In this document: one piece after another, positions 1 through 64,000 of the stretch
How the letters are laid out: each line of letters begins with the position of its first letter
How positions within the stretch are numbered: the stretch's first letter is position 1
Assembly (NCBI RefSeq): GCF_001677475.2
Contig: NZ_CP015229.1
Source of the DNA: Escherichia coli
GTDB lineage: Bacteria > Pseudomonadota > Gammaproteobacteria > Enterobacterales > Enterobacteriaceae
Length of the DNA: 64,000 nt
Reading direction: 5' to 3' (one strand)
The notes under the pieces: generated by a model
The model's database searches: none
The model's input: the letters and a program-made list of their open reading frames with translations, nothing else
What the model was told of the DNA's origin: nothing
Program-made: the position numbers and the translations under genes

Positions 1-1536
1 TAAGATCTCTTCCATTGAGGAGATCATCGGGATCATGATTTTCAGGCTGCCGTGAGCGGAGGCGCGCAGGATCGAGCGTAGTTGTGTGGTAAATAACGAC
101 GCGTATTCTTCATAAATACGCACCGCGCGATAACCGAGGAACGGGTTAGCTTCTGCCGGAATGTTCAGATAATCAACGGGTTTGTCACCGCCAATGTCCA
201 TAGTGCGCACAATAATGCTGCGTCCGTTGGCGGACTCCAGCGCCTGACAAAAAATGTTGTACAGCTCGCTTTCGCCCGGTGCGCTGGTGCGATCCATATA
301 GAGCATTTCAGTGCGGAACAAACCAACGCCTTCCGCACCATTGCCGAATGCGGCCTGCGCTTCCACGGAGTGAGCGATGTTAGCGGCAATTTCAATGCGG
401 ATACCGTCAGCGGTACGGGCTTGTTGGGTCAGCCAGACACGCTGTTGCTCACGCAGGGCGTCCTGTACGCGGGCTTCCTGCTGATAATAACGAGCTACGG
501 CTTCCCCTGGCTCAACCACAATCGCCCCAGCGTTGCCGTCGATATAAATCGTTTGATGCTGCCACGGAGTGAGGGCATCAATATCCACACCAACCAGCGT
601 CGGAATGTTGAACGAACGGGCAAGGATCACCGTATGTGAGGTGGTGCCGCCGCTTTTGAGCAACAATCCTTTGAGGTGATTTTTATCCAATTCGAGGAAC
701 TGGCTGGGGGTCAGTTCATCAGCCATACAAATGGCGGGCTGCGTCAGTTTGCCCGGTGCCGGGAAGCGTTGCTCACCGTAGATTTGCTGGAGTAACTGGA
801 AGCAGACGTCGCGTACGTCCAGGGCGCGTTCTTGCAGGTAGCTGCTGCTGGAACGGGCGAACTCTTCGCAGAAGTGGTGTGCACTGGCGACAATCGCTTC
901 GGCACAGCTTAATCCCTCGCTGACGCCTGCCAGTAAGTGCTGACGTAAAGAAGTATCGCCAGCCAGGGATCGGTGAGCTTCCAGTATCGCGCTGGTAGCA
1001 CCGTCGCTATCCAGCAGACGAAATTCAATGTTTTTCATCACCAGTGTCAGGCCGTTTTCCAGCGCGGATTGCTCGGCGTCAACGTCTTTGGCTGCGGGAA
1101 GATTACCCAGCGCATTGAGATCTAAAGAAGAGATCGGCGTCAGAATGCCGCCTGCGCTACCGCTGCACACGGTGCGGGCGCGGATAATTTGCGGATTCAG
1201 ATTGGTCAGTGAAACCGGCAGTGGTTCCAGTTCGTCAGATTTTACTTCCGCCAGCGGTGCGTCGCAGTGGGGGAATTCATCGCGCAGCCATTGGCTTAAA
1301 CGCTGGTGCGCTTCCTGTTCGTCGGCCCCGGAAATCAGTAACTGGCAGTTATCGCCCACCAGCGTATCGGTGCCAATCAGCGCAAGGGCGCTTTTGGCGT
1401 TGCCCTTGCGGTCAGTGCGCAGGTTATGCCACTCAATTTGTGATGAAAAAGTATTACACAGCGTTTCAACGTGGCTTGCCGGACGCGCATGTACGCCGTT
1501 AGGTAGCTCACAAATAAATTCCACAATCAGGGCCAT
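1..1536 (-). CDS. ptsA: PTS multiphosphoryl transfer protein (HPr-like plus enzyme I-like domains), N-terminal ~512 codons; 3' end runs off the window start
   Basis: Reverse complement of 1501-1536 reads ATGGCCCTGATTGTGGAATTT (MALIVEF..), in frame down to base 1 where it reads ..SAHGSLKIMIPMISSMEEIL. Absent from ORF track because no stop lies inside the window. Divergent from frwC. Confidence 0.85.
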   Translation of the reverse strand, partial: MALIVEFICELPNGVHARPASHVETLCNTFSSQIEWHNLRTDRKGNAKSALALIGTDTLVGDNCQLLISGADEQEAHQRLSQWLRDEFPHCDAPLAEVKSDELEPLPVSLTNLNPQIIRARTVCSGSAGGILTPISSLDLNALGNLPAAKDVDAEQSALENGLTLVMKNIEFRLLDSDGATSAILEAHRSLAGDTSLRQHLLAGVSEGLSCAEAIVASAHHFCEEFARSSSSYLQERALDVRDVCFQLLQQIYGEQRFPAPGKLTQPAICMADELTPSQFLELDKNHLKGLLLKSGGTTSHTVILARSFNIPTLVGVDIDALTPWQHQTIYIDGNAGAIVVEPGEAVARYYQQEARVQDALREQQRVWLTQQARTADGIRIEIAANIAHSVEAQAAFGNGAEGVGLFRTEMLYMDRTSAPGESELYNIFCQALESANGRSIIVRTMDIGGDKPVDYLNIPAEANPFLGYRAVRIYEEYASLFTTQLRSILRASAHGSLKIMIPMISSMEEIL

Positions 1537-1844
1537 TGCCTCTCTCCCGGTACGGTTTTCTGTTTACAGGATAAGAGCGCATGGCAACGACCTGCCATGT
1601 GACAAATCTGCCAAAAGCTGGACAAATGTAATGTAACCGCCAATTTGCGACGCGTCTCACAAGACGCCGTTTTGCGGCATGCTTCCGGATTATCGCAAGT
1701 TATGAGGCGGATCGCATTTTTGTACTGATATTACAAAAGTCCAGTAAATGGCCTTTTTATCCACTGTTTGCTCCGCCTGCGATTGCCTATTGTTTCCTCC
1801 ATCAAAAATATGGACATGGGCTTTCGCAAGCCCGGGAGCAGCTT

Positions 1845-2924
1845 ATGAATGAGTTGGTGCAGATCCTGAAAAATACCCGTCAGCATTTAATGACGGGCGT
1901 TTCACACATGATTCCCTTCGTGGTATCGGGCGGTATTTTGCTGGCGGTTTCCGTCATGTTGTATGGCAAAGGCGCAGTGCCGGATGCCGTAGCCGATCCG
2001 AATCTGAAAAAACTGTTTGATATCGGCGTTGCGGGTTTGACGCTGATGGTGCCTTTCCTCGCCGCTTACATTGGTTACTCCATTGCAGAGCGTTCTGCGC
2101 TGGCTCCGTGCGCTATCGGTGCCTGGGTCGGCAACAGCTTTGGTGCGGGTTTCTTTGGTGCGCTGATCGCCGGGATTATCGGCGGCATCGTGGTGCATTA
2201 TCTGAAGAAAATTCCGGTGCATAAAGTTCTGCGCTCGGTGATGCCCATCTTCATCATTCCTATCGTCGGCACACTGATTACCGCAGGCATCATGATGTGG
2301 GGCTTGGGCGAGCCTGTAGGGGCGTTGACCAACAGCCTGACTCAGTGGCTACAGGGGATGCAGCAGGGCAGCATTGTTATGCTGGCGGTGATCATGGGGC
2401 TGATGCTGGCGTTCGATATGGGCGGTCCGGTTAACAAAGTGGCCTATGCCTTCATGCTGATTTGCGTTGCTCAGGGTGTTTATACCGTGGTGGCTATTGC
2501 CGCTGTTGGGATTTGTGTTCCACCGCTGGGCATGGGGCTGGCGACGCTGATTGGTCGTAGAAATTTCTCCGCAGAAGAGCGCGAAACCGGTAAAGCAGCG
2601 CTAGTGATGGGGTGCGTTGGGGTTACTGAAGGGGCGATTCCTTTCGCCGCTGCCGATCCGCTGCGTGTTATTCCTTCCATCATGGTCGGTTCAGTTTGTG
2701 GTGCAGTAACTGCGGCGCTGGTCGGTGCGCAGTGCTATGCAGGCTGGGGTGGTCTGATTGTGCTGCCGGTGGTTGAAGGTAAGTTGGGTTATATCGCGGC
2801 AGTGGCTGTCGGGGCGGTTGTGACGGCAGTCTGCGTGAACGTGCTGAAAAGTCTGGCGCGTAAAAATGGGTCTTCGACTGATGAAAAAGAAGACGACCTG
2901 GATTTGGATTTTGAAATTAATTAA
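1845..2924 (+). CDS. frwC: PTS fructose-like permease IIC component
   Basis: 359-aa ORF, polytopic membrane protein, ATG at 1845, position in frw operon. Confidence 0.92.
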   Translation: MNELVQILKNTRQHLMTGVSHMIPFVVSGGILLAVSVMLYGKGAVPDAVADPNLKKLFDIGVAGLTLMVPFLAAYIGYSIAERSALAPCAIGAWVGNSFGAGFFGALIAGIIGGIVVHYLKKIPVHKVLRSVMPIFIIPIVGTLITAGIMMWGLGEPVGALTNSLTQWLQGMQQGSIVMLAVIMGLMLAFDMGGPVNKVAYAFMLICVAQGVYTVVAIAAVGICVPPLGMGLATLIGRRNFSAEERETGKAALVMGCVGVTEGAIPFAAADPLRVIPSIMVGSVCGAVTAALVGAQCYAGWGGLIVLPVVEGKLGYIAAVAVGAVVTAVCVNVLKSLARKNGSSTDEKEDDLDLDFEIN

Positions 2925-2938
2925 TTGAGGAACGAGCC

Positions 2939-3259
2939 ATGACGAAAATTATTGCAGTAACCGCGTGTCCATCTGGTGTTGCCCATACCTATATGGCGGC
3001 AGAGGCGCTGGAAAGTGCCGCGAAAGCGAAAGGCTGGGAAGTGAAAGTAGAAACCCAGGGCTCGATTGGTCTGGAAAATGAACTGACTGCGGAAGACGTG
3101 GCGAGCGCCGATATGGTGATTCTGACCAAAGATATCGGCATCAAGTTTGAAGAGCGTTTTGCTGGCAAGACCATCGTGCGCGTCAACATCAGCGACGCGG
3201 TAAAACGCGCTGATGCCATTATGAGCAAAATTGAAGCTCACCTGGCACAAACCGCTTAA
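2939..3259 (+). CDS. frwB: PTS fructose-like IIB component
   Basis: 106-aa ORF with N-terminal Cys phosphorylation-site motif (VTACPSGVAHTYMAAE). Confidence 0.92.
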   Translation: MTKIIAVTACPSGVAHTYMAAEALESAAKAKGWEVKVETQGSIGLENELTAEDVASADMVILTKDIGIKFEERFAGKTIVRVNISDAVKRADAIMSKIEAHLAQTA

Positions 3260-3309
3260 GTTCTTATCCCGCCCGTAAGGGCGGGTTCGCTTTCCCACAG
3301 GAGTTCCTC

Positions 3310-5607
3310 ATGACGAATCGTATCTCTCGCCTCAAAACTGCACTGTTTGCCAATACCCGTGAAATCTCGCTGGAGCGGGCGCTGCTTTATACCGCCAGCC
3401 ATAAGCAAACCGAAGGCGAACCGGTGATTATTCGTCGGGCAAAAGCCACGGCGTATATCCTTGAACATGTTGAAATTTCGATTCGTGATGAAGAACTGAT
3501 TGCTGGTAACCGCACCGTAAAACCTCGCGCCGGGATTATGTCGCCGGAAATGGATCCTTACTGGTTGCTGAAAGAGCTGGAGCAATTCCCGACGCGACCG
3601 CAGGATCGCTTTGCTATCAGTGAAGAAGATAAACGTATCTACCGCGAAGAGTTGTTCCCGTACTGGGAAAAACGTTCGATGAAAGATTTCATCAACGGGC
3701 AGATGACGGATGAAGTAAAAGCCGCAACCAGCACGCAGATTTTCAGCATCAACCAGACGGATAAAGGCCAGGGGCACATTATTATTGATTACCCACGCCT
3801 GTTGAATCACGGGCTGGGGGAGCTGGTGGCACAGATGCAGCAACATTGTCAGCAACAGCCGGAGAATCACTTTTATCAGGCCGCGCTGTTACTGCTGGAA
3901 GCTTCACAAAAACACATTTTGCGTTACGCCGAACTGGCAGAAACGATGGCGGCAAACTGCACCGATGCCCAGCGTCGCGACGAATTGCTGACTATTGCGG
4001 AGATCTCCCGCCATAACGCGCAACATAAGCCGCAGACGTTCTGGCAGGCGTGCCAGTTATTCTGGTACATGAACATCATTCTGCAATACGAATCCAACGC
4101 CAGTTCGCTGTCGTTAGGGCGCTTCGACCAGTATATGTTGCCGTTCTATCAGACATCATTAACCCAGGGCGAAGACCCGGCGTTCCTGAAAGAACTGCTC
4201 GAATCTTTATGGGTGAAGTGCAACGACATCGTGCTGTTACGCTCCACCAGCAGCGCGCGCTATTTCGCAGGTTTCCCGACCGGCTATACCGCGCTGCTCG
4301 GCGGTTTAACGGAAAACGGACGTAGTGCGGTGAACGTGCTTTCGTTCCTCTGCCTCGACGCCTATCAAAGCGTGCAATTACCGCAACCGAACCTGGGCGT
4401 GCGCACTAACGCCTTGATCGACACGCCGTTCCTGATGAAAACCGCAGAAACCATTCGCCTCGGCACCGGTATTCCGCAAATCTTTAACGATGAAGTGGTG
4501 GTGCCAGCGTTCCTCAACCGTGGCGTTTCGCTGGAAGATGCGCGCGACTATTCAGTAGTGGGCTGTGTGGAATTATCTATTCCCGGCAGAACCTACGGCT
4601 TGCATGACATCGCGATGTTTAACCTGCTGAAAGTGATGGAAATCTGCCTGCATGAAAATGAAGGCAATGCTGCGCTGACTTATGAAGGTTTACTGGAGCA
4701 GATCCGCGCCAAGATCAGCCACTACATCACCCTGATGGTTGAGGGCAGCAATATTTGCGATATCGGTCACCGTGACTGGGCACCTGTACCGCTGCTCTCA
4801 TCGTTTATCAGCGATTGTCTGGAAAAAGGCCGCGATATTACCGATGGCGGTGCGCGTTATAACTTCTCCGGCGTACAGGGGATCGGTATCGCCAACCTGA
4901 GCGATTCTCTCCATGCGTTGAAAGGTATGGTTTTTGAGCAACAGCGTTTAAGTTTTGACGAATTGCTGTCGGTATTAAAAGCCAACTTTGCAACGCCAGA
5001 AGGCGAAAAAGTCCGCGCTCGCTTAATTAACCGCTTTGAGAAATACGGTAACGATATCGACGAGGTGGATAACATTAGCGCCGAACTGTTGCGCCACTAC
5101 TGCAAAGAAGTGGAAAAATACCAGAACCCGCGCGGCGGCTACTTCACGCCGGGATCGTATACCGTTTCTGCTCACGTCCCGTTGGGATCGGTGGTTGGCG
5201 CGACGCCAGACGGTCGTTTTGCCGGGGAACAACTGGCAGACGGCGGCTTGTCACCTATGCTGGGTCAGGACGCACAAGGGCCAACGGCGGTACTGAAGTC
5301 AGTCAGTAAGCTCGATAATACGCTGCTGTCTAACGGTACGTTGCTGAACGTGAAATTCACTCCGGCGACCCTGGAAGGTGAAGCGGGATTACGCAAACTG
5401 GCCGACTTCTTACGGGCGTTTACCCAGCTTAAGTTGCAGCATATTCAGTTTAACGTGGTGAACGCCGACACGTTGCGGGAAGCGCAACAGCGCCCACAAG
5501 ATTATGCCGGGCTGGTGGTGCGCGTTGCCGGATACAGCGCCTTCTTTGTCGAATTGTCGAAGGAGATCCAGGATGACATCATCCGCCGGACAGCGCATCA
5601 GCTGTAA
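3310..5607 (+). CDS. pflD: Glycyl radical enzyme (annotated formate acetyltransferase 2)
   Basis: 765-aa ORF; C-terminal glycyl radical motif RVAGYSAFF; catalytic-loop-like GCVE. Confidence 0.93.
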   Translation: MTNRISRLKTALFANTREISLERALLYTASHKQTEGEPVIIRRAKATAYILEHVEISIRDEELIAGNRTVKPRAGIMSPEMDPYWLLKELEQFPTRPQDRFAISEEDKRIYREELFPYWEKRSMKDFINGQMTDEVKAATSTQIFSINQTDKGQGHIIIDYPRLLNHGLGELVAQMQQHCQQQPENHFYQAALLLLEASQKHILRYAELAETMAANCTDAQRRDELLTIAEISRHNAQHKPQTFWQACQLFWYMNIILQYESNASSLSLGRFDQYMLPFYQTSLTQGEDPAFLKELLESLWVKCNDIVLLRSTSSARYFAGFPTGYTALLGGLTENGRSAVNVLSFLCLDAYQSVQLPQPNLGVRTNALIDTPFLMKTAETIRLGTGIPQIFNDEVVVPAFLNRGVSLEDARDYSVVGCVELSIPGRTYGLHDIAMFNLLKVMEICLHENEGNAALTYEGLLEQIRAKISHYITLMVEGSNICDIGHRDWAPVPLLSSFISDCLEKGRDITDGGARYNFSGVQGIGIANLSDSLHALKGMVFEQQRLSFDELLSVLKANFATPEGEKVRARLINRFEKYGNDIDEVDNISAELLRHYCKEVEKYQNPRGGYFTPGSYTVSAHVPLGSVVGATPDGRFAGEQLADGGLSPMLGQDAQGPTAVLKSVSKLDNTLLSNGTLLNVKFTPATLEGEAGLRKLADFLRAFTQLKLQHIQFNVVNADTLREAQQRPQDYAGLVVRVAGYSAFFVELSKEIQDDIIRRTAHQL

Positions 5608-6451
5608 CGTTGTGGAAACGCGCCGCAATGATGTGGCGCGCATTTTCAACATTCAGCGTTATTCACTGAATGACGGCGAGGGCATTCGTACGGTGGTCTT
5701 TTTTAAAGGCTGTCCGCATCTTTGCCCATGGTGTGCTAATCCGGAGTCGATCTCCGGCAAAATCCAGACGGTACGCAGAGAGGCGAAATGTCTGCACTGT
5801 GCGAAATGTTTGCGTGATGCGGATGAATGCCCGTCCGGGGCGTTTGAACGGATTGGTCGCGATATCAGCCTTGACGCGCTGGAGCGGGAAGTGATGAAAG
5901 ATGACATTTTCTTTCGCACGTCCGGCGGCGGCGTCACGCTTTCTGGCGGCGAAGTGTTAATGCAGGCGGAGTTTGCGACCCGTTTTTTACAGCGACTTCG
6001 GCTGTGGGGGGTGTCATGCGCCATTGAAACTGCCGGAGACGCGCCAACCAGCAAGTTGTTACCGCTGGCGAAATTGTGCGATGAAGTGTTGTTCGATTTA
6101 AAAATTATGGACGTAACTCAGGCGCGGGATGTGGTGAAGATGAACCTGCCACGCGTGCTGGAGAATTTGCGTTTGCTGGTGAGTGAGGGTGTCAACGTGA
6201 TCCCGCGTTTACCGCTGATCCCTGGTTTCACGCTCAGCCGGGAGAATATGCAGCAGGCGCTGGACGTGCTGATCCCGCTGAATATCAGGCAGATCCATCT
6301 GTTACCGTTTCATCAGTACGGCGAACCAAAATACCGCCTGCTGGGGAAAACATGGTCGATGAAAGAGGTTGCTGCGCCGTCGTCAGCCGATGTGGCAACG
6401 ATGCGCGAAATGGCAGAACGGGCCGGATTTCAGGTTACCGTGGGAGGTTAA
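5573..6451 (+). CDS. pflC: Glycyl radical enzyme activating enzyme (radical SAM)
   Basis: ORF-track 5504..6451 trimmed to internal ATG at 5573 (MTSSAGQRISCNVVE..), giving 292 aa; CPHLCPWC radical-SAM triad; overlaps pflD 3' end by 35 bp. Confidence 0.9.
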   Translation: MTSSAGQRISCNVVETRRNDVARIFNIQRYSLNDGEGIRTVVFFKGCPHLCPWCANPESISGKIQTVRREAKCLHCAKCLRDADECPSGAFERIGRDISLDALEREVMKDDIFFRTSGGGVTLSGGEVLMQAEFATRFLQRLRLWGVSCAIETAGDAPTSKLLPLAKLCDEVLFDLKIMDVTQARDVVKMNLPRVLENLRLLVSEGVNVIPRLPLIPGFTLSRENMQQALDVLIPLNIRQIHLLPFHQYGEPKYRLLGKTWSMKEVAAPSSADVATMREMAERAGFQVTVGG

Positions 6452-6452
6452 A

Positions 6453-6794
6453 ATGGCATATCTGGTGGCAGTAACCGCCTGCGTAAGCGGCGTGGCGCAT
6501 ACTTATATGGCGGCGGAACGGCTGGAAAAGTTGTGCCAGTTAGAGAAGTGGGGCGTCAGCATTGAAACTCAGGGCGCGCTGGGAACGGAGAATCGTTTAG
6601 CGGACGAGGATATCCGCCGGGCGGATGTTGCGCTGCTGATTACGGATATCGAGCTTGCCGGTGCCGAGCGATTTGAACATTGCCGCTACGTGCAATGCAG
6701 CATCTACGCTTTCCTGCGTGAGCCGCAGCGGGTGATGAGCGCGGTACGCAAAGTGCTTTCTGCGCCGCAGCAAACCCATCTTATTCTGGAGTAG
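6453..6794 (+). CDS. frwD: PTS fructose-like IIB component 2
   Basis: ORF-track 6369..6794 trimmed to ATG 6453 (MAYLVAVTACVSGVAHTYMAAE..), 113 aa; paralog of frwB. Confidence 0.9.
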   Translation: MAYLVAVTACVSGVAHTYMAAERLEKLCQLEKWGVSIETQGALGTENRLADEDIRRADVALLITDIELAGAERFEHCRYVQCSIYAFLREPQRVMSAVRKVLSAPQQTHLILE

Positions 6795-7632
6795 TCGGTT
6801 TTTCTGTCAGTTGGCTGTGGTACTGCCGACGATATTCCGACGGTGAGCGTTCGGTATTTTTACGAAACAGACGGCAGAAGTAGTTGCTGTCGACAAAGCC
6901 GCAGGCGTGCGCCACTTCTTTTACCTTCAGGTCATAGCCTTTCAATAACGTCTTAGCGTGCTCCAGTCGCGTGTGATTCAGGTATTCGTTAAAACCAATG
7001 GCCCCCGTTTTTTGAAACAGGTGCGAGAGGTAATTTGGCGAAATATAGAATGCCTGTGCGACAGATTCGCGGGTAAGCGCGGAGGCATAGCGTTCGTCGA
7101 TATAATCACGAATAGCTTCGAACAGTGCCTGGCTGCGTGAGGCGGTCTGGATTTGGCTGCCAAGCAAATCGCGGCAGTGGCTAAGCAGGCTGGCGACGAT
7201 AAGCCTTGCCGTTTGCTGCTCTTGCGACTGCATTTGCATTTCATTGAGCGTTTGTAGCAGAAAAGAACCAATGCGCGGGCCGCGTCGGGCGACGTGTTGC
7301 TTCGCCAGATTTTGATATTGTTTGCCATCCCATTGCACGACGCTGAAGCCGAGTTGCTGTTTGCCAAACAGCACGCTAAAGGTAGTGGCGGGGGCTTGCC
7401 ATTGTGGAAAATTCCAGCCACCAGCGGGAACGTACAGCACATCGCCGGGAACTAACGTTGCTCCAGCGCCGGTATCAACAAACTCACCTTCCAGCACAAT
7501 TTCCAGCCGTGGAAAATCGACCTGATACGCGAGATCGGGGACCGGACCGTTGCTGCTGGCAAAGTAAATCTGGCGCAGGGACAGCGGGCCGTTGATCAGG
7601 CGGGAGAGCAGATAGCTGACGTCGTGATACAT
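6781..7632 (-). CDS. yijO: AraC-family transcriptional regulator
   Basis: 283-aa ORF with C-terminal AraC-type HTH region; convergent with frwD, 14-bp overlap. Confidence 0.9.
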   Translation of the reverse strand: MYHDVSYLLSRLINGPLSLRQIYFASSNGPVPDLAYQVDFPRLEIVLEGEFVDTGAGATLVPGDVLYVPAGGWNFPQWQAPATTFSVLFGKQQLGFSVVQWDGKQYQNLAKQHVARRGPRIGSFLLQTLNEMQMQSQEQQTARLIVASLLSHCRDLLGSQIQTASRSQALFEAIRDYIDERYASALTRESVAQAFYISPNYLSHLFQKTGAIGFNEYLNHTRLEHAKTLLKGYDLKVKEVAHACGFVDSNYFCRLFRKNTERSPSEYRRQYHSQLTEKPTTPE

Positions 7633-7675
7633 GTTATTCCCTTAGGTATGTAGACGGGAAAACAGTAACTGGCAT

Positions 7676-7707
7676 TATTAAAAAAGGCCACCTGAAAAGT
7701 GTGGCCT
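7676..7707 (-). terminator. Intrinsic terminator downstream of eptC
   Basis: On minus strand, hairpin aggccacacttttcaggtggcct followed by a T-run. Confidence 0.6.
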
Positions 7708-7780
7708 GAGGGGAGTTCGATGTAAACATTGCGACAGTATCGCATCCGGCAAATAGCGCCAGACGCGATACAAAGGTCAT

Positions 7781-9514
7781 TTACTGATTACCTACCTGGT
7801 CGCCATACGGCAGCGTGTCGTAATCGATCAGCGCGTTTTTCTTGTACGGGTTACCAATCCAGCGGGTAGTTTCTTTGAACTGCGGATTCACCACTGAACG
7901 GGTTGGGTCGTAACCGTCGTAAGATAAGCCCGCCAAATCTGACCAGGTGTGGATCAGTTCCGCCAGGCTGTATTTACGATCAACATCCTGTGAGAAATCA
8001 CGCGGATGAGTCGCTTGCCATTTTTCCGACGTCCACAGCAGGAACGGAATGGTGTACATATGACGCGTCGGGTTGTCCTCATTACGCCCCTGAGTTTTGT
8101 GCGGCGGCGTGTCGTAAACCTCTTCACCGTGGTCAGAGAAGTAAACCAGGAAACCGTTCGGGTCTGCTGCTTTAAAGTCTTTAATCAGGCTGGCAACCAC
8201 ATGATCGTTATACAAGTTAGCGTTGTCATAATCGTTATATGACTCCAGTTCTTCTGCGCTTAATCCCGGCGGAACATGATCGGTATTGCCATCAAACTTG
8301 CCCTGATTTTCCGGGTAGCGGTATTTGTATTTGATATGCGTACCCAGCAGATGAACGATGATCAGTTTCTTCGGCGCAGGGTCATTCAGCACTTCCTGGA
8401 ACGGCTTCAGCACGTTGGTGTCGTATTCACGCGCACTCTGCGTACGTTGCTGGTTCATGTAGTACTGCTTGTCGGTCTGGCGCGAAAATACCGTCAGCAT
8501 GGTATTGCGGGCGGTCATCGTCTGCTGGTTGGTGATCCAGAAGGTTTTATAACCTGCCTGTTTCATCATGTTCATCAGCGACGGCTGTGTCAGATACAGG
8601 TCCGGGTTCTTTTCATTGGCAAAAGTCAGCGCCTGTTGCAGGATTTCAATGGTGTACGGACGAGACGTCACCACGTTATTAAACACGGTCAGATTCGGAT
8701 CGGTTTTATGCAGCGCATCCAGCTCCGGCGTGGTTTCACGCGGATAACCGTACAGACTCATGCGGCCACGCTGGGTCGACTCGCCAATCACCAGCACTAA
8801 AGTGCGCGGTTCGTTACCCGATTCATCTTTGAAATTCGCCAACGGCGGCAAGGCATTATTTTCATTCAGTAGCTTTGTTAGCGAGTTTAGTTGCTGACGA
8901 TACTGATAATAGCCGGTCAGGAATTGCCACGGTGCGGCAGGCTCCATACGCGATGCCAGGTTATCCAACGTTTTCTCAAACGGCTTGTTTTTGATAAACG
9001 TATTCATGGCGATCGGATGCAGAATCAAGCCATAAAGCAGGGCAAAAGAGACAACATAACGCCACGGCTTTGGAATATAGACCGGGCGCAGGCGTGTCCA
9101 CAGCAGAACTGCCACCGCCGTATAGGCCAGCGCGATAAGCACAATTTTCAGGCTGAAATACTGGCTTAAATACTCGCTGGCTTCGTTGGTGTTGGTTTCG
9201 AACATCACAAACAGAACGCTCTGCGAGAACTCCTGACCGTAGATGACGTAGTAGCACAGCGCCGCCAGAGAGGCCGCCCATAGCACCACGCCGATTACTG
9301 CGGCAATAATTTTAATCCGCTTCGGAAAGAGGAATACCGGGATCAACCACAGCGAACTGAATAACAGCGAGTCGCGAATGCCGTTAGTGCCACTATAACC
9401 ACTGATGTAAATAATGGCCTGTAGCAGAGTAGAGAAAAACCAAAAGTAGAGCAGTGCCCAACCCAGGGCTTTCCAGCTAAAAAGAGGTTTAGCCTGGACT
9501 TCTGTGGAATGCAT
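7781..9514 (-). CDS. eptC: Phosphoethanolamine transferase (LPS core modification)
   Basis: ORF-track 7781..9559 trimmed to Met at 9514 (MHSTEVQAKPLFSWKAL..), 577 aa; N-terminal TM helices plus sulfatase-like domain. Confidence 0.9.
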   Translation of the reverse strand: MHSTEVQAKPLFSWKALGWALLYFWFFSTLLQAIIYISGYSGTNGIRDSLLFSSLWLIPVFLFPKRIKIIAAVIGVVLWAASLAALCYYVIYGQEFSQSVLFVMFETNTNEASEYLSQYFSLKIVLIALAYTAVAVLLWTRLRPVYIPKPWRYVVSFALLYGLILHPIAMNTFIKNKPFEKTLDNLASRMEPAAPWQFLTGYYQYRQQLNSLTKLLNENNALPPLANFKDESGNEPRTLVLVIGESTQRGRMSLYGYPRETTPELDALHKTDPNLTVFNNVVTSRPYTIEILQQALTFANEKNPDLYLTQPSLMNMMKQAGYKTFWITNQQTMTARNTMLTVFSRQTDKQYYMNQQRTQSAREYDTNVLKPFQEVLNDPAPKKLIIVHLLGTHIKYKYRYPENQGKFDGNTDHVPPGLSAEELESYNDYDNANLYNDHVVASLIKDFKAADPNGFLVYFSDHGEEVYDTPPHKTQGRNEDNPTRHMYTIPFLLWTSEKWQATHPRDFSQDVDRKYSLAELIHTWSDLAGLSYDGYDPTRSVVNPQFKETTRWIGNPYKKNALIDYDTLPYGDQVGNQ

Positions 9515-9649
9515 AGTAAGAACCTGTCTTGAAAAAAATATCGCCGAATGTACCGACAATTCCTTAAGGATATCTGAAGGGATATCCAGAATTTGAATAA
9601 AATGCAGACAGAAATATATTGAAAACGAGGGTGTTAGAACAGAAGTATT

Positions 9650-9682
9650 TCAGAAAACCCTCGCGCAAAAGCGCGAGGGTTT
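9650..9682 (-). terminator. Intrinsic terminator of ppc
   Basis: GC-rich hairpin ccctcgcgc..gcgcgaggg followed by a T-run on minus strand, just 3' of the ppc stop. Confidence 0.7.
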
Positions 9683-9696
9683 GCAGGAGAGGAAGA

Positions 9697-12348
9697 TTAG
9701 CCGGTATTACGCATACCTGCCGCAATCCCGGCAATAGTGACCATTAACGCCTGCTCGACGCGAGGATCCGGCTCATGGCCTTCTTTTTCTGCCTGGCGGG
9801 AGCGGTGCAGCAACTCGGCCTGCAATACGTTCAGCGGGTCGGTGTAAATATTCCGTAGCTGAATAGACTCTGCAATCCACGGCAGATCGGCCATCAGATG
9901 GGAATCGTTGGCAATCGCCAGCACCACTTTGATGTCTTCTTCTTGCAGATTGCGTAACTCTTTACCTAACGGCCACAGTGCTTTGTCTACCAGACGTTGA
10001 TCATAGTATTCCGCCAGCCACAGGTCTGCTTTGGCGAATACCATTTCCAGCATACCCAGACGCGTCGAGAAGAACGGCCAATCGCGGCACATAGCCTCCA
10101 GCTCGCTCTGTTTGCCGTCTTCGACCACTTTTTGCAGCGCCGTACCTGCACCCAGCCAGGCGGGGAGCATCAGGCGGTTTTGCGTCCAGGCGAAAATCCA
10201 CGGAATGGCGCGTAGTGACTCGACGCCGCCGGTTGGGCGACGTTTCGCCGGACGTGAACCCAACGGCAGTTTGCCCAGTTCTTGTTCCGGCGTAGCGGAG
10301 CGGAAGTAAGGCACAAAATCTTTGTTTTCACGTACGTAGCCACGGTAGAGATCGCAGGAGATGACTGACAGTTCATCCATAATGCGACGCCAGCTCTCTT
10401 TCGGCTCAGGTGGTGGCAGCAGGTTGGCTTCCAGAATCGCCCCGGTGTACAGCGACAGGCTGCTGACGGTGATTTCTGGCAGACCATATTTAAAGCGGAT
10501 CATCTCGCCCTGTTCAGTCACGCGCAGGCCACCTTTCAGGCTTCCTGGCGGTTGTGACAGCAGCGCCGCATGAGCAGGTGCGCCGCCACGACCAATGGAA
10601 CCGCCGCGACCGTGGAACAACGTCAGCTCAATACCCGCTTTTTCGCAGGTTTTGATTAATGCATCCTGTGCCTGATATTGCGCCCAGGAAGCTGCCATCA
10701 CGCCCGCATCTTTTGCTGAGTCGGAATAGCCAATCATCACCATCTGTTTGCCCTGAATCAGGCCGCGATACCAGTCGATATTGAGCAGCTGGGTCATGAC
10801 ATCGTTGGCGTTGTTCAGGTCATCGAGAGTTTCAAACAGCGGAGCAACCGGCATTGCAAACCCGATACCCGCTTCTTTCAGCAGCAGGTGGACAGCCAGC
10901 ACGTCGGACGGCGTTTTCGCCATCGAGATCACGTAGGCGGCAATGGAGCCTTGCGGCGCTTCGGCAATCACCTGGCAGGTATCGAGCACTTCGCGCGTTT
11001 CGGCGCTTGGTTGCCAGTTGCGCGGCAGAAGCGGACGTTTGGAGTTCAGTTCGCGGATCAGGAACGCCTGTTTGTCGGCCTCTGACCAGCTTTCGTAGTC
11101 GCCGATACCGAGGTAGCGGGTCAGCTCGCCCAGCGCTTCGGTATGGCGGGTGCTCTCCTGACGGATATCAATACGGACCAGCGGTACGCCGAAACATTTC
11201 ACGCGGCGCAGGGTGTCGAGCAGATCGCCGTTGGCGATAATACCCATGCCACACGCCTGAAGTGACTGGTAGCAAGCGTAGAGCGGTTCCCACAGTTCTT
11301 CGTTTTGTGTCAGCAGGCCTTCTGGTTTTGGCAGTTCTTCGCCTTTCAGGCGCGCTTCCAGCCATGCCTGTGTCGCCATCAGGCGAGAACGCAGGTTTTT
11401 CATCAGATAGCGATACGGTTCTGCGGCACCTTCTTCGCCAACCAGCGCCAGCAGTTCAGGGGTCGCTTCAACCATCGACAGTTCAGAAACCAGCACCTGA
11501 ATATCTTTCAGGAACAGATCGGTGGCTTTCCAGCGACTGAGCAGCAGGACGTGGCGGGTGATATCGGCAGTGACGTTCGGGTTGCCGTCGCGGTCACCGC
11601 CCATCCACGAGGTAAAACGGACCGGAACAAATTCGACGGGCAGTTTGTAGCCGAGATTCTCTTCCAGTTGTTCGTTCAGTTCGCGCAGGTAATTTGGTAC
11701 GCCTTGCCACAGGCTGTTTTCTACTACGGCAAAGCCCCATTTGGCTTCATCTACCGGGCTTGGACGCAGCTTACGGATTTCATCGGTATGCCATGACTGG
11801 GCGATCAACTGGCGCAGGCGGCGCATCAGCTGGTTGTGTTCGTAGTCAGCGATATCTTTGTTATCGAGCTGTTTTAAACAGGCGTTCACTTCCACCATTT
11901 TGTGGATCAGCGTACGACGGGTAATTTCGGTTGGGTGAGCCGTGAGGACCAGTTCCAGCGACAGCGATTCCACTGCTTTTTTGATGGTGTCTTCGCTCAG
12001 TTCCGGCTGGTTTTTCAGTTTACGCAGGGTGCGGGCGATCACTTCCGGGTTGCTGGCAGCTTCGCCTTTCGGCGAAATGCTGTGGTATTGCTCGGCGGTG
12101 TTGGCCAGGTTCAGGAACTGACTAAACGCACGCGCAACGGGCAGCAGCTCGTCGTTCGACAAATTTTGTAAGGTGGTGAGCAACTCCTGGCGGTTAGCAT
12201 CATTGCCAGCGCGTGAAGATTTGGACAACTTACGGATAGTTTCTACGCGTTCAAGAATGTGTTCTCCCAACGCATCCTTGATGGTTTCTCCCAGCACTTT
12301 GCCGAGCATACTGACATTACTACGCAATGCGGAATATTGTTCGTTCAT
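9697..12348 (-). CDS. ppc: Phosphoenolpyruvate carboxylase
   Basis: 883-aa [32 protein letters not shown].. through C-terminal ..GMRNTG. Confidence 0.97.
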
Positions 12349-12675
12349 ATTACCCCAGACACCCCATCTTATCGTTTGATAGCCCTGTATCCTTCACGTC
12401 GCATTGGCGCGAATATGCTCGGGCTTTGCTTTTCGTCGTCTTTTATAAAGCCACGTAAAAGCGGTGACGTCAAATGCTGCGAAATCGCTTCAGCAAACGA
12501 ATAAATAGCAGGAATTTACGTCATTAAATTCACGACGCTTTAAATAAGCGTAACTTATGGGAATGTTAAAAAATCGCCTCAAGTAACACCAAAGAGTTAT
12601 GAGTTGTAGTTACCATTTGGGCAATCATCTGAGATTGCTGACAAACTCGTTTACGGGTCAGTATGGGCACGGTTT

Positions 12676-12720
12676 TCCCCTCACCCTAACCCTCTCCCCG
12701 AAGGGGCGAGGGGACTGTCC
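12676..12720. repeat. GC-rich palindromic (REP-like) element in the ppc-argE intergenic region
   Basis: Imperfect inverted repeat cccctcaccctaaccctctcccc / ggggcgagggg around a gaag loop. Confidence 0.4.
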
Positions 12721-12760
12721 GTGCGCTTGCATGGCTTTGTCATCAGCCTGATTTGCTTTT

Positions 12761-13912
12761 TTAATGCCAGCAAAAATGATGAATTACCTGGGTTATCAGT
12801 TCGCGGGTGGGCTTGATAAACCGTGTTTCCAGATATTCATCAGGCTGATGAGCCTGATTAATTGAGCCAGGGCCCAGAACCAGCGTCGGGCATAACGTTT
12901 GAATAAACGGCGCTTCGGTACAGTAATTCACCACTTCGGTCTTTGCTCCGAGCAATTTCTCAACTACTTCAACCAGTTGATGATTTGGCGGGCATTCATA
13001 GCCAGGGATCGGCGGATGCAGCTCGTCGACCGTCAGACGACCCGGCCAGCGTTCGCTCACCGGAGCCAGCGCATCGTTGAGTAGGCCATTAAGTTCATTG
13101 AGTGTCATGCCCGGCAGCGGACGAATATCCATATGCAACTCACAGCAAGCGCAGATACGGTTAGCCGCGTCGCCGCCGTGAATATGACCGAGGTTAAGCG
13201 TGGGGTAAGGCACGGTAAATGCCTCATAGTGATAGCGTTCTTTAAGATTGTCACGCAGTTGCAGGATATGACCGATGGCGTCGTGCATCAGTTCGATAGC
13301 GTTAACTCCGCGTGCTGGATCGCTGGAGTGGCCCGACTGGCCCTGAATACGGATGGCGTTAGAGATATGACCTTTATGTGCGCGTACCGGTTGTAGTGAC
13401 GTCGGTTCGCCAATGATGGCGCAATCCGGGCGCAGGGCGGTAGTTTCGGCAAAATAACGCGCTCCGGCCATACTGGTTTCTTCATCGGCAGTCGCCAGAA
13501 TGTAGAGCGGTTTTTTCAGTTTCGTGACGTCGACATCGCGTAGCGCATCAAGGATAAACGCAAAAAAGCCTTTCATGTCGGCGGTGCCTAAGCCGTAAAG
13601 CTTGCCGTCATGCTCCGTCAGTGTAAACGGATCGCGCGTCCAGCGTCCGTCATCAAATGGCACCGTATCGGTATGCCCCGCCAGCAACAAGCCGCCAGCC
13701 CCCTGTCCGGTACTTGCCAGCATATTAAATTTGTTGCGAGTTCCTGGCACAGGCTGCACTTCCACATTGAAGCCTAAATCTTTAAACCAGTCCGCCAGCA
13801 GAGTGATTAAATCTGCATTGCTTTGATCGAGTGCCTCTTCCGTGGCGCTTATTGAAGGTGTGGCAATCAGAGCACGGTAAATCTCGATAAATGGCGGTAA
13901 TTTGTTTTTCAT
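12761..13912 (-). CDS. argE: Acetylornithine deacetylase
   Basis: ORF-track 12761..13951 trimmed to Met at 13912 ([15 protein letters not shown]..), 383 aa. Confidence 0.93.
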
Positions 13913-13927
13913 TGTTGACACACCTCT

Positions 13928-13968
13928 GGTCATGATAGTATCAATATTCATGCAGTATTTATGAATAA
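13928..13968. promoter_or_regulatory. ARG boxes (ArgR operators) in the divergent argE / argCBH control region
   Basis: Tandem AT-rich 18-bp half-palindromes, e.g. ATGAATAAAAATACAC, between the divergent starts. Confidence 0.6.
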
Positions 13969-14065
13969 AAATACACTAACGTTGAGCGTAATAAAACCCA
14001 CCAGCCGTAAGGTGAATGTTTTACGTTTAACCTGGCAACCAGACATAAGAAGGTGAATAGCCCCG

Positions 14066-15070
14066 ATGTTGAATACGCTGATTGTGGGTGCCAGCGGCTA
14101 CGCTGGCGCAGAGCTAGTGACCTATGTAAATCGCCATCCGCATATGAACATAACCGCTTTGACTGTTTCAGCGCAAAGCAATGATGCGGGAAAGTTAATC
14201 TCCGATTTGCATCCGCAGCTAAAAGGCATCGTTGATCTGCCGTTGCAGCCGATGTCGGATATCAGCGAGTTTAGCCCAGGGGTGGACGTGGTGTTTCTCG
14301 CCACCGCCCATGACGTTAGCCACGATTTAGCGCCGCAATTTCTTGAAGCCGGCTGCGTGGTGTTCGACCTTTCCGGCGCGTTTCGTGTTAACGACGCCAC
14401 CTTCTATGAAAAATATTACGGCTTTACCCATCAGTATCCGGAACTGCTGGAACAGGCAGCCTACGGTCTGGCCGAGTGGTGCGGTAATAAATTAAAAGAA
14501 GCGAACTTGATTGCGGTGCCAGGCTGTTATCCGACGGCGGCACAGCTGGCGCTGAAACCGTTGATAGATGCCGATCTTCTTGACCTCAATCAGTGGCCGG
14601 TGATCAACGCCACCAGCGGCGTGAGCGGTGCAGGACGTAAGGCAGCGATTTCAAATAGTTTTTGTGAAGTTAGCCTGCAACCGTATGGCATCTTTACCCA
14701 TCGCCATCAACCAGAGATCGCCACACACCTCGGTGCTGACGTTATCTTCACCCCGCATCTGGGCAATTTCCCGCGCGGCATTCTCGAAACCATTACCTGC
14801 CGCCTGAAATCGGGTGTGACCCAGGCGCAAGTCGCGCAAGTGTTACAGCAGGCGTATGCCCATAAACCGCTGGTGCGGCTGTATGACAAAGGCGTTCCGG
14901 CGCTGAAAAATGTCGTTGGGCTGCCATTTTGCGATATCGGGTTTGCCGTTCAGGGCGAGCATCTGATTATTGTGGCGACCGAAGACAACTTACTGAAAGG
15001 CGCGGCGGCACAAGCGGTACAGTGCGCCAATATTCGTTTCGGCTATGCGGAAACGCAGTCTCTTATTTAA
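14066..15070 (+). CDS. argC: N-acetyl-gamma-glutamyl-phosphate reductase
   Basis: 334-aa [20 protein letters not shown].. Confidence 0.95.
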
Positions 15071-15077
15071 GGGTGCA

Positions 15078-15854
15078 ATGATGAATCCATTAATTATCAA
15101 ACTGGGCGGCGTACTGCTGGATAGTGAAGAGGCGCTGGAACGTCTGTTTAGCGCACTGGTGAATTATCGTGAGTCACATCAGCGTCCGCTGGTGATTGTG
15201 CACGGCGGCGGTTGCGTGGTGGATGAGCTGATGAAAGGGCTGAATCTGCCGGTGAAAAAGAAAAATGGCCTGCGGGTGACGCCTGCTGATCAGATAGACA
15301 TTATCACCGGAGCACTGGCGGGAACGGCAAATAAAACCCTGCTGGCATGGGCGAAGAAACATCAGATTGCGTCCGTAGGTTTGTTTCTCGGTGACGGCGA
15401 CAGCGTCAAAGTGATCCAGCTTGATGAAGAGTTAGGCCATGTTGGACTGGCGCAGCCAGGTTCGCCTAAGCTTATCAACTCCTTGCTGGAGAACGGCTAT
15501 CTGCCGGTGGTCAGCTCCATTGGCGTAACAGACGAAGGGCAACTGATGAACGTCAATGCTGACCAGGCAGCGACGGCGCTGGCGGCAACGCTGGGCGCGG
15601 ATCTGATTTTGCTCTCCGACGTCAGTGGCATTCTCGACGGCAAAGGGCAACGCATTGCCGAAATGACCGCCGCGAAAGCAGAACAACTGATTGAGCAGGG
15701 CATTATTACTGACGGCATGATAGTGAAAGTGAACGCGGCGCTGGATGCTGCGCGCACGTTGGGCCGTCCGGTAGATATCGCCTCCTGGCGTCATGCGGAA
15801 CAGCTTCCGGCACTGTTTAACGGTATGCCGATGGGTACGCGGATTTTAGCTTAA
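15078..15854 (+). CDS. argB: Acetylglutamate kinase
   Basis: ORF-track 15045..15854 trimmed to Met at 15078 ([14 protein letters not shown]..), 258 aa. Confidence 0.93.
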
Positions 15855-15914
15855 GTTTTGTTAGCCGGAGGCGCAGCTTTCCGGCATTGAATTTCAAAAT
15901 AAGGAAACAGAGTT

Positions 15915-17288
15915 ATGGCACTTTGGGGCGGGCGTTTTACCCAGGCAGCAGATCAACGGTTCAAACAATTCAACGACTCACTGCGTTTTGATTACCGTCT
16001 GGCGGAGCAGGATATTGTTGGCTCTGTGGCCTGGTCCAAAGCCCTGGTAACGGTCGGTGTGCTGACCGCAGAAGAACAGGCGCAACTGGAAGAGGCGCTG
16101 AACGTGCTGCTGGAAGATGTTCGCGCCAGGCCACAACAAATCCTTGAAAGCGACGCCGAAGATATCCATAGCTGGGTGGAAGGCAAACTGATCGACAAAG
16201 TGGGTCAGTTAGGCAAAAAACTGCACACCGGGCGTAGCCGTAATGATCAGGTAGCGACTGACCTGAAACTGTGGTGCAAAGATACCGTTAGCGAGTTGCT
16301 GACGGCTAACCGGCAGCTGCAATCGGCGCTGGTGGAAACCGCACAAAACAATCAGGACGCGGTAATGCCAGGTTACACTCACCTGCAACGCGCCCAGCCG
16401 GTGACGTTCGCTCACTGGTGTCTGGCGTATGTTGAGATGCTGGCGCGCGATGAAAGCCGTTTGCAGGATGCGCTTAAGCGTCTGGATGTCAGCCCGCTAG
16501 GCTGTGGCGCGCTGGCGGGAACAGCCTATGAAATCGACCGTGAACAGTTAGCAGGCTGGCTGGGCTTTGCTTCGGCGACCCGTAACAGTCTCGACAGCGT
16601 TTCTGACCGTGACCACGTGCTGGAACTGCTTTCTGCTGCCGCTATCGGCATGGTGCATCTGTCGCGTTTTGCTGAAGACCTGATCTTCTTTAACACCGGC
16701 GAGGCGGGGTTTGTGGAGCTTTCTGACCGCGTGACTTCCGGTTCATCATTAATGCCGCAGAAGAAAAATCCGGATGCGCTGGAGCTGATTCGCGGTAAAT
16801 GCGGTCGGGTGCAGGGTGCGTTAACCGGCATGATGATGACGCTGAAAGGTTTGCCGCTGGCTTACAACAAAGATATGCAGGAAGACAAAGAAGGTCTGTT
16901 CGACGCGCTCGATACCTGGCTGGACTGCCTGCATATGGCGGCGCTGGTGCTGGACGGCATTCAGGTGAAACGTCCGCGTTGCCAGGAAGCGGCTCAGCAG
17001 GGTTACGCCAACGCCACTGAACTGGCGGATTACCTGGTGGCGAAAGGCGTACCGTTCCGCGAGGCGCACCATATTGTTGGTGAAGCGGTGGTGGAAGCCA
17101 TTCGTCAGGGCAAACCGCTGGAAGATCTGCCACTCAGTGAGTTGCAGAAATTCAGTCAGGTGATTGACGAAGATGTCTATCCGATTCTGTCGCTGCAATC
17201 GTGCCTCGACAAGCGTGCGGCAAAAGGCGGCGTCTCACCGCAGCAGGTGGCGCAGGCGATTGCTTTTGCGCAGGCGCGGTTGGGGTAA
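15915..17288 (+). CDS. argH: Argininosuccinate lyase
   Basis: 457-aa [19 protein letters not shown].. Confidence 0.96.
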
Positions 17289-17311
17289 GAACATTTATAT
17301 GTACAAATTTG

Positions 17312-17340
17312 AGCCTGGCTTATCGCCGGGCTTTTTTATG
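17312..17340 (+). terminator. Intrinsic terminator of argCBH
   Basis: Hairpin gcctggcttatcgccgggc followed by TTTTTT. Confidence 0.6.
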
Positions 17341-17342
17341 GC

Positions 17343-17459
17343 AAAAAAAAGCGGATCCTGGAGATCCGCAAAAGTTCACGTTGGCTTTAGTTATTCGAGT
17401 TGAGAAACTCTCGAAACGGGCAGTGACTTCAAGGGTTAAAAGAGGTGCCGCTCCGTTTC
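17343..17459 (-). ncRNA. oxyS: OxyS small regulatory RNA (about 109 nt plus U-tail)
   Basis: Minus strand reads GAAACGGAGCGGCACCTCTTTTAACCCTTGAAGTCACTGCCCGTTTCGAG..GCGGATCTCCAGGATCCGC then a U-run; divergent from oxyR. Confidence 0.93.
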
Positions 17460-17554
17460 TGTGAGCAATTATCAGTCAGAATGCTTGATAGGGATAATCG
17501 TTCGTTGCTATGCTACCTATCGCCGCGAACTATCGTGGCAATGGAGGATGGATA
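17460..17554. promoter_or_regulatory. oxyS/oxyR divergent promoter region with OxyR binding site
   Basis: Position between the oxyS 5' end and the oxyR start; exact operator not delimited. Confidence 0.55.
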
Positions 17555-18472
17555 ATGAATATTCGTGATCTTGAGTACCTGGTGGCATTGGCCGAACACC
17601 GCCATTTTCGGCGTGCGGCAGATTCCTGCCACGTTAGCCAGCCGACGCTTAGCGGCCAAATTCGTAAGCTGGAAGATGAGCTGGGCGTGATGTTGCTGGA
17701 GCGGACCAGCCGTAAAGTGTTGTTCACCCAGGCGGGAATGCTGCTGGTGGATCAGGCGCGTACCGTGCTGCGTGAGGTGAAAGTCCTTAAAGAGATGGCA
17801 AGCCAGCAGGGCGAGACGATGTCCGGACCGCTGCATATTGGTTTGATTCCTACGGTTGGACCGTACCTGCTACCGCATATTATCCCGATGCTGCACCAGA
17901 CATTTCCAAAGCTGGAAATGTATCTGCATGAAGCACAGACCCACCAGTTACTGGCGCAACTGGACAGCGGCAAACTCGATTGCGTGATCCTCGCGCTGGT
18001 GAAAGAGAGCGAAGCATTCATTGAAGTGCCGTTGTTTGATGAGCCAATGTTGCTGGCTATCTATGAAGATCACCCGTGGGCGAACCGCGAATGCGTACCG
18101 ATGGCCGATCTGGCAGGGGAAAAACTGCTGATGCTGGAAGATGGTCACTGTTTGCGCGATCAGGCAATGGGTTTCTGTTTTGAAGCCGGGGCGGATGAAG
18201 ATACACACTTCCGCGCGACCAGCCTGGAGACGCTGCGCAACATGGTGGCGGCAGGTAGCGGGATCACTTTACTGCCAGCGCTGGCTGTGCCGCCGGAGCG
18301 CAAACGCGATGGGGTTGTTTATCTGCCGTGCATTAAGCCGGAACCACGCCGCACTATTGGCCTGGTTTATCGTCCTGGCTCACCGCTGCGCAGCCGCTAT
18401 GAGCAGCTGGCAGAGGCCATCCGCGCAAGAATGGATGGCCATTTCGATAAAGTGTTAAAACAGGCGGTTTAA
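17555..18472 (+). CDS. oxyR: LysR-family peroxide-sensing regulator OxyR
   Basis: ORF-track 17510..18472 trimmed to Met at 17555 ([23 protein letters not shown]..), 305 aa. Confidence 0.95.
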
Positions 18473-19855
18473 ACCGTTTAACGCAGCTACCCGATAGGCT
18501 TCCGCCATGGTCGGGTAGTTAAAGGTGGTGTTGACGAAGTACTCAATAGTGTTGCCGCCACCTTTCTGTTCCATAATCGCCTGACCGATATGAATAATTT
18601 CGGCAGCGCGCTCGCCAAAGCAGTGAATACCCAGAATCTCTTTTGTTTCCCGATGGAACAAAATTTTCAGCGTGCCCACGTTCATGCCGACGATTTGTGC
18701 ACGTGCCAGATGTTTAAACTGGGCGCGGCCCACTTCATATGGCACTTTCATCGCGGTCAGCTGCTGTTCGGTTTTGCCCACAGAGCTGATTTCCGGGATG
18801 GTGTAAATGCCGGTAGGGATATCTTCAATCAGATGCGCGGTGGCTTCGCCTTTTACCAGCGCCTGCGCGGCAATGCGCCCCTGGTCATAGGCCGCTGATG
18901 CCAGGCTCGGATAACCAATCACGTCGCCCACCGCGTAAACGTGCGGCTGTGCGGTCTGATACATGCTGTTGACCTTCAGCTGTCCGCGACTGTCAGTTTC
19001 CAGCCCAATGTTCTGTAACGCCAGCGAATCGGTATTACCGGTACGACCGTTGGCATAGAGCAGGCAGTCAGCTTTCAGTTTTTTACCCGACTTCAGATGC
19101 ATGATCACACCGTCGTCACAGCCTTCGATCTTCTCGTACTCTTCGTTGTGACGAATCACTACGCCACTGTTCCAGAAGTGATAGGAGAGAGAATCTGACA
19201 TCTCTTGATCGAGAAATGCCAGCAGGCGATCGCGGGTGTTGATCAGATCCACTTTTACATCCATACCGCGGAAGATCGACGCATATTCACAGCCGATCAC
19301 TCCAGCACCATAGATAAGTACATGGCGCGGTTCGTGGTGCATGCTGAGAATTGAGTCGCTGTCGTAAATGCGTGGATGGGTGAAATCAACATCTGTTGGA
19401 TGATATGGACGAGAGCCGCAGGCAATAACAAATTTTTCAGCGGTTAGCGTTTCAACGCTGCCGTCCGGGCAATCCAGCGCCAACGTATGCTCGTCAACAA
19501 AGCGAGCGTTCCCCTGCAATATTTCACAGTGATTACGTTCGTAAAATCCCTGACGCATGCGCGTTTGTTGATTAATCACGTTATCGGCATGGTTAAGGAT
19601 ATCGGCAAAAGAAGAGCGGAGCAGTCGGGAATGGTCGCTGTATAGTGGGTTTTGATTGAATTCTATAATGCGGCTGACGGCGTGACGGAGAGCTTTCGAC
19701 GGGATGGTGCCCCAGTGGGTGCAACCGCCGCCAACATTTTGATAACGCTCGATAACTGCGACGCGCGCACCTTGCTTAACCAGGCCCATTGCAGCGCCTT
19801 CGCCGCCGGGGCCGGAACCTATTACTATGGCATCGTAATCGTAGGAATGTGGCAT
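18455..19855 (-). CDS. sthA: Soluble pyridine nucleotide transhydrogenase
   Basis: 466-aa [26 protein letters not shown].. (FAD/NAD Rossmann GxGxxG); convergent 18-bp overlap with oxyR. Confidence 0.95.
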
Positions 19856-20184
19856 GGTAGGGCTTACCTGTTCTTATACATAAAAGCAACAGAATGGTAA
19901 CATTTTATCGCGGGTAAGCCAATTGATCCCCGTCATTAATCTGGCTATAGCGTGAGCGGCCTTTGCTTTGTCTGCCCCCTTCTTAACCCATTTATTTACT
20001 ATTAATCGCTTTTTCTTATGGCTGATAGTTTTATCTTGCCGAAGCGTGCTTTTTTGTTATTGTCTTTATGAAATATTCTTATAAAACAAACATATAAATA
20101 TTTTATATTGATGAGTTATTTGTATTTATACCATCAATAAAATCCGTTAATTAGCCTGTTTATAAGTGAATAAAGGAATAGCCG

Positions 20185-21351
20185 ATGATCGAACACTATA
20201 TTCGAGGGTTTGAGGAAGAACTGCGTGAGATCCGCCATCAGATCCACGAAAACCCGGAGCTGGGATTACAAGAATTTAAAACCAGTGCTTTGGTGGCGGA
20301 AAAGCTGCGTCAGTGGGGCTATGAAGTAGAGCAAGGACTGGCGACGACGGGGATAGTGGCCACGTTAAAAGTGGGCGACGGAGAGAAAAGTATTGGCCTG
20401 CGGGCGGATATGGATGCGCTGCCAATTTATGAAAATAGTGGCAAGCCCTGGGCCAGTAAACATCCTGGTTTAATGCACGCCTGCGGGCATGACGGGCATA
20501 CCACCATACTGCTGGGGGCCGCGCGTTATTTTGCCGAAACCCGCCGTTTTAACGGCACGTTACGTCTTATCTTCCAGCCTGCGGAAGAGATGATTAACGG
20601 CGGTGAGATCATGGTTAAAGAGGGGCTTTTTGATCATTTCCCCTGCGATGTCATTTTCGGCATGCATAACATGCCCGGTCTGCCGGTGGGTAAGTTTTAT
20701 TTCCAGCCAGGGGAACTGATGGCGTCAATGGATCAGTTCCATATTACAGTTCGTGGTTGTGGCGGACACGGTGCGATCCCGCACAAAGCCATCGATCCGG
20801 TGCTGGTTGCCGCACATATCACCACCGCATTACAAAGCATTGTGTCGCGCAATGTCGATCCGCTGGAAGCGGCGGTAATTACCGTCGGCAGCATTGTTGC
20901 GGGTGAGGCGGCTAACGTCATTCCTGACAGTGCTGAGATGAAAATCAGCGTCCGCTCTCTTAGCCGCGATACCCGACAACTTCTTCTGACCCGTATTCCT
21001 GCTCTGGCACAAACCCAGGCTGCCAGCTTTGGTGCTACGGCTGAGGTTACGCATGTTAACGGTACACCGGTATTAGTGAATGACGAGGAGATGGCGCGCT
21101 TCGCCTGGCAGGTGGCGTGTAAAACGTTTGGTGAAGATCGGGCCGAGTTTGGCATCAAGCCCCTGATGGGCAGTGAGGATTTCTCTTTCATGCTGGAAGC
21201 CCAGCCGAAAGGCGCTTTTTTGCTGTTCGGTAATGGCGATGTCGGGGAAGGTTCCTGCATGGTGCATAACCCGGGTTACGACTTCAACGATGCAAGTCTG
21301 GTCCCGGCATGCAGCTACTGGGGCGCACTGGTAGAAGCTTGGCTGCAATAA
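20185..21351 (+). CDS. M20D-family metal-dependent amidohydrolase (hippurate hydrolase / N-acyl-amino-acid deacylase-like)
   Basis: 388-aa ORF; HACGHDGH metal-binding signature; GGAGG-like RBS (aaaggaa) upstream; no signal peptide. Confidence 0.8.
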   Translation: MIEHYIRGFEEELREIRHQIHENPELGLQEFKTSALVAEKLRQWGYEVEQGLATTGIVATLKVGDGEKSIGLRADMDALPIYENSGKPWASKHPGLMHACGHDGHTTILLGAARYFAETRRFNGTLRLIFQPAEEMINGGEIMVKEGLFDHFPCDVIFGMHNMPGLPVGKFYFQPGELMASMDQFHITVRGCGGHGAIPHKAIDPVLVAAHITTALQSIVSRNVDPLEAAVITVGSIVAGEAANVIPDSAEMKISVRSLSRDTRQLLLTRIPALAQTQAASFGATAEVTHVNGTPVLVNDEEMARFAWQVACKTFGEDRAEFGIKPLMGSEDFSFMLEAQPKGAFLLFGNGDVGEGSCMVHNPGYDFNDASLVPACSYWGALVEAWLQ

Positions 21352-21393
21352 ATAAAACAACACACAACAACACTTTTTGGCAAGGAACATGGA

Positions 21394-22710
21394 ATGACGG
21401 CGATCGTAAATGAAACCGTGAGTGTGAAGAAAAAGCCCAGCGGTAAGCGGGTGATTTTTGCTTCGGCGTTTGGCAATGCGCTCGAATTTTTTGATTTTGG
21501 CGTTTACAACTTTTTTGTGGTCTATATCAGTACGCTTTTCTTCCCACCCAGCGCTGATCACAATGTCGCGCTGTTACTGGCATTTGCAACATTTGGCGTG
21601 AGTTTTTTTATGCGCCCGCTTGGTGGAATTATCGTCGGGGCCTGGGCCGATCGCTTCGGACGCAAACCCGCGATGGTGTTCACCATTGCCCTGATGAGCC
21701 TCGGTACACTGATGATCGGCATCGCACCGACGTATGAAACGGCGGGCTATTGGGGAACCGCGACGCTGGTGCTGGCGCGTCTAATTCAGGGCGTTGCGGC
21801 AGGAGGCGAAGTCGGTGCCTCAATGTCTTTGTTGGTTGAATCAGCTCCGGCAAATCGTCGCGGCTTTTACAGCAGTTGGTCACTGGCGACTCAAGGCCTG
21901 GCAACAACCTTTGGTGGTGTTGTCGCTTTAGGTTTAAGCGCATGGCTGCCCTTTGCGACAGGTTCAGAAACCGTAATGGCTGAATGGGGCTGGCGTGTGC
22001 CATTTTTTATTGGCGTGTTATTAGCACCTATCGGTTGCTGGTTGCGTCTGAGCCTGGAAAATGACGTACCTGAGCTAGTGCGCAATAAAAAAGCTGCTAC
22101 CAGCGAAAGCGCGTTCTCTCTGCTCCTGCAACATAAGGCGACTATCGTTAACGGCGTTTTACTCGCTATTGGTAGCACGGTCGCAACCTATATCTCCCTC
22201 TTTTATTACGGCACCTGGGCGGCGAAGTATCTGGCGATGCCTCAACATTATTCTCATGCAGCGATGTTACTGGCGGGCGTTATTACGTTTGTGGGTGCGC
22301 TGCTTGTGGGGATGTTGTGCGATTCGGTCGGGCGTAAAAAGCTGATTTTAATCTCCCGTGTGATGGTGCTGATCTGTAGCTGGCCGTCATTCTGGCTGTT
22401 GGTGAATTACCCAAGCCCTGGCATGTTGCTGACGGTGGTTTTCGTGATGGTCAGCTTTACCACGCTTGGCGGTGTGCCGGTAATGTTGCTGATCTCTGAA
22501 CTGTTGCCGAAACGGATTCGGGCATTGGGTTTTGCGCTGGTTTATAGCATTGGTGTGGCAATCTTTGGCGGTTTTGCTCAATATTTCGCTACGCAATCCA
22601 TCGTGTTGCTGGATAGTTTGACAGCTCCGGCGTGGTATTTGGGTGGAGGCACGTTGCTGTCGATGCTGGCGTTGTTGTACGTAAAAGAACCGGCCAAAGA
22701 ATTGCAGTAA
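21394..22710 (+). CDS. Major facilitator superfamily permease, metabolite:H+ symporter (MHS) type
   Basis: 438-aa hydrophobic ORF; [13 protein letters not shown] (GxxxDRxGRK) motif; 42 bp after the amidohydrolase, same strand. Confidence 0.8.
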
Positions 22711-22816
22711 ATATGTTTTATTGCGTTACCGTTCATTCACAATACTGGAGCAATCCAGTATGTTCATTCTCTGGTATAGTGCCAGCAGTACTTTTGGCAA
22801 GGATTCAGACATCGTG

Positions 22817-23464
22817 ATGGGCGTAAGAGCGCAACAAAAAGAAAAAACCCGCCGTTCGCTGGTGGAAGCCGCATTTAGCCAATTAAGTGCTGAACGCAGC
22901 TTCGCCAGCCTGAGTTTGCGTGAAGTGGCGCGTGAAGCGGGCATTGCTCCCACCTCTTTTTACCGGCATTTCCGCGACGTAGACGAACTTGGTCTGACCA
23001 TGGTTGATGAGAGCGGTTTGATGCTGCGCCAACTCATGCGCCAGGCGCGTCAGCGTATTGCCAAAGGCGGGAGTGTGATCCGTACCTCGGTCTCCACATT
23101 TATGGAGTTCATCGGTAATAATCCGAACGCCTTCCGGTTATTATTGCGGGAACGCTCCGGCACTTCCGCTGCGTTTCGTGCCGCCGTTGCGCGTGAAATT
23201 CAGCACTTCATTGCGGAACTTGCGGACTATCTGGAACTCGAAAACCACATGCCTCGTGCGTTTACTGAAGCGCAAGCCGAAGCCATGGTGACGATTGTCT
23301 TCAGTGCGGGTGCCGAGGCGTTGGACGTCGGCGTCGAACAACGTCGGCAATTAGAAGAGCGACTGGTACTGCAACTGCGAATGATTTCGAAAGGGGCTTA
23401 TTACTGGTATCGCCGTGAACAAGAGAAAACCGCAACTATTCCGGGAAATGTGAAGGACGAGTAA
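22817..23464 (+). CDS. fabR: TetR-family repressor of unsaturated fatty acid biosynthesis
   Basis: ORF-track 22721..23464; start placed at ATG 22817 ([15 protein letters not shown].., 215 aa); alternative in-frame starts at 22721 and 22760 cannot be excluded. Confidence 0.85.
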
Positions 23465-23823
23465 TGAAACAAGCAAATCAAGATAGAGGTACGCTGCTGC
23501 TGGCGTTGGTTGCTGGCTTATCGATTAATGGTACTTTCGCAGCTCTGTTTAGCTCCATAGTGCCATTTTCTGTATTCCCGATTATTTCCCTGGTGCTGAC
23601 GGTTTACTGCCTGCATCAACGTTATCTTAATCGCACTATGCCGGTAGGCTTGCCGGGTCTGGCAGCTGCCTGTTTTATTCTCGGCGTACTGCTGTACAGC
23701 ACGGTAGTTCGTGCGGAATATCCGGATATCGGCTCTAACTTCTTCCCGGCAGTACTCTCCGTCATTATGGTGTTCTGGATTGGCGCGAAGATGCGTAACC
23801 GTAAGCAGGAAGTTGCTGAGTAA
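23464..23823 (+). CDS. yijD: Small inner-membrane protein
   Basis: 119-aa hydrophobic ORF; start overlaps the fabR stop (TAATG). Confidence 0.85.
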
Positions 23824-23833
23824 TCGGTATCAT

Positions 23834-23860
23834 GCCGGATGCTGGCGCATCCGGCATGGG
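23834..23860. terminator. Palindrome between convergent yijD and trmA (likely bidirectional terminator / REP-like)
   Basis: tgccggatgctggcgcatccggca inverted repeat. Confidence 0.45.
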
Positions 23861-23862
23861 TT

Positions 23863-24963
23863 TTACTTCGCGGTCAGTAATACGCCGCACTCCATATGGT
23901 GCGTGTAGGGGAACTGATCAAACAGAGCCAGACGTTCGACCTTGTGCGTCTGGCTTAATGTTTCCAGATTCTTGCATAACGTTTCCGGATTGCAGGAGAT
24001 ATACAGAATACGTGGATACGCCTGCACCATTTTCTCGGTTTCACTGTCCAGACCGCTGCGCGGTGGGTCGACAAAAATGGTTTCGCACTGATAACTCTTT
24101 AAGTCGATCCCTTGCAGGCGGTTAAACTCGCGCACACCATTCATCGCCTGAGTAAATTCTTCTGCCGCCATACGAATAATTTGTACGTTATCAATATGGT
24201 TAGCGGCAATGTTGTATTGCGCAGCAGCAACCGACGGCTTAGCGATTTCGGTGGCTAATACCCGATCAAAATTGCGCGCCAGTGCTAATGAAAAGTTACC
24301 GTTGCCGCAGTACAGCTCCAGTAAATCGCCTTTTGAGCCTTTGGTTACGTCCAGCGCCCATTCCAGCATCTGAATATTCATCGCCGCGTTCGGCTGGGTA
24401 AAGCTGTTTTCTACCTGACGGTAGATCATCTCTTTCCCTGCGACCGGCAGACGTTCATCGATGTAATCTTGATCCAGCTCGATTTTGGTTTTCGTTGCCC
24501 GACCAATCAGATGCACATTCAGATTCTGCGCTCGCAGTGCATCGCGCAGGGCTTCCGCTTCCTGACGCCACTCATCATCCAGCTTTTTATGGTACAGCAG
24601 GGAAACCACCGCCTGATTACTCAACGTAGTGAGGTAATCAATCTGGAACAACTTGTGGCGCAGAACGGGATTATTACGCACACCCGCAATCATCGCCGTC
24701 ATCAACTGGTTGATGAGTTCACTGGCAGCGGGGAAGCTATCCACGCGGATGCGGCTTTTGGTTTGTTGATCGAAAATGATGTGGTACAGGTCATCGCCAT
24801 CGTGCCAGATGCGGAACTCCGCGCGCATCCGGTAATGACTGACCGGCGAGCGAAACACTTCCGGAACCAGGTCAGAAAACGGTGCCATCATACTTTGCAA
24901 ACGTACCACTTTTTCGGCTAACTGCGCTTCATACTGTTCTGTTGGAAGGTGTTCGGGGGTCAT
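23863..24963 (-). CDS. trmA: tRNA (uracil54-C5)-methyltransferase
   Basis: 366-aa [26 protein letters not shown].. Confidence 0.95.
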
Positions 24964-25091
24964 GATGTATCCTGAAAAATTAAAGTACGCGGCGATTGTA
25001 GGGATTGCTCATCAGATGTCCAGATCTTGATGAATTCCTATTTGTGAGCTACGTCTGGACAGTAACTTGTTACAACCTGTAGCATCCACTT

Positions 25092-25331
25092 GCCGGTCCT
25101 GTGAGTTAATAGGGAATCCAGTGCGAATCTGGAGCTGACGCGCAGCGGTAAGGAAAGGTGCGATGATCGCGTTATGCGGACACTGCCATTCGGTGGGAAG
25201 TCATCATCTCTTAGTATCTTAGATACCCCTCCAAGCCCGAAGACCTGCCGGCCAACGTCGCATCTGGTTCTCATCATCGCGTAATATTGATGAAACCTGC
25301 GGCATCCTTCTTCTATTGTGGATGCTTTACA
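25092..25331 (+). promoter_or_regulatory. Adenosylcobalamin riboswitch in the btuB 5' leader
   Basis: About 240-nt leader GCCGGTCCTGTGAGTTAATAGGGAATCCAGTGCGAATCTGGAGCTGAC.. with B12-box-like CCCGAAGACCTGCCGGCC. Confidence 0.88.
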
Positions 25332-27176
25332 ATGATTAAAAAAGCTTCGCTGCTGACGGCGTGTTCTGTCACAGCCTTTTCCGCTTGGGCACAGGATACC
25401 AGCCCGGATACTCTCGTTGTTACTGCTAACCGTTTTGAACAGCCGCGCAGCACTGTGCTTGCACCAACCACCGTTGTGACGCGTCAGGATATCGACCGCT
25501 GGCAGTCGACCTCGGTCAATGATGTGCTGCGCCGTCTCCCTGGTGTGGATATCACCCAAAACGGCGGTTCAGGTCAGCTCTCATCTATTTTTATTCGCGG
25601 TACAAATGCCAGTCATGTGTTGGTGTTAATTGATGGCGTCCGCCTGAATCTGGCGGGGGTGAGTGGTTCTGCTGACCTTAGTCAGTTCCCTATTGCGCTT
25701 GTCCAGCGTGTTGAATATATCCGTGGGCCGCGCTCCGCTGTTTATGGTTCAGATGCAATAGGCGGGGTCGTGAATATCATCACGACGCGCGATCACCCCG
25801 GAACGGAAATTTCAGCAGGGTGGGGAAGCAATAGCTATCAGAACTATGATGTCTCTACACAGCAACAACTGGGGGATAAGACACGGGTAACGCTGTTGGG
25901 CGATTATGCCCATACTCATGGTTATGATGTTGTCGCCTATGGTAATACCGGAACGCAAGCGCAGCCAGATAACGATGGTTTTTTAAGTAAAACGCTTTAT
26001 GGCGCGCTGGAGCATAATTTTACTGATGTCTGGAGCGGCTTTGTGCGCGGCTATGGCTATGATAATCGTACTAATTATGACGCATATTATTCTCCCGGCT
26101 CGCCGCTGGTCGATACACGTAAACTCTATAGCCAAAGTTGGGATGCCGGACTGCGCTATAACGGCGAACTGATTAAATCACAACTCATTACCAGCTACAG
26201 CCATAGCAAAGATTACAACTACGATCCGCATTATGGTCGTTATGATTCGTCCGCGACGCTCGATGAGATGAAACAGTACACCGTCCAGTGGGCAAACAAT
26301 GTCATCGTTGGTCACGGTAGTATTGGTGCGGGTGTCGACTGGCAGAAACAGACTACGACGCCGGGTACAGGTTATGTTGAGGATGGATATGATCAACGTA
26401 ATACCGGCATCTATCTGACCGGGCTGCAACAAGTCGGCGATTTTACCTTTGAAGGCGCAGCACGCAGCGACGATAACTCACAGTTTGGTCGTCATGGAAC
26501 CTGGCAAACCAGCGTCGGTTGGGAATTCATCGAAGGTTATCGGTTTATCGCTTCTTATGGTACGTCGTACAAGGCACCTAATCTTGGGCAACTCTACGGC
26601 TTCTACGGTAATCCGGATCTGAACCCTGAGAAAAGCAAACAGTGGGAAGGGGCGTTTGAAGGCTTAACCGCTGGAGTGAACTGGCGTATTTCCGGATACC
26701 GTAACGATGTTAGTGACTTGATCGATTACGATGATCACACCCTCAAATACTACAATGAAGGGAAAGCGCGAATTAAGGGCGTCGAGGCGACCGCCAATTT
26801 TGATACCGGACCGCTGACGCATACGGTGAGTTATGATTATGTCGATGCGCGTAACGCGATTACCGACACGCCGTTGCTACGTCGCGCTAAACAGCAGGTG
26901 AAATATCAGCTCGACTGGCAACTGTATGACTTCGACTGGGGTATTACTTATCAGTATTTAGGCACTCGCTATGATAAGGATTACTCATCTTATCCTTATC
27001 AAACCGTTAAAATGGGCGGTGTGAGCTTGTGGGATCTTGCGGTTGCGTATCCGGTCACCTCTCACCTGACAGTTCGTGGTAAAATAGCCAACCTGTTCGA
27101 CAAAGATTATGAGACAGTCTATGGCTACCAAACTGCAGGACGGGAATACACCTTGTCTGGCAGCTACACCTTCTGA
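25332..27176 (+). CDS. btuB: TonB-dependent outer-membrane vitamin B12 receptor
   Basis: ORF-track 25287..27176 trimmed to Met at 25332 ([35 protein letters not shown]..), 614 aa; TonB box; C-terminal aromatic residue. Confidence 0.95.
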
Positions 27177-27978
27177 ACCACGTCCCACCGTGCTGGTGTT
27201 TGACTCCGGCGTCGGTGGGTTGTCGGTCTATGACGAGATCCGGCATCTCTTACCGGATCTCCATTACATTTATGCTTTCGATAACGTCGCTTTCCCGTAT
27301 GGCGAAAAAAGCGAAGAGTTTATTGTTGAGCGAGTGGTGGCAATTGTCACCGCGGTGCAAGAACGTTATCCCCTTGCGCTGGCTGTGGTCGCTTGCAACA
27401 CTGCCAGTACCGTTTCACTTCCTGCATTACGCGAAAAGTTCGACTTCCCGGTTGTTGGTGTCGTGCCGGCGATTAAACCTGCTGCACGTCTGACGGCAAA
27501 TGGCATTGTCGGATTACTGGCAACCCGCGGAACAGTTAAACGTTCTTATACTCATGAGCTGATCGCGCGTTTCGCTAATGAATGCCAGATAGAAATGCTG
27601 GGCTCGGCAGAGATGGTTGAGTTGGCTGAAGCGAAGCTGCATGGCGAAGATGTTTCTCTGGATGCACTAAAACGTATCCTACGCCCGTGGTTAAGAATGA
27701 AAGAGCCGCCAGATACCGTTGTATTGGGTTGCACCCATTTCCCTCTACTACAAGAAGAACTGTTACAAGTGCTGCCAGAGGGAACCCGGCTGGTGGATTC
27801 TGGCGCAGCGATTGCTCGCCGAACGGCTTGGTTGTTAGAACATGAAGCCCCGGATGCAAAATCTGCCGATGCGAATATTGCCTTTTGTATGGCAATGACG
27901 CCAGAAGCTGAACAATTATTGCCCGTTTTACAGCGTTACGGCTTCGAAACGCTCGAAAAACTGGCAGTTTTAGGCTGA
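27121..27978 (+). CDS. murI: Glutamate racemase
   Basis: ORF-track 27109..27978 trimmed to ATG 27121 ([16 protein letters not shown]..), 285 aa; overlaps btuB 3' end by 56 bp. Confidence 0.93.
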
Positions 27979-28023
27979 TTTGGTTGAATGTTGCGCGGTC
28001 AGAAAATTATTTTAAATTTCCTC

Positions 28024-28060
28024 TTGTCAGGCCGGAATAACTCCCTATAATGCGCCACCA
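28024..28060 (+). promoter_or_regulatory. rrnB P1 promoter
   Basis: -35 TTGTCA (28024-28029), 16-bp spacer, -10 TATAAT (28046-28051), GC-rich discriminator; AT-rich UP element 27990-28020. Confidence 0.9.
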
Positions 28061-28142
28061 CTGACACGGAACAACGGCAAACACGCCGCCGGGTCAGCGG
28101 GGTTCTCCTGAGAATTCCGGCAGAGAAAGCAAAAATAAATGC

Positions 28143-28178
28143 TTGACTCTGTAGCGGGAAAGCGTATTATGCACACCC
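28143..28178 (+). promoter_or_regulatory. rrnB P2 promoter
   Basis: -35 TTGACT (28143-28148), 16-bp spacer, -10 TATTAT (28165-28170). Confidence 0.88.
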
Positions 28179-28209
28179 CGCGCCGCTGAGAAAAAGCGAA
28201 GCGGCACTG

Positions 28210-28221
28210 CTCTTTAACAAT
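28210..28221 (+). promoter_or_regulatory. boxA antitermination element of the rrn leader
   Basis: TGCTCTTTAACAA motif in the leader. Confidence 0.8.
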
Positions 28222-28351
28222 TTATCAGACAATCTGTGTGGGCACTCGAAGATACGGATTCTTAACGTCGCAAGACGAAAAATGAATACCAAGTCTCAAG
28301 AGTGAACACGTAATTCATTACGAAGTTTAATTCTTTGAGCATCAAACTTTT

Positions 28352-29893
<1,542 letters not shown>

Positions 29894-29978
29894 CCTTAAA
29901 GAACTGTGCTTTGCAGTGCTCACACAGATTGTCTGATAGAAAGTGAAAAGCAAGGCGTCTTGCGAAGCAGACTGATAC

Positions 29979-30054
29979 GTCCCCTTCGTCTAGAGGCCCA
30001 GGACACCGCCCTTTCACGGCGGTAACAGGGGTTCGAATCCCCTAGGGGACGCCA
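29979..30054 (+). tRNA. gltT: tRNA-Glu (UUC) in the 16S-23S spacer
   Basis: GTCCCCTTCGTCTAGAGGCCCAGGACACCGCCCTTTCACGGCGGTAACAGGGGTTCGAATCCCCTAGGGGACGCCA. Confidence 0.98.
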
Positions 30055-30247
30055 CTTGCTGGTTTGTGAGTGAAAGTCACCTGCCTTAATATCTCAAAAC
30101 TCATCTTCGGGTGACGTTTGAGATATTTGCTCTTTAAAAATCTGGATCAAGCTGAAAATTGAAACACTGAACAACGAAAGTTGTTCGTGAGTCTCTCAAA
30201 TTTTCGCAACACGATGATGAATCGAAAGAAACATCTTCGGGTTGTGA

Positions 30248-33150
<2,903 letters not shown>

Positions 33151-33243
33151 ACAACGCCGAAGCTGTTTTGGCGGATTGAGAGAAGATTTTCAGCCTGATA
33201 CAGATTAAATCAGAACGCAGAAGCGGTCTGATAAAACAGAATT

Positions 33244-33363
33244 TGCCTGGCGGCCGTAGCGCGGTGGTCCCACCTGACCCCATGCCGAACTCAGAAGTGA
33301 AACGCCGTAGCGCCGATGGTAGTGTGGGGTCTCCCCATGCGAGAGTAGGGAACTGCCAGGCAT
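33244..33363 (+). rRNA. rrfB: 5S ribosomal RNA
   Basis: TGCCTGGCGGCCGTAGCGCGGTGGTCCCACCTGACCCCATGCCGAACTCAG..GGAACTGCCAGGCAT; 120 nt. Confidence 0.99.
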
Positions 33364-33367
33364 CAAA

Positions 33368-33409
33368 TAAAACGAAAGGCTCAGTCGAAAGACTGGGCCT
33401 TTCGTTTTA
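33368..33409 (+). terminator. rrnB T1 terminator
   Basis: aaaacgaaaggctcagtcgaaagactgggcctttcgtttt hairpin plus T-run. Confidence 0.92.
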
Positions 33410-33544
33410 TCTGTTGTTTGTCGGTGAACGCTCTCCTGAGTAGGACAAATCCGCCGGGAGCGGATTTGAACGTTGCGAAGCAACGGCCCGGAGGGTGGCG
33501 GGCAGGACGCCCGCCATAAACTGCCAGGCATCAAATTAAGCAGA

Positions 33545-33575
33545 AGGCCCGGTCGGAAGACTGGGCCTTTTTGCG
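33545..33575 (+). terminator. rrnB T2 terminator (stem sequence differs from the K-12 version)
   Basis: aggcccggtcggaagactgggcct hairpin followed by TTTTT. Confidence 0.8.
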
Positions 33576-33665
33576 TTTCTACAAACTCTCCCTGTCGTCA
33601 TAACTACAAGCCATCCCCCCACAGATACGGTAAACTAGCCTCGTTTTTGCATCAGGAAAGCAGCT

Positions 33666-34694
33666 ATGAACCACTCCTTAAAACCCTGGAACACATTTGG
33701 CATTGATCATAATGCTCAGCACATTGTATGTGCCGAAGACGAACAACAACTACTCAATGCCTGGCAGCATGCAACCGCAGAAGGGCAACCCGTTCTTATT
33801 CTGGGTGAAGGAAGTAATGTACTTTTTCTGGAAGACTATCGCGGCACGGTGATCATCAACCGGATCAAAGGTATCGAAATTCATGATGAACCTGATGCGT
33901 GGTATTTACATGTAGGAGCCGGAGAAAACTGGCATCGCCTGGTAAAATACACTTTGCAGGAAGGTATGCCTGGTCTGGAAAATCTGGCATTAATTCCTGG
34001 TTGTGTCGGCTCATCACCTATCCAGAATATTGGTGCTTATGGCGTAGAATTACAGCGAGTTTGCGCTTATGTTGACTGTGTTGAACTGGCGACAGGCAAG
34101 CAAGTGCGCTTAACTGCCAAAGAGTGCCGTTTTGGCTATCGCGACAGTATTTTTAAACATGAATACCAGGACCGCTTCGCTATTGTAGCCGTAGGTCTGC
34201 GTCTGCCAAAAGAGTGGCAACCTGTACTAACGTATGGTGACTTAACTCGTCTGGATCCTACAACAGTAACGCCACAGCAAGTATTTAATGCGGTGTGTCA
34301 TATGCGCACCACCAAACTCCCTGATCCAAAAGTGAATGGCAATGCCGGTAGTTTCTTCAAAAACCCTGTTGTATCTGCCGAAATGGCTAAAGCATTACTG
34401 GCTCAATTTCCAACAGCACCAAATTACCCCCAGGTGGATGGTTCAGTAAAACTGGCAGCAGGTTGGCTTATCGATCAGTGCCAGCTAAAAGGGATGCAAA
34501 TGGGTGGGGCTGCGGTGCACCGTCAACAGGCGTTAGTTCTCATCAATGAAGGCAATGCAAAAAGCGAAGATGTGGTGCAACTGGCACACCATGTAAGACA
34601 AAAAGTGGGTGAAAAATTTAATGTCTGGCTTGAGCCTGAAGTTCGCTTTATTGGTGCATCAGGTGAAGTTAGCGCAGTGGAGACGATTTCATGA
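33666..34694 (+). CDS. murB: UDP-N-acetylenolpyruvoylglucosamine reductase
   Basis: 342-aa [24 protein letters not shown].. Confidence 0.95.
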
Positions 34695-35656
34695 AGGATA
34701 ATACCGTTCCGCTGAAATTAATCGCGCTGTTAGCGAATGGCGAATTTCACTCTGGTGAGCAGTTGGGTGAAACGTTAGGAATGAGCCGGGCGGCTATTAA
34801 TAAACACATTCAGACACTGCGTGACTGGGGCGTTGATGTCTTTACCGTTCCGGGTAAAGGATACAGCCTGCCTGAGCCTATCCAGTTACTTAATGCTGAA
34901 CAGATATTGGGTCAGCTGGATGGCGGTAGTGTAACTGTGCTGCCAGTGATTGACTCCACGAATCAGTACCTTCTTGATCGTATCGGAGAGCTTAAATCGG
35001 GCGATGCCTGCGTTGCAGAATACCAGCAGGCTGGCCGTGGTCGCCGGGGTCGGAAATGGTTTTCGCCTTTTGGCGCAAACTTATATTTGTCGATGTTCTG
35101 GCGTCTGGAACAAGGCCCGGCGGCGGCGATTGGTTTAAGTCTGGTTATCGGTATCGTGATGGCGGAAGTATTACGCAAGCTGGGTGCAGATAAAGTTCGT
35201 GTTAAATGGCCTAATGACCTCTATCTGCAGGATCGCAAGCTGGCAGGCATTCTTGTGGAGCTGACTGGCAAAACCGGCGATGCGGCGCAAATAGTCATTG
35301 GAGCCGGGATCAACATGGCAATGCGTCGTGTTGAAGAGAGTGTCGTTAATCAGGGGTGGATCACGCTGCAGGAAGCGGGGATCAATCTCGATCGTAATAC
35401 GTTGGCGGCCATGCTAATACGTGAATTACGCGCGGCGCTGGAACTCTTCGAACAAGAAGGATTGGTACCTTATCTTTCGCGCTGGGAAAAGCTGGATAAT
35501 TTTATTAATCGCCCAGTGAAACTTATCATTGGTGATAAAGAAATATTTGGCATTTCACGCGGAATAGACAAACAGGGCGCTTTATTGCTTGAGCAGGATG
35601 GAATAATAAAACCCTGGATGGGCGGTGAAATATCCCTGCGTAGTGCAGAAAAATAA
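34691..35656 (+). CDS. birA: Bifunctional biotin-[acetyl-CoA-carboxylase] ligase / biotin operon repressor
   Basis: 321-aa [30 protein letters not shown]..; ATGA overlap with murB. Confidence 0.95.
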
Positions 35657-35658
35657 GA

Positions 35659-35678
35659 AGGGGAGCATTAGCTCCCCT
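35659..35678. terminator. Shared hairpin between convergent birA and coaA
   Basis: aggggagcattagctcccct palindrome in the 27-bp intergenic gap. Confidence 0.55.
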
Positions 35679-35683
35679 GTAAA

Positions 35684-36634
35684 TTATTTGCGTAGTCTGA
35701 CCTCTTCTACCGCATGATTAGCACTTTTCGTCAGGATTAAACTGGCGCGCTCGCGAGTAGGTAGAATATTTTGCTTTAAGTTCAGCCAGTTGATCTCTTT
35801 CCACAATGTCATGGCTGTCTTAATCGCTTCTTCTTTAGTTAATTTCGCGTAGTTATGAAAATAGGAATCCGGGTCTGTAAAAGCCCCTTCGCGGAATTTC
35901 AGAAAACGGTTGATATACCACGTCTGAAGTAAGTCTTCCGGTGCATCAACATATATCGAAAAATCGACAAAATCAGAAACAAATACATGATGTGGATCGT
36001 GTGGATAATCCATCCCGCTCTGTAAGACATTTAACCCTTCAAGAATTAAAATATCAGGCTGAACAACAGTTTTATCTCCATCCGGGATCACATCATAAAT
36101 AAGATGCGAGTAAACAGGGGCTGTAACGTTTGGCACGCCGGATTTGAGATCGGAAACAAACTTCACCAGGCGATGCATATCATACGATTCCGGGAAGCCT
36201 TTCTTCTTCATCAGACCACGTTCTTTCAGAACCTGATTAGGGTGAAGGAAGCCATCTGTAGTGATCAGTTCAACACGACGATGTTCCGGCCAACGGCTTA
36301 ATAGCGCCTGCAATACACGGGCGGTTGTACTTTTCCCCACCGCGACACTACCAGCAATACTGATAATGTAAGGAATGCGTTGCCCGTTGGTACCAAGAAA
36401 CTGTTCCAGAACTGCCTGACGGCGCAGATTCGAGCTTATATAGAAGTTCAGCAAACGTGACAGAGGTAAATAGATCTCGGCAACTTCTTCTAACGAGAGA
36501 TCTTCATTAATACCTTTGAGACGGGCGATCTCATCTTCCGATAACGTCATAGGTACGGAATCACGCAGAGCTGCCCACTGGTTGCGGTCAAACTGTAGGT
36601 AAGGCGTCATTAACGTTTGCTCTTTTATACTCAT
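35684..36634 (-). CDS. coaA: Pantothenate kinase
   Basis: ORF-track 35684..36655 trimmed to Met at 36634 ([20 protein letters not shown]..), 316 aa; P-loop GSVAVGKST. Confidence 0.93.
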
Positions 36635-36951
36635 AAGCATGTTTCTGGCGGTCATAGCTCTATCGGCAAGCGATATTTGCCATGGCGCGTCACAGTTCTG
36701 TTGAATGGGTCAATGGGCAGGAGGGTAACACCAGATGGGGAGGAATAATAAGAAAAAATCTCTCCCAGGAAGCTATCGTTGAAAAGCAATGTGACAGATA
36801 TTCCATCCGATAAAAAGAATTATGGTTTAGCAGGAGCGCATTGTTGAGCACAATGATGTTGAAAAAGTGTGCTAATCTGCCCTCCATTCGGCTGTTTCTT
36901 CATCGTGTCGCATAAAATGTGACCAATAAAACAAATTATGCAATTTTTTAG

Positions 36952-36986
36952 TTGCATGAACTCGCATGTCTCCATAGAATGCGCGC
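36952..36986 (+). promoter_or_regulatory. Promoter of the thrU-tyrU-glyT-thrT-tufB operon
   Basis: -35 TTGCAT (36952-36957), 17-bp spacer, -10 TAGAAT (36975-36980), GCGC discriminator; AT-rich upstream tract. Confidence 0.75.
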
Positions 36987-36994
36987 TACTTGAT

Positions 36995-37070
<76 letters not shown>

Positions 37071-37078
37071 TCAAGTCC

Positions 37079-37163
<85 letters not shown>

Positions 37164-37279
37164 ATTTCGGCCACGCGATGGCGTAGCCCGAGACGATAAG
37201 TTCGCTTACCGGCTCGAATAAAGAGAGCTTCTCTCGATATTCAGTGCAGAATGAAAATCAGGTAGCCGAGTTCCAGGAT

Positions 37280-37354
<75 letters not shown>

Positions 37355-37360
37355 AGATGT

Positions 37361-37436
37361 GCTGATATAGCTCAGTTGGTAGAGCGCACCCTTGGTAAGG
37401 GTGAGGTCGGCAGTTCGAATCTGCCTATCAGCACCA
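37361..37436 (+). tRNA. thrT: tRNA-Thr
   Basis: GCTGATATAGCTCAGTTGGTAGAGCGCACCCTTGGTAAGGGTGAGGTCGGCAGTTCGAATCTGCCTATCAGCACCA. Confidence 0.98.
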
Positions 37437-37514
37437 CTTCTTTTCTCCTTCCTGTTTTTTCCTTCTGTTTATTGCATTCAACAAGTCGGGCATGTTGCCT
37501 GGTTGATGTGGTGA

Positions 37515-38735
<1,221 letters not shown>

Positions 38736-38766
38736 TTGCCGATAACATTTGACGCAATGCGCACTA

Positions 38767-38792
38767 AAAGGGCATCATTTGATGCCCTTTTT
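38767..38792 (+). terminator. tufB intrinsic terminator
   Basis: aaagggcatcatttgatgccctttttg. Confidence 0.8.
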
Positions 38793-38964
38793 GCACGCTT
38801 TCGTACCAGAACCTGGCTCATCAGTGATTTTCTTTGTCATAATCATTGCTGAGACAGGCTCTGTTGAGGGCGTATAATCCGAAAAGCTAATACGCGTTTC
38901 GATTTGGTTTGCCTCGCGATCGCGGGGTGAAAATGTTTGTAGAAAACTTCTGACAGGTTGGTTT

Positions 38965-39348
38965 ATGAGTGCGAATACCGAAGCTCAAGGAAGCGGGCGC
39001 GGCCTGGAAGCGATGAAGTGGGTCGTTGTGGTGGCATTGCTCCTGGTGGCGATTGTCGGCAACTATCTTTATCGCGACATTATGCTGCCGCTGCGTGCGC
39101 TGGCCGTAGTAATTCTGATTGCTGCAGCGGGTGGTGTCGCGCTGTTAACGACAAAAGGTAAAGCTACCGTTGCTTTTGCCCGTGAAGCGCGTACCGAAGT
39201 CCGTAAGGTCATTTGGCCGACTCGCCAGGAAACATTGCACACCACGCTGATTGTGGCTGCGGTTACCGCAGTAATGTCACTGATCCTGTGGGGACTGGAT
39301 GGTATTCTGGTTCGCCTGGTATCCTTTATCACTGGCCTGAGGTTCTGA
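38965..39348 (+). CDS. secE: Preprotein translocase subunit SecE
   Basis: 127-aa ORF with three hydrophobic segments. Confidence 0.95.
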
Positions 39349-39349
39349 G

Positions 39350-39895
39350 ATGTCTGAAGCTCCTAAAAAGCGCTGGTACGTCGTTCAGGCGTTTTCCGGT
39401 TTTGAAGGCCGCGTAGCAACGTCGCTGCGTGAGCATATCAAATTACACAACATGGAAGATTTGTTTGGTGAAGTCATGGTACCAACCGAAGAAGTGGTTG
39501 AAATCCGTGGCGGTCAGCGTCGCAAAAGCGAACGTAAATTCTTCCCTGGCTACGTCCTCGTTCAGATGGTGATGAACGACGCGAGCTGGCACCTGGTGCG
39601 CAGCGTACCGCGTGTGATGGGCTTCATCGGTGGTACTTCCGATCGTCCTGCGCCAATCAGCGATAAAGAAGTCGATGCGATTATGAACCGCCTGCAGCAG
39701 GTTGGTGATAAGCCGCGTCCGAAAACGCTGTTTGAACCGGGTGAAATGGTCCGTGTTAATGATGGTCCGTTCGCTGACTTCAACGGTGTTGTTGAAGAAG
39801 TGGATTACGAGAAATCTCGTCTGAAAGTGTCTGTTTCTATCTTCGGTCGTGCGACCCCGGTAGAGCTGGACTTCAGCCAGGTTGAAAAAGCCTAA
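39350..39895 (+). CDS. nusG: Transcription antitermination factor NusG
   Basis: 181-aa [26 protein letters not shown].. Confidence 0.96.
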
Positions 39896-39926
39896 CCCAG
39901 CGATCAAAAAAGCGGCGATTTAATCG

Positions 39927-39973
39927 TTGCACAAGGCGCGAGATTGGAATACAATTTCGCGCCTTTTGTTTTT
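39927..39973 (+). promoter_or_regulatory. rplKA (L11 operon) promoter superimposed on the nusG terminator hairpin
   Basis: -35 TTGCAC (39927-39932), 17-bp spacer, -10 TACAAT (39950-39955); embedded hairpin ggcgcgagatt..aatttcgcgcc followed by TTTTGTTTTT. Confidence 0.6.
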
Positions 39974-39990
39974 ATGGGCCTTGCCCGTAA

Positions 39991-41190
<1,200 letters not shown>

Positions 41191-41602
41191 TGCCTTTACG
41201 TGGGCGGTGATTTTGTCTACAATCTTACCCCCACGTATAATGCTTAATGCAGACGTATATCCGAGATATTCGGGTTGTGGCAAGGCGGCAACTGAGTGAG
41301 TCGCCAGGAGCATAGCTAACTATGTGACTGGTGCGAACGAAGGAAGCCAACGCCGCCACAAGCTGAATAGCGACGGATAGAAAAGATTTGTTCGTTGGAG
41401 CCTGGCCTATCCAGGCCTCCGTCGAAGACCGCAGGAGTTTCGCAAGAAACTTAATCCCCTGCGTAGACGGTGACAGAACGCTAAGATTATTCTTTTATAT
41501 TCTGGCTTGTTTCTGCTCACCGTAATTAAGACGCTCTCTCCGTTTGGAGGAGTGAAGTGAGTTCCAGAGATTTTCTCTGGCAAACATCCAGGAGCAAAGC
41601 TA
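41191..41602 (+). promoter_or_regulatory. rplJL leader (L10 promoter and L10-(L12)4 autoregulatory mRNA leader)
   Basis: About 410-nt untranslated, structured region between rplA and rplJ, as in the known L10 operon. Confidence 0.65.
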
Positions 41603-42100
41603 ATGGCTTTAAATCTTCAAGACAAACAAGCGATTGTTGCTGAAGTCAGCGAAGTAGCCAAAGGCGCGCTGTCTGCAGTAGTTGCGGATTCCCGTGGCGT
41701 AACTGTAGATAAAATGACTGAACTGCGTAAAGCAGGTCGCGAAGCTGGCGTATACATGCGTGTTGTTCGTAACACCCTGCTGCGCCGTGCTGTTGAAGGT
41801 ACTCCGTTCGAGTGCCTGAAAGACGCGTTTGTTGGTCCGACCCTGATTGCATACTCTATGGAACACCCGGGCGCTGCTGCTCGTCTGTTCAAAGAGTTCG
41901 CGAAAGCGAATGCAAAATTTGAGGTCAAAGCCGCTGCCTTTGAAGGTGAGCTGATCCCGGCGTCTCAGATCGACCGCCTGGCAACTCTGCCGACCTACGA
42001 AGAAGCAATTGCACGCCTGATGGCAACCATGAAAGAAGCTTCGGCTGGCAAACTGGTTCGTACTCTGGCTGCTGTACGCGATGCGAAAGAAGCTGCTTAA
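41603..42100 (+). CDS. rplJ: 50S ribosomal protein L10
   Basis: 165-aa [32 protein letters not shown].. Confidence 0.98.
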
Positions 42101-42166
42101 TCGCAGTTATCTTTTTAACGCATTCGCTTACGTATAAACTTATTCTGATATTCAGGAACAATTTAA

Positions 42167-42532
<366 letters not shown>

Positions 42533-42550
42533 GCCAACCCTTCCGGTTGC

Positions 42551-42606
42551 AGCCTGAGAAATCAGGCTGATGGCTGGTGACTTTTTAGTCACCAGCCTTT
42601 TTGCGC
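42551..42606 (+). terminator. rplL-rpoB intercistronic attenuator
   Basis: Two hairpins (cagcctgagaaatcaggctg; ggctggtgactttttagtcaccagcc) followed by TTTTTGCGC. Confidence 0.75.
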
Positions 42607-42851
42607 TGTAAGGCGCCAGTAGCGTTTCACACTGTTTGACTACTGCTGTGCCTTTCAATGCTTGTTTCTATCGACGACTTAATATACTGCGACAGGACGT
42701 CCGTTCTGTGTAAATCGCAATGAAATGGTTTAAGCGTGATAGCAACAGGCATTGCGGAAAGTGTTCCATTTTCCGGTCAACAAAATAGTGTTGCACAAAC
42801 TGTCCGCTCAATGGACAGATGGGTCGACTTGTCAGCGAGCTGAGGAACCCT

Positions 42852-45800
42852 ATGGTTTACTCCTATACCGAGAAAAAACGTATTCGTAAGGATTTTGGTA
42901 AACGTCCACAAGTTCTGGATGTACCTTATCTCCTTTCTATCCAGCTTGACTCGTTTCAGAAATTTATCGAGCAAGATCCTGAAGGGCAGTATGGTCTGGA
43001 AGCTGCTTTCCGTTCCGTATTCCCGATTCAGAGCTACAGCGGTAATTCCGAGCTGCAATACGTCAGCTACCGCCTTGGCGAACCGGTGTTTGACGTCCAG
43101 GAATGTCAAATCCGTGGCGTGACCTATTCCGCACCGCTGCGCGTTAAACTGCGTCTGGTGATCTATGAGCGCGAAGCGCCGGAAGGCACCGTAAAAGACA
43201 TTAAAGAACAAGAAGTCTACATGGGCGAAATTCCGCTCATGACAGACAACGGTACCTTTGTTATCAACGGTACTGAGCGTGTTATCGTTTCCCAGCTGCA
43301 CCGTAGTCCGGGCGTCTTCTTTGACTCCGACAAAGGTAAAACCCACTCTTCGGGTAAAGTGCTGTATAACGCGCGCATCATCCCTTACCGTGGTTCCTGG
43401 CTGGACTTCGAATTCGATCCGAAGGACAACCTGTTCGTACGTATCGACCGTCGCCGTAAACTGCCTGCGACCATCATTCTGCGCGCCCTGAACTACACCA
43501 CAGAGCAGATCCTCGACCTGTTCTTTGAAAAAGTTATCTTTGAAATCCGTGATAACAAGCTGCAGATGGAACTGGTGCCGGAACGCCTGCGTGGTGAAAC
43601 CGCATCTTTTGACATCGAAGCTAACGGTAAAGTGTACGTAGAAAAAGGCCGCCGTATCACTGCGCGCCACATTCGCCAGCTGGAAAAAGACGACGTCAAA
43701 CTGATCGAAGTCCCGGTTGAGTACATCGCAGGTAAAGTGGTTGCTAAAGACTATATTGATGAGTCTACCGGCGAGCTGATCTGCGCAGCGAACATGGAGC
43801 TGAGCCTGGATCTGCTGGCTAAGCTGAGCCAGTCTGGTCACAAGCGTATCGAAACGCTGTTCACCAACGACCTGGATCACGGCCCGTATATCTCTGAAAC
43901 CTTACGTGTCGACCCAACTAACGACCGTCTGAGCGCACTGGTAGAAATCTACCGCATGATGCGCCCTGGCGAGCCGCCGACTCGTGAAGCAGCTGAAAGC
44001 CTGTTCGAGAACCTGTTCTTCTCCGAAGACCGTTATGACCTGTCTGCGGTTGGTCGTATGAAGTTCAACCGTTCTCTGCTGCGCGAAGAAATCGAAGGTT
44101 CCGGTATCCTGAGCAAAGACGACATCATTGATGTTATGAAAAAACTCATCGATATCCGTAACGGTAAAGGCGAAGTCGATGATATCGACCACCTCGGCAA
44201 CCGTCGTATCCGTTCCGTTGGCGAAATGGCGGAAAACCAGTTCCGCGTTGGCCTGGTACGTGTAGAGCGTGCGGTGAAAGAGCGTCTGTCTCTGGGCGAT
44301 CTGGATACCCTGATGCCTCAGGATATGATCAACGCCAAGCCGATTTCCGCAGCAGTGAAAGAGTTCTTCGGTTCCAGCCAGTTGTCTCAGTTTATGGACC
44401 AGAACAACCCGCTGTCTGAGATTACGCACAAACGTCGTATCTCCGCACTCGGCCCAGGCGGTCTGACCCGTGAACGTGCAGGCTTCGAAGTTCGAGACGT
44501 ACACCCGACTCACTACGGTCGCGTATGTCCAATCGAAACCCCTGAAGGTCCGAACATCGGTCTGATCAACTCTCTGTCCGTGTACGCACAGACTAACGAA
44601 TACGGCTTCCTTGAGACTCCGTATCGTAAAGTGACTGACGGTGTTGTAACCGACGAAATTCACTACCTGTCTGCTATCGAAGAAGGCAACTACGTTATCG
44701 CTCAGGCGAACTCCAACCTGGATGAAGAAGGCCACTTCGTAGAAGACCTGGTAACTTGCCGTAGCAAAGGCGAATCCAGCTTGTTCAGCCGCGACCAGGT
44801 TGACTACATGGACGTATCCACTCAGCAGGTGGTATCCGTCGGTGCGTCCCTGATCCCGTTCCTGGAACACGATGACGCCAACCGTGCATTGATGGGTGCG
44901 AACATGCAACGTCAGGCCGTTCCGACTCTGCGCGCTGATAAGCCGCTGGTTGGTACGGGTATGGAACGTGCTGTTGCCGTTGACTCCGGTGTAACTGCGG
45001 TTGCTAAACGTGGCGGTGTCGTTCAGTACGTGGATGCTTCCCGTATCGTTATCAAAGTTAACGAAGACGAGATGTATCCGGGTGAAGCAGGTATCGACAT
45101 CTACAACCTGACCAAATACACCCGTTCTAACCAGAACACCTGTATCAACCAGATGCCGTGTGTGTCTCTGGGTGAACCGGTAGAACGTGGCGACGTGCTG
45201 GCAGACGGTCCGTCCACCGACCTCGGTGAACTGGCGCTTGGTCAGAACATGCGCGTAGCGTTCATGCCGTGGAATGGTTACAACTTCGAAGACTCCATCC
45301 TCGTATCCGAGCGTGTTGTTCAGGAAGACCGTTTCACCACCATCCACATTCAGGAACTGGCGTGTGTGTCCCGTGACACCAAGCTGGGGCCGGAAGAGAT
45401 CACCGCTGACATCCCGAACGTGGGTGAAGCTGCGCTCTCCAAACTGGATGAATCCGGTATCGTTTACATTGGTGCGGAAGTGACCGGTGGTGACATTCTG
45501 GTTGGTAAGGTAACGCCGAAAGGTGAAACTCAGCTGACCCCAGAAGAAAAACTGCTGCGTGCGATCTTCGGTGAGAAAGCGTCTGACGTTAAAGACTCTT
45601 CTCTGCGCGTACCAAACGGTGTATCCGGTACGGTTATCGACGTTCAGGTCTTTACTCGCGATGGCGTAGAAAAAGACAAACGTGCGCTGGAAATCGAAGA
45701 AATGCAGCTCAAACAGGCGAAGAAAGACCTGTCTGAAGAACTGCAGATCCTCGAAGCGGGTCTGTTCAGCCGTATCCGTGCTGTGCTGGTAGCCGGTGGC

Positions 45801-46880
45801 GTTGAAGCTGAGAAGCTCGACAAACTGCCGCGCGATCGCTGGCTGGAGCTGGGCCTGACCGACGAAGAGAAACAAAATCAGCTGGAACAGCTGGCTGAGC
45901 AGTATGACGAACTGAAACACGAGTTCGAGAAGAAACTCGAAGCGAAACGCCGCAAAATCACCCAGGGCGACGATCTGGCACCGGGCGTGCTGAAGATTGT
46001 TAAGGTATATCTGGCGGTTAAACGCCGTATCCAGCCTGGTGACAAGATGGCAGGTCGTCACGGTAACAAGGGTGTAATTTCTAAGATCAACCCGATCGAA
46101 GATATGCCTTACGATGAAAACGGTACGCCGGTAGACATCGTACTGAACCCGCTGGGCGTACCGTCTCGTATGAACATCGGTCAGATCCTCGAAACCCACC
46201 TGGGTATGGCTGCGAAAGGTATCGGCGACAAGATCAACGCCATGCTGAAACAGCAGCAAGAAGTCGCGAAACTGCGCGAATTCATCCAGCGTGCTTACGA
46301 TCTGGGCGCTGACGTTCGTCAGAAAGTTGACCTGAGTACCTTCAGCGATGAAGAAGTTATGCGTCTGGCTGAAAACCTGCGCAAAGGTATGCCAATCGCA
46401 ACGCCGGTCTTCGACGGTGCGAAAGAAGCAGAAATTAAAGAGCTGCTGAAACTTGGCGACCTGCCGACTTCTGGTCAGATCCGCCTGTACGACGGTCGCA
46501 CTGGTGAACAGTTCGAACGTCCGGTAACCGTTGGTTACATGTACATGCTGAAACTGAACCACCTGGTCGACGACAAGATGCACGCGCGTTCCACCGGTTC
46601 TTACAGCCTGGTTACTCAGCAGCCGCTGGGTGGTAAGGCACAGTTCGGTGGTCAGCGTTTCGGGGAGATGGAAGTGTGGGCGCTGGAAGCATACGGCGCA
46701 GCATACACCCTGCAGGAAATGCTCACCGTTAAGTCTGATGACGTGAACGGTCGTACCAAGATGTATAAAAACATCGTGGACGGCAACCATCAGATGGAGC
46801 CGGGCATGCCAGAATCCTTCAACGTATTGTTGAAAGAGATTCGTTCGCTGGGTATCAACATCGAACTGGAAGACGAGTAA
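42852..46880 (+). CDS. rpoB: DNA-directed RNA polymerase beta subunit
   Basis: ORF-track 42819..46880 trimmed to Met at 42852 ([31 protein letters not shown]..), 1342 aa; rifampicin cluster I reads the wild-type [32 protein letters not shown]. Confidence 0.98.
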
Positions 46881-46956
46881 TTCTCGCTCAAACAGGTCAC
46901 TGCTGTCGGGGTAAAACCCGGCAGCGGATTGTGCTAACTCCGACGGGAGCAAATCC

Positions 46957-49900
46957 GTGAAAGATTTATTAAAGTTTCTGAAAGCGCAGACTAAAACCGA
47001 AGAGTTTGATGCGATCAAAATTGCTCTGGCTTCGCCAGACATGATCCGTTCATGGTCTTTCGGTGAAGTTAAAAAGCCGGAAACCATCAACTACCGTACG
47101 TTCAAACCAGAACGTGACGGCCTTTTCTGCGCCCGTATCTTTGGGCCGGTAAAAGATTACGAGTGCCTGTGCGGTAAGTACAAGCGCCTGAAACACCGTG
47201 GCGTCATCTGTGAGAAGTGCGGCGTTGAAGTGACCCAGACTAAAGTACGCCGTGAGCGTATGGGCCACATCGAACTGGCTTCCCCGACTGCGCACATCTG
47301 GTTCCTGAAATCGCTGCCGTCCCGTATCGGCCTGCTGCTCGATATGCCGCTGCGCGATATCGAACGCGTACTGTACTTCGAATCCTATGTGGTTATCGAA
47401 GGCGGTATGACCAACCTGGAACGTCAGCAGATCCTGACTGAAGAGCAGTATCTGGACGCGCTGGAAGAGTTCGGTGACGAATTCGACGCGAAAATGGGTG
47501 CGGAAGCAATCCAGGCCCTGCTGAAGAGCATGGATCTGGAGCAAGAGTGCGAACAGCTGCGTGAAGAGCTGAACGAAACTAACTCCGAAACCAAGCGTAA
47601 AAAGCTGACCAAGCGTATCAAACTGCTGGAAGCGTTCGTTCAGTCTGGTAACAAACCAGAGTGGATGATCCTGACCGTTCTGCCGGTACTGCCGCCAGAT
47701 CTGCGTCCGCTGGTTCCGCTGGATGGTGGTCGTTTCGCGACTTCTGACCTGAACGATCTGTATCGTCGCGTCATTAACCGTAACAACCGTCTGAAACGTC
47801 TGCTGGATCTGGCTGCGCCGGACATCATCGTACGTAACGAAAAACGTATGCTGCAGGAAGCGGTTGACGCCCTGTTGGATAACGGTCGTCGCGGTCGTGC
47901 GATCACCGGTTCTAACAAGCGTCCTCTGAAATCTTTGGCCGACATGATCAAAGGTAAACAGGGTCGTTTCCGTCAGAACTTGCTCGGTAAGCGTGTTGAC
48001 TACTCCGGTCGTTCTGTAATCACCGTAGGTCCATACCTGCGTCTGCATCAGTGCGGTCTGCCGAAGAAAATGGCACTGGAGCTGTTCAAACCGTTCATCT
48101 ATGGCAAGCTGGAACTGCGTGGTCTTGCTACCACCATTAAAGCTGCGAAGAAAATGGTTGAGCGCGAAGAAGCTGTCGTTTGGGATATCCTGGACGAAGT
48201 TATCCGCGAACACCCGGTACTGCTGAACCGTGCACCGACTCTGCACCGTCTGGGTATCCAGGCATTTGAACCGGTACTGATCGAAGGTAAAGCTATCCAG
48301 CTGCACCCGCTGGTTTGTGCGGCATATAACGCCGACTTCGATGGTGACCAGATGGCTGTTCACGTACCGCTGACGCTGGAAGCCCAGCTGGAAGCGCGTG
48401 CGCTGATGATGTCTACCAACAACATCCTGTCCCCGGCGAACGGCGAACCAATCATCGTTCCGTCTCAGGACGTTGTTCTGGGTCTGTACTATATGACCCG
48501 TGACTGTGTTAACGCCAAAGGCGAAGGCATGGTGCTGACTGGCCCGAAAGAAGCAGAACGTCTGTATCGCTCTGGTCTGGCTTCTCTGCATGCGCGCGTT
48601 AAAGTGCGTATCACCGAGTATGAAAAAGATGCTAACGGTGAATTAGTAGCGAAAACCAGCCTGAAAGACACGACTGTTGGCCGTGCCATTCTGTGGATGA
48701 TTGTACCGAAAGGTCTGCCTTACTCCATCGTCAACCAGGCGCTGGGTAAAAAAGCAATCTCCAAAATGCTGAACACCTGCTACCGCATTCTCGGTCTGAA
48801 ACCGACCGTTATTTTTGCGGACCAGATCATGTACACCGGCTTCGCCTATGCAGCGCGTTCTGGTGCATCTGTTGGTATCGATGACATGGTCATCCCGGAG
48901 AAGAAACACGAAATCATCTCCGAGGCAGAAGCAGAAGTTGCTGAAATTCAGGAGCAGTTCCAGTCTGGTCTGGTAACTGCGGGCGAACGCTACAACAAAG
49001 TTATCGATATCTGGGCTGCGGCGAACGATCGTGTATCCAAAGCGATGATGGATAACCTGCAAACTGAAACCGTTATTAACCGTGACGGTCAGGAAGAGAA
49101 GCAGGTTTCCTTCAACAGCATCTACATGATGGCCGACTCCGGTGCGCGTGGTTCTGCGGCACAGATTCGTCAGCTTGCTGGTATGCGTGGTCTGATGGCG
49201 AAGCCGGATGGCTCCATCATCGAAACGCCAATCACCGCGAACTTCCGTGAAGGCCTGAACGTACTCCAGTACTTCATCTCCACCCACGGTGCTCGTAAGG
49301 GTCTGGCGGATACCGCACTGAAAACTGCGAACTCCGGTTACCTGACTCGTCGTCTGGTTGACGTGGCGCAGGACCTGGTGGTTACCGAAGACGATTGTGG
49401 TACCCATGAAGGTATCATGATGACTCCGGTTATCGAGGGTGGTGACGTTAAAGAGCCGCTGCGCGATCGCGTACTGGGTCGTGTAACTGCTGAAGACGTT
49501 CTGAAGCCGGGTACTGCTGATATACTCGTTCCGCGCAACACGCTGCTGCACGAACAGTGGTGTGACCTGCTGGAAGAGAACTCTGTCGACGCGGTTAAAG
49601 TACGTTCTGTTGTATCTTGTGACACCGACTTTGGTGTATGTGCGCACTGCTACGGTCGTGACCTGGCGCGTGGCCACATCATCAACAAAGGTGAGGCAAT
49701 CGGTGTTATCGCGGCACAGTCCATCGGTGAACCGGGTACACAGCTGACCATGCGTACGTTCCACATCGGTGGTGCGGCATCTCGTGCGGCTGCTGAATCC
49801 AGCATCCAGGTGAAAAACAAAGGTAGCATCAAGCTCAGCAACGTGAAGTCGGTTGTGAACTCCAGCGGTAAACTGGTTATCACTTCCCGTAACACCGAAC

Positions 49901-51180
49901 TGAAACTGATCGACGAATTCGGTCGTACCAAAGAAAGCTACAAAGTGCCTTACGGTGCGGTACTGGCGAAAGGCGATGGCGAACAGGTTGCTGGTGGCGA
50001 AACCGTTGCAAACTGGGACCCGCACACCATGCCGGTTATCACCGAAGTAAGCGGTTTTGTACGCTTTACTGACATGATCGACGGCCAGACCATTACGCGT
50101 CAGACCGACGAACTGACCGGTCTGTCTTCGCTGGTGGTTCTGGATTCCGCAGAACGTACCGCAGGTGGTAAAGATCTGCGTCCGGCACTGAAAATCGTTG
50201 ATGCTCAGGGTAACGACGTTCTGATCCCGGGTACCGATATGCCTGCGCAGTACTTCCTGCCGGGTAAAGCGATTGTTCAGCTGGAAGATGGCGTACAGAT
50301 CAGCTCTGGTGACACCCTGGCGCGTATTCCGCAGGAATCCGGCGGTACCAAGGACATCACCGGTGGTCTGCCGCGCGTTGCGGACCTGTTCGAAGCACGT
50401 CGTCCGAAAGAGCCGGCAATCCTGGCTGAAATCAGCGGTATCGTTTCCTTCGGTAAAGAAACCAAAGGTAAACGTCGTCTGGTTATCACCCCGGTAGATG
50501 GTAGCGATCCGTACGAAGAGATGATTCCGAAATGGCGTCAGCTCAACGTGTTTGAAGGTGAACGTGTAGAACGTGGTGACGTAATTTCCGACGGTCCGGA
50601 AGCGCCGCACGACATTCTGCGTCTGCGTGGTGTTCATGCTGTTACTCGTTACATCGTTAACGAAGTACAGGACGTATACCGTCTGCAGGGCGTTAAGATT
50701 AACGATAAACACATCGAAGTTATCGTTCGTCAGATGCTGCGTAAAGCTACCATCGTTAACGCGGGCAGCTCCGACTTCCTGGAAGGCGAACAGGTTGAAT
50801 ACTCTCGCGTCAAGATCGCAAACCGCGAACTGGAAGCGAACGGCAAAGTGGGTGCAACTTACTCCCGCGATCTGCTGGGTATCACCAAAGCGTCTCTGGC
50901 AACCGAGTCCTTCATCTCCGCGGCATCGTTCCAGGAGACCACTCGCGTGCTGACCGAAGCAGCCGTTGCGGGCAAACGCGACGAACTGCGCGGCCTGAAA
51001 GAGAACGTTATCGTGGGTCGTCTGATCCCGGCTGGTACCGGTTACGCGTATCACCAGGATCGTATGCGTCGCCGTGCTGCGGGTGAAGCTCCGGCTGCAC
51101 CGCAGGTGACTGCAGAAGACGCATCTGCCAGCCTGGCAGAACTGCTGAACGCAGGTCTGGGCGGTTCTGATAACGAGTAA
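46957..51180 (+). CDS. rpoC: DNA-directed RNA polymerase beta-prime subunit
   Basis: 1407-aa ORF from a GTG start (ORF track shows M); zinc-binding CxxC motifs; NADFDGD catalytic motif. Confidence 0.98.
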
Positions 51181-51202
51181 TCGTTAATCCGAAAATAACG
51201 TA

Positions 51203-51228
51203 AAAACCCGCTTCGGCGGGTTTTTTTA
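51203..51228 (+). terminator. rpoC intrinsic terminator
   Basis: aaaaacccgcttcggcgggttttttt. Confidence 0.9.
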
Positions 51229-51421
51229 TGGGAGTTATTCAGAGGGCAAAGTCTTCACGGGAAATATTAAGAAAGGCAGGGCGAAACGAGGAAGAAGCTT
51301 TTCGCCCTGGACAACATTCCTGCTGACGGCACTACCATAAAAAAACACAACGCTTTCAACAACCTTGCGTTTTTCATCTTCCGGAGCTGCTCGGAATAAA
51401 TTTACGTTCTTACATTCCGTC

Positions 51422-52555
51422 TCATGGCCTTTGCGAGGCGCGTCCCAGATAGCTGTCCCAGTCTTTCCATACCGGCTGCAAACCCTGAGCGGTTAACGCG
51501 GCAGCAACCGCTTCCGGTCTGCGATCGTCGTGTGGTGAGAACTGTTCCAGCTCGGGGTGATTGTCGGCATAACCCCCTGGCTGCGTTTTCGAGAAGGCGC
51601 TGACGTTATTGATCGCCAGCGGAATAACGCGATCGCGAAACCACGGTGATTCCCGCGTGGAGAGTGACAGTTCAATCTCCGGTGCAAGCAGTCGGAAGGC
51701 GCAGATGGTTTGCACTAACTGGCGTTCATCCATAATCGACGCAGGCTCAATGCCGCCAGTACACGGGCGCAGGCGCGGAAAGGAGACAGAGTAACGGCTT
51801 TGCCAGTAATGCTGTTGCAGCCATAGCAAATGTTCGGCAACCATATAGCAGTCAACGCGCCAGCTGTCGGAAAGGCCAATTAGCGCGCCGAGGCCTATCT
51901 TATCAATCCCCGCACACCCCAGCCGATCCGGCGTTTCCAGCCGCCAGAAGAAGTCCTGTTTTTTGCCTTTCAGATGATGACGGGCATATGTCGCCTCGTG
52001 ATACGTCTCCTGATAAACCATCACCCCATCGAGACCAAGCTGTTTTAGCTCGGCATATTCCGCCTCCGCCAGCGGTTGCACTTCCAGCTGTAGTGAAGAG
52101 AACTGTTCACGCAGGGCAGGAAGATGACGACGAAAGTAATCCATCCCCACTTTCGCCTGATGTTCACCAGTGACTAATAGCAGATGTTCAAAGCCCATCT
52201 CCCGTATAGCGGCGCTTTCCCTGGCAATATCCGCTTCATCCAGCGTTTTGCGCTTGATGCGGTTGCTCATGGAAAATCCGCAGTACGTGCAGTCGTTAGC
52301 GCAAAGATTGGAAAGATAAAGCGGGACGTAAAGACTGACAACGTTGCCAAATCGTTGACGGGTCAGACGCTGCGCCCGTTGGGCCAGTGGTTCCAGATAG
52401 CCACTGGCGGCTGGCGATAACAGCGCCATCATATCGTCGCGGGTGAGTTGCGAGGCATTTAGCGCCCGCTCTACGTCAGCAGCCGTTTTGCTGTTGATAT
52501 GCAGGCGGATGTCGTCCCAGTCCAGTTGTCGCCAGCGATCGCTGAAGGTTTTCAT
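51422..52555 (-). CDS. thiH: 2-iminoacetate synthase (tyrosine lyase, radical SAM)
   Basis: 377-aa ORF; CANDCTYC radical-SAM triad. Confidence 0.95.
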
Positions 52556-53322
52556 GCCGATGCCTCCAGAAATCCGGTCAGCGGGCTGGTGGCATGAGCA
52601 AAATGACTGCGGCTGCCCGGTCCGGCCTGACGTGCCAGCAGGCCTGCTTCTACCGCCAGGCGAAATGCCTTCGCCATGTTGACGGGATCGTCCGCGACGG
52701 CAATCGCCGTATTCACTAACACCGCGTCGGCCCCCATTTCCAGCGCCTGCGCGGCATGGCTGGGAACGCCGATGCCAGCGTCGACAACCACCGGAACCGT
52801 GGCTTGCTGGATAATAATCTCCAGCATGGCACGGGTTTCCAGTCCCTGATTCGAGCCAATCGGCGCGCCGAGCGGCATCACCGCTGCACAGCCGACTTCT
52901 TCCAGACGTTTACACAATACCGGATCGGCCCCGCAGTAAGGCAGCACGACAAATCCCTGTTGTACCAGCGTTTCGGCGGCTTTCAGGGTTTCGATGGGAT
53001 CGGGCAACAGCCAGCGGGCGTCAGGGTGAATCTCTAATTTTAGCCAGTTTGTGCCTAACGCTTCACGTGCCAGATGGGCGGCGAAAATGGCTTCTTCCGC
53101 TGTTTTCGCCCCGGATGTATTCGGTAGCAGGGTCACACCCGCCGCGATAAGCGGTTCGAGGATAGCGTCGTTGTGCTGGCGCAAGTCGACACGTTTCATC
53201 GCCAGCGTCACCAGTTGGCTGCCGGAAGCGCGAATAGACTCCACCATCAGTTGTGATGAGGCGAATTTCCCGGTGCCGGTAAACAGATGTGAATCAAACG
53301 TTTTGTCCGCAATACGTAACAT
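52552..53322 (-). CDS. thiG: Thiazole synthase
   Basis: ORF-track 52552..53580 trimmed to Met at 53322 ([20 protein letters not shown]..), 256 aa. Confidence 0.93.
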
Positions 53323-53323
53323 C

Positions 53324-53524
53324 TCAACCCCCTGCAATAACCTGAAAAAGCAGGATCTGGTCGCCATCCTGCACGATATGTTGCGCCCACTGCTCACGCG
53401 GGACGATTTGCTGATTAATCGCCAGAGCCGCGCCCGCTTGTCGTTGGTCGAGTTGCTCCAGTAGTTCGTGAACCGTTTGCCCGGCGGCGCACTGCATCGG
53501 TTGATCGTTAAACAGGATCTGCAT
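53324..53524 (-). CDS. thiS: Sulfur carrier protein ThiS (C-terminal Gly-Gly)
   Basis: ORF-track 53324..53551 trimmed to Met at 53524 ([15 protein letters not shown].. ..FQVIAGG), 66 aa. Confidence 0.9.
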
Positions 53525-54263
53525 TGCTTCCTCCGCATACTGGGCAACCACTGGCGCGGCGCAGCGCCAGGCTGCGCCACTGGCTAGACTTACCGTCGAA
53601 CAGTCGGAGTTCTCCCGCAGGCGTCTCTATACCGCTTAATAACTTAATGGCTTCCAGTGCCTGCAAAGTGCCCATAACCCCGACGACCGGGCCAACCACG
53701 CCCGCCGTGCGGCAGTTGCGTTCAGGCTCCTGGTTATCTGGCCACAGGCAGCGGTAACACCCCTGCTCCCAGGGCGGCGTCAGTACCATCAACTGACCGC
53801 CAAATCCGACCGCGCTGGCGGTGATAAGCGGCGTGTTGAGTGCCACGCAGGCGGCATTAATCTCCTGGCGAGTCGCCATATTGTCGGCACAGTCGAGCAC
53901 CACATCGGCTTGTGCAACCGCATCTTTTAACGCCTCACCCGTTAACCGTTGTTGTAGTGCTGTCAGTTGAATATCGGGATTCAACTGTGTCAGTCGCTGT
54001 TGGCTGACCTGCGATTTCGGGCGATCGATATCTTCAGTGGTAAAGAGGATTTGTCGTTGCAGATTGCTTAAATGCACATCGTCGTCATCTACCAGTACCA
54101 GCGTCCCGACGCCAGCGCCCGCCAGGTACAGCGCAGCAGGTGTCCCCAGCCCGCCAAGACCAATAATCAGCACCTGGCTATCGAGAAGTTTTTGCTGCCC
54201 GTCAAGAGCGATATCGTCGAGCAGGATTTGGCGGCTATAACGCATAAAATCACGGTCATTCAT
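53508..54263 (-). CDS. thiF: ThiS adenylyltransferase
   Basis: ORF-track 53508..54356 trimmed to Met at 54263 ([15 protein letters not shown]..), 251 aa; E1-like GLGGLG nucleotide-binding motif; C-terminal CPVCGG. Confidence 0.92.
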
Positions 54264-54890
54264 CGCCAACTCCTGCAATTTCCTGCAACTGTGCCGTTGC
54301 CAAACGCCAGTCTGCGGCTTGAGTAATGGCGCTGACAACGGCGATACTGCCGACACCCGTCGCCATTACCGCTGGCGCGCGCGCCAGACTGATACCGCCA
54401 ATCGCCACGGTGGGATAATCCGCCAGTCGCTCAACATGCCGTGCCAGCTGTTCCAGCCCCTGCGGTGCAGAAGGCATCTGTTTGGTTTGCGTCGGGAACA
54501 CATGTCCCAGCGCGATATAAGAAGGGCGTGCTGCCAGCGCGACGTCGATTTCCATATCATCATGGGTCGAAACGCCCAGCCGCAGACCAGCCGCGCGGAT
54601 GGCGCTGAGATCGGTGGCTTGCAAATCTTCCTGCCCCAAATGGACGCCATACGCCTGATGCTTGATCGCCAGCCGCCAGTAATCGTTGATAAACAATCGC
54701 GCGTTATAGCGGCGGCCCAGTGTAATTGCCGTCACGACATCGGCTTCCACCTCTTCATCGCGCCGATCTTTGATGCGTAGCTGGAGAGTACGTACACCTG
54801 CATCCAACAGACGTTCGATCCACTGTACGCTGTCCACCACCGGGTACAGTCCTAAACGAAAGGGTACAGGAGGAAAATCAGGCTGATACA

Positions 54891-54891
<1 letters not shown>
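54256..54891 (-). CDS. thiE: Thiamine-phosphate synthase
   Basis: ATG at 54891 ([20 protein letters not shown]..), 211 aa; start overlaps the thiC stop by 1 nt. Confidence 0.93.
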
Positions 54892-56965
<2,074 letters not shown>

Positions 56966-57018
56966 TTAGCCCCACACACGGGGCGTTGAATGTAAATTAC
57001 GCGTTAACAGCGTAGAAC

Positions 57019-57495
57019 TCAAGCGGGATGTTTGACGCGGGCGGCGTCAAGTACCAGCAGAATCAACTTATCTTCCAGCACAAAGCGTGCTTCCAGCGCC
57101 TCGCCGATGTCAGATAAAACCTGTTGAAACTCAAGGTAATTATCATGATCGATGGCGGTTTCCAGGCTGGAATCGTAGTAATCCATAATCTGTTGGGTAT
57201 TGGCTTCGAGTTGCGGCCAAATCTTCGCGGCGCGCGCGAGTTGCCCGTTGCCTTCCAGCTTATGAAGAATGCGCTCATAAATACTGAAATGTCCGGCAGA
57301 CAAGTAATCGACCAGGCTCTGACAAAAATCATCAAGGGCTTTTTCGTTTAGCCTCATGTACGATTCTTTGCCAGGCTTAATGCCAACCAGATTGTAGTAA
57401 GCCACGAGCAGATGCTTACGTACATGTAGCCAGCGATCAACCAGTTTGTTACTTCCTCTGACGCGCTCCGTCAGGTTATCGAGCTGGTTAAGCAT
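57019..57495 (-). CDS. rsd: Anti-sigma-70 factor Rsd
   Basis: 158-aa ORF, MLNQLDNLTERVRGSNKLVDRWLHVRKHLLVAYYNL.. Confidence 0.95.
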   Translation of the reverse strand: MLNQLDNLTERVRGSNKLVDRWLHVRKHLLVAYYNLVGIKPGKESYMRLNEKALDDFCQSLVDYLSAGHFSIYERILHKLEGNGQLARAAKIWPQLEANTQQIMDYYDSSLETAIDHDNYLEFQQVLSDIGEALEARFVLEDKLILLVLDAARVKHPA

Positions 57496-57589
57496 GATTG
57501 ACTCCGCAAGTTTGTATTCAAAAACTGCTCTGTGAGAAATGTAAAAACCATGTTAAACATGCCAGTGATGCAAAGGTAGTGCAAGAGCT

Positions 57590-58363
57590 ATGGATCGTAT
57601 AATTGAAAAATTAGATCACGGCTGGTGGGTCGTCAGCCATGAACAAAAATTATGGTTGCCGAAGGGAGAATTGCCATATGGCGAAGCGGCAAATTTCGAT
57701 CTTGTGGGTCAGCGCGCACTACAAATCGGCGAATGGCAGGGGGAACCTGTTTGGTTAGTACAACAGCAGCGGCGTCACGATATGGGGTCGGTACGTCAGG
57801 TCATTGATCTCGATGTTGGGCTGTTTCAACTGGCCGGACGTGGCGTGCAACTGGCGGAGTTTTACCGATCGCATAAATACTGTGGTTACTGCGGGCATGA
57901 AATGTATCCAAGCAAAACCGAATGGGCGATGCTGTGCAGCCATTGCCGTGAGCGTTACTACCCGCAAATCGCCCCCTGCATTATTGTTGCCATCCGTCGC
58001 GATGATTCGATCCTCCTCGCCCAGCATACCCGCCATCGTAACGGTGTCCATACAGTACTTGCCGGATTCGTCGAAGTGGGTGAAACCCTCGAGCAGGCAG
58101 TCGCGCGGGAAGTGATGGAAGAGAGCGGCATCAAAGTCAAAAATCTGCGTTATGTGACCTCCCAACCGTGGCCGTTTCCCCAGTCTTTAATGACCGCGTT
58201 TATGGCGGAATATGACAGCGGCGAGATCGTGATCGACCCGAAAGAATTGCTCGAGGCGAACTGGTATCGCTATGACGATTTGCCATTACTCCCGCCGCCC
58301 GGCACTGTAGCGCGCCGTCTGATAGAAGATACGGTGGCGATGTGTCGGGCAGAGTATGAGTGA
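57590..58363 (+). CDS. nudC: NADH pyrophosphatase / RNA decapping Nudix hydrolase
   Basis: 257-aa ORF; zinc-binding [12 protein letters not shown]; Nudix box [22 protein letters not shown]. Confidence 0.95.
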
Positions 58364-58402
58364 TGATACACTGACCGCCTGACGCACTAAGGAACAGCCA
58401 AA

Positions 58403-59467
58403 ATGACCGAACTTAAAAACGATCGTTATCTGCGGGCGCTGCTGCGCCAGCCCGTTGATGTCACTCCAGTATGGATGATGCGCCAGGCGGGTCGCTATCT
58501 ACCAGAATATAAAGCCACGCGTGCTCAGGCGGGCGATTTTATGTCGCTGTGCAAAAACGCCGAACTGGCGTGCGAAGTGACTTTGCAGCCGCTGCGTCGC
58601 TATCCGTTGGACGCGGCGATCCTCTTTTCCGATATCCTCACCGTGCCGGACGCGATGGGGTTAGGGCTCTATTTTGAAGCCGGAGAAGGTCCTCGTTTTA
58701 CCTCGCCAGTCACCTGCAAAGCTGACGTTGATAAACTGCCAATTCCGGATCCGGAAGATGAACTGGGTTACGTGATGAACGCGGTGCGTACCATTCGCCG
58801 CGAACTGAAAGGCGAAGTGCCGCTGATTGGTTTTTCCGGCAGTCCGTGGACGCTGGCGACCTACATGGTGGAAGGCGGCAGCAGCAAAGCGTTCACCGTG
58901 ATCAAAAAAATGATGTATGCCGATCCGCAGGCGCTGCATGCTCTGCTCGATAAACTGGCGAAAAGCGTCACTTTGTATCTGAATGCGCAGATTAAAGCCG
59001 GTGCTCAGGCTGTGATGATTTTCGACACCTGGGGCGGCGTGCTTACCGGGCGCGATTATCAACAGTTCTCGCTTTATTACATGCATAAAATTGTTGATGG
59101 TTTACTGCGTGAAAACGACGGTCGCCGCGTACCGGTCACGCTGTTTACCAAAGGCGGCGGACAGTGGCTGGAAGCCATGGCAGAAACCGGTTGCGATGCG
59201 CTGGGCCTCGACTGGACAACGGATATCGCCGATGCGCGCCGCCGCGTGGGCAATAAAGTCGCGTTGCAGGGTAATATGGATCCGTCGATGCTGTACGCGC
59301 CGCCAGCCCGCATTGAAGAAGAAGTAGCGACTATACTTGCAGGTTTCGGTCACGGCGAAGGTCATGTCTTTAACCTTGGTCACGGCATTCATCAGGATGT
59401 GCCGCCAGAACATGCTGGCGTGTTTGTGGAGGCAGTGCATCGCTTATCTGAACAGTATCACCGCTAA
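58403..59467 (+). CDS. hemE: Uroporphyrinogen decarboxylase
   Basis: 354-aa [39 protein letters not shown].. Confidence 0.96.
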
Positions 59468-59476
59468 GGAGTGATT

Positions 59477-60148
59477 ATGGATCTCGCGTCATTACGCGCT
59501 CAACAAATCGAACTGGCTTCTTCTGTGATCCGCGAGGATCGACTCGATAAAGATCCGCCGGATCTGATCGCCGGAGCCGATGTCGGGTTTGAGCAGGGCG
59601 GAGAAGTGACGCGAGCGGCGATGGTGCTGCTGAAATACCCCTCGCTTGAGCTGGTGGAGTATAAAGTGGCCCGCATCGCCACCACCATGCCTTACATTCC
59701 AGGTTTTCTTTCCTTCCGCGAATATCCTGCGCTGCTGGCAGCGTGGGAGATGCTGTCGCAAAAGCCGGATTTAGTGTTTGTCGATGGTCACGGGATCTCG
59801 CATCCTCGCCGTCTTGGCGTCGCCAGCCACTTTGGTTTGCTGGTGGATGTGCCGACCATTGGCGTGGCGAAAAAACGGCTCTGCGGTAAATTCGAACCGC
59901 TCTCCAGCGAACCGGGCGCGCTGGCCCCACTGATGGATAAAGGCGAGCAGCTGGCCTGGGTCTGGCGCAGCAAAGCGCGCTGTAACCCGTTGTTTATCGC
60001 TACCGGTCATCGGGTCAGCGTGGACAGCGCGCTGGCGTGGGTACAACGCTGCATGAAAGGCTATCGTCTGCCGGAGCCAACGCGCTGGGCGGACGCGGTG
60101 GCCTCGGAACGTCCGGCGTTCGTGCGCTATACAGCAAATCAGCCCTAA
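59477..60148 (+). CDS. nfi: Endonuclease V
   Basis: ORF-track 59471..60148 (GTG) trimmed to ATG 59477 ([17 protein letters not shown]..), 223 aa. Confidence 0.92.
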
Positions 60149-60190
60149 TTCAGGTAAACTGCGGATAATTTCCGTATTTGAGAACTCAAC

Positions 60191-60781
60191 ATGTTACAAA
60201 ACCCAATTCATCTGCGTCTGGAGCGCCTGGAAAGCTGGCAGCATGTCACTTTCATGGCTTGCTTATGCGAACGCATGTACCCCAATTACGCCATGTTTTG
60301 CCAGCAAACCGGTTTTGGCGATGGGCAAATTTACCGCCGTATTCTCGATCTCATCTGGGAAACGCTGACCGTCAAAGACGCAAAAGTAAATTTCGACAGC
60401 CAACTGGAGAAATTTGAAGAAGCGATTCCTTCAGCCGACGATTTCGATCTGTACGGCGTTTATCCGGCAATCGATGCATGCGTGGCGTTAAGTGAACTGG
60501 TCCATTCGCGTTTGAGTGGTGAAACGCTCGAACACGCGGTAGAAGTGAGTAAGACCTCCATCACAACCGTTGCGATGCTGGAAATGACTCAGGCTGGTCG
60601 CGAAATGAGCGATGAAGAGCTCAAAGAAAACCCAGCTGTAGAGCAAGAATGGGATATTCAGTGGGAAATATTCCGACTTTTAGCTGAGTGCGAAGAACGC
60701 GACATCGAGCTGATAAAAGGCCTTAGGGCAGACCTGCGTGAGGCGGGTGAGAGCAATATTGGTATAATTTTTCAGCAATAA
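60191..60781 (+). CDS. yjaG: DUF416-family protein
   Basis: 196-aa ORF, MLQNPIHLRLERLESWQHVTFMACLCERMYPNY.. Confidence 0.88.
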   Translation: MLQNPIHLRLERLESWQHVTFMACLCERMYPNYAMFCQQTGFGDGQIYRRILDLIWETLTVKDAKVNFDSQLEKFEEAIPSADDFDLYGVYPAIDACVALSELVHSRLSGETLEHAVEVSKTSITTVAMLEMTQAGREMSDEELKENPAVEQEWDIQWEIFRLLAECEERDIELIKGLRADLREAGESNIGIIFQQ

Positions 60782-60967
60782 GACCAGAAAACGTGATTTA
60801 ACGCCTGATTTGTCGTACCTGGAGTCTTCCCTTTCGCCCCCCGTCTGGTCTACATTTGGGGGGCGAAAAAAAGTGGCTATCGGTGCGTGTATGCAGGAGA
60901 GTGCTATTCTGGCATTTCCGTCGCACTCGATGCTTAGCAAGCGATAAACACATTGTAAGGATAACTT

Positions 60968-61240
60968 ATGAACAAGACTCAACTGATTGATGTAATTGCA
61001 GAGAAAGCAGAACTGTCCAAAACCCAGGCTAAAGCTGCTCTGGAGTCCACTCTGGCTGCAATTACTGAGTCTCTGAAAGAAGGCGATGCTGTACAACTGG
61101 TTGGTTTCGGTACCTTCAAAGTGAACCACCGCGCTGAGCGTACTGGCCGCAACCCGCAGACCGGTAAAGAAATCAAAATTGCCGCAGCTAACGTACCGGC
61201 ATTTGTTTCTGGCAAGGCACTGAAAGACGCAGTTAAGTAA
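60968..61240 (+). CDS. hupA: DNA-binding protein HU-alpha
   Basis: 90-aa [93 protein letters not shown]. Confidence 0.98.
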
Positions 61241-61252
61241 GATTGCGTGGCA

Positions 61253-61948
61253 GTGAACAGTTTTAACGAAGGGGTGGTTTCACCCCTTTTGTCTTTCTGG
61301 CGTCGATCATTGATGCTGGCTGGTGCTCTGTTTCTCACTGCCTGTAGCCACAACTCTTCACTTCCTCCCTTTACCGCCAGTGGATTTGCTGAAGACCAGG
61401 GCGCGGTACGTATCTGGCGAAAAGACAGCGGCGATAATGTGCATCTGCTTGCCGTGTTTAGCCCGTGGCGCAGTGGCGATACCACGACGCGAGAGTATCG
61501 CTGGCAGGGCGATAACCTCACGCTCATCAATATCAATGTTTACAGCAAACCGCCGGTGAACATTCGTGCGCGTTTTGACGATCGCGGCGATCTGAGCTTT
61601 ATGCAACGTGAATCCGATGGGGAAAAGCAGCAGCTTTCTAACGACCAAATCGATTTATACCGTTATCGTGCTGATCAGATCCGCCAGATTAGCGATGCCT
61701 TACGTCAGGGGAGAGTCGTGCTGCGCCAGGGGCGCTGGCATGCGATGGAACAGACCGTGACCACCTGCGAAGGGCAAACCATTAAACCTGATTTAGATTC
61801 GCAGGCGATAGCGCATATCGAGCGCCGCCAGAGCCGCTCTTCTGTTGATGTCAGCGTGGCATGGCTGGAAGCGCCCGAAGGTTCGCAATTACTGTTAGTG
61901 GCAAACTCTGATTTCTGTCGCTGGCAACCCAACGAGAAAACGTTCTGA
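61253..61948 (+). CDS. yjaH: Putative lipoprotein (DUF1481)
   Basis: ORF-track 61247..61948 from GTG; start tentatively placed at the second GTG (61253, 231 aa); lipobox-like LTAC; exact start uncertain. Confidence 0.8.
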   Translation: MNSFNEGVVSPLLSFWRRSLMLAGALFLTACSHNSSLPPFTASGFAEDQGAVRIWRKDSGDNVHLLAVFSPWRSGDTTTREYRWQGDNLTLININVYSKPPVNIRARFDDRGDLSFMQRESDGEKQQLSNDQIDLYRYRADQIRQISDALRQGRVVLRQGRWHAMEQTVTTCEGQTIKPDLDSQAIAHIERRQSRSSVDVSVAWLEAPEGSQLLLVANSDFCRWQPNEKTF

Positions 61949-61949
61949 T

Positions 61950-62375
61950 TTACCAGTGGCCCATACCCATATGACCGCCACCACCGCAGCCGCCGTAGCC
62001 CATGCCCATTCCGGCTCCGCGCGGAATACCCGCTTCAGCCATCGCAATATCCCGTTTCACCCGTAACTCATCTAACGACTGACGCAAATTCTCCATCTCT
62101 TTGGCGACCGCGTTAATTTTGCTGCTATCCGGTGGGTTCGCGGCTAACAGGGCATTGTATTCATAACGCTTCGTCACCAGTTGCTGTTGCAGTGCGCTGC
62201 TTTGAGCGTAAAAGTCATTATGGATTTTCTGCCACGCTGTCTGTTGTTCGCTGGTCAAAGGCGCGGCATTTTGCTGCCACATACCGTGTCCGCCGTGAGC
62301 AAATGCAGATGTCGATCCCATCGCCATTGCTGAAAGCGCCATCATTACCAGGGCAATTTTCGTGTTCCGTTTCAT
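61950..62375 (-). CDS. zraP: Periplasmic zinc-responsive envelope-stress protein ZraP
   Basis: ORF-track 61950..62516 trimmed to Met at 62375 (MKRNTKIALVMMALSAMAMGSTSAFA..), 141 aa; signal peptide; Gly/His/Met-rich C-terminus. Confidence 0.92.
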   Translation of the reverse strand: MKRNTKIALVMMALSAMAMGSTSAFAHGGHGMWQQNAAPLTSEQQTAWQKIHNDFYAQSSALQQQLVTKRYEYNALLAANPPDSSKINAVAKEMENLRQSLDELRVKRDIAMAEAGIPRGAGMGMGYGGCGGGGHMGMGHW

Positions 62376-62409
62376 GGTTAATCCTCCAGTGGTTGTCTTA
62401 CTTCGGGTA

Positions 62410-62427
62410 TTGCATCTTCCGTGCCAA
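62410..62427 (-). promoter_or_regulatory. Sigma-54 (-24/-12) promoter of zraP
   Basis: Minus strand reads TTGGCACGGAAGATGCAA (GG..N10..GC), about 35 bp upstream of the zraP ATG. Confidence 0.8.
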
Positions 62428-62468
62428 CGATGAAACGCTGATATGACGGGTAATCTGGCATGATAAAC

Positions 62469-62515
62469 GAGTAAAAATGACTCGCCTGCTGCGGGTAGCG
62501 AGTCATTTTTACTCA
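62469..62515. promoter_or_regulatory. ZraR enhancer-binding palindrome
   Basis: Perfect 17-bp inverted repeat GAGTAAAAATGACTCGC .. GCGAGTCATTTTTACTC between the divergent sigma-54 promoters. Confidence 0.8.
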
Positions 62516-62565
62516 TTGAAACTTAAGCCTTTGTGTTACAGCGCAGGGTAAGCGCTGATAAAAGA

Positions 62566-62581
62566 TGGCATGATTTCTGCT
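62566..62581 (+). promoter_or_regulatory. Sigma-54 (-24/-12) promoter of zraSR
   Basis: TGGCATGATTTCTGCT about 30 bp upstream of the zraS start. Confidence 0.75.
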
Positions 62582-62612
62582 GTCAGAAAGGGATGAGCAG
62601 GCAAAGAAGAAG

Positions 62613-63989
62613 ATGCGTTTTATGCAACGTTCTAAAGACTCCTTAGCTAAATGGTTAAGCGCGATCCTCCCCGTGGTCATTGTTGGGCTGGTGGGGCTGT
62701 TTGCGGTGACTGTGATTCGCGATTATGGGCGCGAGACTGCCGCCGCCAGACAAACGCTGCTGGAAAAAGGCAGTGTACTTATCCGTGCTCTCGAATCCGG
62801 CTCGCGCGTCGGCATGGGGATGCGCATGCATCATGCGCAGCAGCAGGCATTACTGGAAGAAATGGCCGGGCAGCCTGGTGTACGTTGGTTTGCGGTCACG
62901 GATGAACAAGGAACAATCGTGATGCATAGCAACTCCGGCATGGTGGGAAAACAGCTTTATTCCCCGCAGGAAATGCAGCAGTTACATCCGGGAGATGAAG
63001 AAGCGTGGCGGCGGATCGATAGCGCAGACGGCGAGCCTGTTCTGGAAATTTATCGCCAGTTTCAACCGATGTTTGCTGCTGGAATGCACCGGATGCGCCA
63101 TATGCAGCAGTATGCCGCGACACCACAAGCAATTTTCATCGCTTTCGACGCCAGTAATATTGTGAGTGCCGAAGATCGTGAGCAGAGAAACACCCTGATT
63201 ATCCTTTTCGCCCTGGCGACGGTCTTGCTGGCAAGCGTATTGTCATTCTTCTGGTATCGCCGCTATCTGCGCTCGCGCCAGCTTCTACAAGATGAAATGA
63301 AGCGCAAAGAGAAGCTGGTGGCGCTGGGGCATCTTGCGGCAGGCGTTGCCCACGAAATCCGTAACCCACTTTCCTCGATTAAAGGACTGGCGAAATACTT
63401 TGCCGAGCGCGCGCCTGCAGGGGGAGAAGCGCATCAACTGGCGCAGGTGATGGCGAAAGAGGCCGACCGTTTAAACCGCGTGGTAAGCGAGTTGCTGGAA
63501 CTGGTTAAGCCAACGCATCTGGCTTTGCAGGCGGTGGATCTCAACACGCTGATTAACCACTCATTACAGCTGGTAAGCCAGGATGCAAACAGCCGGGAGA
63601 TCCAGTTACGCTTTACCGCCAACGACACATTACCGGAAATTCAGGCCGATCCGGACAGGCTGACTCAGGTCCTGTTGAATCTCTATCTCAATGCTATTCA
63701 GGCGATTGGTCAGCATGGCGTGATTAGCGTGACGGCCAGCGAAAGCGGCGCGGGCGTGAAAATTAGCGTTACCGACAGCGGTAAGGGAATTGCGGCAGAT
63801 CAGCTTGAAGCCATCTTCACCCCGTACTTCACCACCAAAGCCGAAGGCACCGGACTGGGGCTGGCGGTCGTGCATAATATTGTTGAACAACACGGTGGTA
63901 CAATTCAGGTCGCAAGCCAGGAGGGAAAAGGCGCAACGTTCACCCTCTGGCTTCCGGTCAATATTACGCGTAAGGACCCACAAGGATGA
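62613..63989 (+). CDS. zraS: Sensor histidine kinase ZraS
   Basis: 458-aa ORF; two TM segments flanking a periplasmic domain; H-box HLAAGVAHEIRNPL; G-boxes in the ATPase domain. Confidence 0.93.
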   Translation: MRFMQRSKDSLAKWLSAILPVVIVGLVGLFAVTVIRDYGRETAAARQTLLEKGSVLIRALESGSRVGMGMRMHHAQQQALLEEMAGQPGVRWFAVTDEQGTIVMHSNSGMVGKQLYSPQEMQQLHPGDEEAWRRIDSADGEPVLEIYRQFQPMFAAGMHRMRHMQQYAATPQAIFIAFDASNIVSAEDREQRNTLIILFALATVLLASVLSFFWYRRYLRSRQLLQDEMKRKEKLVALGHLAAGVAHEIRNPLSSIKGLAKYFAERAPAGGEAHQLAQVMAKEADRLNRVVSELLELVKPTHLALQAVDLNTLINHSLQLVSQDANSREIQLRFTANDTLPEIQADPDRLTQVLLNLYLNAIQAIGQHGVISVTASESGAGVKISVTDSGKGIAADQLEAIFTPYFTTKAEGTGLGLAVVHNIVEQHGGTIQVASQEGKGATFTLWLPVNITRKDPQG

Positions 63990-64000
63990 CGCACGATAAT
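63986..64000 (+). CDS. zraR: Sigma-54-dependent response regulator ZraR, first 5 codons only (runs off window end)
   Basis: ATGACGCACGATAAT (MTHDN) overlapping the zraS stop as ATGA; identity from context. Confidence 0.6.

What the first reader, a model, noticed from the sequence alone, without database searches (positions are those of the whole stretch)
19921..20184. Strongly AT-rich leader upstream of the amidohydrolase gene
The roughly 260 bp preceding the amidohydrolase start are conspicuously AT-rich, with runs such as ttatgaaatattcttataaaacaaacatataaatattttatattgatgagttatttgtatttatacc. This contrasts with the GC-balanced flanks. Such tracts in enterobacteria are typical of H-NS-silenced or otherwise tightly controlled horizontally acquired promoters; the region also lies immediately upstream of the divergently oriented sthA. 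No regulator gene sits inside the module, so control is presumably exerted here by global factors.
Basis: seen in the sequence. Interest (0 to 1): 0.4.

Follow-up and report, generated by a model that had tools for sequence, protein, structure and literature searches.

The report
Conserved AT-rich promoter region, accessory operon
The stretch is real and is the most AT-rich DNA in the window, and it is best read as the strongly conserved control region of a two-gene accessory operon (an aminoacylase and a transporter) carried by about a quarter of E. coli strains; this is an ordinary kind of feature, and silencing by H-NS is plausible but untested.

Summary
Positions 20050-20149 have 17% GC, the lowest value in the 64 kb at every scale tested.

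The tract belongs to a two-gene module: an M20 aminoacylase (20185-21351) and an MHS-type transporter (21394-22710). The module lies between sthA and fabR. It is present in 1505 of 5426 complete E. coli genomes. The other genomes carry an unrelated 73-bp filler plus the last 35 bp of the transporter gene, so the K-12 state is a deletion.

Outside Escherichia, the nearest M20 relative has 63% identity and comes from a betaproteobacterium. The module therefore looks foreign in origin. It is also old: E. albertii has it at the same site, and its genes have native GC3 and dN/dS of about 0.05.

The new result is strong purifying selection on the tract. E. coli and E. albertii differ at 3-6 of 145 positions with no indels, against 30-40% divergence at neighbouring four-fold sites. 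Composition-preserving A<->T changes are also depleted 8-10-fold, so the sequence itself is constrained and not only its AT content.

There is no Rfam hit, RNA structure, terminator or conserved small ORF, and no transcription-factor motif beats chance. H-NS binding is plausible on AT and TpA richness alone and was not testable here.

Verdict: an ordinary AT-rich promoter region that is unusually extreme and unusually conserved.

The parts
18455..19855 (-). sthA (soluble pyridine nucleotide transhydrogenase), a core gene transcribed divergently from the module
   Evidence: ORF. RefSeq annotation of the collinear O157 and EDL933 loci.
19856..19974 (.). Intergenic core shared by all E. coli (44.5% GC). 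It holds the proximal sthA promoters. The EDL933 Cappable-seq TSSs 10, 32 and 40 nt upstream of the ATG map to 19865, 19887 and 19895 on the minus strand.
   Evidence: 5425 of 5426 genomes match query positions 1-119. TSS table of PMC10469882. My PWM scan predicts TSSs at 19866, 19887 and 19895.
19975..20184 (.). Module-specific intergenic DNA (27.6% GC), the true extent of the AT-rich tract. It has no indels across 6 E. coli alleles and E. albertii.
   Evidence: Junction mapped by comparison with K-12. Composition. Alignment A3.
20050..20149 (.). Most extreme core: 17% GC and the highest TpA density in the window.
20040..20184 (+). Promoter-proximal block under strong purifying selection. It differs at 3-6 of 145 positions between E. 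coli and E. albertii. A<->T changes number 0-1 against 7-10 expected.
20036..20063 (+). Best-scoring sigma-70 candidate for the M20 gene: -35 TTGCCG, 16-nt spacer, extended -10 TGtTATTGT. The predicted TSS is near 20070, giving a 115-nt AT-rich 5'UTR. The score is unexceptional, and the -7 T is lost in one ETEC allele.
   Evidence: PWM scan. Alignment column 208. This is inference only.
20104..20143 (+). Alternative -10 candidates (TATATT 20104-20109, TACCAT 20129-20134, TAAAAT 20138-20143). They would give 5'UTRs of 35-70 nt.
   Evidence: PWM scan. Inference only.
20007..20007 (-). Distal sthA TSS reported in EDL933, 152 nt upstream of the ATG. It lies in module-specific DNA. Its -10 (20020-20015) is CATAAT in O157 but CATAAG in this window.
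   Evidence: PMC10469882 Table S5. Coordinate transfer. Alleles.
20173..20178 (+). Shine-Dalgarno AAGGAA, 6-7 nt before the M20 ATG at 20185.
   Evidence: Read directly from the sequence. Invariant in all alleles.
20185..21351 (+). M20 aminoacylase family gene (called 'hippuricase' or 'amidohydrolase' in some records; Z5522 in EDL933 by position).
   Evidence: TIGR01891 scores 358.9 bits against a cut-off of 153.75. Annotation. Source names. Z5521 is udhA.
21394..22710 (+). MFS metabolite/H+ symporter, named 'citrate-proton symporter' by PGAP. The last 35 bp (22676-22710) are retained in K-12-type genomes.

Best explanation
Positions 19975-20184 are the cis-regulatory region of a two-gene accessory operon. 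The operon encodes an M20 aminoacylase and an MHS-type transporter, probably for uptake and hydrolysis of an N-acyl amino acid.

The region contains the operon's promoter, Shine-Dalgarno sequence and operator sites. These sites would be read by regulators encoded elsewhere in the genome. Because the tract is extremely AT- and TpA-rich, it is probably also a short H-NS/StpA nucleation patch. That patch would keep the operon low until a specific factor or condition relieves it.

Shown:
- The composition.
- The position of the tract inside module-specific DNA.
- Strong purifying selection on the actual sequence.
- Absence of RNA-leader features.

Inferred:
- Which promoter is used.
- H-NS occupancy.
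- The identity of the specific regulators.
- The substrate.
For: - Composition is the window minimum at all scales, with the highest TpA density.
- The tract lies directly upstream of an intact gene that has a good SD and ATG.
- The genes are functional: dN/dS is 0.04-0.05.
- The tract has no indels and differs at only 3-6 of 145 positions between E. coli and E. albertii. The adjacent 300-nt coding blocks differ at 28-42% of four-fold sites. Binomial p is 1e-14 to 1e-18.
- The deficit holds when only A/T sites are compared (2-3% against 35-40%).
- It also holds for composition-preserving A<->T changes (0-1 observed, 7-10 expected; p 2e-5 to 4e-3).
- Neighbouring intergenic regions diverge about 10% and have indels.
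- The tract is single-copy and not a repeat.
- My PWM scan reproduced three published sthA TSSs to within 1 nt. This lends some credit to its plus-strand candidates.
- Neither module gene is a regulator.
Against: - I found no mapped TSS for the M20 gene. The held supplements of the EDL933 Cappable-seq paper were truncated.
- A strict sigma-70 consensus scan finds nothing, and the best PWM candidate is unexceptional.
- None of 25 recalled transcription-factor consensus motifs beats dinucleotide shuffles.
- For H-NS, the 10-bp nucleation motif is at chance level.
- Predicted curvature is at the 94th percentile only.
- The genes themselves are not AT-rich.
- No ChIP or hns-mutant data for this locus were found in the papers and supplements searched.
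Confidence: 0.6

Rival explanations
1. Pure xenogeneic silencing. The tract is a horizontally acquired promoter kept off by H-NS, which recognises only AT-richness. No dedicated sequence-specific regulator is involved.
For: Extreme AT and TpA content. The M20 gene has a foreign phyletic pattern. There is no regulator in the module. Z5522/Z5523 do not appear in the held part of an EHEC iModulon table (weak, because the file was cut).
Against: Composition-preserving A<->T substitutions are depleted 8-10-fold and there are no indels. A composition-only constraint would tolerate both. The genes have native GC3 and are under purifying selection, so they must be expressed under some condition. The acquisition predates the E. 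coli / E. albertii split. The nucleation motif and curvature are unexceptional.
Confidence: 0.2
2. Transcribed AT/U-rich 5' leader. Transcription starts near 20070, and the 115-nt leader is the target of post-transcriptional control by an sRNA with Hfq, by CsrA, or by Rho-dependent termination.
For: The best-scoring plus-strand sigma-70 candidate (-35 at 20036, extended -10 at 20058-20063) predicts such a leader. The leader region is highly conserved.
Against: No Rfam family matches. The RNA fold z-score is -0.71. There is no terminator-like site. The promoter score is reached by about 29% of random 345-bp windows. The -7 T of its -10 element is lost in one natural allele. The two mini-ORFs are not conserved as peptides.
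Confidence: 0.12
3. The tract hides a small gene, either a peptide or an sRNA, and that gene accounts for the conservation.
For: High conservation without indels. A 38-aa ORF lies at 19968-20084, and two 9-codon ORFs start at 20068 and 20111.
Against: The 38-aa ORF has TGG changed to TAG in E. albertii. The 20068 mini-ORF loses its ATG in E. albertii and in EDL933, and it carries most of the non-synonymous variation in the tract. None of these ORFs has an SD. There is no terminator and no stable fold.
Confidence: 0.05
4. Non-functional AT-rich scar, either junction debris from the insertion or the result of mutational drift.
For: The tract sits at the left edge of module-specific DNA, and variation clusters at the junction (19975-19990).
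Against: Divergence is 6-10 times below that of neighbouring four-fold sites, including in the immediately adjacent coding blocks.
Confidence: 0.03

Closest known systems
H-NS-repressed bgl operon of E. coli (PMC2646131, seen)
   Same: It is a catabolic operon with an AT-rich silencer next to the promoter. It is variably present across E. coli lineages and silent under laboratory conditions.
   Different: For bgl, H-NS binding and derepression have been demonstrated, and the operon carries its own regulator, BglG. Here H-NS binding is untested, there is no local regulator, and the structural genes have genome-average GC.
Short AT-rich H-NS nucleation patches at native-GC operons, for example the proU (proVWX) regulatory elements (from my own knowledge)
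   Same: A patch of roughly 100-200 bp of very AT-rich DNA flanks the promoter of otherwise GC-normal genes.
   Different: proU is a core operon with mapped high-affinity TCGATAAATT-type sites. Here the best match to that motif is 8 of 10, which is at chance level.
Spurious promoters in AT-rich horizontally acquired DNA that are suppressed by H-NS (Singh et al. 2014, PMC3923964, listed)
   Same: There are many overlapping -10-like hexamers on both strands. A minus-strand TSS has been mapped inside the tract in EDL933.
   Different: Those regions are usually long, intragenic and poorly conserved. This one is short, intergenic and under strong purifying selection.
abgAB-abgT of E. coli K-12, a pair of M20-family aminoacyl hydrolases with a transporter (from my own knowledge)
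   Same: It pairs an M20-type amidohydrolase with a dedicated importer for an acylated amino-acid-like substrate.
   Different: abg has a divergent LysR regulator (AbgR) and a different transporter family. The present module has no regulator and uses an MFS/MHS-type carrier.

Membership tests
H-NS (xenogeneic silencing) target | AT content far above the genome average over at least 100-200 bp | tested here: met
   GC is 17% over 100 bp and 24.8% over 145 bp, against 52.4% for the window. This is the window minimum at all scales.
H-NS (xenogeneic silencing) target | TpA-step-rich, flexible AT DNA | tested here: met
   18 TpA per 100 bp against a mean of 4.2 and sd of 2.0. This is the window maximum.
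H-NS (xenogeneic silencing) target | Foreign origin of the DNA | tested here: inconclusive
   The M20 orthologue is found only in Escherichia, and the next relatives are Betaproteobacteria at 63% or less. Against a recent foreign origin: GC3 is native (0.57), the synteny is shared with E. albertii, and divergence is at species level. The origin of the AT tract itself is unknown. The Silvimonas upstream region has 61% GC.
H-NS (xenogeneic silencing) target | High-affinity nucleation motif (TCGATAAATT-like) | tested here: not met
   The best match is 8 of 10 (20134-20143). The probability of an equal or better match in shuffles is 0.54.
H-NS (xenogeneic silencing) target | Intrinsic curvature | tested here: not met
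   The wedge-model maximum is 19 degrees, the 94th percentile of the window. AA/TT periodicity is at about the 95th-98th percentile. The model parameters were recalled from memory, so this test is rough.
H-NS (xenogeneic silencing) target | H-NS occupancy in vivo and derepression in hns mutants | not testable with these tools
   No mention of Z5522/Z5523 in paper texts, or in the five supplement sets searched for them. The H-NS ChIP paper's supplements had no hit for the neighbouring gene names or 'hippuricase'.
cis-regulatory RNA leader (riboswitch or attenuator) | Match to a described RNA family | tested here: not met
   The Rfam E-value scan of 17000-24000 finds only OxyS at 17350-17459 and a chance hit inside the transporter gene.
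cis-regulatory RNA leader (riboswitch or attenuator) | Stable or conserved secondary structure, and a terminator | tested here: not met
   MFE z-score is -0.71. No terminator-like sites were found.
cis-regulatory RNA leader (riboswitch or attenuator) | Conserved leader peptide | tested here: not met
   The small ORFs lack an SD and are broken or altered in E. albertii and EDL933.
Bacterial sigma-70 promoter / divergent regulatory region | -35 and -10 elements with correct spacing | tested here: inconclusive
   The strict scan gives 0 hits. The PWM scan gives several moderate plus-strand candidates.
Bacterial sigma-70 promoter / divergent regulatory region | Experimentally mapped TSS | tested here: inconclusive
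   On the sthA side, TSSs lie 10, 32, 40 and 152 nt upstream in EDL933, and the last is inside the tract. On the M20 side, nothing was found in the truncated supplements.
Bacterial sigma-70 promoter / divergent regulatory region | Purifying selection on non-coding sequence | tested here: met
Mobile genomic island | Integrase, IS element, tRNA target, flanking direct repeats, or deviant GC | tested here: not met
   The module has only two genes, neither a mobility gene. No junction repeats were found. Gene GC is 52-54%.
M20 aminoacylase / amidohydrolase subfamily (TIGR01891) | Score above the curated cut-off over the full length | tested here: met
   358.9 bits against a cut-off of 153.75, covering residues 13-372. 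Scores for the specific equivalogs (CpsA, DoeB2) are below their cut-offs, so the substrate is unknown.

The most novel reading that the evidence does not exclude
The accessory module's AT-rich tract is a shared bidirectional control hub. It would rewire a core metabolic gene as well as control the accessory operon.

In the roughly 28% of E. coli that carry the module, everything beyond 119 bp upstream of the sthA start codon is module DNA. In O157, a single C-to-A change at 20015 turns CATAAG into CATAAT. A distal sthA TSS is mapped 8 nt downstream of that element, inside module DNA.

If this tract couples sthA (NADPH/NADH balance) to the accessory operon, it would be a clear case of accessory DNA changing the regulation of a core gene. 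The coupling could act through H-NS, through supercoiling, or through an unknown sequence-specific factor.
Probability: 0.15. Interest if true: 0.45.

Novelty: new member of a known kind. Interest (0 to 1): 0.3.

Why it matters
The finding gives a compact and testable case. A 190-bp tract of 17-28% GC lies in front of GC-normal genes that were acquired long ago. The tract is far more conserved than neighbouring synonymous sites.

The case separates two ideas that are usually conflated: constraint on AT content, which is what H-NS reads, and constraint on the exact sequence, which implies specific factors.

It also documents a clean two-state polymorphism in E. coli. The module is present in 1505 genomes and a 73-bp filler in 3918. 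The polymorphism changes the upstream context of the core gene sthA.

The biological payoff is modest unless the operon's substrate or regulator proves interesting.

Tried and rejected
- **RNA element.** The Rfam scan, the RNA fold and the terminator scan were all negative.
- **Small ORFs.** The 38-aa ORF at 19968-20084 has a stop codon in E. albertii. The 9-codon ORFs at 20068 and 20111 lack an SD and are not conserved as peptides.
- **Repeats.** Direct and inverted repeats in the tract are short and typical of AT-rich DNA. The ATTGATG-N18-CATCAAT inverted repeat at 20107-20138 was not pursued.
- **Motifs seen by eye.** The ArcA-like GTTAATTA at 20146 occurs at chance frequency in the window. 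The Nac/LysR-like ATA-N9-TAT and 23 other recalled consensus motifs all gave P of 0.29 or more against dinucleotide shuffles.
- **H-NS motif.** At chance level.
- **Curvature.** Unexceptional.
- **Is the K-12 73-bp filler a diverged copy of the tract?** There is no similarity above shuffles.
- **Is the low divergence due to recent recombination between E. coli and E. albertii?** Rejected, because the adjacent 300-nt blocks of sthA and M20 show 28-42% four-fold divergence.
- **Is the low divergence due to base composition?** Rejected.
- **Donor context.** The closest non-Escherichia M20 gene (Silvimonas) has no adjacent transporter or regulator, and its upstream region has 61% GC.
- **Literature.** No text hits for Z5522, Z5523 or WP_000569560. 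'Hippuricase' together with O157 returns only Campylobacter papers. Supplements of the five papers searched contained nothing on the module genes.

Full report
**Observation**

The window is an E. coli chromosome segment with the gene order argCBH - oxyS - oxyR - sthA(-) - M20 aminoacylase - MHS transporter - fabR - yijD - trmA(-) - btuB.

The lowest-GC window of 264, 185, 150 or 100 bp anywhere in the 64 kb falls in this spot every time. Positions 20050-20149 have 17% GC, and the next lowest 100-bp window elsewhere has 28%. TpA steps reach 18 per 100 bp, against a mean of 4.2 and sd of 2.0.

The flanks are GC-balanced, and the quoted string is present. The only correction concerns the first 55-65 bp of the interval. 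They belong to a GC-normal core that is shared by all E. coli.

**What the DNA belongs to**

A search of 5426 complete E. coli genomes shows that positions 19856-19974 are universal. Positions 19975-22675 occur in only 1505 genomes. The other 3918 genomes carry a single-copy 73-bp filler at this site. The filler is unrelated to the module.

K-12-type genomes keep 22676-22813 at 100% identity. This stretch includes the last 35 bp of the transporter ORF. Family profiles align through residues 433-435 of the 438-residue protein. So the 35 bp are truly part of the gene, and the K-12 state is a deletion derivative.

The AT-rich tract lies entirely in module-specific DNA. It is the 210 bp between the left junction and the M20 start codon.

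**Origin and age of the module**

Among one genome for each of 100,044 species, the only close M20 relative is in E. albertii (96% amino-acid identity). The next relatives are Silvimonas (63%) and other Betaproteobacteria and Alphaproteobacteria (46-57%). No Salmonella, Citrobacter or Klebsiella orthologue was found. This pattern supports a foreign origin.

The acquisition is nevertheless old:
- E. albertii has the same sthA - 329 bp - M20 - MHS - fabR arrangement.
- Its module genes diverge from the E. coli genes as much as the flanking core genes do. dS is 0.31 for M20 and 0.58 for MHS, against 0.48 for sthA.
- GC3 is native at 0.57, and dN/dS is 0.04-0.05.

The closest donor-like locus (Silvimonas) has 61% GC upstream of its M20 gene, and it has no adjacent transporter or regulator. 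The AT-rich tract was therefore probably not imported with the genes from such a donor.

**The main new result: selection on the tract**

Six E. coli alleles and E. albertii align over the 329-bp spacer without a single indel. Between E. coli and E. albertii, the 145 bp before the start codon differ at 3-6 positions. The immediately adjacent 300-nt blocks of sthA and M20 differ at 28-42% of four-fold degenerate sites. Binomial p is 1e-14 to 1e-18.

Recent recombination of the spacer is thereby excluded. Other intergenic regions of the same locus diverge about 10% and do have indels.

The deficit is not a composition artefact. A/T four-fold sites differ at 35-40%, whereas A/T sites in the tract differ at 2-3%.

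Substitutions that preserve AT content (A<->T) are also depleted. I observed 0-1 against 7-10 expected, with p between 2e-5 and 4e-3. These comparisons share the E. albertii branch, so they should be treated as one test. The constraint therefore acts on the sequence itself and not merely on AT-richness.

**What the tract is not**

- No Rfam family matches.
- There is no stable RNA fold (z = -0.71).
- There is no terminator.
- There is no conserved small ORF.
- It is not a repeat or a mobile-element end.

**Promoters**

A strict consensus scan finds nothing. I also ran a PWM scan whose hexamer frequencies I recalled from memory, so it is heuristic only.

On the minus strand, the scan predicts TSSs at 19866, 19887 and 19895. 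Published Cappable-seq data for EDL933 place sthA TSSs 10, 32, 40 and 152 nt upstream of the start codon (PMC10469882 Table S5). After coordinate transfer these map to 19865, 19887, 19895 and 20007. Three of the four match my predictions to within 1 nt.

The fourth TSS lies inside module DNA. Its -10 element is CATAAT in O157 but CATAAG in this window and in the other alleles. It may therefore be specific to the O157 lineage.

For the M20 gene, the best candidate has its -35 at 20036 and an extended -10 at 20058-20063. It predicts a 115-nt AT-rich leader, but its score is ordinary. Weaker candidates would give 35-70-nt leaders. I found no mapped TSS for the M20 gene, because the held supplements were truncated.

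**H-NS**

AT and TpA richness are the only predictors met. The 10-bp nucleation motif is at chance level. Wedge-model curvature is at the 94th percentile. The genes themselves are GC-normal, so at most a short nucleation patch is expected.

No ChIP or hns-mutant data for Z5522/Z5523 could be found. The Z numbers rest on Z5521 being udhA. From established knowledge that H-NS occupancy in E. coli tracks AT content closely, I put the probability of H-NS binding at about 0.65-0.7. I put the probability that H-NS alone explains the regulation at about 0.2.

None of 25 recalled transcription-factor consensus motifs beats dinucleotide shuffles. No specific regulator can therefore be named.

**Conclusion**

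The finding is a real and extreme AT-rich tract. It is best explained as the conserved promoter and operator region of an old accessory operon that is polymorphic for deletion. It is probably bound by H-NS, but it is clearly under sequence-specific constraint.

This is a new example of a well-known kind of element. Interest is modest at 0.3. The more interesting possibility that remains open is that module DNA reshapes the upstream control of the core gene sthA.

Noticed in passing
window 19975-22675, against the K-12-type locus L002 3120-3192: There is a clean two-state polymorphism in complete E. coli genomes. The module is in 1505 genomes and an unrelated single-copy 73-bp filler is in 3918. 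The filler is in frame with the retained last 11 codons of the transporter (FLTFALTFYWIFIDDTLRLSGRFP|[11 protein letters not shown]). Its origin is unknown.
   Followed up: partly
window 20007 (minus strand), with its -10 at 20020-20015: A distal sthA TSS mapped in EDL933 (152 nt upstream of the ATG) lies in module-specific DNA. The O157 alleles have an A at 20015, which makes the -10 CATAAT. The window and the other alleles have CATAAG.
   Followed up: partly
window 21532 (plus strand): The EDL933 Cappable-seq supplement lists a TSS at 5056730, reported in several conditions. This position is 138 nt inside the transporter ORF.
   Followed up: no
window about 20785-21393: The 3' half of the M20 gene and the 42-bp M20-MHS spacer are much more conserved between E. 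coli and E. albertii than the 5' half of M20 or the transporter gene. Four-fold differences are 0-9 per 38-60 sites, and the spacer has 0 of 42 differences. This suggests either a recombination tract or an internal control element for the transporter.
   Followed up: no
window 20185-22710: Within E. coli, four-fold divergence between module alleles (0.15-0.23) is 2-3 times that of the adjacent sthA gene (0.05-0.08). The window's transporter gene is only 94.3% identical to the O157 allele.
   Followed up: no
window about 19927 (strain IAL7254, hits H60/H90): One genome has an IS481-family transposase inserted about 72 bp upstream of the sthA start codon. This is just upstream of the predicted -35 element of the main sthA promoter.
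   Followed up: no
window 17350-17459 (minus strand): The OxyS sRNA is present (139.5 bits), in its expected place between argH and oxyR.
   Followed up: yes
window 19936-19954 and 20030-20048: There is a 19-nt direct repeat, 74% identical (TTAATCTGGCTATAGCGTG / TTTATCTTGCCGAAGCGTG), with 94-nt spacing. One copy lies in the shared core and the other in the only GC-richer patch of the tract. Its significance is unknown.
   Followed up: no

Follow-up and report, generated by a model that had tools for sequence, protein, structure and literature searches.

The leader of btuB in the Escherichia coli DNA analysed here (a window of 64,000 nucleotides from contig NZ_CP015229.1 of assembly GCF_001677475.2) is almost certainly the E. 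coli btuB adenosylcobalamin riboswitch, a member of the Rfam family RF00174, and as such it had been correctly recognised and was already known. Riboswitch control was first demonstrated on this class-I cobalamin riboswitch, which has been studied for more than 20 years; the K-12 btuB adenosylcobalamin riboswitch, with its 240-nt leader, is reportedly the element described by Nahvi et al. 2002 and by Nou & Kadner 2000. The presence of this archetypal riboswitch in the present genome adds nothing new, and the value of the result is that of a correct annotation only, which places btuB here under RNA feedback by coenzyme B12 as in other E. coli. One observation alone is new, the substitution U77C in a peripheral hairpin of the aptamer, which is discussed below together with the readings that compete with the accepted mode of control. 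All the coordinates refer to the + strand of the window unless stated otherwise.

Identity and class membership of the btuB leader

The whole window was scanned against all 4227 Rfam families, and the E-value given here refers to that search. A match to RF00174 (Cobalamin) was identified at 25077-25266 on the + strand, with a score of 86.0 bits against a curated gathering score of 31.5 (E = 8.3e-20). The match spans positions 1-189 of the 189 positions of the model, is not truncated, and is the sole Rfam match in the leader region even at E-values of up to 1. The K-12 leader scores 87.0 bits with the same model, the window leader being 1 bit lower. In the Rfam alignment the conserved GGGAA core, P4, P5 and the B12 box all agree with the consensus. 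The earlier note had claimed a cobalamin riboswitch in the btuB leader and had named an Rfam scan as the check, a search without a significant match counting against it; the claim is borne out by a score far over the gathering score, by the BtuB receptor encoded immediately downstream, by the near-complete identity to K-12 and by the RefSeq annotation described below.

The btuB leader occupies 25092-25331 on the + strand, exactly 240 nt, and comprises an aptamer and an expression platform. Its 5' end is the G of GCCGGUCC at 25092, its first bases are GCCGGUCCUGUGAG, and its 3' end is the base preceding the btuB ATG (25332). The 240-nt extent that had been proposed for the riboswitch is therefore that of the leader as a whole, of which the aptamer takes up only about the first 161 nt plus P13, and the remainder is expression platform. 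Identity to E. coli K-12 MG1655 extends over 239 of the 240 bases, and the same holds for an O157:H7 strain, in which RefSeq carries the annotation 'riboswitch / cobalamin riboswitch' at the homologous coordinates. The primers of a published btuB riboswitch construct of 239 nt (PMC3866643) map exactly to 25092 and to 25301-25330, and therefore the numbering of the btuB literature can be transferred directly, leader +1 corresponding to 25092 in the window. The leader length given in the literature is 240 nt (PMC5814972), or '-240' to the AUG (PMC11162775). At least 80% of a 437-nt query spanning the leader was present in 5,420 of the 5,426 complete E. coli genomes searched.

The regulated gene, btuB, is encoded at 25332-27176 (+) and specifies a protein of 614 aa, which matches the equivalog model NF007926 of NCBIfam ('TonB-dependent vitamin B12 receptor BtuB') over its full length with 1110.5 bits against a cut-off of 836. 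The gene order trmA - btuB - murI - rrnB, with TrmA, BtuB and MurI identified, is that of K-12 and O157; trmA lies upstream of btuB on the opposite strand, murI overlaps the end of btuB and the ribosomal RNA operon comes next. A consensus scan detected a putative sigma-70-like promoter of btuB at 25056-25085 (+), consisting of a -35 element TGGACA (25056-25061), an 18-nt spacer and a -10 element TAGCAT (25080-25085), the spacing of which fits a transcription start at 25092. Of 44 related loci scanned, 42 have TAGCAT at the equivalent position.

Several other features were observed in the window. A second riboswitch, a TPP riboswitch (THI element), is matched at 56867-56967 on the - strand (74.8 bits against a gathering score of 54.3), and the OxyS small RNA is matched over its full length at 17350-17459 on the - strand (139.5 bits). 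A complete rRNA operon occupies 28352-33361 (+), with 16S, a spacer tRNA (29979-30051), a StyR-44 match (30132-30240), 23S and 5S; a cluster of four tRNAs is located at 36995-37433 (+) and a match to the 'Pseudomonas sRNA P26' family at 42537-42598 (+; 74.5 bits). An ORF at 21394-22710 (+) encodes an MFS transporter of 438 aa; the O157 gene at this place bears the annotation 'citrate-proton symporter', and the NCBIfam models closest to the ORF (metabolite/H+ symporter, TcuC-like) score under their curated cut-offs.

Architecture of the element and its conservation in relatives

The aptamer proper corresponds to 25092-25252 (+) and is closed by P1; its pairs were transferred from the Rfam alignment to the leader and then checked in 45 leaders. 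The first 15 nt of the RF00174 match precede the transcription start, and the outer P1 pairs placed there are flagged as non-canonical; since these pairs are non-canonical and lie upstream of the transcript, the real P1 is taken, on the Rfam alignment, to be GCCGGU (25092-25097) paired with GCCGGC (25247-25252). P4 (25117-25133) and P5 (25135-25145) lie inside the aptamer, and the peripheral stems P7-P12, in the nomenclature of PMC5359240, form a class I peripheral extension at leader positions 58-141, between P6 and the B12 box. The B12 box, AGCCCGAAGACCUGCCGGCC at 25234-25253, was located with the RF00174 alignment and is nearly invariant in the 45 leaders. The stretch AGCCCGAAGACCUGCCGGC at 25234-25252 aligns to the RF00174 B12-box consensus AGCCaGGAGACCuGCCggc, and the B12-box-like string that had been pointed out earlier, CCCGAAGACCTGCCGGCC, is indeed present at 25236-25253 and aligns to the same part of the model.

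The expression platform is organised around two hairpins placed by the MFE fold. The first, P13 (25266-25297), carries the loop L13, UCGCGUAAUAU at 25277-25287, in which CGCGU (25278-25282) is complementary to the loop L5, ACGCG at 25138-25142, the 5' partner of a kissing loop reported for btuB (PMC3866643, PMC5359240). P13 is part of a regulatory pseudoknot, and its mutant EP1 abolishes AdoCbl control (PMC11162775). In the second, P14 (25301-25326), the anti-SD strand GGCAUCC (25301-25307) is paired with GGAUGCU (25320-25326). The Shine-Dalgarno sequence GGAUG (25320-25324), located 7 nt before the AUG, lies within the 3' arm of this hairpin, which is near-invariant in the 45 relatives, in agreement with the sequestered ribosome-binding region that had been predicted for the leader. 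A further conserved hairpin, UGACGG / CUGUCA at 25354-25371 (+), was predicted with RNAalifold within the early CDS; 96.6% of its cells are paired in the 45 leaders and two of its pairs show compensatory change, values that are confounded by coding constraint. An attenuator has been mentioned at the start of the btuB CDS (PMC11162775), and the early-CDS hairpin probably corresponds to this 'putative attenuator'.

Folding of the single sequence did not set the MFE of the 269-nt RNA apart from that of its shuffles (z = 0.0), and the MFE fold contains non-native pairings, among them a long-range helix and alternatives in the P2/P3 part. Single-sequence folding being uninformative for the btuB leader, covariation was used instead. 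Loci of btuB were collected from 57 reference genomes and 45 leaders (Escherichia, Salmonella, Citrobacter, Enterobacter, Klebsiella, Serratia, Rouxiella and others) were aligned. The structure tested comprised P1, P3-P6, P8-P11, P13, the L5-L13 kissing loop, P14 and the early-CDS hairpin; P7 was left out because its pairs are ambiguous in the alignment.

Across the 45 leaders, 94.5% of the base-pair cells of the tested structure are paired; sliding the 3' partners by 1-3 columns lowers this to 30-43%. Compensatory changes were observed in 24 pairs, with 103 such cells compared with a shuffle mean of 30, and none of the 500 shuffles reached the observed values. They occur at all six inner pairs of P13 and at four of the five pairs of P8, at two pairs each in P1, P4 and P11, and at one pair in P10. 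The P1 and P3-P6 helices have 92-100% of their cells paired in the relatives; P3, P5 and P6 are paired in 99-100%, with P5 and P6 invariant and a single pair of P3 varying on one side only. In the kissing loop 96% of the cells are paired, and A47-U191 is replaced by U-A in two Rouxiella leaders, the other four pairs being invariant. The arms of P14 are near-invariant (one change in 45 leaders; 99.6% of cells paired). Owing to this lack of variation, covariation speaks neither for nor against P14 and the four invariant kissing-loop pairs.

The same Rfam match was found just upstream of btuB in all ten of the non-Photorhabdus btuB loci scanned. In the Photorhabdus btuB loci (L043, L044, L046, L049, L052 and L053) no Rfam cobalamin match was detected in the 1.2 kb upstream; the Photorhabdus orthologues have about 60% protein identity, and no alignment to the enterobacterial leader is obtained for the DNA upstream of them. 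Among the loci collected, a contig labelled Chryseobacterium sp. (L025, CACSKA010000012.1) carries an enterobacterial btuB (77% BtuB identity) together with an enterobacterial riboswitch leader, and one labelled Caballeronia mineralivorans (L059, NZ_AEJF01000267.1) carries an enterobacterial btuB with 99% identity to the BtuB of the window. Both probably represent contamination or mislabelling in the public assemblies.

A long-range pairing was also considered. GCAGCG at 25142-25147, in the P5/P6 strand, can pair without mismatch with CGCUGC at 25348-25353, in codons 6-8 of btuB; the resulting helix is predicted by both the MFE fold and RNAalifold, and its positions are near-invariant in the 45 leaders. 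As a necessary component of the switch this helix was rejected, since 18 nt of CDS suffice in K-12 (PMC11162775), a length that truncates the helix.

The U77C substitution and the mode of control

The one base at which the leader departs from K-12 is leader +77 (25168, + strand), at the base of the peripheral hairpin P9 (25168-25178), where C is found here and U in K-12. The C77 allele was encountered in none of 5,423 complete E. coli genomes, on no metagenome contig as against 98 with the T (U) allele, and in none of 90 full-length E. coli leaders (88 from metagenome contigs, plus K-12 and O157). The substitution converts a U.G pair to C-G and is predicted to stabilise P9 by about 2 kcal/mol (-3.1 as compared to -1.1 kcal/mol for the hairpin alone), and U77 is an AdoCbl-modulated in-line cleavage site in K-12, 'site 2b' (PMC3866643). 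The rarity of the allele, the ligand-modulated position and the predicted stabilisation all lend some weight to the view that the riboswitch of this strain is impaired or retuned by a private change. However, position 77 carries A, C, G and U across other genera, and a Cedecea leader (L038) has the identical local GAUGAUCGC; the pair 77-87 is unpaired in 34 of the 45 relatives; an existing pair is strengthened and none is broken; and the score with the Rfam model is only 1 bit lower. Moreover, P9 is one of the two peripheral stems peculiar to btuB, which are absent from the crystallised AdoCbl riboswitches (PMC5359240).

Impairment or retuning of the riboswitch by U77C is thus considered distinctly unlikely. 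This private polymorphism is probably neutral, the chance of a quantitative effect being small, and it would leave the riboswitch mechanism intact. It is unlikely, though conceivable, that U77C measurably shifts the ligand affinity or the balance between the ON and OFF states and so represents a natural tuning variant of a lineage unrepresented among the complete E. coli genomes. Its interest is confined to mapping the sequence tolerance of the peripheral stems. The recurrent polymorphisms among the 90 full-length E. coli leaders are located at +99 (L11), +34 (L4) and +162, that is, in loops or just outside P1.

The accepted mode of control would operate as follows. Transcription would start at 25092, and leader positions 1-161 would fold into the aptamer, with P1, the four-way P3-P6 core, the B12 box and the P7-P12 extension. 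On binding of adenosylcobalamin, L5 (ACGCG) would kiss L13 of P13; with P13 docked, the anti-SD GGCAUCC would pair with GGAUGCU in P14 and the Shine-Dalgarno sequence would be buried, so that 30S subunits could not bind and BtuB synthesis would fall. The untranslated mRNA would in turn be exposed to Rho, with termination within about the first 210 nt of btuB. In the absence of ligand, an upstream anti-anti-SD would hold the anti-SD strand and the ribosome-binding site would stay open. The present analysis established that the leader belongs to the family, that it is all but identical to that of K-12 and that its fold is conserved and shows covariation, and ligand binding, SD sequestration and Rho dependence are taken from experiments on K-12 in the literature.

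In K-12, the L5-L13 kissing loop forms on addition of AdoCbl (PMC3866643, PMC5359240) and AdoCbl sequesters the SD in a stem-loop (PMC11162775), an RBS hairpin also described in PMC5814972, where its equilibrium was followed by single-molecule FRET. Mutants of the P13 pseudoknot and of P14 lose or weaken AdoCbl control (PMC11162775). Control of btuB by an RNA element, as the earlier note had concluded, accordingly has a direct experimental basis in AdoCbl binding and translational control demonstrated on the K-12 leader (PMC11162775, PMC3866643, PMC5814972).

The ON state is less accessible to prediction. P14 still forms in equilibrium folds when P13 or the SD pairing is forbidden, the ON state being absent from these folds, and thermodynamic folding predicts a paired SD regardless of ligand. 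Support for the ON state therefore comes from published work and kinetic reasoning and not from these folds. In the literature it is described as an anti-anti-SD paired with the anti-SD strand. GUCGCA at 25257-25262 (+), inside the invariant ACGUCGCA between P1 and P13, is a candidate anti-anti-SD. It can pair with UGCGGC at 25298-25303, overlapping the 5' end of the anti-SD strand, and may in this way withhold the first anti-SD bases. The GUCGCA-UGCGGC helix is predicted when the growing transcript is folded at lengths that stop short of the SD and, in part, in the RNAalifold structure; both strands are invariant in the 45 leaders, for which covariation is uninformative.

Many members of the cobalamin family have terminator-type expression platforms. 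As in many cobalamin riboswitches of Gram-positive bacteria, a genuine aptamer could be envisaged to act chiefly through an intrinsic (Rho-independent) terminator that forms in the leader when the ligand is bound, and one weak terminator-like site was indeed detected at 25348-25361. However, that site is a 5-bp stem inside the CDS, about 0.4 such sites being expected by chance, and it was the only one returned by the scan of 24900-25500; within 25092-25331 there were no terminator-like sites, and no G+C-rich hairpin with a U-run is found between the aptamer and the AUG, where the conserved element beside the start codon is the SD-sequestering hairpin. The 'attenuator' that older literature names early in the CDS could be cited in favour of termination, but 18 nt of CDS are enough for translational control in K-12, and the fall at the mRNA level requires Rho and the CDS region +81 to +210, that is, 210 nt of CDS (PMC11162775). 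A terminator-type mechanism is very unlikely and was rejected, since the scanned stretch from the aptamer to the AUG lacks an intrinsic terminator.

Sequestration of the SD, followed by Rho-dependent termination, is retained as the mode of control, and no observation speaks against the riboswitch reading. The Rho-dependent region of K-12 (CDS +81 to +210, as located in PMC11162775) corresponds to 25412-25541 (+) in the window, a stretch that is likewise C-rich, with 32.3% C and 25.4% G, as compared to 23.6% C and 26.3% G for the whole btuB gene. A second control of btuB, independent of the riboswitch, is exerted by the small RNA OmrA (PMC11162775), the pairing sites of which, at CDS +66 to +79 and +83 to +94, correspond to 25397-25425 (+). 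The OmrA pairing region is identical to that of K-12 except for T in place of C at CDS +87 (window 25418), in the secondary site +83 to +94.

Constraint on the region and comparison with known systems

The trmA-btuB intergenic region differs from that of K-12 at 1 of 368 sites. In the btuB CDS, 75 of the 1845 sites differ; 65 of these are third codon positions, and seven amino acids are changed, so that over 24964-27176 the divergence changes sharply across the btuB start codon. Recombination could have a part in this contrast between the leader and the CDS, because btuB encodes a phage and colicin receptor, but the contrast nonetheless fits strong constraint on the leader. The segment 14000-28300 has a best match of 97.8% over 14.3 kb among the 5,426 complete E. 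coli genomes, the leader being 99.6% identical to K-12, and from these comparisons the window seems to derive from an Escherichia lineage unrepresented among those genomes. For E. coli E69 (L003, CP089930.1), 100% BtuB identity is listed for the best segment and the DNA is 95.5% identical.

That the conservation might stem from the divergent trmA and btuB promoters or from a protein-binding site, the Rfam match being incidental, is suggested by the promoter-like sites for both genes within the intergenic region and by the conservation of all its 368 nt, beyond the aptamer, but it is so improbable as to be refuted for practical purposes by the E-value of 8e-20 against a structure-aware model, by the compensatory changes in 24 pairs, which DNA-level constraints do not produce, by the location of the element downstream of the transcription start and by the direct experiments on the K-12 sequence.

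The conserved btuB leader is best viewed as an RNA element, and its relation to the known systems can be described at three levels. Within RF00174 (class I, AdoCbl-selective; clan CL00101) it shares the B12 box, the GGGAA core, P3-P6 and a peripheral extension of the P7-P11 type; P2 is very short in Escherichia as compared to the family, a known feature of btuB. The crystallised riboswitches of Thermoanaerobacter and Symbiobacterium differ from btuB, which has the extra peripheral stems P9 and P12 (PMC5359240), again known btuB features. All the sequence-testable defining features of a cobalamin riboswitch are present in the window; direct and selective binding of adenosylcobalamin has been shown for the K-12 RNA, from which the C77 allele differs at one base, in literature cited in PMC3866643 and PMC11162775.

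The enterobacterial btuB leaders have in common the core, the kissing-loop sequences, the invariant ACGUCGCA, CUGCGGCAUCC and GGAUGC, the -10 element TAGCAT and the position upstream of btuB, whereas they differ in the peripheral stems (P9, P12 and L11), in the sequence of the P13 stem, where the changes are compensatory, and in the length of the leader. The closest comparison is that with the K-12 btuB leader, which has the same locus and the same length of 240 nt; P1, L5, the B12 box, P13/L13, P14, the SD and the AUG are identical in the two, and the one base that differs is C for U at +77, followed by a downstream CDS that has diverged by 4.1%, mostly at synonymous sites.

What the first reader, a model, noticed from the sequence alone, without database searches (positions are those of the whole stretch)
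27109..28060. Dense overlap of btuB 3' end, murI and the rrnB P1 upstream region
murI begins 56 bp before the btuB stop in a different frame, and the rrnB P1 UP element and upstream activator region begin immediately after (and probably within) the murI 3' end. This is a compact stretch where one DNA segment serves three functions and constraint on synonymous sites should be unusually strong.
Basis: partly seen in the sequence, partly recalled or inferred. Interest (0 to 1): 0.25.

Follow-up and report, generated by a model that had tools for sequence, protein, structure and literature searches.

The report
btuB–murI overlap beside rrnB promoter
This is the already well-known place in E. coli where the end of the vitamin-B12 receptor gene overlaps the start of the essential glutamate racemase gene, whose own end carries activator sites for a ribosomal-RNA promoter; comparing 79 species shows 'silent' sites are almost frozen at the first overlap but only mildly constrained at the second.

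Summary
The anatomy is real and already known. btuB (25332-27176) and murI (27121-27978, +1 frame) overlap by 56 nt. rrnB P1 fires at 28060. Published Fis sites III and II lie inside murI; site I starts 4 nt after its stop.

The conserved, RefSeq-annotated start is 27121.

I ran the proposed test on 79 Enterobacteriaceae sequences.
- Overlap: third-position change is 9% (btuB frame) and 4% (murI frame) of expectation, and rises again right after the btuB stop.
- murI 3' end: change is about 70% of expectation. Constraint is concentrated on Fis anchor bases: G27951, 65/66; A27957, 66/66; C27924, 58/66.
- No single base serves all three functions. These are two separate dual-use zones about 730 bp apart.

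One extra result: constraint extends about 80 nt upstream of the murI ATG inside btuB. There ACAGTTCGTGGTAAAAT (27069-27085) is essentially invariant. I read it as a candidate B12-independent extended -10 promoter plus ribosome-binding region for murI. This is inferred; I found no mapped transcription start.

Low interest.

The parts
25077..25266 (+). Cobalamin riboswitch in the btuB leader. Context: it makes btuB expression B12-repressible.
   Evidence: Rfam RF00174, 86 bits against a gathering score of 31.5. Annotated as a riboswitch in RefSeq.
25332..27176 (+). btuB coding sequence (614 aa), TonB-dependent vitamin B12 receptor.
   Evidence: NCBIfam NF007926, 1110 bits against a cut-off of 836. 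RefSeq annotation.
27042..27258 (+). Valley of synonymous-site constraint. It spans the last ~45 codons of btuB and the first ~45 codons of murI.
   Evidence: Sliding obs/exp third-position steps are 0.0-0.6 here and about 0.85-1.2 elsewhere in both genes.
27069..27085 (+). Essentially invariant block ACAGTTCGTGGTAAAAT inside btuB. It contains the candidate extended -10 promoter for murI: TG at 27077-27078 and TAAAAT at 27080-27085. Inferred, not shown.
   Evidence: Third positions 27074, 27077, 27080 and 27083 have 0 steps in 79 species, where 28, 24, 27 and 14.5 are expected. A 67%-identity relative has TGGTAGAAT. The motif alone is at chance frequency.
27090..27120 (+). Inferred murI 5' untranslated and ribosome-binding region embedded in btuB codons. 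The SD-like GAGA is at 27111-27114.
   Evidence: Third positions are mostly 0-2 steps, against 14-18 expected. Over 27042-27120, 11 of 22 conserved codons have <=1 step, against 1 of 268 in the background.
27109..27111 (+). It is not the murI start.
   Evidence: T27110 is present in 2 of 79 sequences and C in 77. RefSeq starts murI 12 nt downstream.
27121..27176 (+). btuB/murI overlap, 56 nt. murI codons 1-18 are in the +1 frame over the last 18 btuB codons plus the stop.
   Evidence: The overlap length is identical in 80 species and in a 67%-identity relative. Third-position obs/exp is 0.09 (btuB) and 0.04 (murI).
27121..27978 (+). murI coding sequence (285 aa), glutamate racemase. Residues 1 to about 23 are a lineage-specific N-terminal extension outside the conserved racemase fold.
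   Evidence: NCBIfam NF002034, 516 bits against a cut-off of 408; the model starts at residue 28 of the 289-aa ORF, which is residue 24 of the 285-aa protein. The sequence differs from PDB 2JFN at 2 of 285 residues, and other racemases align only from about residue 24.
27910..27924 (.). Fis site III (centre -143), GAACAATTATTGCCC, inside murI codons.
   Evidence: Perfect match to the consensus. The centre equals the published -143. G27910 is conserved 66/66. C27924, a four-fold third position, is 58/66, with 5 steps against about 22 expected.
27951..27965 (.). Fis site II (centre -102), GCTCGAAAAACTGGC, inside murI codons.
   Evidence: One mismatch to the consensus. The centre equals the published -102. 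G27951, a four-fold third position, is 65/66, with 1 step against 21 expected. A27957 is 66/66 and C27965 is 63/66.
27982..27996 (.). Fis site I (centre -71), GGTTGAATGTTGCGC, starting 4 nt after the murI stop. In 4 species it lies inside a longer murI.
   Evidence: One mismatch to the consensus. The centre equals the published -71. G27982 and C27996 are invariant 66/66 while the interior varies. In 4 species the murI stop is at -60.
28001..28022 (+). rrnB P1 UP element (-59 to -38).
   Evidence: A+T-rich AGAAAATTATTTTAAATTTCCT. The boundaries are from established knowledge (Ross et al. 1993). The T-tract 28010-28012 and A28015-28016 are near-invariant.
28024..28060 (+). rrnB P1 core promoter: -35 TTGTCA (28024-28029), -10 TATAAT (28046-28051), GC-rich discriminator, +1 at 28060.
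   Evidence: Promoter scan gives 11/12. The -35, the -10 and 7 of 8 discriminator bases are invariant in 66 species.
28143..28170 (+). rrnB P2 promoter.
   Evidence: Promoter scan gives 10/12: TTGACT, 16-nt spacer, TATTAT.
28352..29893 (+). 16S rRNA gene of the rrnB-type operon (16S, tRNA-Glu, 23S, 5S).
   Evidence: Rfam RF00177, 1577 bits. The tRNA, 23S and 5S follow downstream. RefSeq annotation.

Best explanation
Two independent dual-use DNA zones flank murI.

Zone A is the btuB 3' end (about 27042-27176). Superimposed on the codons for BtuB's C-terminal beta-strand, it carries the signals that start murI: the ATG at 27121 and the first 18 murI codons in the +1 frame (shown), a ribosome-binding region with an SD-like GAGA (inferred), and probably an extended -10 promoter, TGGTAAAAT at 27077-27085 (inferred). 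Such a promoter would let the essential murI be transcribed when the B12 riboswitch shuts btuB down. In the +1 arrangement every btuB third position is a murI second position, and every murI third position is a btuB first position. No site is silent in both frames, and both peptides are under purifying selection, so substitution nearly stops.

Zone B is the murI 3' end plus the 80 nt after it. It is the rrnB P1 upstream activating region. Fis sites III and II lie within murI codons, site I lies just after the stop, and the UP element and core promoter follow. Fis tolerates most sequences as long as the G and C at positions -7 and +7 and an A/T-rich centre are kept. It therefore imposes only a light, base-specific constraint on murI synonymous sites. 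The fixed requirement is spacing: the region is essentially free of indels, while the murI stop codon slides between -90 and -60 relative to the promoter.
For: Anatomy and identity.

Overlap conservation. The overlap is 56 nt in all 80 species loci and in a 67%-identity relative.

Substitution counts (Fitch steps on a 79-sequence tree).
- Gene-wide third positions average about 17.8 steps per site. In the overlap, btuB third positions average 1.6 per site and murI third positions 0.8 per site.
- Normalised by amino acid, the ratios are 0.09 and 0.04.
- murI third positions jump to 13, 14 and 14 steps immediately after the btuB stop.
- btuB third positions in the overlap (1.6 per site) change at about the rate of murI second positions elsewhere (1.28). 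So the MurI extension is itself constrained.

Upstream of the ATG. 11 of 22 conserved codons have <=1 step, against 1 of 268 in the background, Fisher P=3e-13. Bases 27069-27085 are essentially invariant, and TG plus TAnAAT is retained in the distant locus L082.

Need for independent murI expression.
- A riboswitch precedes btuB.
- Term-seq shows premature 3' ends at the riboswitch and at btuB +40 (PMC7815308 supplement).
- btuB tolerates transposon insertions while murI does not (PMC9598634).
- A deletion of the first ~1000 bp of btuB is viable, and insertions within the overlap are about 10:1 orientation-biased (bioRxiv 10.1101/2025.12.01.691526).

Zone B.
- The three motif hits coincide with the published Fis centres.
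- The +-7 G/C bases are conserved 58-66 of 66, including two four-fold synonymous sites.
- The last 26 murI codons have a ratio of 0.70, P=0.0055, and Mann-Whitney P about 0.001.
- The core promoter is invariant and the region is almost free of indels in 66 species.
- The stop codon lies at -90, -87, -84 or -60.
Against: The promoter is not demonstrated.
- TGNTANAAT occurs at chance frequency in the window (6 found, 6.4 expected).
- There is no recognisable -35.
- The generic promoter scan did not call it.
- No mapped transcription start for murI was found in five supplementary data sets or in the literature search.
- Published work treats btuB-murI as one operon. A btuB promoter mutation raised the btuB-murI transcript about 300-fold (PMC10802341).

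Other limits.
- In the overlap, protein-level selection on the MurI N-terminus cannot be separated from RNA-level selection on the translation-initiation region. Transposon insertions in the overlap are tolerated under phage selection, so the extension is not strictly essential.
- At the 3' end, third positions inside the Fis cores (0.69) are not clearly lower than those outside (0.84), with n=9 each.
- Parsimony counts saturate at fast sites, and the tree was built from the same two genes.
Confidence: 0.85

Rival explanations
1. The constraint upstream of the murI ATG (27042-27120) is not a promoter. It reflects only the murI translation-initiation region on a btuB-murI polycistronic mRNA (ribosome standby, coupling, structure avoidance), or another RNA-level signal such as an sRNA or RNase site.
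For: btuB and murI are described as one operon, and a btuB promoter mutation raises the joint transcript about 300-fold. The extended -10 motif is at chance frequency and lacks a -35. No transcription start was found. The 5' ends of enterobacterial genes generally show reduced synonymous change, and btuB's own first 15 codons have a ratio of 0.29.
Against: The most invariant block (27069-27085) lies 36-52 nt upstream of the ATG. It is separated from the ribosome-binding region by relaxed sites (27086, 11 steps; 27089, 15 steps). That pattern fits a -10 element, discriminator and transcribed region better than one continuous ribosome-binding site. The RNA 27086-27185 folds no better than shuffled sequence (z=-0.4). 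No Rfam family matches. murI is essential while btuB is riboswitch-repressed and prematurely terminated. Insertions throughout btuB are tolerated.
Confidence: 0.4
2. The near-absence of change in the overlap is driven only by BtuB's C-terminal outer-membrane-protein signature and the need to keep the murI ATG. On this view the MurI N-terminal peptide has no function of its own.
For: The extension lies outside the conserved racemase fold. Transposon insertions in the overlap can be tolerated, which suggests a truncated MurI works. The BtuB C-terminus ...YTLSGSYTF is nearly invariant.
Against: btuB third positions are free as far as BtuB is concerned. Yet they change at 1.6 steps per site against about 17.7 gene-wide (ratio 0.09). 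That is close to the rate of murI second positions elsewhere (1.28). Something read in the murI frame, or at RNA level, constrains them. The extension motif MA..QD.NT is still recognisable at 67% overall identity.
Confidence: 0.15
3. The mild constraint at the murI 3' end has nothing to do with Fis. It reflects codon preference, a generic gene-end effect or chance.
For: The overall effect is small (0.70). Inside and outside the Fis cores the values are 0.69 and 0.84 with n=9 each. The Fis consensus is so degenerate that hits occur at chance frequency window-wide. There is no independent control for gene 3' ends in this data set.
Against: The lowest third positions are exactly the high-information Fis positions. 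G27951 (-7 of site II) has 1 step against 21 expected. A27957 (centre) has 0 against 13. C27924 (+7 of site III) has 5-6 against 22. The motif hits coincide to the base with the footprinted centres -71, -102 and -143. Spacing to the core promoter is held without indels while the stop codon moves.
Confidence: 0.12
4. A conserved antisense protein-coding gene (the - strand ORFs 27246-27055 or 27188-26985) causes the valley.
For: The 63-aa antisense ORF 27055-27246 has boundaries that nearly match the valley.
Against: The frames are open in only 37 of 79 and 36 of 79 species. The start codon is ATG in only 36 of 79.
Confidence: 0.01

Closest known systems
The btuB-murI overlap of E. coli K-12
   Same: It is the same locus. 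[quoted passage not shown] It is the reason btuB is missing from the Keio collection. MurI here differs from PDB 2JFN at 2 of 285 residues.
   Different: Nothing structural differs. This strain has an extra, non-conserved in-frame ATG at 27109. New here are the cross-species quantification and the constrained block upstream of the ATG.
rrnB P1 upstream activating region (UP element plus Fis sites I-III; Ross et al. 1990, 1993)
   Same: The core promoter, UP element and three Fis sites centred at -71, -102 and -143 are present at exactly the published positions.
   Different: Nothing differs. That sites II and III fall inside murI follows directly from the annotation. New here is that their +-7 anchor bases leave a footprint on murI synonymous sites, and that the murI stop slides between -90 and -60 among genera.
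Reduced synonymous substitution at the start of enterobacterial genes (Eyre-Walker and Bulmer 1993; from my own knowledge)
   Same: murI codons 19-45 (obs/exp about 0.4) and btuB codons 1-15 (0.29) show the expected dip at the 5' end.
   Different: The dip around the murI start is deeper (0.0-0.2). It also extends about 80 nt upstream into another gene's codons, which the generic effect does not predict.
Internal promoters embedded in upstream coding sequence, such as the ftsQ/ftsA/ftsZ promoters in the dcw cluster (from my own knowledge)
   Same: If the 27077-27085 element is a promoter, an essential cell-wall gene would be served by a promoter lying inside the preceding gene's codons, as in the dcw cluster.
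   Different: It is not demonstrated here. It would be an extended -10 type without a -35, and it would additionally bypass a riboswitch.

Membership tests
Out-of-frame overlapping gene pair (btuB-murI) | Both ORFs encode recognised protein families | tested here: met
   NF007926 scores 1110 bits against a cut-off of 836. NF002034 scores 516 bits against a cut-off of 408.
Out-of-frame overlapping gene pair (btuB-murI) | The coding sequences share nucleotides in different frames | tested here: met
   The shared stretch is 27121-27176 (56 nt), with murI in btuB's +1 frame.
Out-of-frame overlapping gene pair (btuB-murI) | The overlap and the downstream start codon are conserved across species | tested here: met
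   The ATG at 27121 is present in 79 of 79 sequences. The overlap is 56 nt in 80 of 80 species loci, and also in a 67%-identity relative.
Out-of-frame overlapping gene pair (btuB-murI) | Both frames are translated through the overlap | not testable with these tools
   Only literature is available: Ribo-seq tools call both ORFs as translated (PMC8921622). The solved E. coli MurI chain is 285 aa and starts MATKLQ.
rrnB P1 promoter with UP element and Fis-dependent upstream activating region | -35 TTGTCA, 16-bp spacer, -10 TATAAT, GC-rich discriminator | tested here: met
   The scan gives 11/12. These elements are invariant in 66 species.
rrnB P1 promoter with UP element and Fis-dependent upstream activating region | A+T-rich UP element at about -59 to -38 | tested here: met
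   AGAAAATTATTTTAAATTTCCT lies at 28001-28022 and is partly conserved. The element's boundaries come from established knowledge.
rrnB P1 promoter with UP element and Fis-dependent upstream activating region | Fis sites centred at -71, -102 and -143 | tested here: met
   Consensus hits are centred at 27989, 27958 and 27917, which equal -71, -102 and -143. These match the published centres.
rrnB P1 promoter with UP element and Fis-dependent upstream activating region | Fis actually binds and activates | not testable with these tools
   Literature only (Ross et al. 1990, cited).
Sigma-70 extended -10 promoter (proposed for murI) | TGn immediately upstream of a TAnnnT -10 hexamer | tested here: met
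   TGGTAAAAT lies at 27077-27085. The distant locus L082 has TGGTAGAAT.
Sigma-70 extended -10 promoter (proposed for murI) | The motif is more than chance would give | tested here: not met
   There are 6 matches in the window against 6.4 expected. Only the conservation at synonymous sites is unusual.
Sigma-70 extended -10 promoter (proposed for murI) | A mapped transcription start 5-9 nt downstream | tested here: inconclusive
   No entry for murI was found in the supplementary tables that could be searched. The primary murI paper is not held.

The most novel reading that the evidence does not exclude
The invariant block inside btuB (27069-27085, TGGTAAAAT) would be a dedicated, riboswitch-independent promoter for the essential murI, conserved across Enterobacterales. 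The MurI N-terminal extension (residues 1 to about 23) would have arisen by overprinting on the BtuB C-terminal codons and is now under its own purifying selection. The last ~130 nt of btuB would then encode a beta-strand, a promoter, a ribosome-binding site and part of a second protein all at once.
Probability: 0.4. Interest if true: 0.35.

Novelty: already known. Interest (0 to 1): 0.2.

Why it matters
The locus is textbook material, so the main value is as a calibration.

The practical lessons are these.
- 'Silent' recoding of the last ~130 nt of btuB, or of the Fis anchor bases in the last ~70 nt of murI, is unlikely to be neutral. This matters for genome recoding, for btuB knock-out design (the gene is absent from the Keio collection for this reason) and for phage-receptor engineering.
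- If the embedded promoter is real, it explains how an essential cell-wall gene escapes vitamin-B12 repression of the gene it overlaps.

Tried and rejected
- Antisense ORFs. The two - strand ORFs under the valley are broken in more than half of the species. Rejected.
- RNA structure. RNA 27086-27185 folds no better than shuffled sequence (z=-0.4). Rejected.
- Known RNA families. An Rfam E-value scan of 26900-28100 gave only a sub-threshold Ysr197 hit on the rrn promoter and leader.
- Window-wide motif scans. The Fis consensus (114 hits against about 130 expected) and TGNTANAAT (6 against 6.4) are both at chance, so motif presence alone is no evidence.
- Generic promoter scan. It found P1 and P2 but nothing upstream of murI.
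- Search for a mapped murI transcription start. Supplements of PMC10301672, PMC7815308, PMC12083536, PMC4681348 and PMC10794520 had no murI entry. PMC4161252 has no supplementary text held.
- Literature access. The primary papers Doublet et al. 1993 (PMC204615) and Fisher 2008 (PMC3815242) are not held. The first literature search was swamped by 'murine'.
- Distant relatives. The word-based homologue search returned only close Enterobacteriaceae. P0125 is not on record for context.
- btuB 5' end as a control for the generic 5'-end effect. It is imperfect, because that region is under riboswitch control.
Full report
WHAT IS THERE. The window around 25000-28500 is the trmA / btuB / murI / rrnB region of an Escherichia coli genome. 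The 1.1-kb query 27000-28100 matches 5425 of 5426 complete E. coli genomes at 98-99.8% identity, annotated as btuB and murI. RefSeq annotates the order as cobalamin riboswitch, btuB, murI, 16S rRNA, tRNA-Glu, 23S. Rfam finds the cobalamin riboswitch at 25077-25266 and the rRNA operon from 28352. NCBIfam equivalog models are passed by both proteins: BtuB NF007926 at 1110 bits against a cut-off of 836, and MurI NF002034 at 516 bits against 408.

THE OBSERVATION. btuB runs from 25332 to 27176, with its stop TGA at 27174-27176. murI runs from 27121 to 27978. The two share 27121-27176, which is 56 nt, with murI in the +1 frame of btuB. The finding's start coordinate, 27109, is a different in-frame ATG 12 nt further upstream, the mechanical 289-aa ORF. 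That ATG exists only because this strain has TAT rather than TAC for a BtuB tyrosine: T27110 is found in 2 of 79 sequences and C in 77. RefSeq starts murI at the position equivalent to 27121. The solved E. coli MurI chain 2JFN is 285 aa and begins MATKLQ. So '56 bp' is right and '27109' is not the gene start.

At the other end, the promoter scan finds rrnB P1 (TTGTCA 28024-28029, TATAAT 28046-28051, 11/12) and P2 (28143-28170). With the transcription start at 28060, the published centres of Fis sites I-III are -71, -102 and -143 (PMC2885671). They fall exactly on three matches to the Fis consensus GNNYRWWWWWYRNNC at 27982-27996, 27951-27965 and 27910-27924. The murI stop is at -84 to -82. Sites II and III are therefore inside murI, site I begins 4 nt after the stop, and the UP element (28001-28022) begins 23 nt after it. 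The consensus is too loose to mean anything window-wide (114 hits against about 130 expected). However, three or four hits within about 110 nt has a Poisson probability of about 1e-3 or 5e-5.

A scan of one genome per species returned 80 Enterobacteriaceae loci carrying murI with flanks. These include Escherichia, Salmonella, Citrobacter, Enterobacter, Klebsiella, Raoultella, Kosakonia, Kluyvera, Cedecea and Franconibacter. All 80 have a 56-nt overlap and an ATG at the murI start. I built codon alignments of murI and of the last 400 codons of btuB for 79 sequences. Two loci with an interrupted btuB were dropped. I then made a neighbour-joining tree from the parts of both genes outside the regions under test and counted Fitch parsimony steps per site.

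Gene-wide, third codon positions average 17.8 steps in both genes. First and second positions average 3.0 and 1.3 in murI, and 4.1 and 2.5 in btuB. Inside the overlap, btuB third positions, which are murI second positions, average 1.6 steps. murI third positions, which are btuB first positions, average 0.8. I restricted the analysis to codons whose amino acid is at least 90% conserved and normalised by the same amino acid elsewhere. Observed over expected is then 27/305 = 0.09 for btuB and 12/275 = 0.04 for murI, with none of 20,000 resamplings as low. Immediately after the btuB stop, murI third positions return to 13, 14, 14, 9, 7 and 13 steps. The outcome that would have refuted the finding, ordinary synonymous divergence in the overlap, is clearly not seen.

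This result was not inevitable. The part of MurI encoded inside btuB lies outside the conserved racemase fold. The family model, and racemases of other bacteria in the PDB, align only from about residue 24. If that peptide were unconstrained, btuB third positions would evolve freely. Instead they change at about the rate of murI second positions elsewhere (1.6 against 1.28). So something read in the murI frame, or at RNA level, is under selection, in addition to the nearly invariant BtuB C-terminus ...YTLSGSYTF.

At the murI 3' end the effect is much weaker. The last 26 codons give 175/250 = 0.70 (P=0.0055; Mann-Whitney P about 0.001). The low sites are the informative Fis positions.
- G27951 is the -7 base of site II and a four-fold-degenerate third position. 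It is G in 65 of 66 species, with 1 step against 21 expected.
- A27957, in the centre of site II, is A in 66 of 66, with 0 steps against 13 expected.
- C27924 is the +7 base of site III and also four-fold degenerate. It is C in 58 of 66, with 5-6 steps against 22 expected.
- The +-7 bases of site I (G27982, C27996) are invariant while its interior varies freely.

Averaged over the cores, third positions inside sites II and III (0.69) are not clearly lower than neighbouring ones (0.84), with n=9 each. The prediction of 'unusually strong' constraint therefore does not hold here. The constraint is light and base-specific, as expected for a protein with a very degenerate site.

What is held rigidly is geometry. 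From 27898 to 28078 the 66-species alignment has no indels, apart from a single base in some Citrobacter. The -35, the -10 and 7 of 8 discriminator bases are invariant. The murI stop codon, by contrast, slides on this scaffold: -90 in 49 species, -87 in 2, -84 in 11 (including this window) and -60 in 4. In those last 4 species murI reads through Fis site I up to the edge of the UP element.

BEYOND THE FINDING. The sliding profile shows that the valley of synonymous constraint is wider than the overlap, running from about 27042 to 27258. Elsewhere in both genes the ratio stays within about 0.85-1.2.

Downstream, murI codons 19-45 sit at about 0.4. This resembles the general reduction at the 5' ends of enterobacterial genes (Eyre-Walker and Bulmer 1993, from my own knowledge). 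btuB's own first 15 codons show 0.29, although that region is also part of the riboswitch-controlled initiation region.

Upstream, inside btuB only, 11 of 22 conserved codons have at most one step at the third position. The background figure is 1 of 268 (Fisher P=3e-13). The block ACAGTTCGTGGTAAAAT (27069-27085) is essentially invariant in 79 species. It includes the third positions 27074, 27077, 27080 and 27083, where 28, 24, 27 and 14.5 steps are expected. It is followed by two relaxed third positions (27086 with 11 steps, 27089 with 15). After that comes a nearly frozen stretch, AACCTGTTCGAYAAAGATTAYGAGACAG, up to the ATG.

The block reads as an extended -10 promoter, TG-n-TAAAAT. The relaxed sites would be its discriminator, and the frozen stretch would be a roughly 30-nt leader with an SD-like GAGA at 27111-27114. 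A metagenomic relative with only 67% MurI identity keeps trmA-btuB-murI, the 56-nt overlap, TGGTAGAAT, GAGA and the ATG. It also keeps an rrn P1 with Fis-like G...C anchors after murI.

A separate murI promoter makes biological sense for four reasons.
- btuB is controlled by the riboswitch, and Term-seq shows premature 3' ends at the riboswitch and at btuB +40.
- murI is essential, while btuB tolerates transposon insertions.
- A deletion of the first ~1000 bp of btuB is viable.
- Insertions within the overlap, which would lie downstream of the proposed promoter, are about 10:1 orientation-biased.

This remains an inference. The motif is at chance frequency (6 found, 6.4 expected). There is no -35, and the generic scan did not call it. 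I found no mapped transcription start. The genes are treated as one operon, and a btuB promoter mutation raises their joint transcript about 300-fold. I put the promoter reading at about 0.4-0.45. The main alternative is that the whole stretch is an extended translation-initiation signal on the polycistronic mRNA.

RIVALS EXCLUDED. The two antisense ORFs under the valley are open in only 37 and 36 of 79 species. The RNA around the start folds no better than shuffled sequence (z=-0.4). No Rfam family matches. A locally young genealogy cannot explain a pattern in which fully relaxed sites (27065 with 25 steps, 27068 with 16, 27089 with 15) sit between frozen ones.

ORIGIN OF THE OVERLAP. This evidence is thin. 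Two relatives at about 50% identity that are not next to btuB have little or no N-terminal extension: P0133 begins MAKVVIFDSGVGG, and P0132 has about 12 residues before the core motif. The 67% relative next to btuB has the extension. This fits an origin of the extension by overprinting on the btuB 3' end, but it rests on four loci only.

COMPARISON WITH WHAT IS KNOWN, AND NOVELTY. The overlap is called 'well-characterized' in the literature and is the stated reason btuB is absent from the Keio collection. The Fis sites at -71, -102 and -143 have been known since 1990. That an out-of-frame overlap freezes silent sites follows from the genetic code plus purifying selection on both products. The finding is therefore already known. 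This analysis adds a quantified confirmation, a corrected start coordinate, the light Fis footprint on murI silent sites, the sliding stop codon, and a candidate embedded murI promoter that needs an experiment.

LIMITS.
- Parsimony under-counts change at saturated sites, which makes the ratios conservative.
- The tree comes from the same two genes.
- All 79 sequences are Enterobacteriaceae.
- Expectations are drawn from only about 270 background codons.
- The Fis consensus and the UP-element boundaries are taken from my knowledge of the field, not from a tool.

Noticed in passing
window 27109-27111: An extra in-frame ATG upstream of the murI start. It is created by a synonymous TAC-to-TAT change in btuB and is present in only 2 of 79 sequences (this window and L004). 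It makes the mechanical ORF 289 aa instead of 285.
   Followed up: yes
window 27970-28002; loci L025, L026, L030, L046, L058, L070: The murI stop codon slides on a fixed promoter scaffold: -90, -87, -84 or -60 relative to rrn P1 +1. In the 293-aa variants (Silvania, a Leclercia MAG, Entomohabitans, Cedecea and 'Escherichia sp. ESNIH1') murI reads through Fis site I to the edge of the UP element.
   Followed up: partly
window 27048-27059: A second patch of conserved third positions inside btuB, TATCC..TCACC (T27050 79/79, C27056 68/79, C27059 73/79). It lies about 20-30 nt upstream of the candidate -10 and does not resemble a -35. It has no assignment.
   Followed up: no
window 25332-25376: The first 15 codons of btuB also show low synonymous change (obs/exp 0.29). 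This is consistent with the riboswitch-controlled initiation region reaching into the coding sequence.
   Followed up: partly
window ~27974; about 9 Citrobacter loci (e.g. L008, L034, L040, L044): A single-base deletion between Fis sites II and I. It is the only indel in the 66-species alignment of 27898-28078, and it changes the II-I spacing by 1 bp.
   Followed up: no
L043 (CACSKA010000012.1): The record is titled Chryseobacterium sp. 18061 but carries an Enterobacteriaceae btuB-murI-rrn locus almost identical to L037 (Citrobacter sp. 18056). This is probably a mislabelled or contaminated assembly.
   Followed up: no
L042 (Intestinirhabdus alba) and L072 (Citrobacter amalonaticus AUH_CA_2023_1): The btuB reading frame is interrupted (open for fewer than 400 codons before the stop) while murI and the overlap are intact. 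This could be a pseudogene or an assembly error. Both loci were excluded from the rate analysis.
   Followed up: no
window 30132-30240 and 27977-28100: Rfam StyR-44 matches the 16S-23S spacer just before the 23S gene (125 bits). A far sub-threshold Ysr197 hit (21 bits against 167) covers the rrn promoter and leader. Both families appear to describe pieces of rRNA operons.
   Followed up: no
window 27190-27198: In-frame GTG codons (Val24, Val26) sit exactly where the conserved racemase core begins. They are plausible alternative starts that could explain why transposon insertions in the overlap are tolerated (bioRxiv 10.1101/2025.12.01.691526).
   Followed up: no

What the first reader, a model, noticed from the sequence alone, without database searches (positions are those of the whole stretch)
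33530..33580. rrnB T2 terminator stem differs from the K-12 form while keeping the hairpin
The T2 hairpin here is aggcccggtcggaagactgggcct plus a T-run. I remember the K-12 T2 stem (as used in common cloning vectors) as ggccatcctgacggatggcc. Both arms have changed yet pairing is retained, and the new stem resembles part of T1 (gtcgaaagactgggcc), suggesting T1-to-T2 gene conversion or compensatory evolution.
Basis: partly seen in the sequence, partly recalled or inferred. Interest (0 to 1): 0.2.

Follow-up and report, generated by a model that had tools for sequence, protein, structure and literature searches.

The report
Common natural rrnB T2 terminator allele
The second transcription terminator after this E. 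coli ribosomal RNA operon carries a different hairpin from the lab strain K-12, but the hairpin is a common natural variant borrowed from the family of the first terminator, so the finding is real but ordinary.

Summary
The window carries rrnB followed by murB. The T2 hairpin is GGCCCGGTC-GGAA-GACTGGGCC plus a T-run (33546-33572). K-12 has GGCCATCC-TGAC-GGATGGCC between identical flanks.

It is not stepwise compensatory evolution. The inner 12 nt are replaced as a block by 14 nt of the T1 hairpin family, matching the resident T1 at 19 of 22 positions.

It is not a fresh T1-to-T2 conversion in this strain either. The same allele, with the same downstream SNPs, sits directly after 5S in strains that have no T1 at rrnB, such as S51. 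It matches a 43-nt query at 99% identity or better in 435 of 5,426 complete E. coli genomes, O157:H7 among them. About 1,470 genomes carry a close version.

The K-12 type is commoner: about 3,000 genomes and 43 of 58 readable Enterobacteriaceae species. A T1-like hairpin at this position recurs in E. albertii, E. whittamii, Citrobacter, Kosakonia and one Enterobacter.

Only the combination T1 + spacer + T1-like T2 at rrnB is rare (15 complete genomes). The same module sits at rrnE in SE11-like strains.

Both alleles fold stably (-26.1 against -22.7 kcal/mol) with the same U-tract. My verdict is an ordinary polymorphism from terminator-cassette shuffling among rrn operons. Interest is low.

The parts
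33244..33363 (+). 5S rRNA gene (rrfB), last gene of the rrnB operon. It has one difference from K-12 (C for A at 33255).
   Evidence: Rfam RF00001 match at 33246-33361. A 120-nt comparison with K-12 rrfB shows 1 mismatch.
33351..33368 (+). First copy of the 18-bp direct repeat AACTGCCAGGCATCAAAT (3' end of 5S plus 5 nt).
   Evidence: Exact pattern positions. In strains without the T1 module only one copy exists (alignment A1).
33367..33410 (+). rrnB T1 intrinsic terminator, with core hairpin GGCTCAGTC-GAAA-GACTGGGCC at 33378-33399. It is identical to K-12.
   Evidence: Terminator scan finds 20 pairs. It folds at -32 kcal/mol, z = -9.3. Identical to L001.
33411..33518 (+). T1-T2 spacer, identical to K-12. 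Together with T1 it forms a 168-bp module (33369-33536 in one register) that is present or absent among E. coli strains.
   Evidence: Alignment A1. The module is present at rrnB in 2,512 of 5,426 complete genomes.
33519..33536 (+). Second copy of the 18-bp direct repeat.
33546..33572 (+). rrnB T2 intrinsic terminator in its T1-like allele: stem GGCCCGGTC / GACTGGGCC with one G.U pair, GNRA-type loop GGAA, then TTTTT. The predicted stem extends to 33540-33574 through pairing of upstream A-rich bases with the T-run.
   Evidence: Sequence. Folds at -26.1 kcal/mol, z = -5.4 to -6.2. 99.2% of cells pair across 11 T1-family hairpins, with two pairs changed on both sides.
33666..34694 (+). murB, the first gene downstream and the gene shielded from rrnB read-through.
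   Evidence: ORF list. Annotation of matching records as murB.

Best explanation
This is the distal (T2) Rho-independent terminator of the rrnB operon, in a common natural allele.

The inner hairpin is of the T1 family (C-R-GTCGRAAGAC-Y-G) rather than the K-12 type (CCATCC-loop-GGATGG). It sits between the same conserved flanks: the leader TAAGCAGAAGGCC and GGCC followed by the U-tract UUUUUGCG.

How it works is inferred from sequence. The GC-rich 9-bp stem with a GGAA tetraloop forms in the nascent transcript just before the U-tract and releases RNA polymerase that has read through T1. This insulates murB.

How it arose is also inferred. Enterobacterial rrn operons end in a small set of interchangeable hairpin cassettes. 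These are shuffled between operons by gene conversion, and between strains by homologous recombination. The window's downstream flank matches the haplotype of S51-like strains, where the hairpin follows 5S directly. The window also has the 168-bp T1 + spacer module, which is bounded by 18-bp direct repeats. That module was either gained by conversion from another operon or kept where S51-like strains deleted it.
For: Locus identity and hairpin:
- The locus is rrnB followed by murB.
- Hairpin and U-tract are present. The window allele folds at -26.1 kcal/mol and the K-12 allele at -22.7, and no shuffle of either folds as well.
- The flanks are identical to K-12 T2, and only the inner 14 versus 12 nt differ.

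Frequency in E. coli:
- The 43-nt query of hairpin plus rrnB-specific flank matches at 99% identity or better in 435 complete genomes, O157:H7 among them. 1,470 of 5,426 genomes match over at least 80% of the query.
- The K-12 type is present in roughly 3,000 to 3,342 genomes.
- All four combinations of T1 module present or absent with either stem type exist: K-12, the window with 2020CK-00188, S51 with CFT073, and REL606.
- The window matches S51 exactly from 33519 to 33700 and K-12 exactly across T1 and the spacer.

Other operons and species:
- The same T1 + spacer + T1-like-T2 module lies at rrnE, next to yjaB, in SE11 and N3.
- In K-12, rrnA and rrnD carry T1 + spacer + a K-type T2, and rrnG carries the K-type alone.
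- At the murB-proximal site, 43 of 58 readable species representatives have the K-type. A T1-family hairpin is the murB-proximal one in E. albertii, E. whittamii, C. amalonaticus, Kosakonia oryzendophytica and one Enterobacter.

Pairing and authenticity:
- Pairing is conserved through A-U, G.U and G-C at one pair and C-G, U.G and U-A at another.
- The sequence is not an assembly artefact. It matches 3,031 of 3,031 bases of NCBI draft GCA_033692315.1 and a contig seen in 20 or more sequencing runs.
Against: - No termination was measured here.
- The simple consensus scan does not call T2. It fails in the same way on the K-12 allele, probably because the A-rich leader pairs with the T-run.
- The direction and mechanism of cassette exchange are not shown. 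Homology downstream of the hairpin between operons is only about 12 nt (GGCCTTTTTGCG), which is short for RecA-dependent conversion.
- The covariation statistics on 11 sequences are weak: 54 of 500 shuffles reach the observed value.
- The other six rrn operons of the window's own genome could not be examined.
- The genome counts are BLAST-based estimates. The K-type count is inflated by rrnA matches of 34-36 nt.
Confidence: 0.85

Rival explanations
1. A recent gene conversion within this operon copied the resident T1 hairpin into T2 in this strain's lineage.
For: T2 matches T1 at 19 of 22 hairpin positions, and the two lie only 168 bp apart in direct orientation.
Against: T1 and T2 differ at 3 positions, including the loop (GAAA against GGAA). 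The identical T2 allele, with the same downstream SNPs, is found in strains with no T1 at rrnB (S51). The T2 hairpin with its immediate flanks is exact in O157:H7 genomes. The leader and trailer of T2 are not T1-like. T1-like hairpins at this site occur in other species.
Confidence: 0.05
2. Stepwise compensatory substitutions turned the K-12 stem into the present stem while selection kept the pairing.
For: Both arms differ and pairing is retained. Within the T1-like family, true compensatory steps do occur: A-U in strain 190693, G.U in the window and G-C in E. albertii.
Against: Between the two types the inner stem, the loop and the length (12 against 14 nt) all change together. Every hairpin read directly at this site falls cleanly into one type or another. 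The new sequence matches a pre-existing paralogous hairpin almost exactly.
Confidence: 0.03
3. The K-12 form is the derived allele, and the T1-like hairpin is the ancestral Escherichia rrnB terminator. The window would then simply keep the old state.
For: E. albertii and E. whittamii carry T1-like hairpins at the murB-proximal site. About 27% of complete E. coli genomes do as well.
Against: 43 of 58 Enterobacteriaceae species representatives carry the K-type there, including E. coli E69 and Escherichia sp. E1V33. With recurrent exchange, the ancestral state within the genus cannot be resolved from these data.
Confidence: 0.25
4. Assembly artefact: a chimeric join of repeated rrn sequence produced a T1 + T1-like-T2 arrangement that does not exist.
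For: The T1 + spacer module is repeated in several operons, and rrn regions are prone to mis-assembly. The combination is rare: 15 of 5,426 complete genomes.
Against: An independent NCBI draft contig and a Logan contig match exactly, and the Logan contig recurs in 20 or more runs. Both span spacer, T2 and murB. Fifteen closed genomes show the same architecture.
Confidence: 0.02

Closest known systems
E. coli K-12 rrnB T2 terminator, the distal terminator of the T1-T2 tandem used in pKK223-3 and pTrc-type vectors
   Same: Orthologous position 168 bp after T1 and about 95 bp before murB. The leader (TAAGCAGAAGGCC), the outer GGCC pairs, the U-tract and the downstream sequence are identical. The predicted role as a back-up intrinsic terminator is the same.
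   Different: The inner stem and loop are CGGTC-GGAA-GACTG instead of ATCC-TGAC-GGAT. The stem is one pair longer and has a G.U pair, and the predicted fold is 3.4 kcal/mol more stable.
rrn T1-type terminator hairpin (rrnB, rrnA and rrnD T1 of K-12)
   Same: The core is CAGTCGRAAGACTG with a GNRA loop. It matches 19 to 20 of 22 positions, and the GGAA loop is shared with rrnA and rrnD T1.
   Different: It lacks T1's long extended stem (ATAAAACGAAA...TTTCGTTTTAT) and T1's trailer. It carries C-G and G.U where T1 has U.G and A-U. It sits in T2 context.
Single rrnB terminator of E. coli S51 and the O157:H7 lineage, with close versions in CFT073 and strain 190693
   Same: From the 18-bp repeat through murB the window is identical to S51. 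The hairpin with its immediate flanks is exact in O157:H7 genomes.
   Different: In those strains the hairpin follows 5S directly and no T1 module is present. Strain 190693 has the perfect A-U stem, and CFT073 also has an altered leader.
rrnE 3' end of SE11, N3 and O103:H2-type strains
   Same: The same 5S, T1, spacer and T1-like-T2 module through GGCCTTTTTGCG. SE11 differs by 1 nt across that module. N3 is exact over the 83-nt query spanning the spacer end and T2, though its spacer differs further upstream.
   Different: A different operon and downstream flank (yjaB side).

Membership tests
Intrinsic (Rho-independent) terminator | A GC-rich stem-loop that forms in the transcript | tested here: met
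   A 9-bp core stem with 7 G-C pairs and a 4-nt loop. It folds at -26.1 kcal/mol, z = -5.4 to -6.2, and 0 of 200 shuffles fold as well.
Intrinsic (Rho-independent) terminator | A U-tract immediately 3' of the stem | tested here: met
   TTTTT at 33568-33572, then GCGTTTC. The simple scan tool misses it, but it also misses the experimentally known K-12 T2.
Intrinsic (Rho-independent) terminator | Transcripts actually end at the U-tract | not testable with these tools
   This needs Term-seq, 3' RACE or in vitro transcription.
rrnB T2 (orthologous site) | Position after 5S, T1 and spacer and before murB, with the conserved leader and trailer | tested here: met
   Alignment A1 with K-12 L001. Flanking identity is 100% apart from 2 SNPs downstream.
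rrnB T2 (K-12 allele) | Stem GGCCATCC / GGATGGCC with loop TGAC | tested here: not met
   The window has GGCCCGGTC / GACTGGGCC with loop GGAA. It is a different allele at the same site.
T1-type rrn terminator hairpin family | Core C-R-GTCG-R-AAGAC-Y-G palindrome with a GNRA loop | tested here: met
   19 of 22 positions match the resident T1 and 20 of 22 match K-12 rrnA T1. 99.2% of cells pair across 11 family members.
Product of rrn inter-operon gene conversion (concerted evolution) | An identical tract at a paralogous operon, with mosaic breakpoints relative to the flanking haplotypes | tested here: inconclusive
   The same module is found at rrnE of SE11 and N3, and the window is mosaic: K-12-identical upstream and S51-identical downstream. 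The donor, the direction and the other operons of the window's own genome are unknown.

The most novel reading that the evidence does not exclude
Terminator hairpins at the ends of enterobacterial rrn operons may behave as discrete swappable cassettes. The T1-type, the CCATCC-type, the CCCCG-type and the CCUCAUGC-type would be exchanged repeatedly and independently in different genera between very short conserved flanks (GGCC...GGCCUUUUUGCG). That would require short-patch conversion or hairpin-templated switching rather than ordinary RecA-length homology. The window would be one mosaic product of this process.
Probability: 0.3. Interest if true: 0.35.

Novelty: already known. Interest (0 to 1): 0.12.

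Why it matters
It matters little for biology. The variant is a frequent natural allele of a well-understood element, and its predicted function is unchanged.

It is a reminder that the textbook and vector rrnB T1-T2 is only one of at least four natural architectures. About half of complete E. coli genomes have no T1 module at rrnB, and about a quarter carry a T1-like hairpin at the T2 site.

The alleles could serve as natural terminator variants for synthetic-biology parts. They could also serve as markers of recombination around rrnB.

The cassette pattern across genera is a small, tractable example of concerted evolution reaching beyond the rRNA genes into their terminators.

Tried and rejected
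- The simple terminator scan called only T1. The same scan on K-12 also misses the known T2, so this is a limit of the tool and not evidence against T2.
- A permissive Rfam search of 33355-33670 gave only sub-threshold chance hits. The T1-T2 spacer gave no tRNA or 5S match.
- Two literature searches found vector and rrn-copy-number papers and general reviews of rrn concerted evolution. Nothing was found on natural T2 polymorphism. A third search failed on a term that was too short.
- An 83-nt query meant to count T1-spacer + T1-like-T2 by coverage was confounded, because K-12-type loci aligned through the hairpin at 90.6% identity. I counted from the ranked list instead: 30 genomes carry it in any operon, and 15 of those carry it at rrnB by matching coordinates.
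- I tried to place the strain. No complete RefSeq E. coli genome is closer than 99.5% in the rpoBC region, 97.4% in the accessory island or 98.2% in the thi-zra region. 2020CK-00188, which shares the architecture, is more distant still. Shared architecture therefore does not reflect close kinship.
- A Shigella origin was considered. The window is colinear with K-12 and I saw no IS-sized insertion, so I did not pursue it.
- The first related-loci run failed because of a frame error of one base.

Full report
**What is there.** The window is an Escherichia coli-type chromosome segment, colinear with K-12 MG1655 from 4.14 to 4.20 Mb at 97-99% identity. Rfam places 16S at 28352-29893, tRNA-Glu at 29979-30051, 23S at 30248-33150 and 5S at 33246-33361. 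murB starts at 33666. This is therefore the rrnB operon and its 3' end.

- stem GGCCCGGTC at 33546-33554
- loop GGAA at 33555-33558
- stem GACTGGGCC at 33559-33567
- T-run TTTTT at 33568-33572

An alignment with K-12 (L001) shows that T1 (core 33378-33399) and the whole T1-T2 spacer are identical to K-12. The T2 leader (TAAGCAGAAGGCC) and trailer (GGCCTTTTTGCGTTTCTAC...) are identical as well. Only the inner hairpin differs: CGGTCGGAAGACTG here against ATCCTGACGGAT in K-12.

**Is it a hairpin beyond chance?** Yes. The window's T2 folds at -26.1 kcal/mol (z = -5.4, with 0 of 200 shuffles as good). The K-12 T2 folds at -22.7 and T1 at -32.0 (repeated with trimmed sequences). The consensus terminator scan lists only T1. 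It also fails to list the known K-12 T2, probably because the A-rich leader pairs with the T-run. I treat that as a limit of the tool.

**What kind of change is it?** It is not a set of independent compensatory substitutions. Stem, loop and length change together, and the new inner hairpin belongs to the T1 family:
- it matches the resident T1 (GGCTCAGTCGAAAGACTGGGCC) at 19 of 22 positions
- it matches the T1 of K-12 rrnA at 20 of 22 positions, and rrnA and rrnD T1 share its GGAA loop

Eleven T1-family hairpins from E. coli, E. albertii, E. whittamii, Citrobacter and Enterobacter pair in 99.2% of cells. One pair runs through A-U, G.U and G-C, and another through C-G, U.G and U-A. The window's G.U pair is the intermediate of a genuine small compensatory series within this family. 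Strain 190693 has A-U and E. albertii has G-C. With 11 sequences the shuffle control is weak: 54 of 500 shuffles reach the observed value.

**How common is it?** Among 5,426 complete RefSeq E. coli genomes:
- A 43-nt query covering the window's hairpin plus the rrnB-specific flank hits 1,475 genomes.
- 1,470 of those match over at least 80% of the query, and 435 at 99% identity or better. The exact matches include many O157:H7 strains.
- The largest band (1,032 genomes at 95-99% identity) includes the perfect-stem version GGCCCAGTC, seen in strain 190693.
- The K-12-type query hits 3,714 genomes, 3,342 of them over at least 80%. Some of these are 34-36-nt rrnA matches. From the evenly spaced listing, about 3,000 are full exact matches.

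The K-12 form is therefore the majority allele, and the window's form is a frequent minority allele.

**A second polymorphism explains the context.** The 168-bp T1 + spacer module is bounded by an 18-bp direct repeat, AACTGCCAGGCATCAAAT, at 33351-33368 and 33519-33536. At rrnB the module is present in only 2,512 of the 5,426 genomes. All four combinations exist:
- module + K-type stem (K-12)
- module + T1-like stem (the window, 2020CK-00188)
- no module + T1-like stem (S51, with a variant in CFT073)
- no module + K-type stem (REL606)

The window is identical to K-12 through T1 and the spacer. It is identical to S51 from the second repeat to 33700, just inside murB, including two downstream SNPs. 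It is therefore a mosaic of the two haplotypes.

This combination at rrnB is rare. From the ranked lists complete genomes have it, and none is identical to the window (the best is 98.8%). The arrangement is nevertheless real. An NCBI draft contig (GCA_033692315.1) matches the window at 3,031 of 3,031 bases across 5S, T1, spacer, T2 and murB-birA. A contig assembled in 20 or more independent sequencing runs matches from the spacer onward.

**Other operons and other species.** In K-12, rrnA and rrnD end in T1 + spacer + a K-type T2, and rrnG has the K-type alone. rrnE, rrnC and rrnH use other hairpins. In SE11 and N3 the rrnE operon, next to yjaB, ends in the same T1 + spacer + T1-like-T2 module as the window's rrnB. 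SE11 differs by 1 nt; N3 is exact over the 83-nt query (spacer end and T2), with spacer differences further upstream. O103:H2 and O121 strains give the same 83-nt match, but I did not check which operon it lies in.

Using MurB to fetch orthologous loci from GTDB species representatives, 58 of 80 show a readable terminator upstream of murB:
- 43 have the CCATCC-loop-GGATGG (K) type nearest murB.
- A T1-family hairpin is the murB-proximal one in E. albertii, E. whittamii, Citrobacter amalonaticus, Kosakonia oryzendophytica and one Enterobacter. One further Enterobacter carries a T1 with another hairpin type after it.
- 9 use other hairpins.

Both cassettes occur between the same short flanks (GGCC...GGCCTTTTTGCGTTT) in several genera.

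**Best explanation.** This is the ordinary distal intrinsic terminator of rrnB in a common natural allele. Its mechanism is inferred from sequence, and from the established behaviour of rrnB T1 and T2, which I state from my own knowledge. Hairpin formation followed by the U-tract releases polymerase that escaped T1 and protects murB from rRNA-level read-through.

The origin is best read as exchange of terminator hairpin cassettes among rrn operons (concerted evolution by gene conversion), followed by spread through homologous recombination between strains. Gain or loss of the T1 module across the 18-bp repeats is a separate event. Shown: the mosaic structure, the allele frequencies, the presence of the same module at rrnE elsewhere, and recurrence in other genera. 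Inferred: the direction, the donor and the molecular mechanism.

- **Recent T1-to-T2 conversion in this operon.** This is disfavoured. The two hairpins differ at 3 of 22 positions, and the same allele exists where there is no T1.
- **Compensatory evolution from the K-12 stem.** This is rejected. The replacement is a block, and none of the sequences read here is an intermediate.
- **Which type is ancestral within Escherichia.** This cannot be settled here.

**Source lineage.** No complete RefSeq E. coli genome is close:
- best 99.5% over murB-rpoB
- best 98.2% over thi-zra
- best 97.4% over an accessory island

2020CK-00188, which shares the terminator architecture, is more divergent still. The architecture therefore does not mark a single clone.

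**Verdict.** The feature is an already known kind of element in an already sequenced allele, so interest is low. The only mildly new point is the population-level and cross-genus pattern of cassette shuffling at rrn terminators, for which I found no dedicated paper in two searches.

Noticed in passing
window 33369-33536: The 168-bp T1 + spacer module, bounded by 18-bp direct repeats (33351-33368 and 33519-33536), is a presence/absence polymorphism. It is present at rrnB in only 2,512 of 5,426 complete E. coli genomes, and E. coli B (REL606), CFT073 and S51 lack it. The textbook tandem T1-T2 is therefore not universal.
   Followed up: partly
L097 (N3) 440-760 and L098 (SE11) 440-780: In SE11 and N3 the rrnE operon ends in T1 + spacer + T1-like T2 and is followed directly by yjaB. 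In K-12, rrnE has a different single hairpin followed by yjaA, which is absent here. The terminator module and the presence of yjaA appear to differ together between these strains.
   Followed up: partly
window 19975-22675: A 2.7-kb insertion relative to K-12 lies between sthA and fabR. It has two ORFs (20185-21351 and 21394-22710), annotated in matching genomes as an M20 aminoacylase family protein and a citrate-proton symporter. It is present in 1,505 of 5,426 genomes, but the best identity is only 97.4%.
   Followed up: partly
window 51232-51260: About 0.95 kb present in K-12 after the rpoC terminator, carrying yjaZ and the sRNA gene sroH, is absent from the window. 2020CK-00188 also goes straight from rpoC to thiH.
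   Followed up: partly
window 1-64000: No complete RefSeq E. coli genome is closely related to this window. The best identities are 99.5% (33600-48000), 98.2% (52000-63900) and 97.4% (accessory island). An exact 3-kb match exists only in a draft assembly (GCA_033692315.1) and in contigs from raw sequencing runs. It looks like a deep or poorly represented E. coli lineage.
   Followed up: partly
window 25001-28000: The btuB region is far more divergent between strains than its surroundings: 81-90% identity to 2020CK-00188 and 86-95% to S51, but 97% to K-12. I read this as allelic replacement or diversifying selection on the B12, phage and colicin receptor.
   Followed up: no
window 33255: The 5S rRNA differs from K-12 rrfB at one position (C for A, GGCGGCCGTAGC). 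The same variant is seen in E. coli E69 and in several Citrobacter 5S genes.
   Followed up: no
window 33205-33534 (- strand): A 109-aa TTG-start ORF lies antisense to 5S, T1 and the spacer. It is almost certainly spurious.
   Followed up: no
window 42537-42598 and 30132-30240: There are Rfam hits to 'Pseudomonas sRNA P26', in what corresponds to the rplA-rplJ intergenic region of K-12, and to 'StyR-44', just upstream of 23S. Both lie in conserved leader or spacer regions of ribosomal operons. Other expected elements are OxyS (17350-17459), the cobalamin riboswitch upstream of btuB (25077-25266) and the TPP riboswitch upstream of thiC (56867-56967).
   Followed up: no

What the first reader, a model, noticed from the sequence alone, without database searches (positions are those of the whole stretch)
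37164..37279. 116-bp tyrU-glyT spacer inside the tRNA-tufB operon
The tRNAs are otherwise packed within 6-9 bp of each other, but tyrU and glyT are separated by 116 bp of unique sequence (atttcggccacgcgatggcgtagcccgag..). In K-12 this spacer has been annotated with a tiny ORF (tpr). Here no convincing ORF is visible by eye (ATGGCGTAG is immediately terminated), so the spacer may instead be a processing or structural element.
Basis: partly seen in the sequence, partly recalled or inferred. Interest (0 to 1): 0.2.

Follow-up and report, generated by a model that had tools for sequence, protein, structure and literature searches.

The report
Conserved structured spacer in tRNA-tufB operon
The 116-base gap between the tyrosine and glycine tRNA genes of the E. 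coli tufB operon is real, non-coding and under strong selection: it folds into three hairpins and ends in a 12-base motif that is near-invariant across enterobacteria, so it most likely guides cutting of the tRNA precursor rather than encoding the 'tpr' peptide, which lies at another locus.

Summary
ARAGORN places thrU-8-tyrU-116-glyT-6-thrT, followed by tufB, and the spacer is window 37164-37279.

The 'tpr' attribution is wrong. In K-12, tpr (b1229) and rttR lie after tyrV at 1.287 Mb, and nothing is annotated in the tyrU-glyT spacer in K-12 or under the listed matches from 5,420 complete E. coli genomes.

There is no ORF. All three + frames carry stops, the longest complete ORF is 4 codons, and 27 of 64 related spacers have no ATG.

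The spacer is constrained non-coding RNA:
- It is 112/116 identical to Salmonella, against 61% for the neighbouring coaA-thrU intergenic DNA.
- Two of the four differences form a compensatory A-U to G-C pair.
- Across 73 distinct sequences, three hairpins are supported by covariation (25/25 pairs with double changes; 87.6% paired, against 31-47% in slid controls).
- The 3' core GGUAGCCGAGUU is at least 97% conserved at every position across Enterobacterales and Orbales, and occurs nowhere else in 1.7 Mb.

The middle section varies by lineage; in Serratia it is a true RtT element. No Rfam family matches the E. coli spacer.

Most likely it is a processed internal transcribed spacer, cut by RNase E and RNase P. 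A trans-acting role or a role in glyT folding is not excluded. Interest is modest.

The parts
36995..37163 (+). thrU (36995-37070) and tyrU (37079-37163), the tRNA genes upstream of the spacer, separated by 8 nt
   Evidence: ARAGORN; Rfam tRNA model at 73.8 and 53.4 bits; both identical in Salmonella.
37164..37168 (+). U-rich start of the spacer (AUUUC) directly after the tyrU CCA; candidate RNase E-type site (A76-N|U-U-U) for releasing the tyrU 3' end
   Evidence: T at nt 3 is invariant and T at nt 2 nearly invariant in alignment A1. 29 of 47 genera have UUU within the first 6 nt, and 26 of 47 fit A76-N|W-U-U. Actual cleavage is inferred, not shown.
37169..37188 (+). Hairpin 1: GGCCACGC-GAUG-GCGUAGCC, with an internal C.A mismatch
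   Evidence: RNAalifold on the MAFFT alignment. All 7 pairs show double changes and 87.8% of cells are paired. E. coli A-U (37173/37184) is G-C in Salmonella.
37190..37215 (+). Hairpin 2: GAGACGAUAAG-UUCG-CUUACCGGCUC, with two internal mismatches in E. coli
   Evidence: RNAalifold. All 10 pairs show double changes and 90.2% of cells are paired.
37223..37235 (+). Hairpin 3: GAGAG-CUU-CUCUC. In Klebsiella and Citrobacter it is longer, A/U-rich and followed by a U run
   Evidence: All 8 pairs show double changes and 83.6% of cells are paired on the model-fitted alignment A2. In E. coli it is not followed by a U run on the + strand, and no terminator was called on the + strand.
37246..37279 (+). 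3' leader block GCAGAAUGAAAAUCAGGUAGCCGAGUUCCAGGAU, ending at the RNase P site of glyT; predicted to be single-stranded in the finished precursor
   Evidence: It stays 82-88% identical out to Yersinia and unnamed metagenomic relatives with long spacers, while the 5' two-thirds falls to 35-57%. Recognisable counterparts exist in Alteromonadales, Vibrionaceae, Pseudoalteromonas and Legionella.
37261..37272 (+). Near-invariant core GGUAGCCGAGUU. It contains an RNase E-like GAG|UU and a 7-mer (GGUAGCC) complementary to glyT nt 17-23
   Evidence: 21 of 22 Enterobacterales species carry the exact GGTAGCCGAG, 22 of 22 carry GTAG[CT]CGAGTT, and 9 of 9 Orbales carry GTAGCCGAGTT. Each position is at least 97% conserved in 30 distinct sequences. 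There are 0 occurrences elsewhere in 1.7 Mb, against 3.3 expected.
37280..37436 (+). glyT (37280-37354) and thrT (37361-37436), the tRNA genes downstream, followed by the tufB leader and tufB (from 37551)
   Evidence: ARAGORN. The same glyT sequence is found in 89 of the 119 loci tabulated. ORF list.

Best explanation
The 116 nt are a non-coding internal transcribed spacer of the single thrU-tyrU-glyT-thrT-tufB transcript. They are built from three modules.

(1) A U-rich stretch directly after the tyrU CCA.

(2) A folded core of three hairpins. This core is lineage-variable; in Serratia the same position holds an RtT element.

(3) An ancient single-stranded leader for glyT that ends in ...GGUAGCCGAG|UUCCAGGAU|glyT.

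Proposed mechanism:
- RNase E cuts at the two conserved single-stranded U-containing sites, one about 1 nt after the CCA and one after GAG about 9 nt before glyT. This separates tyrU from glyT-thrT-tufB and excises a structured RNA of about 105 nt.
- RNase P then removes the short remaining leader of glyT, and exonucleases finish the tyrU 3' end.
- The hairpins keep a long untranslated stretch compact. That prevents it from interfering with folding of the neighbouring tRNAs and from offering an entry site for Rho or nucleases upstream of tufB.

Shown here: no coding potential, purifying selection, covarying hairpins on the sense strand, and a near-invariant motif. Inferred: the identity and positions of the nuclease cuts and the protective role of the hairpins.
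For: Single transcription unit: four co-oriented tRNAs, and no sigma-70-like promoter or intrinsic terminator on the + strand inside the spacer.

Not coding: stops in all three frames, longest complete ORF 4 codons, and 27 of 64 homologous spacers without any ATG.

Selection:
- 116/116 identical to E. albertii, against 85% for the upstream 200 nt and 94% for tufB third positions.
- 112/116 identical to Salmonella with no indels, against 61% for coaA-thrU intergenic DNA. That equals the 96.5% of the thrT-tufB leader, which is reported to be regulatory (Brandis 2016 as summarised in PMC12360218).

Structure:
- 11 of 16 RNAalifold pairs are compensatory on an independent MAFFT alignment.
- On 73 distinct sequences, 25/25 pairs show double changes. 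87.6% of cells are paired, against 31-47% when partners are slid. The covariation score is 0.342, against 0.04-0.09, and 0 of 500 shuffles reach it.
- G.U pairs on the sense strand number 135, against 61 A.C/C.A, so the sense RNA is the selected strand.

Motif: the core is near-invariant and unique.

Modularity: the RtT family (RF00391) scores above its gathering threshold inside the same spacer in L134 (64.3 bits) and L181 (46.6 bits), followed there by the same 3' block. The Serratia spacer is 198 nt.

Background: RNase E is known to process tRNA precursors, and it prefers a U two nucleotides downstream of the cut in single-stranded RNA (PMC5222698).
Against: - No experimental end-mapping for this spacer was found in the searchable literature.
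- RNase E-like pentamers are short and common, so their presence is weak evidence (30 of 47 genera, not far from chance).
- RNase E does not need a 12-nt invariant sequence, so the processing model under-explains the GGUAGCCGAG conservation.
- The E. coli hairpins are individually weak (fold z = -0.64).
- Highly reduced symbionts have lost the motif (P. edessiphila, Profftia) or nearly the whole spacer (Stammera, 13 nt). The element is therefore not indispensable.
Confidence: 0.55

Rival explanations
1. The excised spacer is a stable RNA that acts in trans. It would work as a sponge or regulator, as reported for the 3' external spacer of glyW-cysT-leuZ, with the invariant single-stranded GGUAGCCGAGUU as its pairing or protein-binding surface.
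For: A 12-nt near-invariant, apparently unpaired motif next to structured hairpins is the usual anatomy of a seed plus scaffold. Conservation exceeds what nuclease sites need. [quoted passage not shown]
Against: The spacer has no Rho-independent terminator or U tail of the kind typical of Hfq-dependent sRNAs. No significant complementarity of the core was found to 16S, 23S, 5S, tufB or secE-nusG RNA; the best was z = -2.05 for tufB across five targets. None was found elsewhere in the window either. No paper linking tyrU or glyT spacers to Hfq was found. Partners elsewhere in the genome could not be searched.
Confidence: 0.15
2. The 3' motif pairs transiently with the downstream tRNA-Gly while it is being transcribed: GGUAGCC with glyT nt 17-23 (GGCUAUU, D loop and 3' D stem), and CGAGUUC with nt 50-56. 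It would act as a folding guide or a timer for RNase P cleavage.
For: Of 288 7-nt windows in the four tRNAs, glyT 17-23 is the one matched by the most leaders (30 of 47 genera; mean 2.1). glyT 50-56 is second, at 26 of 47. The motif variants GGUAGCC, GGUGGCC, GGUAGUU and AAUAGCU differ only at positions where the partner is G or U, so all can still pair. Folding the leader plus the first 27 nt of glyT gives this helix at p = 0.8-0.98 in Enterobacterales, Orbales and Vibrionaceae, against 0.3-0.5 for shuffled leaders. In E. coli the helix persists in minimum-energy folds from 24 to 65 nt of glyT and is displaced once the acceptor stem can form.
Against: The same glyT sequence is found in 89 of the 119 loci tabulated, so there is no true two-sided covariation. 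G/U-rich targets are permissive. Pasteurellaceae and Aeromonas have the same glyT but lack the 7-mer. In Legionella the D loop differs (AAUGGUAGAAC) but the leader keeps a GGGUAUAGAG-type motif rather than a new complement. A phage-like contig carries the same tRNA-Gly only 3 nt after its neighbour.
Confidence: 0.12
3. The spacer is evolutionary debris: remnants of partial tRNA-Tyr or RtT-type duplications behind a tRNA-Tyr gene. It would be tolerated as long as it folds and have no function of its own.
For: All three E. coli tRNA-Tyr genes are followed by long spacers, and the tyrT locus carries four RtT repeats. Relatives have RtT units in this very spacer. The middle module differs between lineages in length and content, from 75 to 458 nt. 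By eye the 3' block resembles the variable-arm and T-arm region of tRNA-Tyr (ACAGA...GGU.CGA.U).
Against: Neutral DNA would not be 96.6% identical between E. coli and Salmonella when the adjacent intergenic DNA is 61%. It would not keep 25/25 pairs through compensatory change, nor a near-invariant 12-mer across two orders. The E. coli spacer shows no significant similarity to the tyrT locus or to the RtT or tRNA models.
Confidence: 0.1
4. The spacer encodes a very small peptide, or an element read on the opposite strand or at the DNA level.
For: Two mini-ORFs exist: ATG-GCG-TAG at 37178-37186 and ATG-AAA-ATC-AGG-TAG at 37251-37265. The minus strand of the E. coli sequence folds better than the plus strand (z = -3.44 against -0.64).
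Against: The mini-ORFs are not conserved; 27 of 64 homologues have no ATG. Across the family, G.U pairs favour the plus strand, 135 to 61. No promoter-like site on either strand lies inside the spacer. The only minus-strand terminator-like site is within the shuffle expectation.
Confidence: 0.03

Closest known systems
Internal and external transcribed spacers of polycistronic tRNA operons, removed by RNase E, RNase P and exonucleases
   Same: It lies between two co-transcribed tRNA genes. It is non-coding, has U-rich single-stranded ends next to the tRNAs, and is expected to be excised during maturation.
   Different: It is 116 nt, against 6-8 nt for its neighbours. It carries covariation-supported hairpins and a near-invariant 12-mer, and is conserved to a degree not expected of a mere linker. 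The cleavage sites are not mapped.
RtT RNA / rttR with the tpr ORF (Rfam RF00391), from the tyrT-tyrV operon
   Same: It is a processed, structured spacer RNA immediately downstream of a tRNA-Tyr gene. In Serratia and relatives an RtT unit occupies this very spacer, upstream of the same 3' block.
   Different: The E. coli tyrU-glyT spacer does not match RF00391 at E <= 10. It has no BLAST similarity to the tyrT locus beyond 6-7-mers, no copy of the tRNA-Tyr 3' end and no tpr-like ORF.
3'ETS-leuZ and the metZ-metW-metV spacers (spacer-derived sRNA sponges)
   Same: They are by-products of tRNA precursor processing that could persist as RNAs with an exposed conserved segment.
   Different: No terminator hairpin or U tail, no identified sRNA partner, and no evidence of stability or Hfq binding.
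StyR-44 (RF01830), a spacer fragment upstream of 23S rRNA (present in this window at 30132-30240)
   Same: It is a conserved, structured fragment of a stable-RNA operon spacer, catalogued as an RNA family. Its authors could not exclude that it is a processing by-product (PMC2943607).
   Different: It comes from an rRNA operon rather than a tRNA operon, and there is no sequence or structure relationship. The tyrU-glyT spacer has no Rfam family.

Membership tests
tpr / RtT RNA (RF00391) | Match to the RtT covariance model at or above the gathering score (45 bits) | tested here: not met
   No RtT hit at E <= 10 in 1.2 kb or in a 131-nt scan with lax filters. Positive controls: four hits of 133-138 bits in the tyrT locus, and hits of 64.3 and 46.6 bits in the tyrU-glyT spacers of L134 and L181.
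tpr / RtT RNA (RF00391) | Annotated tpr ORF (b1229) or rttR at this position in K-12 | tested here: not met
   NC_000913.3 has no feature between tyrU and glyT. tpr and rttR are at 1,287,066-1,287,236, after tyrV.
tpr / RtT RNA (RF00391) | Located directly downstream of a tRNA-Tyr gene | tested here: met
   The spacer starts at the base after the tyrU CCA.
tRNA-operon internal transcribed spacer | Flanked by co-oriented tRNA genes with no internal promoter or terminator | tested here: met
   ARAGORN. The consensus scan finds no + strand promoter or terminator inside 37164-37279. This is a consensus scan only.
tRNA-operon internal transcribed spacer | Endonucleolytic removal by RNase E and RNase P in vivo | not testable with these tools
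   Only sequence features compatible with it were seen: A|UUU after the CCA, GAG|UU before glyT and the glyT 5' end.
Spacer-derived sRNA sponge (3'ETS-leuZ type) | Stable excised fragment that binds Hfq and pairs with sRNA seeds | not testable with these tools
   No supplementary RIL-seq tables are held. No literature hit for tyrU with Hfq. No terminator-like 3' end.
Small protein gene | Conserved start codon and open reading frame | tested here: not met
   Stops in all three frames in E. coli, longest complete ORF 4 codons, no ATG in 27 of 64 homologues.
tRNA gene or pseudogene | Detectable by ARAGORN or the Rfam tRNA model | tested here: not met
   Nothing inside the spacer.
Intrinsic terminator or attenuator | G+C-rich stem followed by a U run on the transcribed strand | tested here: not met
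   None on the + strand in E. coli. In Klebsiella- and Citrobacter-type spacers hairpin 3 is A/U-rich and followed by UUUUUU, which was not evaluated further.

The most novel reading that the evidence does not exclude
The hairpins plus the near-invariant GGUAGCCGAGUU form an undescribed functional RNA element of the tRNA-tufB operon. One possibility is a cis-acting leader that pairs with the nascent tRNA-Gly elbow sequences to time its folding and RNase P cleavage. The other is an excised spacer RNA that acts in trans to couple tRNA and EF-Tu output to another pathway.
Probability: 0.15. Interest if true: 0.6.

Novelty: new member of a known kind. Interest (0 to 1): 0.3.

Why it matters
The tufB operon supplies EF-Tu and tRNAs that include glyT, the only tRNA-Gly(UCC) gene in E. 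coli K-12. How its dual tRNA-mRNA transcript is taken apart affects the balance of these products. The long spacer has been part of the published sequence for decades but carries no annotation and has no Rfam family. Showing that it is as conserved as the reportedly regulatory tufB leader, that it has covarying hairpins, and that it ends in a 12-nt motif fixed across two bacterial orders gives a concrete, cheap target for mutagenesis and end-mapping. It also corrects a mis-assignment (tpr) that could spread into annotations, and shows that RtT-type elements occupy this site in other genera. If the spacer is only a processing substrate, the result is ordinary.

Tried and rejected
- **tpr or RtT at this site:** rejected by the K-12 annotation, Rfam and BLAST against the tyrT locus.
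- **Resemblance of hairpin 1 to the hairpin after the tyrT CCA:** the eye-level similarity is not statistically supported.
- **Decayed tRNA gene:** not detected by ARAGORN or the tRNA model.
- **Closing stem between the spacer's 5' end (UUCGGC) and GCCGAG:** no better than controls with a shuffled 5' end (0.27 against 0.33 overall). It also competes with hairpin 1.
- **Minus-strand structure** (suggested by z = -3.44): rejected because across the family G.U pairs favour the plus strand.
- **Pairing of the block with the thrU leader** (AUCAGGUAGC against GCUACUUGAU, 10/10 in E. coli): probably coincidental. From the -10 position the transcript should start about 7 nt before thrU, and the Klebsiella/Citrobacter-type block pairs poorly.
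- **Sigma-70, sigma-54 or sigma-E promoter in the block:** no match by eye or by scan.
- **Shine-Dalgarno-like reading of (G)AGGU:** no start codon at a conserved distance or in a conserved frame.
- **Complementarity of the core to rRNAs, tufB or secE-nusG:** not significant.
- **Symbiont genomes as a natural covariation test**: mostly uninformative, because the operon is rearranged or the spacer is AT-degraded.
- **Literature searches for this spacer** (look-ups): nothing specific found.

Full report
**What is there.** The window is E. coli. The 116-nt query is 100% identical in the listed matches, at least 99% identical in 5,415 records, and present in 5,420 of 5,426 complete genomes. No annotated feature lies under any of the listed matches. 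ARAGORN gives thrU 36995-37070, tyrU 37079-37163, glyT 37280-37354 and thrT 37361-37436, and tufB starts at 37551. The Rfam scan of the whole window shows rrnB upstream, oxyS, and the btuB and thiC riboswitches, as expected for this chromosomal region.

**The tpr claim.** In NC_000913.3 nothing is annotated between tyrU and glyT. tpr (b1229) and rttR lie after tyrV in the tyrT-tyrV locus.

**Coding potential.**
- All three + frames contain stops.
- The only complete ORFs inside the spacer are ATG-GCG-TAG (37178-37186) and a 4-codon ORF (37251-37265).
- The ORFs of 20 aa or more that overlap the spacer all begin inside tRNA genes.
- Among 64 homologous spacers of 125 nt or less, 27 have no ATG, and no frame is conserved.

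**Comparative material.**
- One genome-collection scan was anchored only on the glyT-thrT junction. It returned 120 species genomes, covering 47 named gammaproteobacterial genera in the tallies.
- One metagenome scan was anchored on the 3' motif plus glyT and returned 120 more loci.
- Named Salmonella, Klebsiella, Citrobacter, Serratia, Aeromonas, Legionella and symbiont sequences came from exact-protein look-ups and from chromosomes filed as plasmids in PLSDB.
- The gene order Thr-Tyr-Gly-Thr is universal wherever the flank was available.
- In the species-genome scan the Tyr-Gly gap is never below 31 nt, while the Gly-Thr gap is 2-13 nt. The Tyr-Gly gap is 75-245 nt in Enterobacterales. A 13-nt gap was seen separately in the extremely reduced symbiont Stammera.

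**Selection.**

| Comparison | Region | Identity |
|---|---|---|
| E. coli vs E. albertii | spacer | 116/116 |
| | upstream 200 nt | 85% |
| | tufB third codon positions | 94% |
| E. coli vs Salmonella enterica | spacer | 112/116, no indels |
| | coaA-thrU intergenic DNA | 61% |
| | core promoter | 93% |
| | thrT-tufB leader | 96.5% |

The thrT-tufB leader is reported to be regulatory (PMC12360218). Of the four E. coli-Salmonella differences, two convert an A-U pair of hairpin 1 into G-C, one lies in the loop of hairpin 3, and one is the first nucleotide.

**Structure.**
- A MAFFT alignment of 42 spacers of the 87-120-nt type gave two RNAalifold hairpins, with 11 of 16 pairs kept through double changes.
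- I added the third hairpin by hand, built a covariance model and searched 90 sources.
- The model hits exactly one site per locus, the spacer. It hits nothing else in the window or in the tyrT locus.
- On the resulting 73 distinct sequences, all 25 pairs show double changes. 87.6% of cells are paired, against 31-47% when partners are slid by 1-3 columns. The covariation score is 0.342, against 0.04-0.09, and no shuffle out of 500 reaches the observed values.
- That alignment is fitted to the model, which inflates the numbers. The independent MAFFT result points the same way.

**Which strand is selected.** The E. coli sequence alone folds unremarkably on the plus strand (z = -0.64) and better on the minus strand (z = -3.44). 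That is because two mismatches, C.A and A.C, read as G.U on the other strand. Across the family, sense-strand G.U pairs outnumber A.C/C.A by 135 to 61. The sense RNA is therefore the selected molecule. Most relatives fold much better than chance; the metagenomic set has a mean z of -4.3.

**The 3' block.**
- The hairpins change sequence freely, but the last 34 nt or so do not.
- The core GGUAGCCGAGUU (37261-37272) is exact in 21 of 22 Enterobacterales species from the unbiased scan, with one C-to-U change in the 22nd. GUAGCCGAGUU is present in 9 of 9 Orbales.
- Each position is at least 97% conserved, while the flanks fall to 40-70%.
- The core occurs nowhere else in 1.7 Mb of fetched sequence.
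- Short-spacer lineages keep recognisable counterparts: Alteromonas AUGAGGUGGCCAGAGAAUUAGGAUU, Pseudoalteromonas GAGGUAGUUUAAGAAC, Vibrio AAAUAGCUCGAAGAGUU and Legionella AAGGGUAUAGAGAAAGUAGUAA.
- The ancestral spacer thus looks like a U-rich start plus this block, about 31-45 nt in all. Enterobacterales then inserted a structured module between the two.
- The inserted module is not fixed. In Serratia liquefaciens and in loci L134 and L181 it is an RtT element, above the Rfam gathering score in the two metagenomic loci, followed by the same block.

**Mechanism.** The most economical reading is a processed internal transcribed spacer.
- RNase E is known to act on tRNA precursors and prefers a U two nucleotides downstream of the cut in single-stranded RNA (PMC5222698).
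- The spacer offers A76-A|UUU at its start. UUU lies within the first 6 nt in 29 of 47 genera.
- It offers GAG|UU at the end of the invariant core, about 9 nt before glyT.
- RNase P would then remove the remaining leader.
- The hairpins plausibly keep 116 untranslated nucleotides compact.
- None of these cuts has been mapped, as far as I could find. The motif is far more conserved than a nuclease site requires.

**A folding role for the motif.** I tested whether the motif pairs with the nascent tRNA-Gly.

In favour:
- glyT nt 17-23 (GGCUAUU) is the best-matched of 288 tRNA windows, at 30 of 47 genera against a mean of 2.1. glyT 50-56 is second.
- The natural motif variants change only at wobble-tolerant positions.
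- Partial-transcript folds contain the helix.

Against:
- The same glyT sequence is found in 89 of the 119 loci tabulated, so the partner side offers almost no variation for a two-sided covariation test.
- Pasteurellaceae and Aeromonas have the same glyT but lack the 7-mer.
- In Legionella the D loop differs, yet the leader motif does not follow it.

I rate this idea, and a trans-acting role like that of 3'ETS-leuZ, as live but minor alternatives.

**Known or new.**
- The gap itself is part of the long-published operon sequence (my own knowledge, not checked here).
- No Rfam family covers it and no annotation exists.
- I found no paper that discusses its conservation or processing. The library lacks most subscription-journal papers, including the original sequencing papers.
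- I therefore file it as a new, conserved, structured member of a known kind: a tRNA-operon spacer.
- It is not RtT or tpr, not a tRNA relic detectable by the models, not an ORF, and not a terminator in E. coli.

Noticed in passing
L254 (Serratia liquefaciens), L134 4894-5009, L181 436-546: In these relatives the tyrU-glyT spacer (about 195-199 nt) contains an RtT element. It scores above the RF00391 gathering threshold in L134 and L181. In E. coli this family is found only in the tyrT-tyrV locus (four copies in L002). RtT-type units therefore sit behind different tRNA-Tyr genes in different genera.
   Followed up: partly
L004-L123 (tyrU-glyT gaps): Across the 47 named gammaproteobacterial genera in the species-genome scan, the gap after tRNA-Tyr is never below 31 nt, while the glyT-thrT gap is 2-13 nt. 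All three E. coli tRNA-Tyr genes are followed by long spacers. No explanation is established for why tRNA-Tyr in particular is always followed by a long trailer.
   Followed up: partly
window 36981-36994 against 37256-37265: The block AUCAGGUAGC is perfectly complementary (10/10, one G.U) to GCUACUUGAU, the discriminator and leader immediately upstream of thrU. Alteromonas shows a matching A-to-G / U-to-C difference. Only about 7 nt of this should be transcribed, and the pairing is poor in Klebsiella-type sequences, so it is probably coincidence.
   Followed up: partly
window 37169-37188 (alignment A2 columns 10/45): The middle of hairpin 1 carries a recurrent non-canonical A.C or C.A opposition, non-standard in 32 of 60 informative sequences. 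It may be a conserved mismatch rather than noise.
   Followed up: no
L003 (IMG/VR contig, 5148-5195): A viral-collection contig carries a tightly packed tRNA array, Met-Arg-Thr(UGU)-Gly(UCC)-Thr(GGU), with 1-6-nt gaps. Its glyT-thrT junction matched the search pattern taken from the host sequence. It has no tRNA-Tyr and no leader motif.
   Followed up: no
L252, L253, L255 (PLSDB records CP125156.1, NZ_CP151862.1, NZ_AP026896.1): Several PLSDB 'plasmid' records that carry the tRNA-tufB operon are chromosome-sized or chromosome-derived, for example a 5.37-Mb Klebsiella pneumoniae 'plasmid' and a 4.94-Mb Aeromonas caviae 'plasmid'. They are evidently mislabelled replicons.
   Followed up: no
L212, L149, L154 (metagenome contigs): Some metagenome contigs combine an E. 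coli-type thrU promoter with a Citrobacter-type or Klebsiella-like spacer. One combines a Pasteurellaceae-type promoter with the E. coli spacer. These are probably assembly chimeras formed across the identical tRNA genes, so flank-based taxonomy of these contigs is unsafe.
   Followed up: no
L244, L247, L251: In Baumannia, Gullanella and one Klebsiella assembly, secE-nusG is preceded by fusA-tuf rather than by the tRNA-tufB promoter region. This is consistent with recombination between the two tuf genes. The Klebsiella contig also shows a duplicated rplK-rplA segment and a NusG/L1 fusion call, which looks like an assembly artefact.
   Followed up: no
Klebsiella- and Citrobacter-type spacers (L252, L253, L128 and others), hairpin 3: In these genera hairpin 3 is AAAAGAGAG-AAA-UCUCUUUUUU followed by G/UU. 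This is an A/U-rich stem with a U run that resembles a weak intrinsic terminator or pause site between tyrU and glyT. The E. coli and Salmonella version lacks the U run.
   Followed up: no

What the first reader, a model, noticed from the sequence alone, without database searches (positions are those of the whole stretch)
39927..39973. nusG terminator hairpin coincides with the L11-operon promoter
The -35 TTGCAC and -10 TACAAT hexamers of the rplKA promoter sit on the two arms of a hairpin (ggcgcgagatt..aatttcgcgcc plus T-run) that should terminate secE-nusG transcripts. The same 45 bp therefore encode a stop signal in RNA and a start signal in DNA.
Basis: partly seen in the sequence, partly recalled or inferred. 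Interest (0 to 1): 0.25.

Follow-up and report, generated by a model that had tools for sequence, protein, structure and literature searches.

The report
nusG terminator overlapping the rplK promoter
In E. coli, the stretch of DNA that stops transcription of the secE-nusG operon is also the promoter that starts the ribosomal-protein L11 operon; this is real and deeply conserved, but it has already been published, so the finding is ordinary.

Summary
The window is the E. coli tufB-secE-nusG-rplKAJL region.

One detail is wrong. The -35 lies just 5' of the stem, not on an arm. The 5' arm is the promoter spacer. The -10 spans the loop and the top of the 3' arm. The GC-rich discriminator is the base of the 3' arm.

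Published MG1655 maps place a Term-seq 3' end at window 39969 and a capped 5' end of an rplKAJL transcript at 39963.

60 of 67 Enterobacterales and Vibrionaceae loci with adjacent nusG and rplK keep the same composite. Its stem is paired in 91% of cells, and most non-Watson-Crick cells are G·U wobbles that pair only in + strand RNA. In Orbales nusG is not followed by rplK, and nusG there ends in unrelated, ordinary terminators.

Brandis, Cao and Hughes (2019) already described this secE-rpoBC terminator-promoter overlap in Salmonella.

Verdict: correct, already known, low interest.

The parts
39350..39895 (+). nusG coding sequence, the last gene of the secE-nusG operon, whose transcripts the hairpin ends
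   Evidence: ORF list. Annotated as nusG in E. coli genomes.
39912..39930 (+). Upstream 8-pair hairpin GCGGCGAU-UUA-AUCGUUGC. Its 3' arm contains TTGC of the -35. Role unknown.
   Evidence: Predicted in the MFE fold. Retained with A-U/G·U changes in Klebsiella, Siccibacter and Cedecea.
39927..39932 (+). -35 hexamer TTGCAC of the rplK (L11 operon) promoter, lying 5' of the terminator stem
   Evidence: Sequence. TTG is invariant in 58 distinct homologous segments at a fixed 17-bp spacing.
39933..39946 (+). 5' arm of the terminator stem, which is also the promoter spacer
   Evidence: The sequence GGCGCGAAATT is unusually conserved for a spacer, and its substitutions are mostly C>U or A>G, which keep RNA pairing.
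39947..39951 (+). Hairpin loop GAATA. Its last two bases are the TA of the -10.
39950..39955 (+). -10 hexamer TACAAT
   Evidence: TAnAAT is invariant or nearly invariant in alignment A1.
39952..39965 (+). 3' arm of the terminator stem. It comprises the end of the -10, the GC-rich discriminator TTCGCGC (39956-39962) and the start site.
   Evidence: It carries about four times fewer differences from consensus than the 5' arm (15 vs 59).
39963..39963 (+). Transcription start of rplKAJL mRNA (MG1655 4178356)
   Evidence: SMRT-Cappable-seq table, Yan et al. 2018. Coordinate conversion.
39964..39975 (+). T-run TTTTGTTTTTAT. It is the U-tract of the terminator and also the first transcribed bases of rplK mRNA.
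   Evidence: T44, T45, T46, T51 and T53 of A1 are invariant or at least 90% conserved.
39969..39969 (+). Mapped RNA 3' end of upstream transcripts (MG1655 4178362)
   Evidence: Term-seq, Adams et al. 2021, supplementary file 1.
39970..39992 (+). Second hairpin, at +8 to +30 of rplK mRNA. It is a 5' leader stem-loop and not an efficient terminator.
   Evidence: Nearly every Enterobacterales leader folds a hairpin here with a different stem sequence. No Term-seq 3' end is listed between 4178362 and 4179776.
40009..40036 (+). L1-binding (autoregulatory) stem-loop in the rplK leader
   Evidence: RNAalifold consensus with compensatory changes in 3 of 8 pairs. Role as described in review PMC10931766.
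40054..40482 (+). rplK (L11) coding sequence

Best explanation
This is a dual-use element in the nusG-rplK spacer of E. coli.

Read as RNA by polymerases coming from the secE-nusG promoter or from tufB read-through, bases 39933-39975 form a 14-pair GC-rich hairpin followed by a U-tract. This is an intrinsic terminator that releases transcripts at about 39969.

Read as DNA by sigma-70 holoenzyme, bases 39927-39963 are the L11-operon promoter: TTGCAC, 17 bp, TACAAT, GC-rich discriminator, start at C39963.

The fit is economical:
- The promoter spacer, normally free to vary, supplies the 5' arm.
- The -10 supplies the loop and the stem top.
- The GC-rich discriminator supplies the strong base of the stem.
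- The T-run is both the terminator U-tract and the first transcribed bases of rplK mRNA.

Because rplK mRNA starts at the last stem base, it lacks the 5' arm and does not terminate itself.

Shown: the sequence anatomy, both RNA ends (published maps), the conservation and the RNA-type covariation.

Inferred: the main job is to insulate the strongly and separately regulated rplKAJL-rpoBC unit from upstream transcription. A side effect is that every terminating polymerase must traverse, and transiently occlude, the rplK promoter. This ties the two operons together physically and possibly in expression, as Brandis et al. showed experimentally for the neighbouring tufB-secE junction.
For: Anatomy.

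Identity as the E. coli nusG-rplK spacer.

Mapped RNA ends: 3' end at 39969; primary 5' end at 39963 of a transcript covering rplKAJL.

Conservation: 60 of 67 loci with adjacent nusG and rplK keep TTGnnn-17-TAnAAT-TTCGCGCC-Tn. These include Vibrio and Aliivibrio. The composite is not detected only in reduced endosymbionts and one uncultured Enterobacterales MAG.

Pairing: 91.1% of cells are paired, against 35-56% when the partners are slid. Five pairs show double changes, including three compensatory pairs in Proteus and a G-C to C-G swap in Aliivibrio.

Strand specificity: non-Watson-Crick cells are 62 G·U type (pairing only in + strand RNA) against 19 A·C type. The 5' arm carries 59 differences from consensus and the 3' arm 15. 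The E. coli population is itself split between C-G and U·G at 39939.

Natural experiment: in Orbales nusG is not followed by rplK, and nusG ends in unrelated ordinary terminators without promoter hexamers.

Prior description of the same overlap in Salmonella, with functional data for tufB-secE: PMC6735719.

The link between GC-rich discriminators and ppGpp/DksA-inhibited promoters: review PMC9304144.
Against: - Termination efficiency was not measured. Term-seq cannot by itself separate termination from trimming back to a stable hairpin.
- I could reach only one start-site dataset (M9 medium). Its coordinate could be off by one base.
- The 3' end is listed in two of three growth conditions and is classed 'orphan' by the authors.
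- TTGCAC is a weak -35 (3 of 6).
- Functional coupling (occlusion) has been demonstrated only for tufB-secE, not for this junction.
- Covariation counts are per sequence, not per independent evolutionary event.
- The classical papers on this promoter and terminator (Post et al. 1979; Downing et al. 1990) could not be read here.
Confidence: 0.85

Rival explanations
1. The inverted repeat is selected as a DNA feature of the promoter, either as a protein operator or as a supercoiling-sensitive cruciform in the spacer and discriminator. On this view the 3' ends at 39969 are a by-product.
For: It is a near-perfect 14-bp palindrome inside a promoter. The discriminator half is almost invariant.
Against: Substitutions are biased about 3:1 to G·U wobbles, which pair in + strand RNA but are mismatches in DNA or in - strand RNA. 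The MG1655 allele itself has U·G. The conserved T-run after the stem has no role in an operator. A 3' end maps in the U-tract. The antisense hairpin has an internal mismatch and no U-tract.
Confidence: 0.04
2. The hairpin is an RNA 3'-end stabiliser, not a terminator. Upstream transcripts read through or end elsewhere and are trimmed back by exonucleases to the stable stem.
For: Term-seq reports steady-state 3' ends only. The authors class the site as 'orphan'.
Against: A strong GC-rich stem directly followed by UUUUGUUUUU is the canonical intrinsic-terminator form. The 3' end lies 4-6 nt into the U-tract, as expected for termination. No Rho-termination region with a coordinate in 4178300-4178399 appears in the same paper's tables. 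From memory, Downing et al. 1990 reported a Rho-independent terminator after nusG.
Confidence: 0.05
3. The overlap exists to hand polymerase over. Core RNA polymerase released from nusG RNA at 39969 stays on the DNA, rebinds sigma-70 and re-initiates at the promoter it is already sitting on. NusG-operon traffic would then boost L11-operon output rather than occluding it.
For: Single-molecule work shows post-termination polymerase sliding and re-initiating at nearby promoters, with efficiency rising as the terminator-promoter distance falls (PMC6978380, PMC10372574). Here that distance is zero.
Against: No evidence at this locus. At the analogous tufB-secE overlap, more upstream traffic lowered downstream expression, the opposite sign. 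The rplK promoter is strong on its own (1146 start-site reads), so the contribution would be small.
Confidence: 0.06

Closest known systems
Interoperon terminator-promoter overlap of the secE-rpoBC junction in Salmonella (Brandis, Cao & Hughes 2019, Mol Biol Evol 36:1990; PMC6735719)
   Same: It is the orthologous junction (nusG to rplK) in a close relative, with the same claim: the terminator hairpin overlaps the -35/-10 of the next operon's promoter. [quoted passage not shown]
   Different: For this junction that paper gives only a sequence figure for Salmonella. It reports no RNA-end data, no phylogenetic survey and no covariation. Those are added here: E. coli ends from public maps, 60 species, the wobble asymmetry and the Orbales contrast.
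Classical PL11 promoter and secE-nusG terminator of E. coli (Post et al. 1979 PNAS; Downing et al. 1990 J Bacteriol 172:1621) - recalled from memory; the papers are not held in the library
   Same: The same promoter and the same Rho-independent terminator downstream of nusG.
   Different: I could not verify what those papers say about the overlap. The coordinates used here come from genome-wide maps.
Canonical intrinsic (Rho-independent) terminators
   Same: GC-rich stem, short loop, U-tract, and a 3' end in the U-tract.
   Different: The loop, stem top and 5' flank are fixed by promoter hexamers. The sequence is frozen across Enterobacterales and Vibrionaceae, whereas ordinary terminators such as the Orbales nusG terminators drift freely.
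Stringently controlled sigma-70 promoters with GC-rich discriminators (rRNA and r-protein promoters; review PMC9304144)
   Same: GC-rich discriminator TTCGCGC between the -10 and the start, with the start 8 nt after the -10, on a ribosomal-protein operon.
   Different: Here the discriminator is also the base of an RNA stem, and the spacer and initial transcribed T-run are conserved for reasons outside promoter function. ppGpp/DksA sensitivity of this promoter was not tested here.

Membership tests
Intrinsic (Rho-independent) terminator | Stable GC-rich hairpin immediately followed by a U-rich tract | tested here: met
   14 pairs including 7 G-C, loop of 5, then TTTTGTTTTT. Folding energy -22.7 kcal/mol, z = -7.3.
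Intrinsic (Rho-independent) terminator | RNA 3' ends map within the U-tract in vivo | tested here: met
   Published Term-seq 3' end at MG1655 4178362, which is window 39969.
Intrinsic (Rho-independent) terminator | Stem pairing is maintained by selection in the transcribed strand | tested here: met
   91.1% of cells paired against 35-56% for slid controls. Five pairs show double changes. G·U cells outnumber A·C cells 62 to 19.
Intrinsic (Rho-independent) terminator | Termination by pure RNA polymerase without Rho, and its measured efficiency | not testable with these tools
   Needs in vitro transcription. The only indirect evidence is that no Rho-region entry lies in 4178300-4178399.
Sigma-70 promoter | -35 and -10 hexamers at 16-18 bp spacing | tested here: met
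   TTGCAC, 17 bp, TACAAT. TTG and TAnAAT are invariant at a fixed 17-bp spacing in 58 distinct segments.
Sigma-70 promoter | Primary (triphosphate) 5' end 6-9 nt downstream of the -10 | tested here: met
   Published SMRT-Cappable-seq start at 4178356, which is window 39963, 8 nt after the -10.
Interoperon terminator-promoter overlap (Brandis et al. 2019) | The terminator of the upstream operon physically overlaps the -35/-10 of the downstream operon's promoter | tested here: met
   The stem 39933-39965 lies between and over the hexamers 39927-39932 and 39950-39955. The 3' end at 39969 lies 6 nt downstream of the start at 39963.
Interoperon terminator-promoter overlap (Brandis et al. 2019) | Upstream transcription load changes downstream promoter output (functional coupling) | not testable with these tools
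   Shown only for tufB-secE in Salmonella. Not examined for nusG-rplK.
ppGpp/DksA-inhibited (stringent) promoter | GC-rich discriminator | tested here: met
   TTCGCGC(C), at least 90% conserved. General rule from PMC9304144.
ppGpp/DksA-inhibited (stringent) promoter | Direct inhibition by ppGpp/DksA | not tested
   Lemke et al. 2011 is not held in the library. No data were examined here.

The most novel reading that the evidence does not exclude
The zero-distance overlap is a polymerase hand-off or dosage-coupling device. Either polymerases finishing nusG re-initiate directly at the rplK promoter, or their passage throttles it. Synthesis of NusG, a termination factor, would then be wired to synthesis of L11/L1/L10/L7-L12 and the RNA polymerase beta and beta' subunits, without any trans-acting regulator.
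Probability: 0.1. Interest if true: 0.5.

Novelty: already known. Interest (0 to 1): 0.12.

Why it matters
The element shows clearly how one short sequence can satisfy two unrelated codes: an RNA structure and a DNA recognition site. It also shows how such overlaps can lock neighbouring operons together over long evolutionary times. That idea, and this very junction, are already in the literature (PMC6735719). Both RNA ends are in public E. coli datasets. The finding therefore confirms textbook-level organisation rather than opening a question.

The modest additions here are:
- RNA-specific wobble covariation in the stem
- persistence of the overlap across Enterobacterales and Vibrionaceae
- the Orbales contrast, where nusG and rplK are no longer adjacent and nusG ends in ordinary terminators

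Tried and rejected
- **Rfam:** a permissive search of 37000-43000 found no family covering 39900-40053.
- **Papers not held:** Downing 1990, Thomason 2015 dRNA-seq and Lemke 2011.
- **Supplements with nothing usable:** one wrong PMC id; the Cappable-seq supplement held no matching coordinate; the Rend-seq annotation paper, the ROSE paper and the Dar & Sorek Term-seq paper had no usable supplement text.
- **Phrase search:** 'PL11 promoter' returned nothing.
- **Reaching further taxa by protein search:** I tried NusG to reach Pasteurellales and more distant Gammaproteobacteria, and L11 to reach the relocated Orbales rplK promoter. The listed hits stayed at 83% identity or above and included neither.
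- **Second hairpin as backup terminator (39970-39992):** rejected as the general explanation. Its trailing U-run is not conserved and no 3' end is mapped there.
- **DNA operator or cruciform reading:** rejected on the G·U asymmetry.
- **A terminator for the minus strand:** rejected. The antisense stem has a mismatch and is followed by UUGUGCAACG.

Full report
**What the region is.** The window around the finding encodes EF-Tu (37551-38735), SecE (38965-39348), NusG (39350-39895), L11 (40054-40482), L1, L10 and L7/L12. A 501-nt segment spanning the finding is 100% identical to many E. coli chromosomes, where it is annotated nusG | rplK. In MG1655, nusG lies at 4177743-4178288, so MG1655 coordinate = window coordinate + 4138393.

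**Checking the observation.** The sequence contains the following:
- TTGCAC at 39927-39932
- a 17-bp spacer at 39933-39949
- TACAAT at 39950-39955
- the arms GGCGCGAGATT (39935-39945) and AATTTCGCGCC (39953-39963)
- the T-run TTTTGTTTTTAT at 39964-39975

The scan tool reports a 14-pair stem at 39933-39965 with loop GAATA, followed by TTGTTTTTAT. It also reports a promoter-like match over the same place. The hairpin with its tail folds at -22.7 kcal/mol (z = -7.3), and the 85-nt context folds at -36.3 kcal/mol (z = -5.3).

The -35 hexamer is not on an arm; it sits immediately 5' of the stem. The 5' arm is the promoter spacer. The -10 contributes TA to the loop, C to the top pair and AAT to the 3' arm. 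The rest of the 3' arm is the GC-rich discriminator TTCGCGC plus the start base.

On sequence alone the coincidence is not very improbable. With my own scanner, promoter-like matches occur about 120 times per strand in the 64 kb. The chance of one lying over a given hairpin is then about 7%. TTGCAC matches only 3 of 6 consensus positions.

**Experimental ends already exist.**
- Adams et al. 2021 (PMC7815308) supplementary file 1 lists curated Term-seq 3' ends for MG1655 in three conditions. A + strand 3' end at 4178362 appears twice, with the flanking sequence of this hairpin. That is window 39969, in ...GCGCCUUUUGU.
- No other 3' end is listed between it and 4179776.
- Yan et al. 2018 (PMC6131387), Supplementary Data 1, lists a full-length capped, and therefore primary, transcript from 4178356 to 4180996. 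It covers b3983-b3986 (rplK, rplA, rplJ, rplL) and has 1146 reads at the start site. That start is window 39963, the last C of the stem, 8 nt after TACAAT.

So upstream transcripts end 6 nt downstream of where rplK transcripts begin. Because rplK mRNA begins at the last stem base, it lacks the 5' arm and cannot form the terminator.

**Variation within E. coli.** The MG1655 sequence printed in the Term-seq table has T where the window has C at 39939 (GGCGTGAGATT). This turns a C-G pair into U·G. The MG1655 hairpin still folds at -20.8 kcal/mol. Among 5404 E. coli genomes, 2148 carry the window's 61-mer exactly and 3256 differ by about one base.

**Comparative evidence.** A scan of one genome per species with NusG returned 80 loci from Enterobacterales, Orbales and Vibrionaceae. 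rplK lies directly downstream of nusG in 66 of them, and in MG1655.
- 60 of the 67 keep the same composite: TTGnnn, exactly 17 bp, TAnAAT, TTCGCGCC, then a T-run. This includes Aliivibrio and Vibrio.
- The seven where my pattern did not find it are six reduced insect endosymbionts and one uncultured Enterobacterales MAG.
- In the ungapped alignment of 58 distinct 61-nt segments (A1; column n = window 39920 + n), TTG, TA.A.T and most of the discriminator and T-run are invariant or at least 90% conserved. So is most of the spacer (GGCGCGAAATT), which is unusual for a spacer.

*Pairing.* Counting the 14 pairs on A1 gives 91.1% of cells paired, against 35-56% when the 3' partners are slid by 1-3 columns. 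Five pairs have changes on both sides, in 15 cells. Examples are Proteus mirabilis (GGTGGAAAAGT / AATTTTCCACC) and the outermost G-C to C-G swap in Aliivibrio.

*Wobble asymmetry.* Most variation is one-sided C>U or A>G on the 5' arm, which gives G·U wobbles.
- 62 cells pair only as + strand RNA, against 19 that would pair only in the opposite strand.
- The 5' arm carries 59 differences from consensus, against 15 on the 3' arm.

This pattern fits a stem selected in the + strand transcript. Its 3' half is additionally frozen by promoter function. These counts are per sequence, not per independent event.

**A natural experiment.** In Orbales (Gilliamella, Orbus, Zophobihabitans, Schmidhempelia), no rplK lies within 1.5-3 kb of nusG. 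In Orbus the next gene is a convergent oxidoreductase. There nusG is followed by ordinary A-tract/hairpin/T-tract terminators whose sequences are unrelated to the enterobacterial element and differ between genera. Examples are AAACCACAGGATTTTATCTTGTGGTTTTTT and AAAAACCGAGCTTCTGGCTCGGTTTTTTT. None has promoter hexamers. So nusG needs a terminator either way. The frozen sequence seen elsewhere goes with the presence of the rplK promoter.

**How it most likely works.**

*Shown:*
- the hairpin and U-tract
- the 3' end in the U-tract
- the hexamers with fixed spacing
- the primary 5' end 8 nt after the -10
- selection on RNA pairing

*Inferred:*
- Polymerases from the secE-nusG promoter, and any tufB read-through, terminate intrinsically at about 39969.
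- Sigma-70 holoenzyme initiates at 39963.
- The GC-rich discriminator, a hallmark of ppGpp/DksA-inhibited promoters (PMC9304144), doubles as the strong base of the stem.
- The main function is probably insulation of the separately regulated rplKAJL-rpoBC unit.
- Every terminating polymerase must cross the whole promoter, so some occlusion is unavoidable.

Brandis et al. showed for the neighbouring tufB-secE overlap that raising upstream traffic lowers downstream expression and fitness. They proposed 'promoter exclusion' as the principle.

The opposite possibility is that terminated polymerase stays on the DNA and re-initiates at the promoter it already occupies. Single-molecule work makes this conceivable (PMC6978380, PMC10372574), but it is untested here and has the opposite sign to the tufB-secE result.

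[quoted passage not shown] They show the -10, the -35 and the terminator for secE-rpoBC in their Fig. 5B. That is the orthologous element. From memory, the promoter (PL11, Post et al. 1979) and the Rho-independent terminator after nusG (Downing et al. 1990) are classical, but I could not read those papers here. The finding is therefore already known.

**Verdict.** Novelty: already known. Interest: low.

Noticed in passing
window 39970-39992: A second hairpin lies directly after the T-run, at +8 to +30 of rplK mRNA. Nearly every Enterobacterales rplK leader folds a hairpin at this place with a quite different stem sequence, so the structure is conserved but not the sequence. It is absent from the 62-nt Aliivibrio leader. 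No Term-seq 3' end is listed there. Its role (5' stabiliser, folding insulator or weak backup terminator) is open.
   Followed up: partly
window 39912-39930: An 8-pair hairpin GCGGCGAU-UUA-AUCGUUGC lies just upstream of the terminator. Its 3' arm contains the TTGC of the -35 hexamer. It is kept with A-U/G·U changes in Klebsiella, Siccibacter and Cedecea but not in more distant genera.
   Followed up: partly
window 38749-38794: The tufB-secE junction has the same design. A promoter-like TTGACG-18-CATCAT lies over the tufB terminator hairpin AAAAGGGCATCA/TGATGCCCTTTT. A published Term-seq 3' end maps at MG1655 4177187, which is window 38794. This matches the overlap studied experimentally by Brandis et al. 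2019.
   Followed up: partly
window 39994-40048: In the MFE fold of the rplK leader, the U-run GAUUUUUUA (39994-40002) pairs with the Shine-Dalgarno region UGAGGAAUU (40040-40048). This encloses the L1-binding stem-loop (40009-40036), which RNAalifold recovers with compensatory changes. Rfam has no family matching this leader.
   Followed up: partly
window 39939: This is a polymorphism within E. coli. The window has C (a C-G pair in the stem) and MG1655 has T (U·G). About 40% of 5404 complete genomes carry the window's 61-mer exactly; the rest differ by about one base.
   Followed up: partly
L060-L068, L072-L075, L081, L086, L087 (Orbales): nusG is not followed by rplK in Gilliamella, Orbus, Zophobihabitans or Schmidhempelia. 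In Orbus a convergent Pyr_redox_2 gene follows. This breaks the widely conserved secE-nusG-rplK-rplA order. I could not find where rplK sits in these genomes or what its promoter looks like.
   Followed up: partly
window 42537-42598: Rfam 'Pseudomonas sRNA P26' matches at 74.5 bits (gathering score 36) the rplL-rpoB intergenic hairpin and its T-run.
   Followed up: no
window 38852 (MG1655 4177245): The Term-seq table lists 4177187 in one condition's sheet and 4177245 in another's, in the tufB-secE spacer. The latter lies just upstream of a second promoter-like site (TATAAT at 38873-38878). Its origin is unexamined.
   Followed up: no
proteins P0001, P0005, P0014-P0016: Metagenome gene calls give 234-aa 'NusG' proteins and 299-310-aa SecE+NusG fusions at 94-100% identity to E. 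coli NusG. These are probably start-site or frameshift artefacts at the 1-nt secE-nusG junction (TGAGATG, 39346-39352).
   Followed up: no
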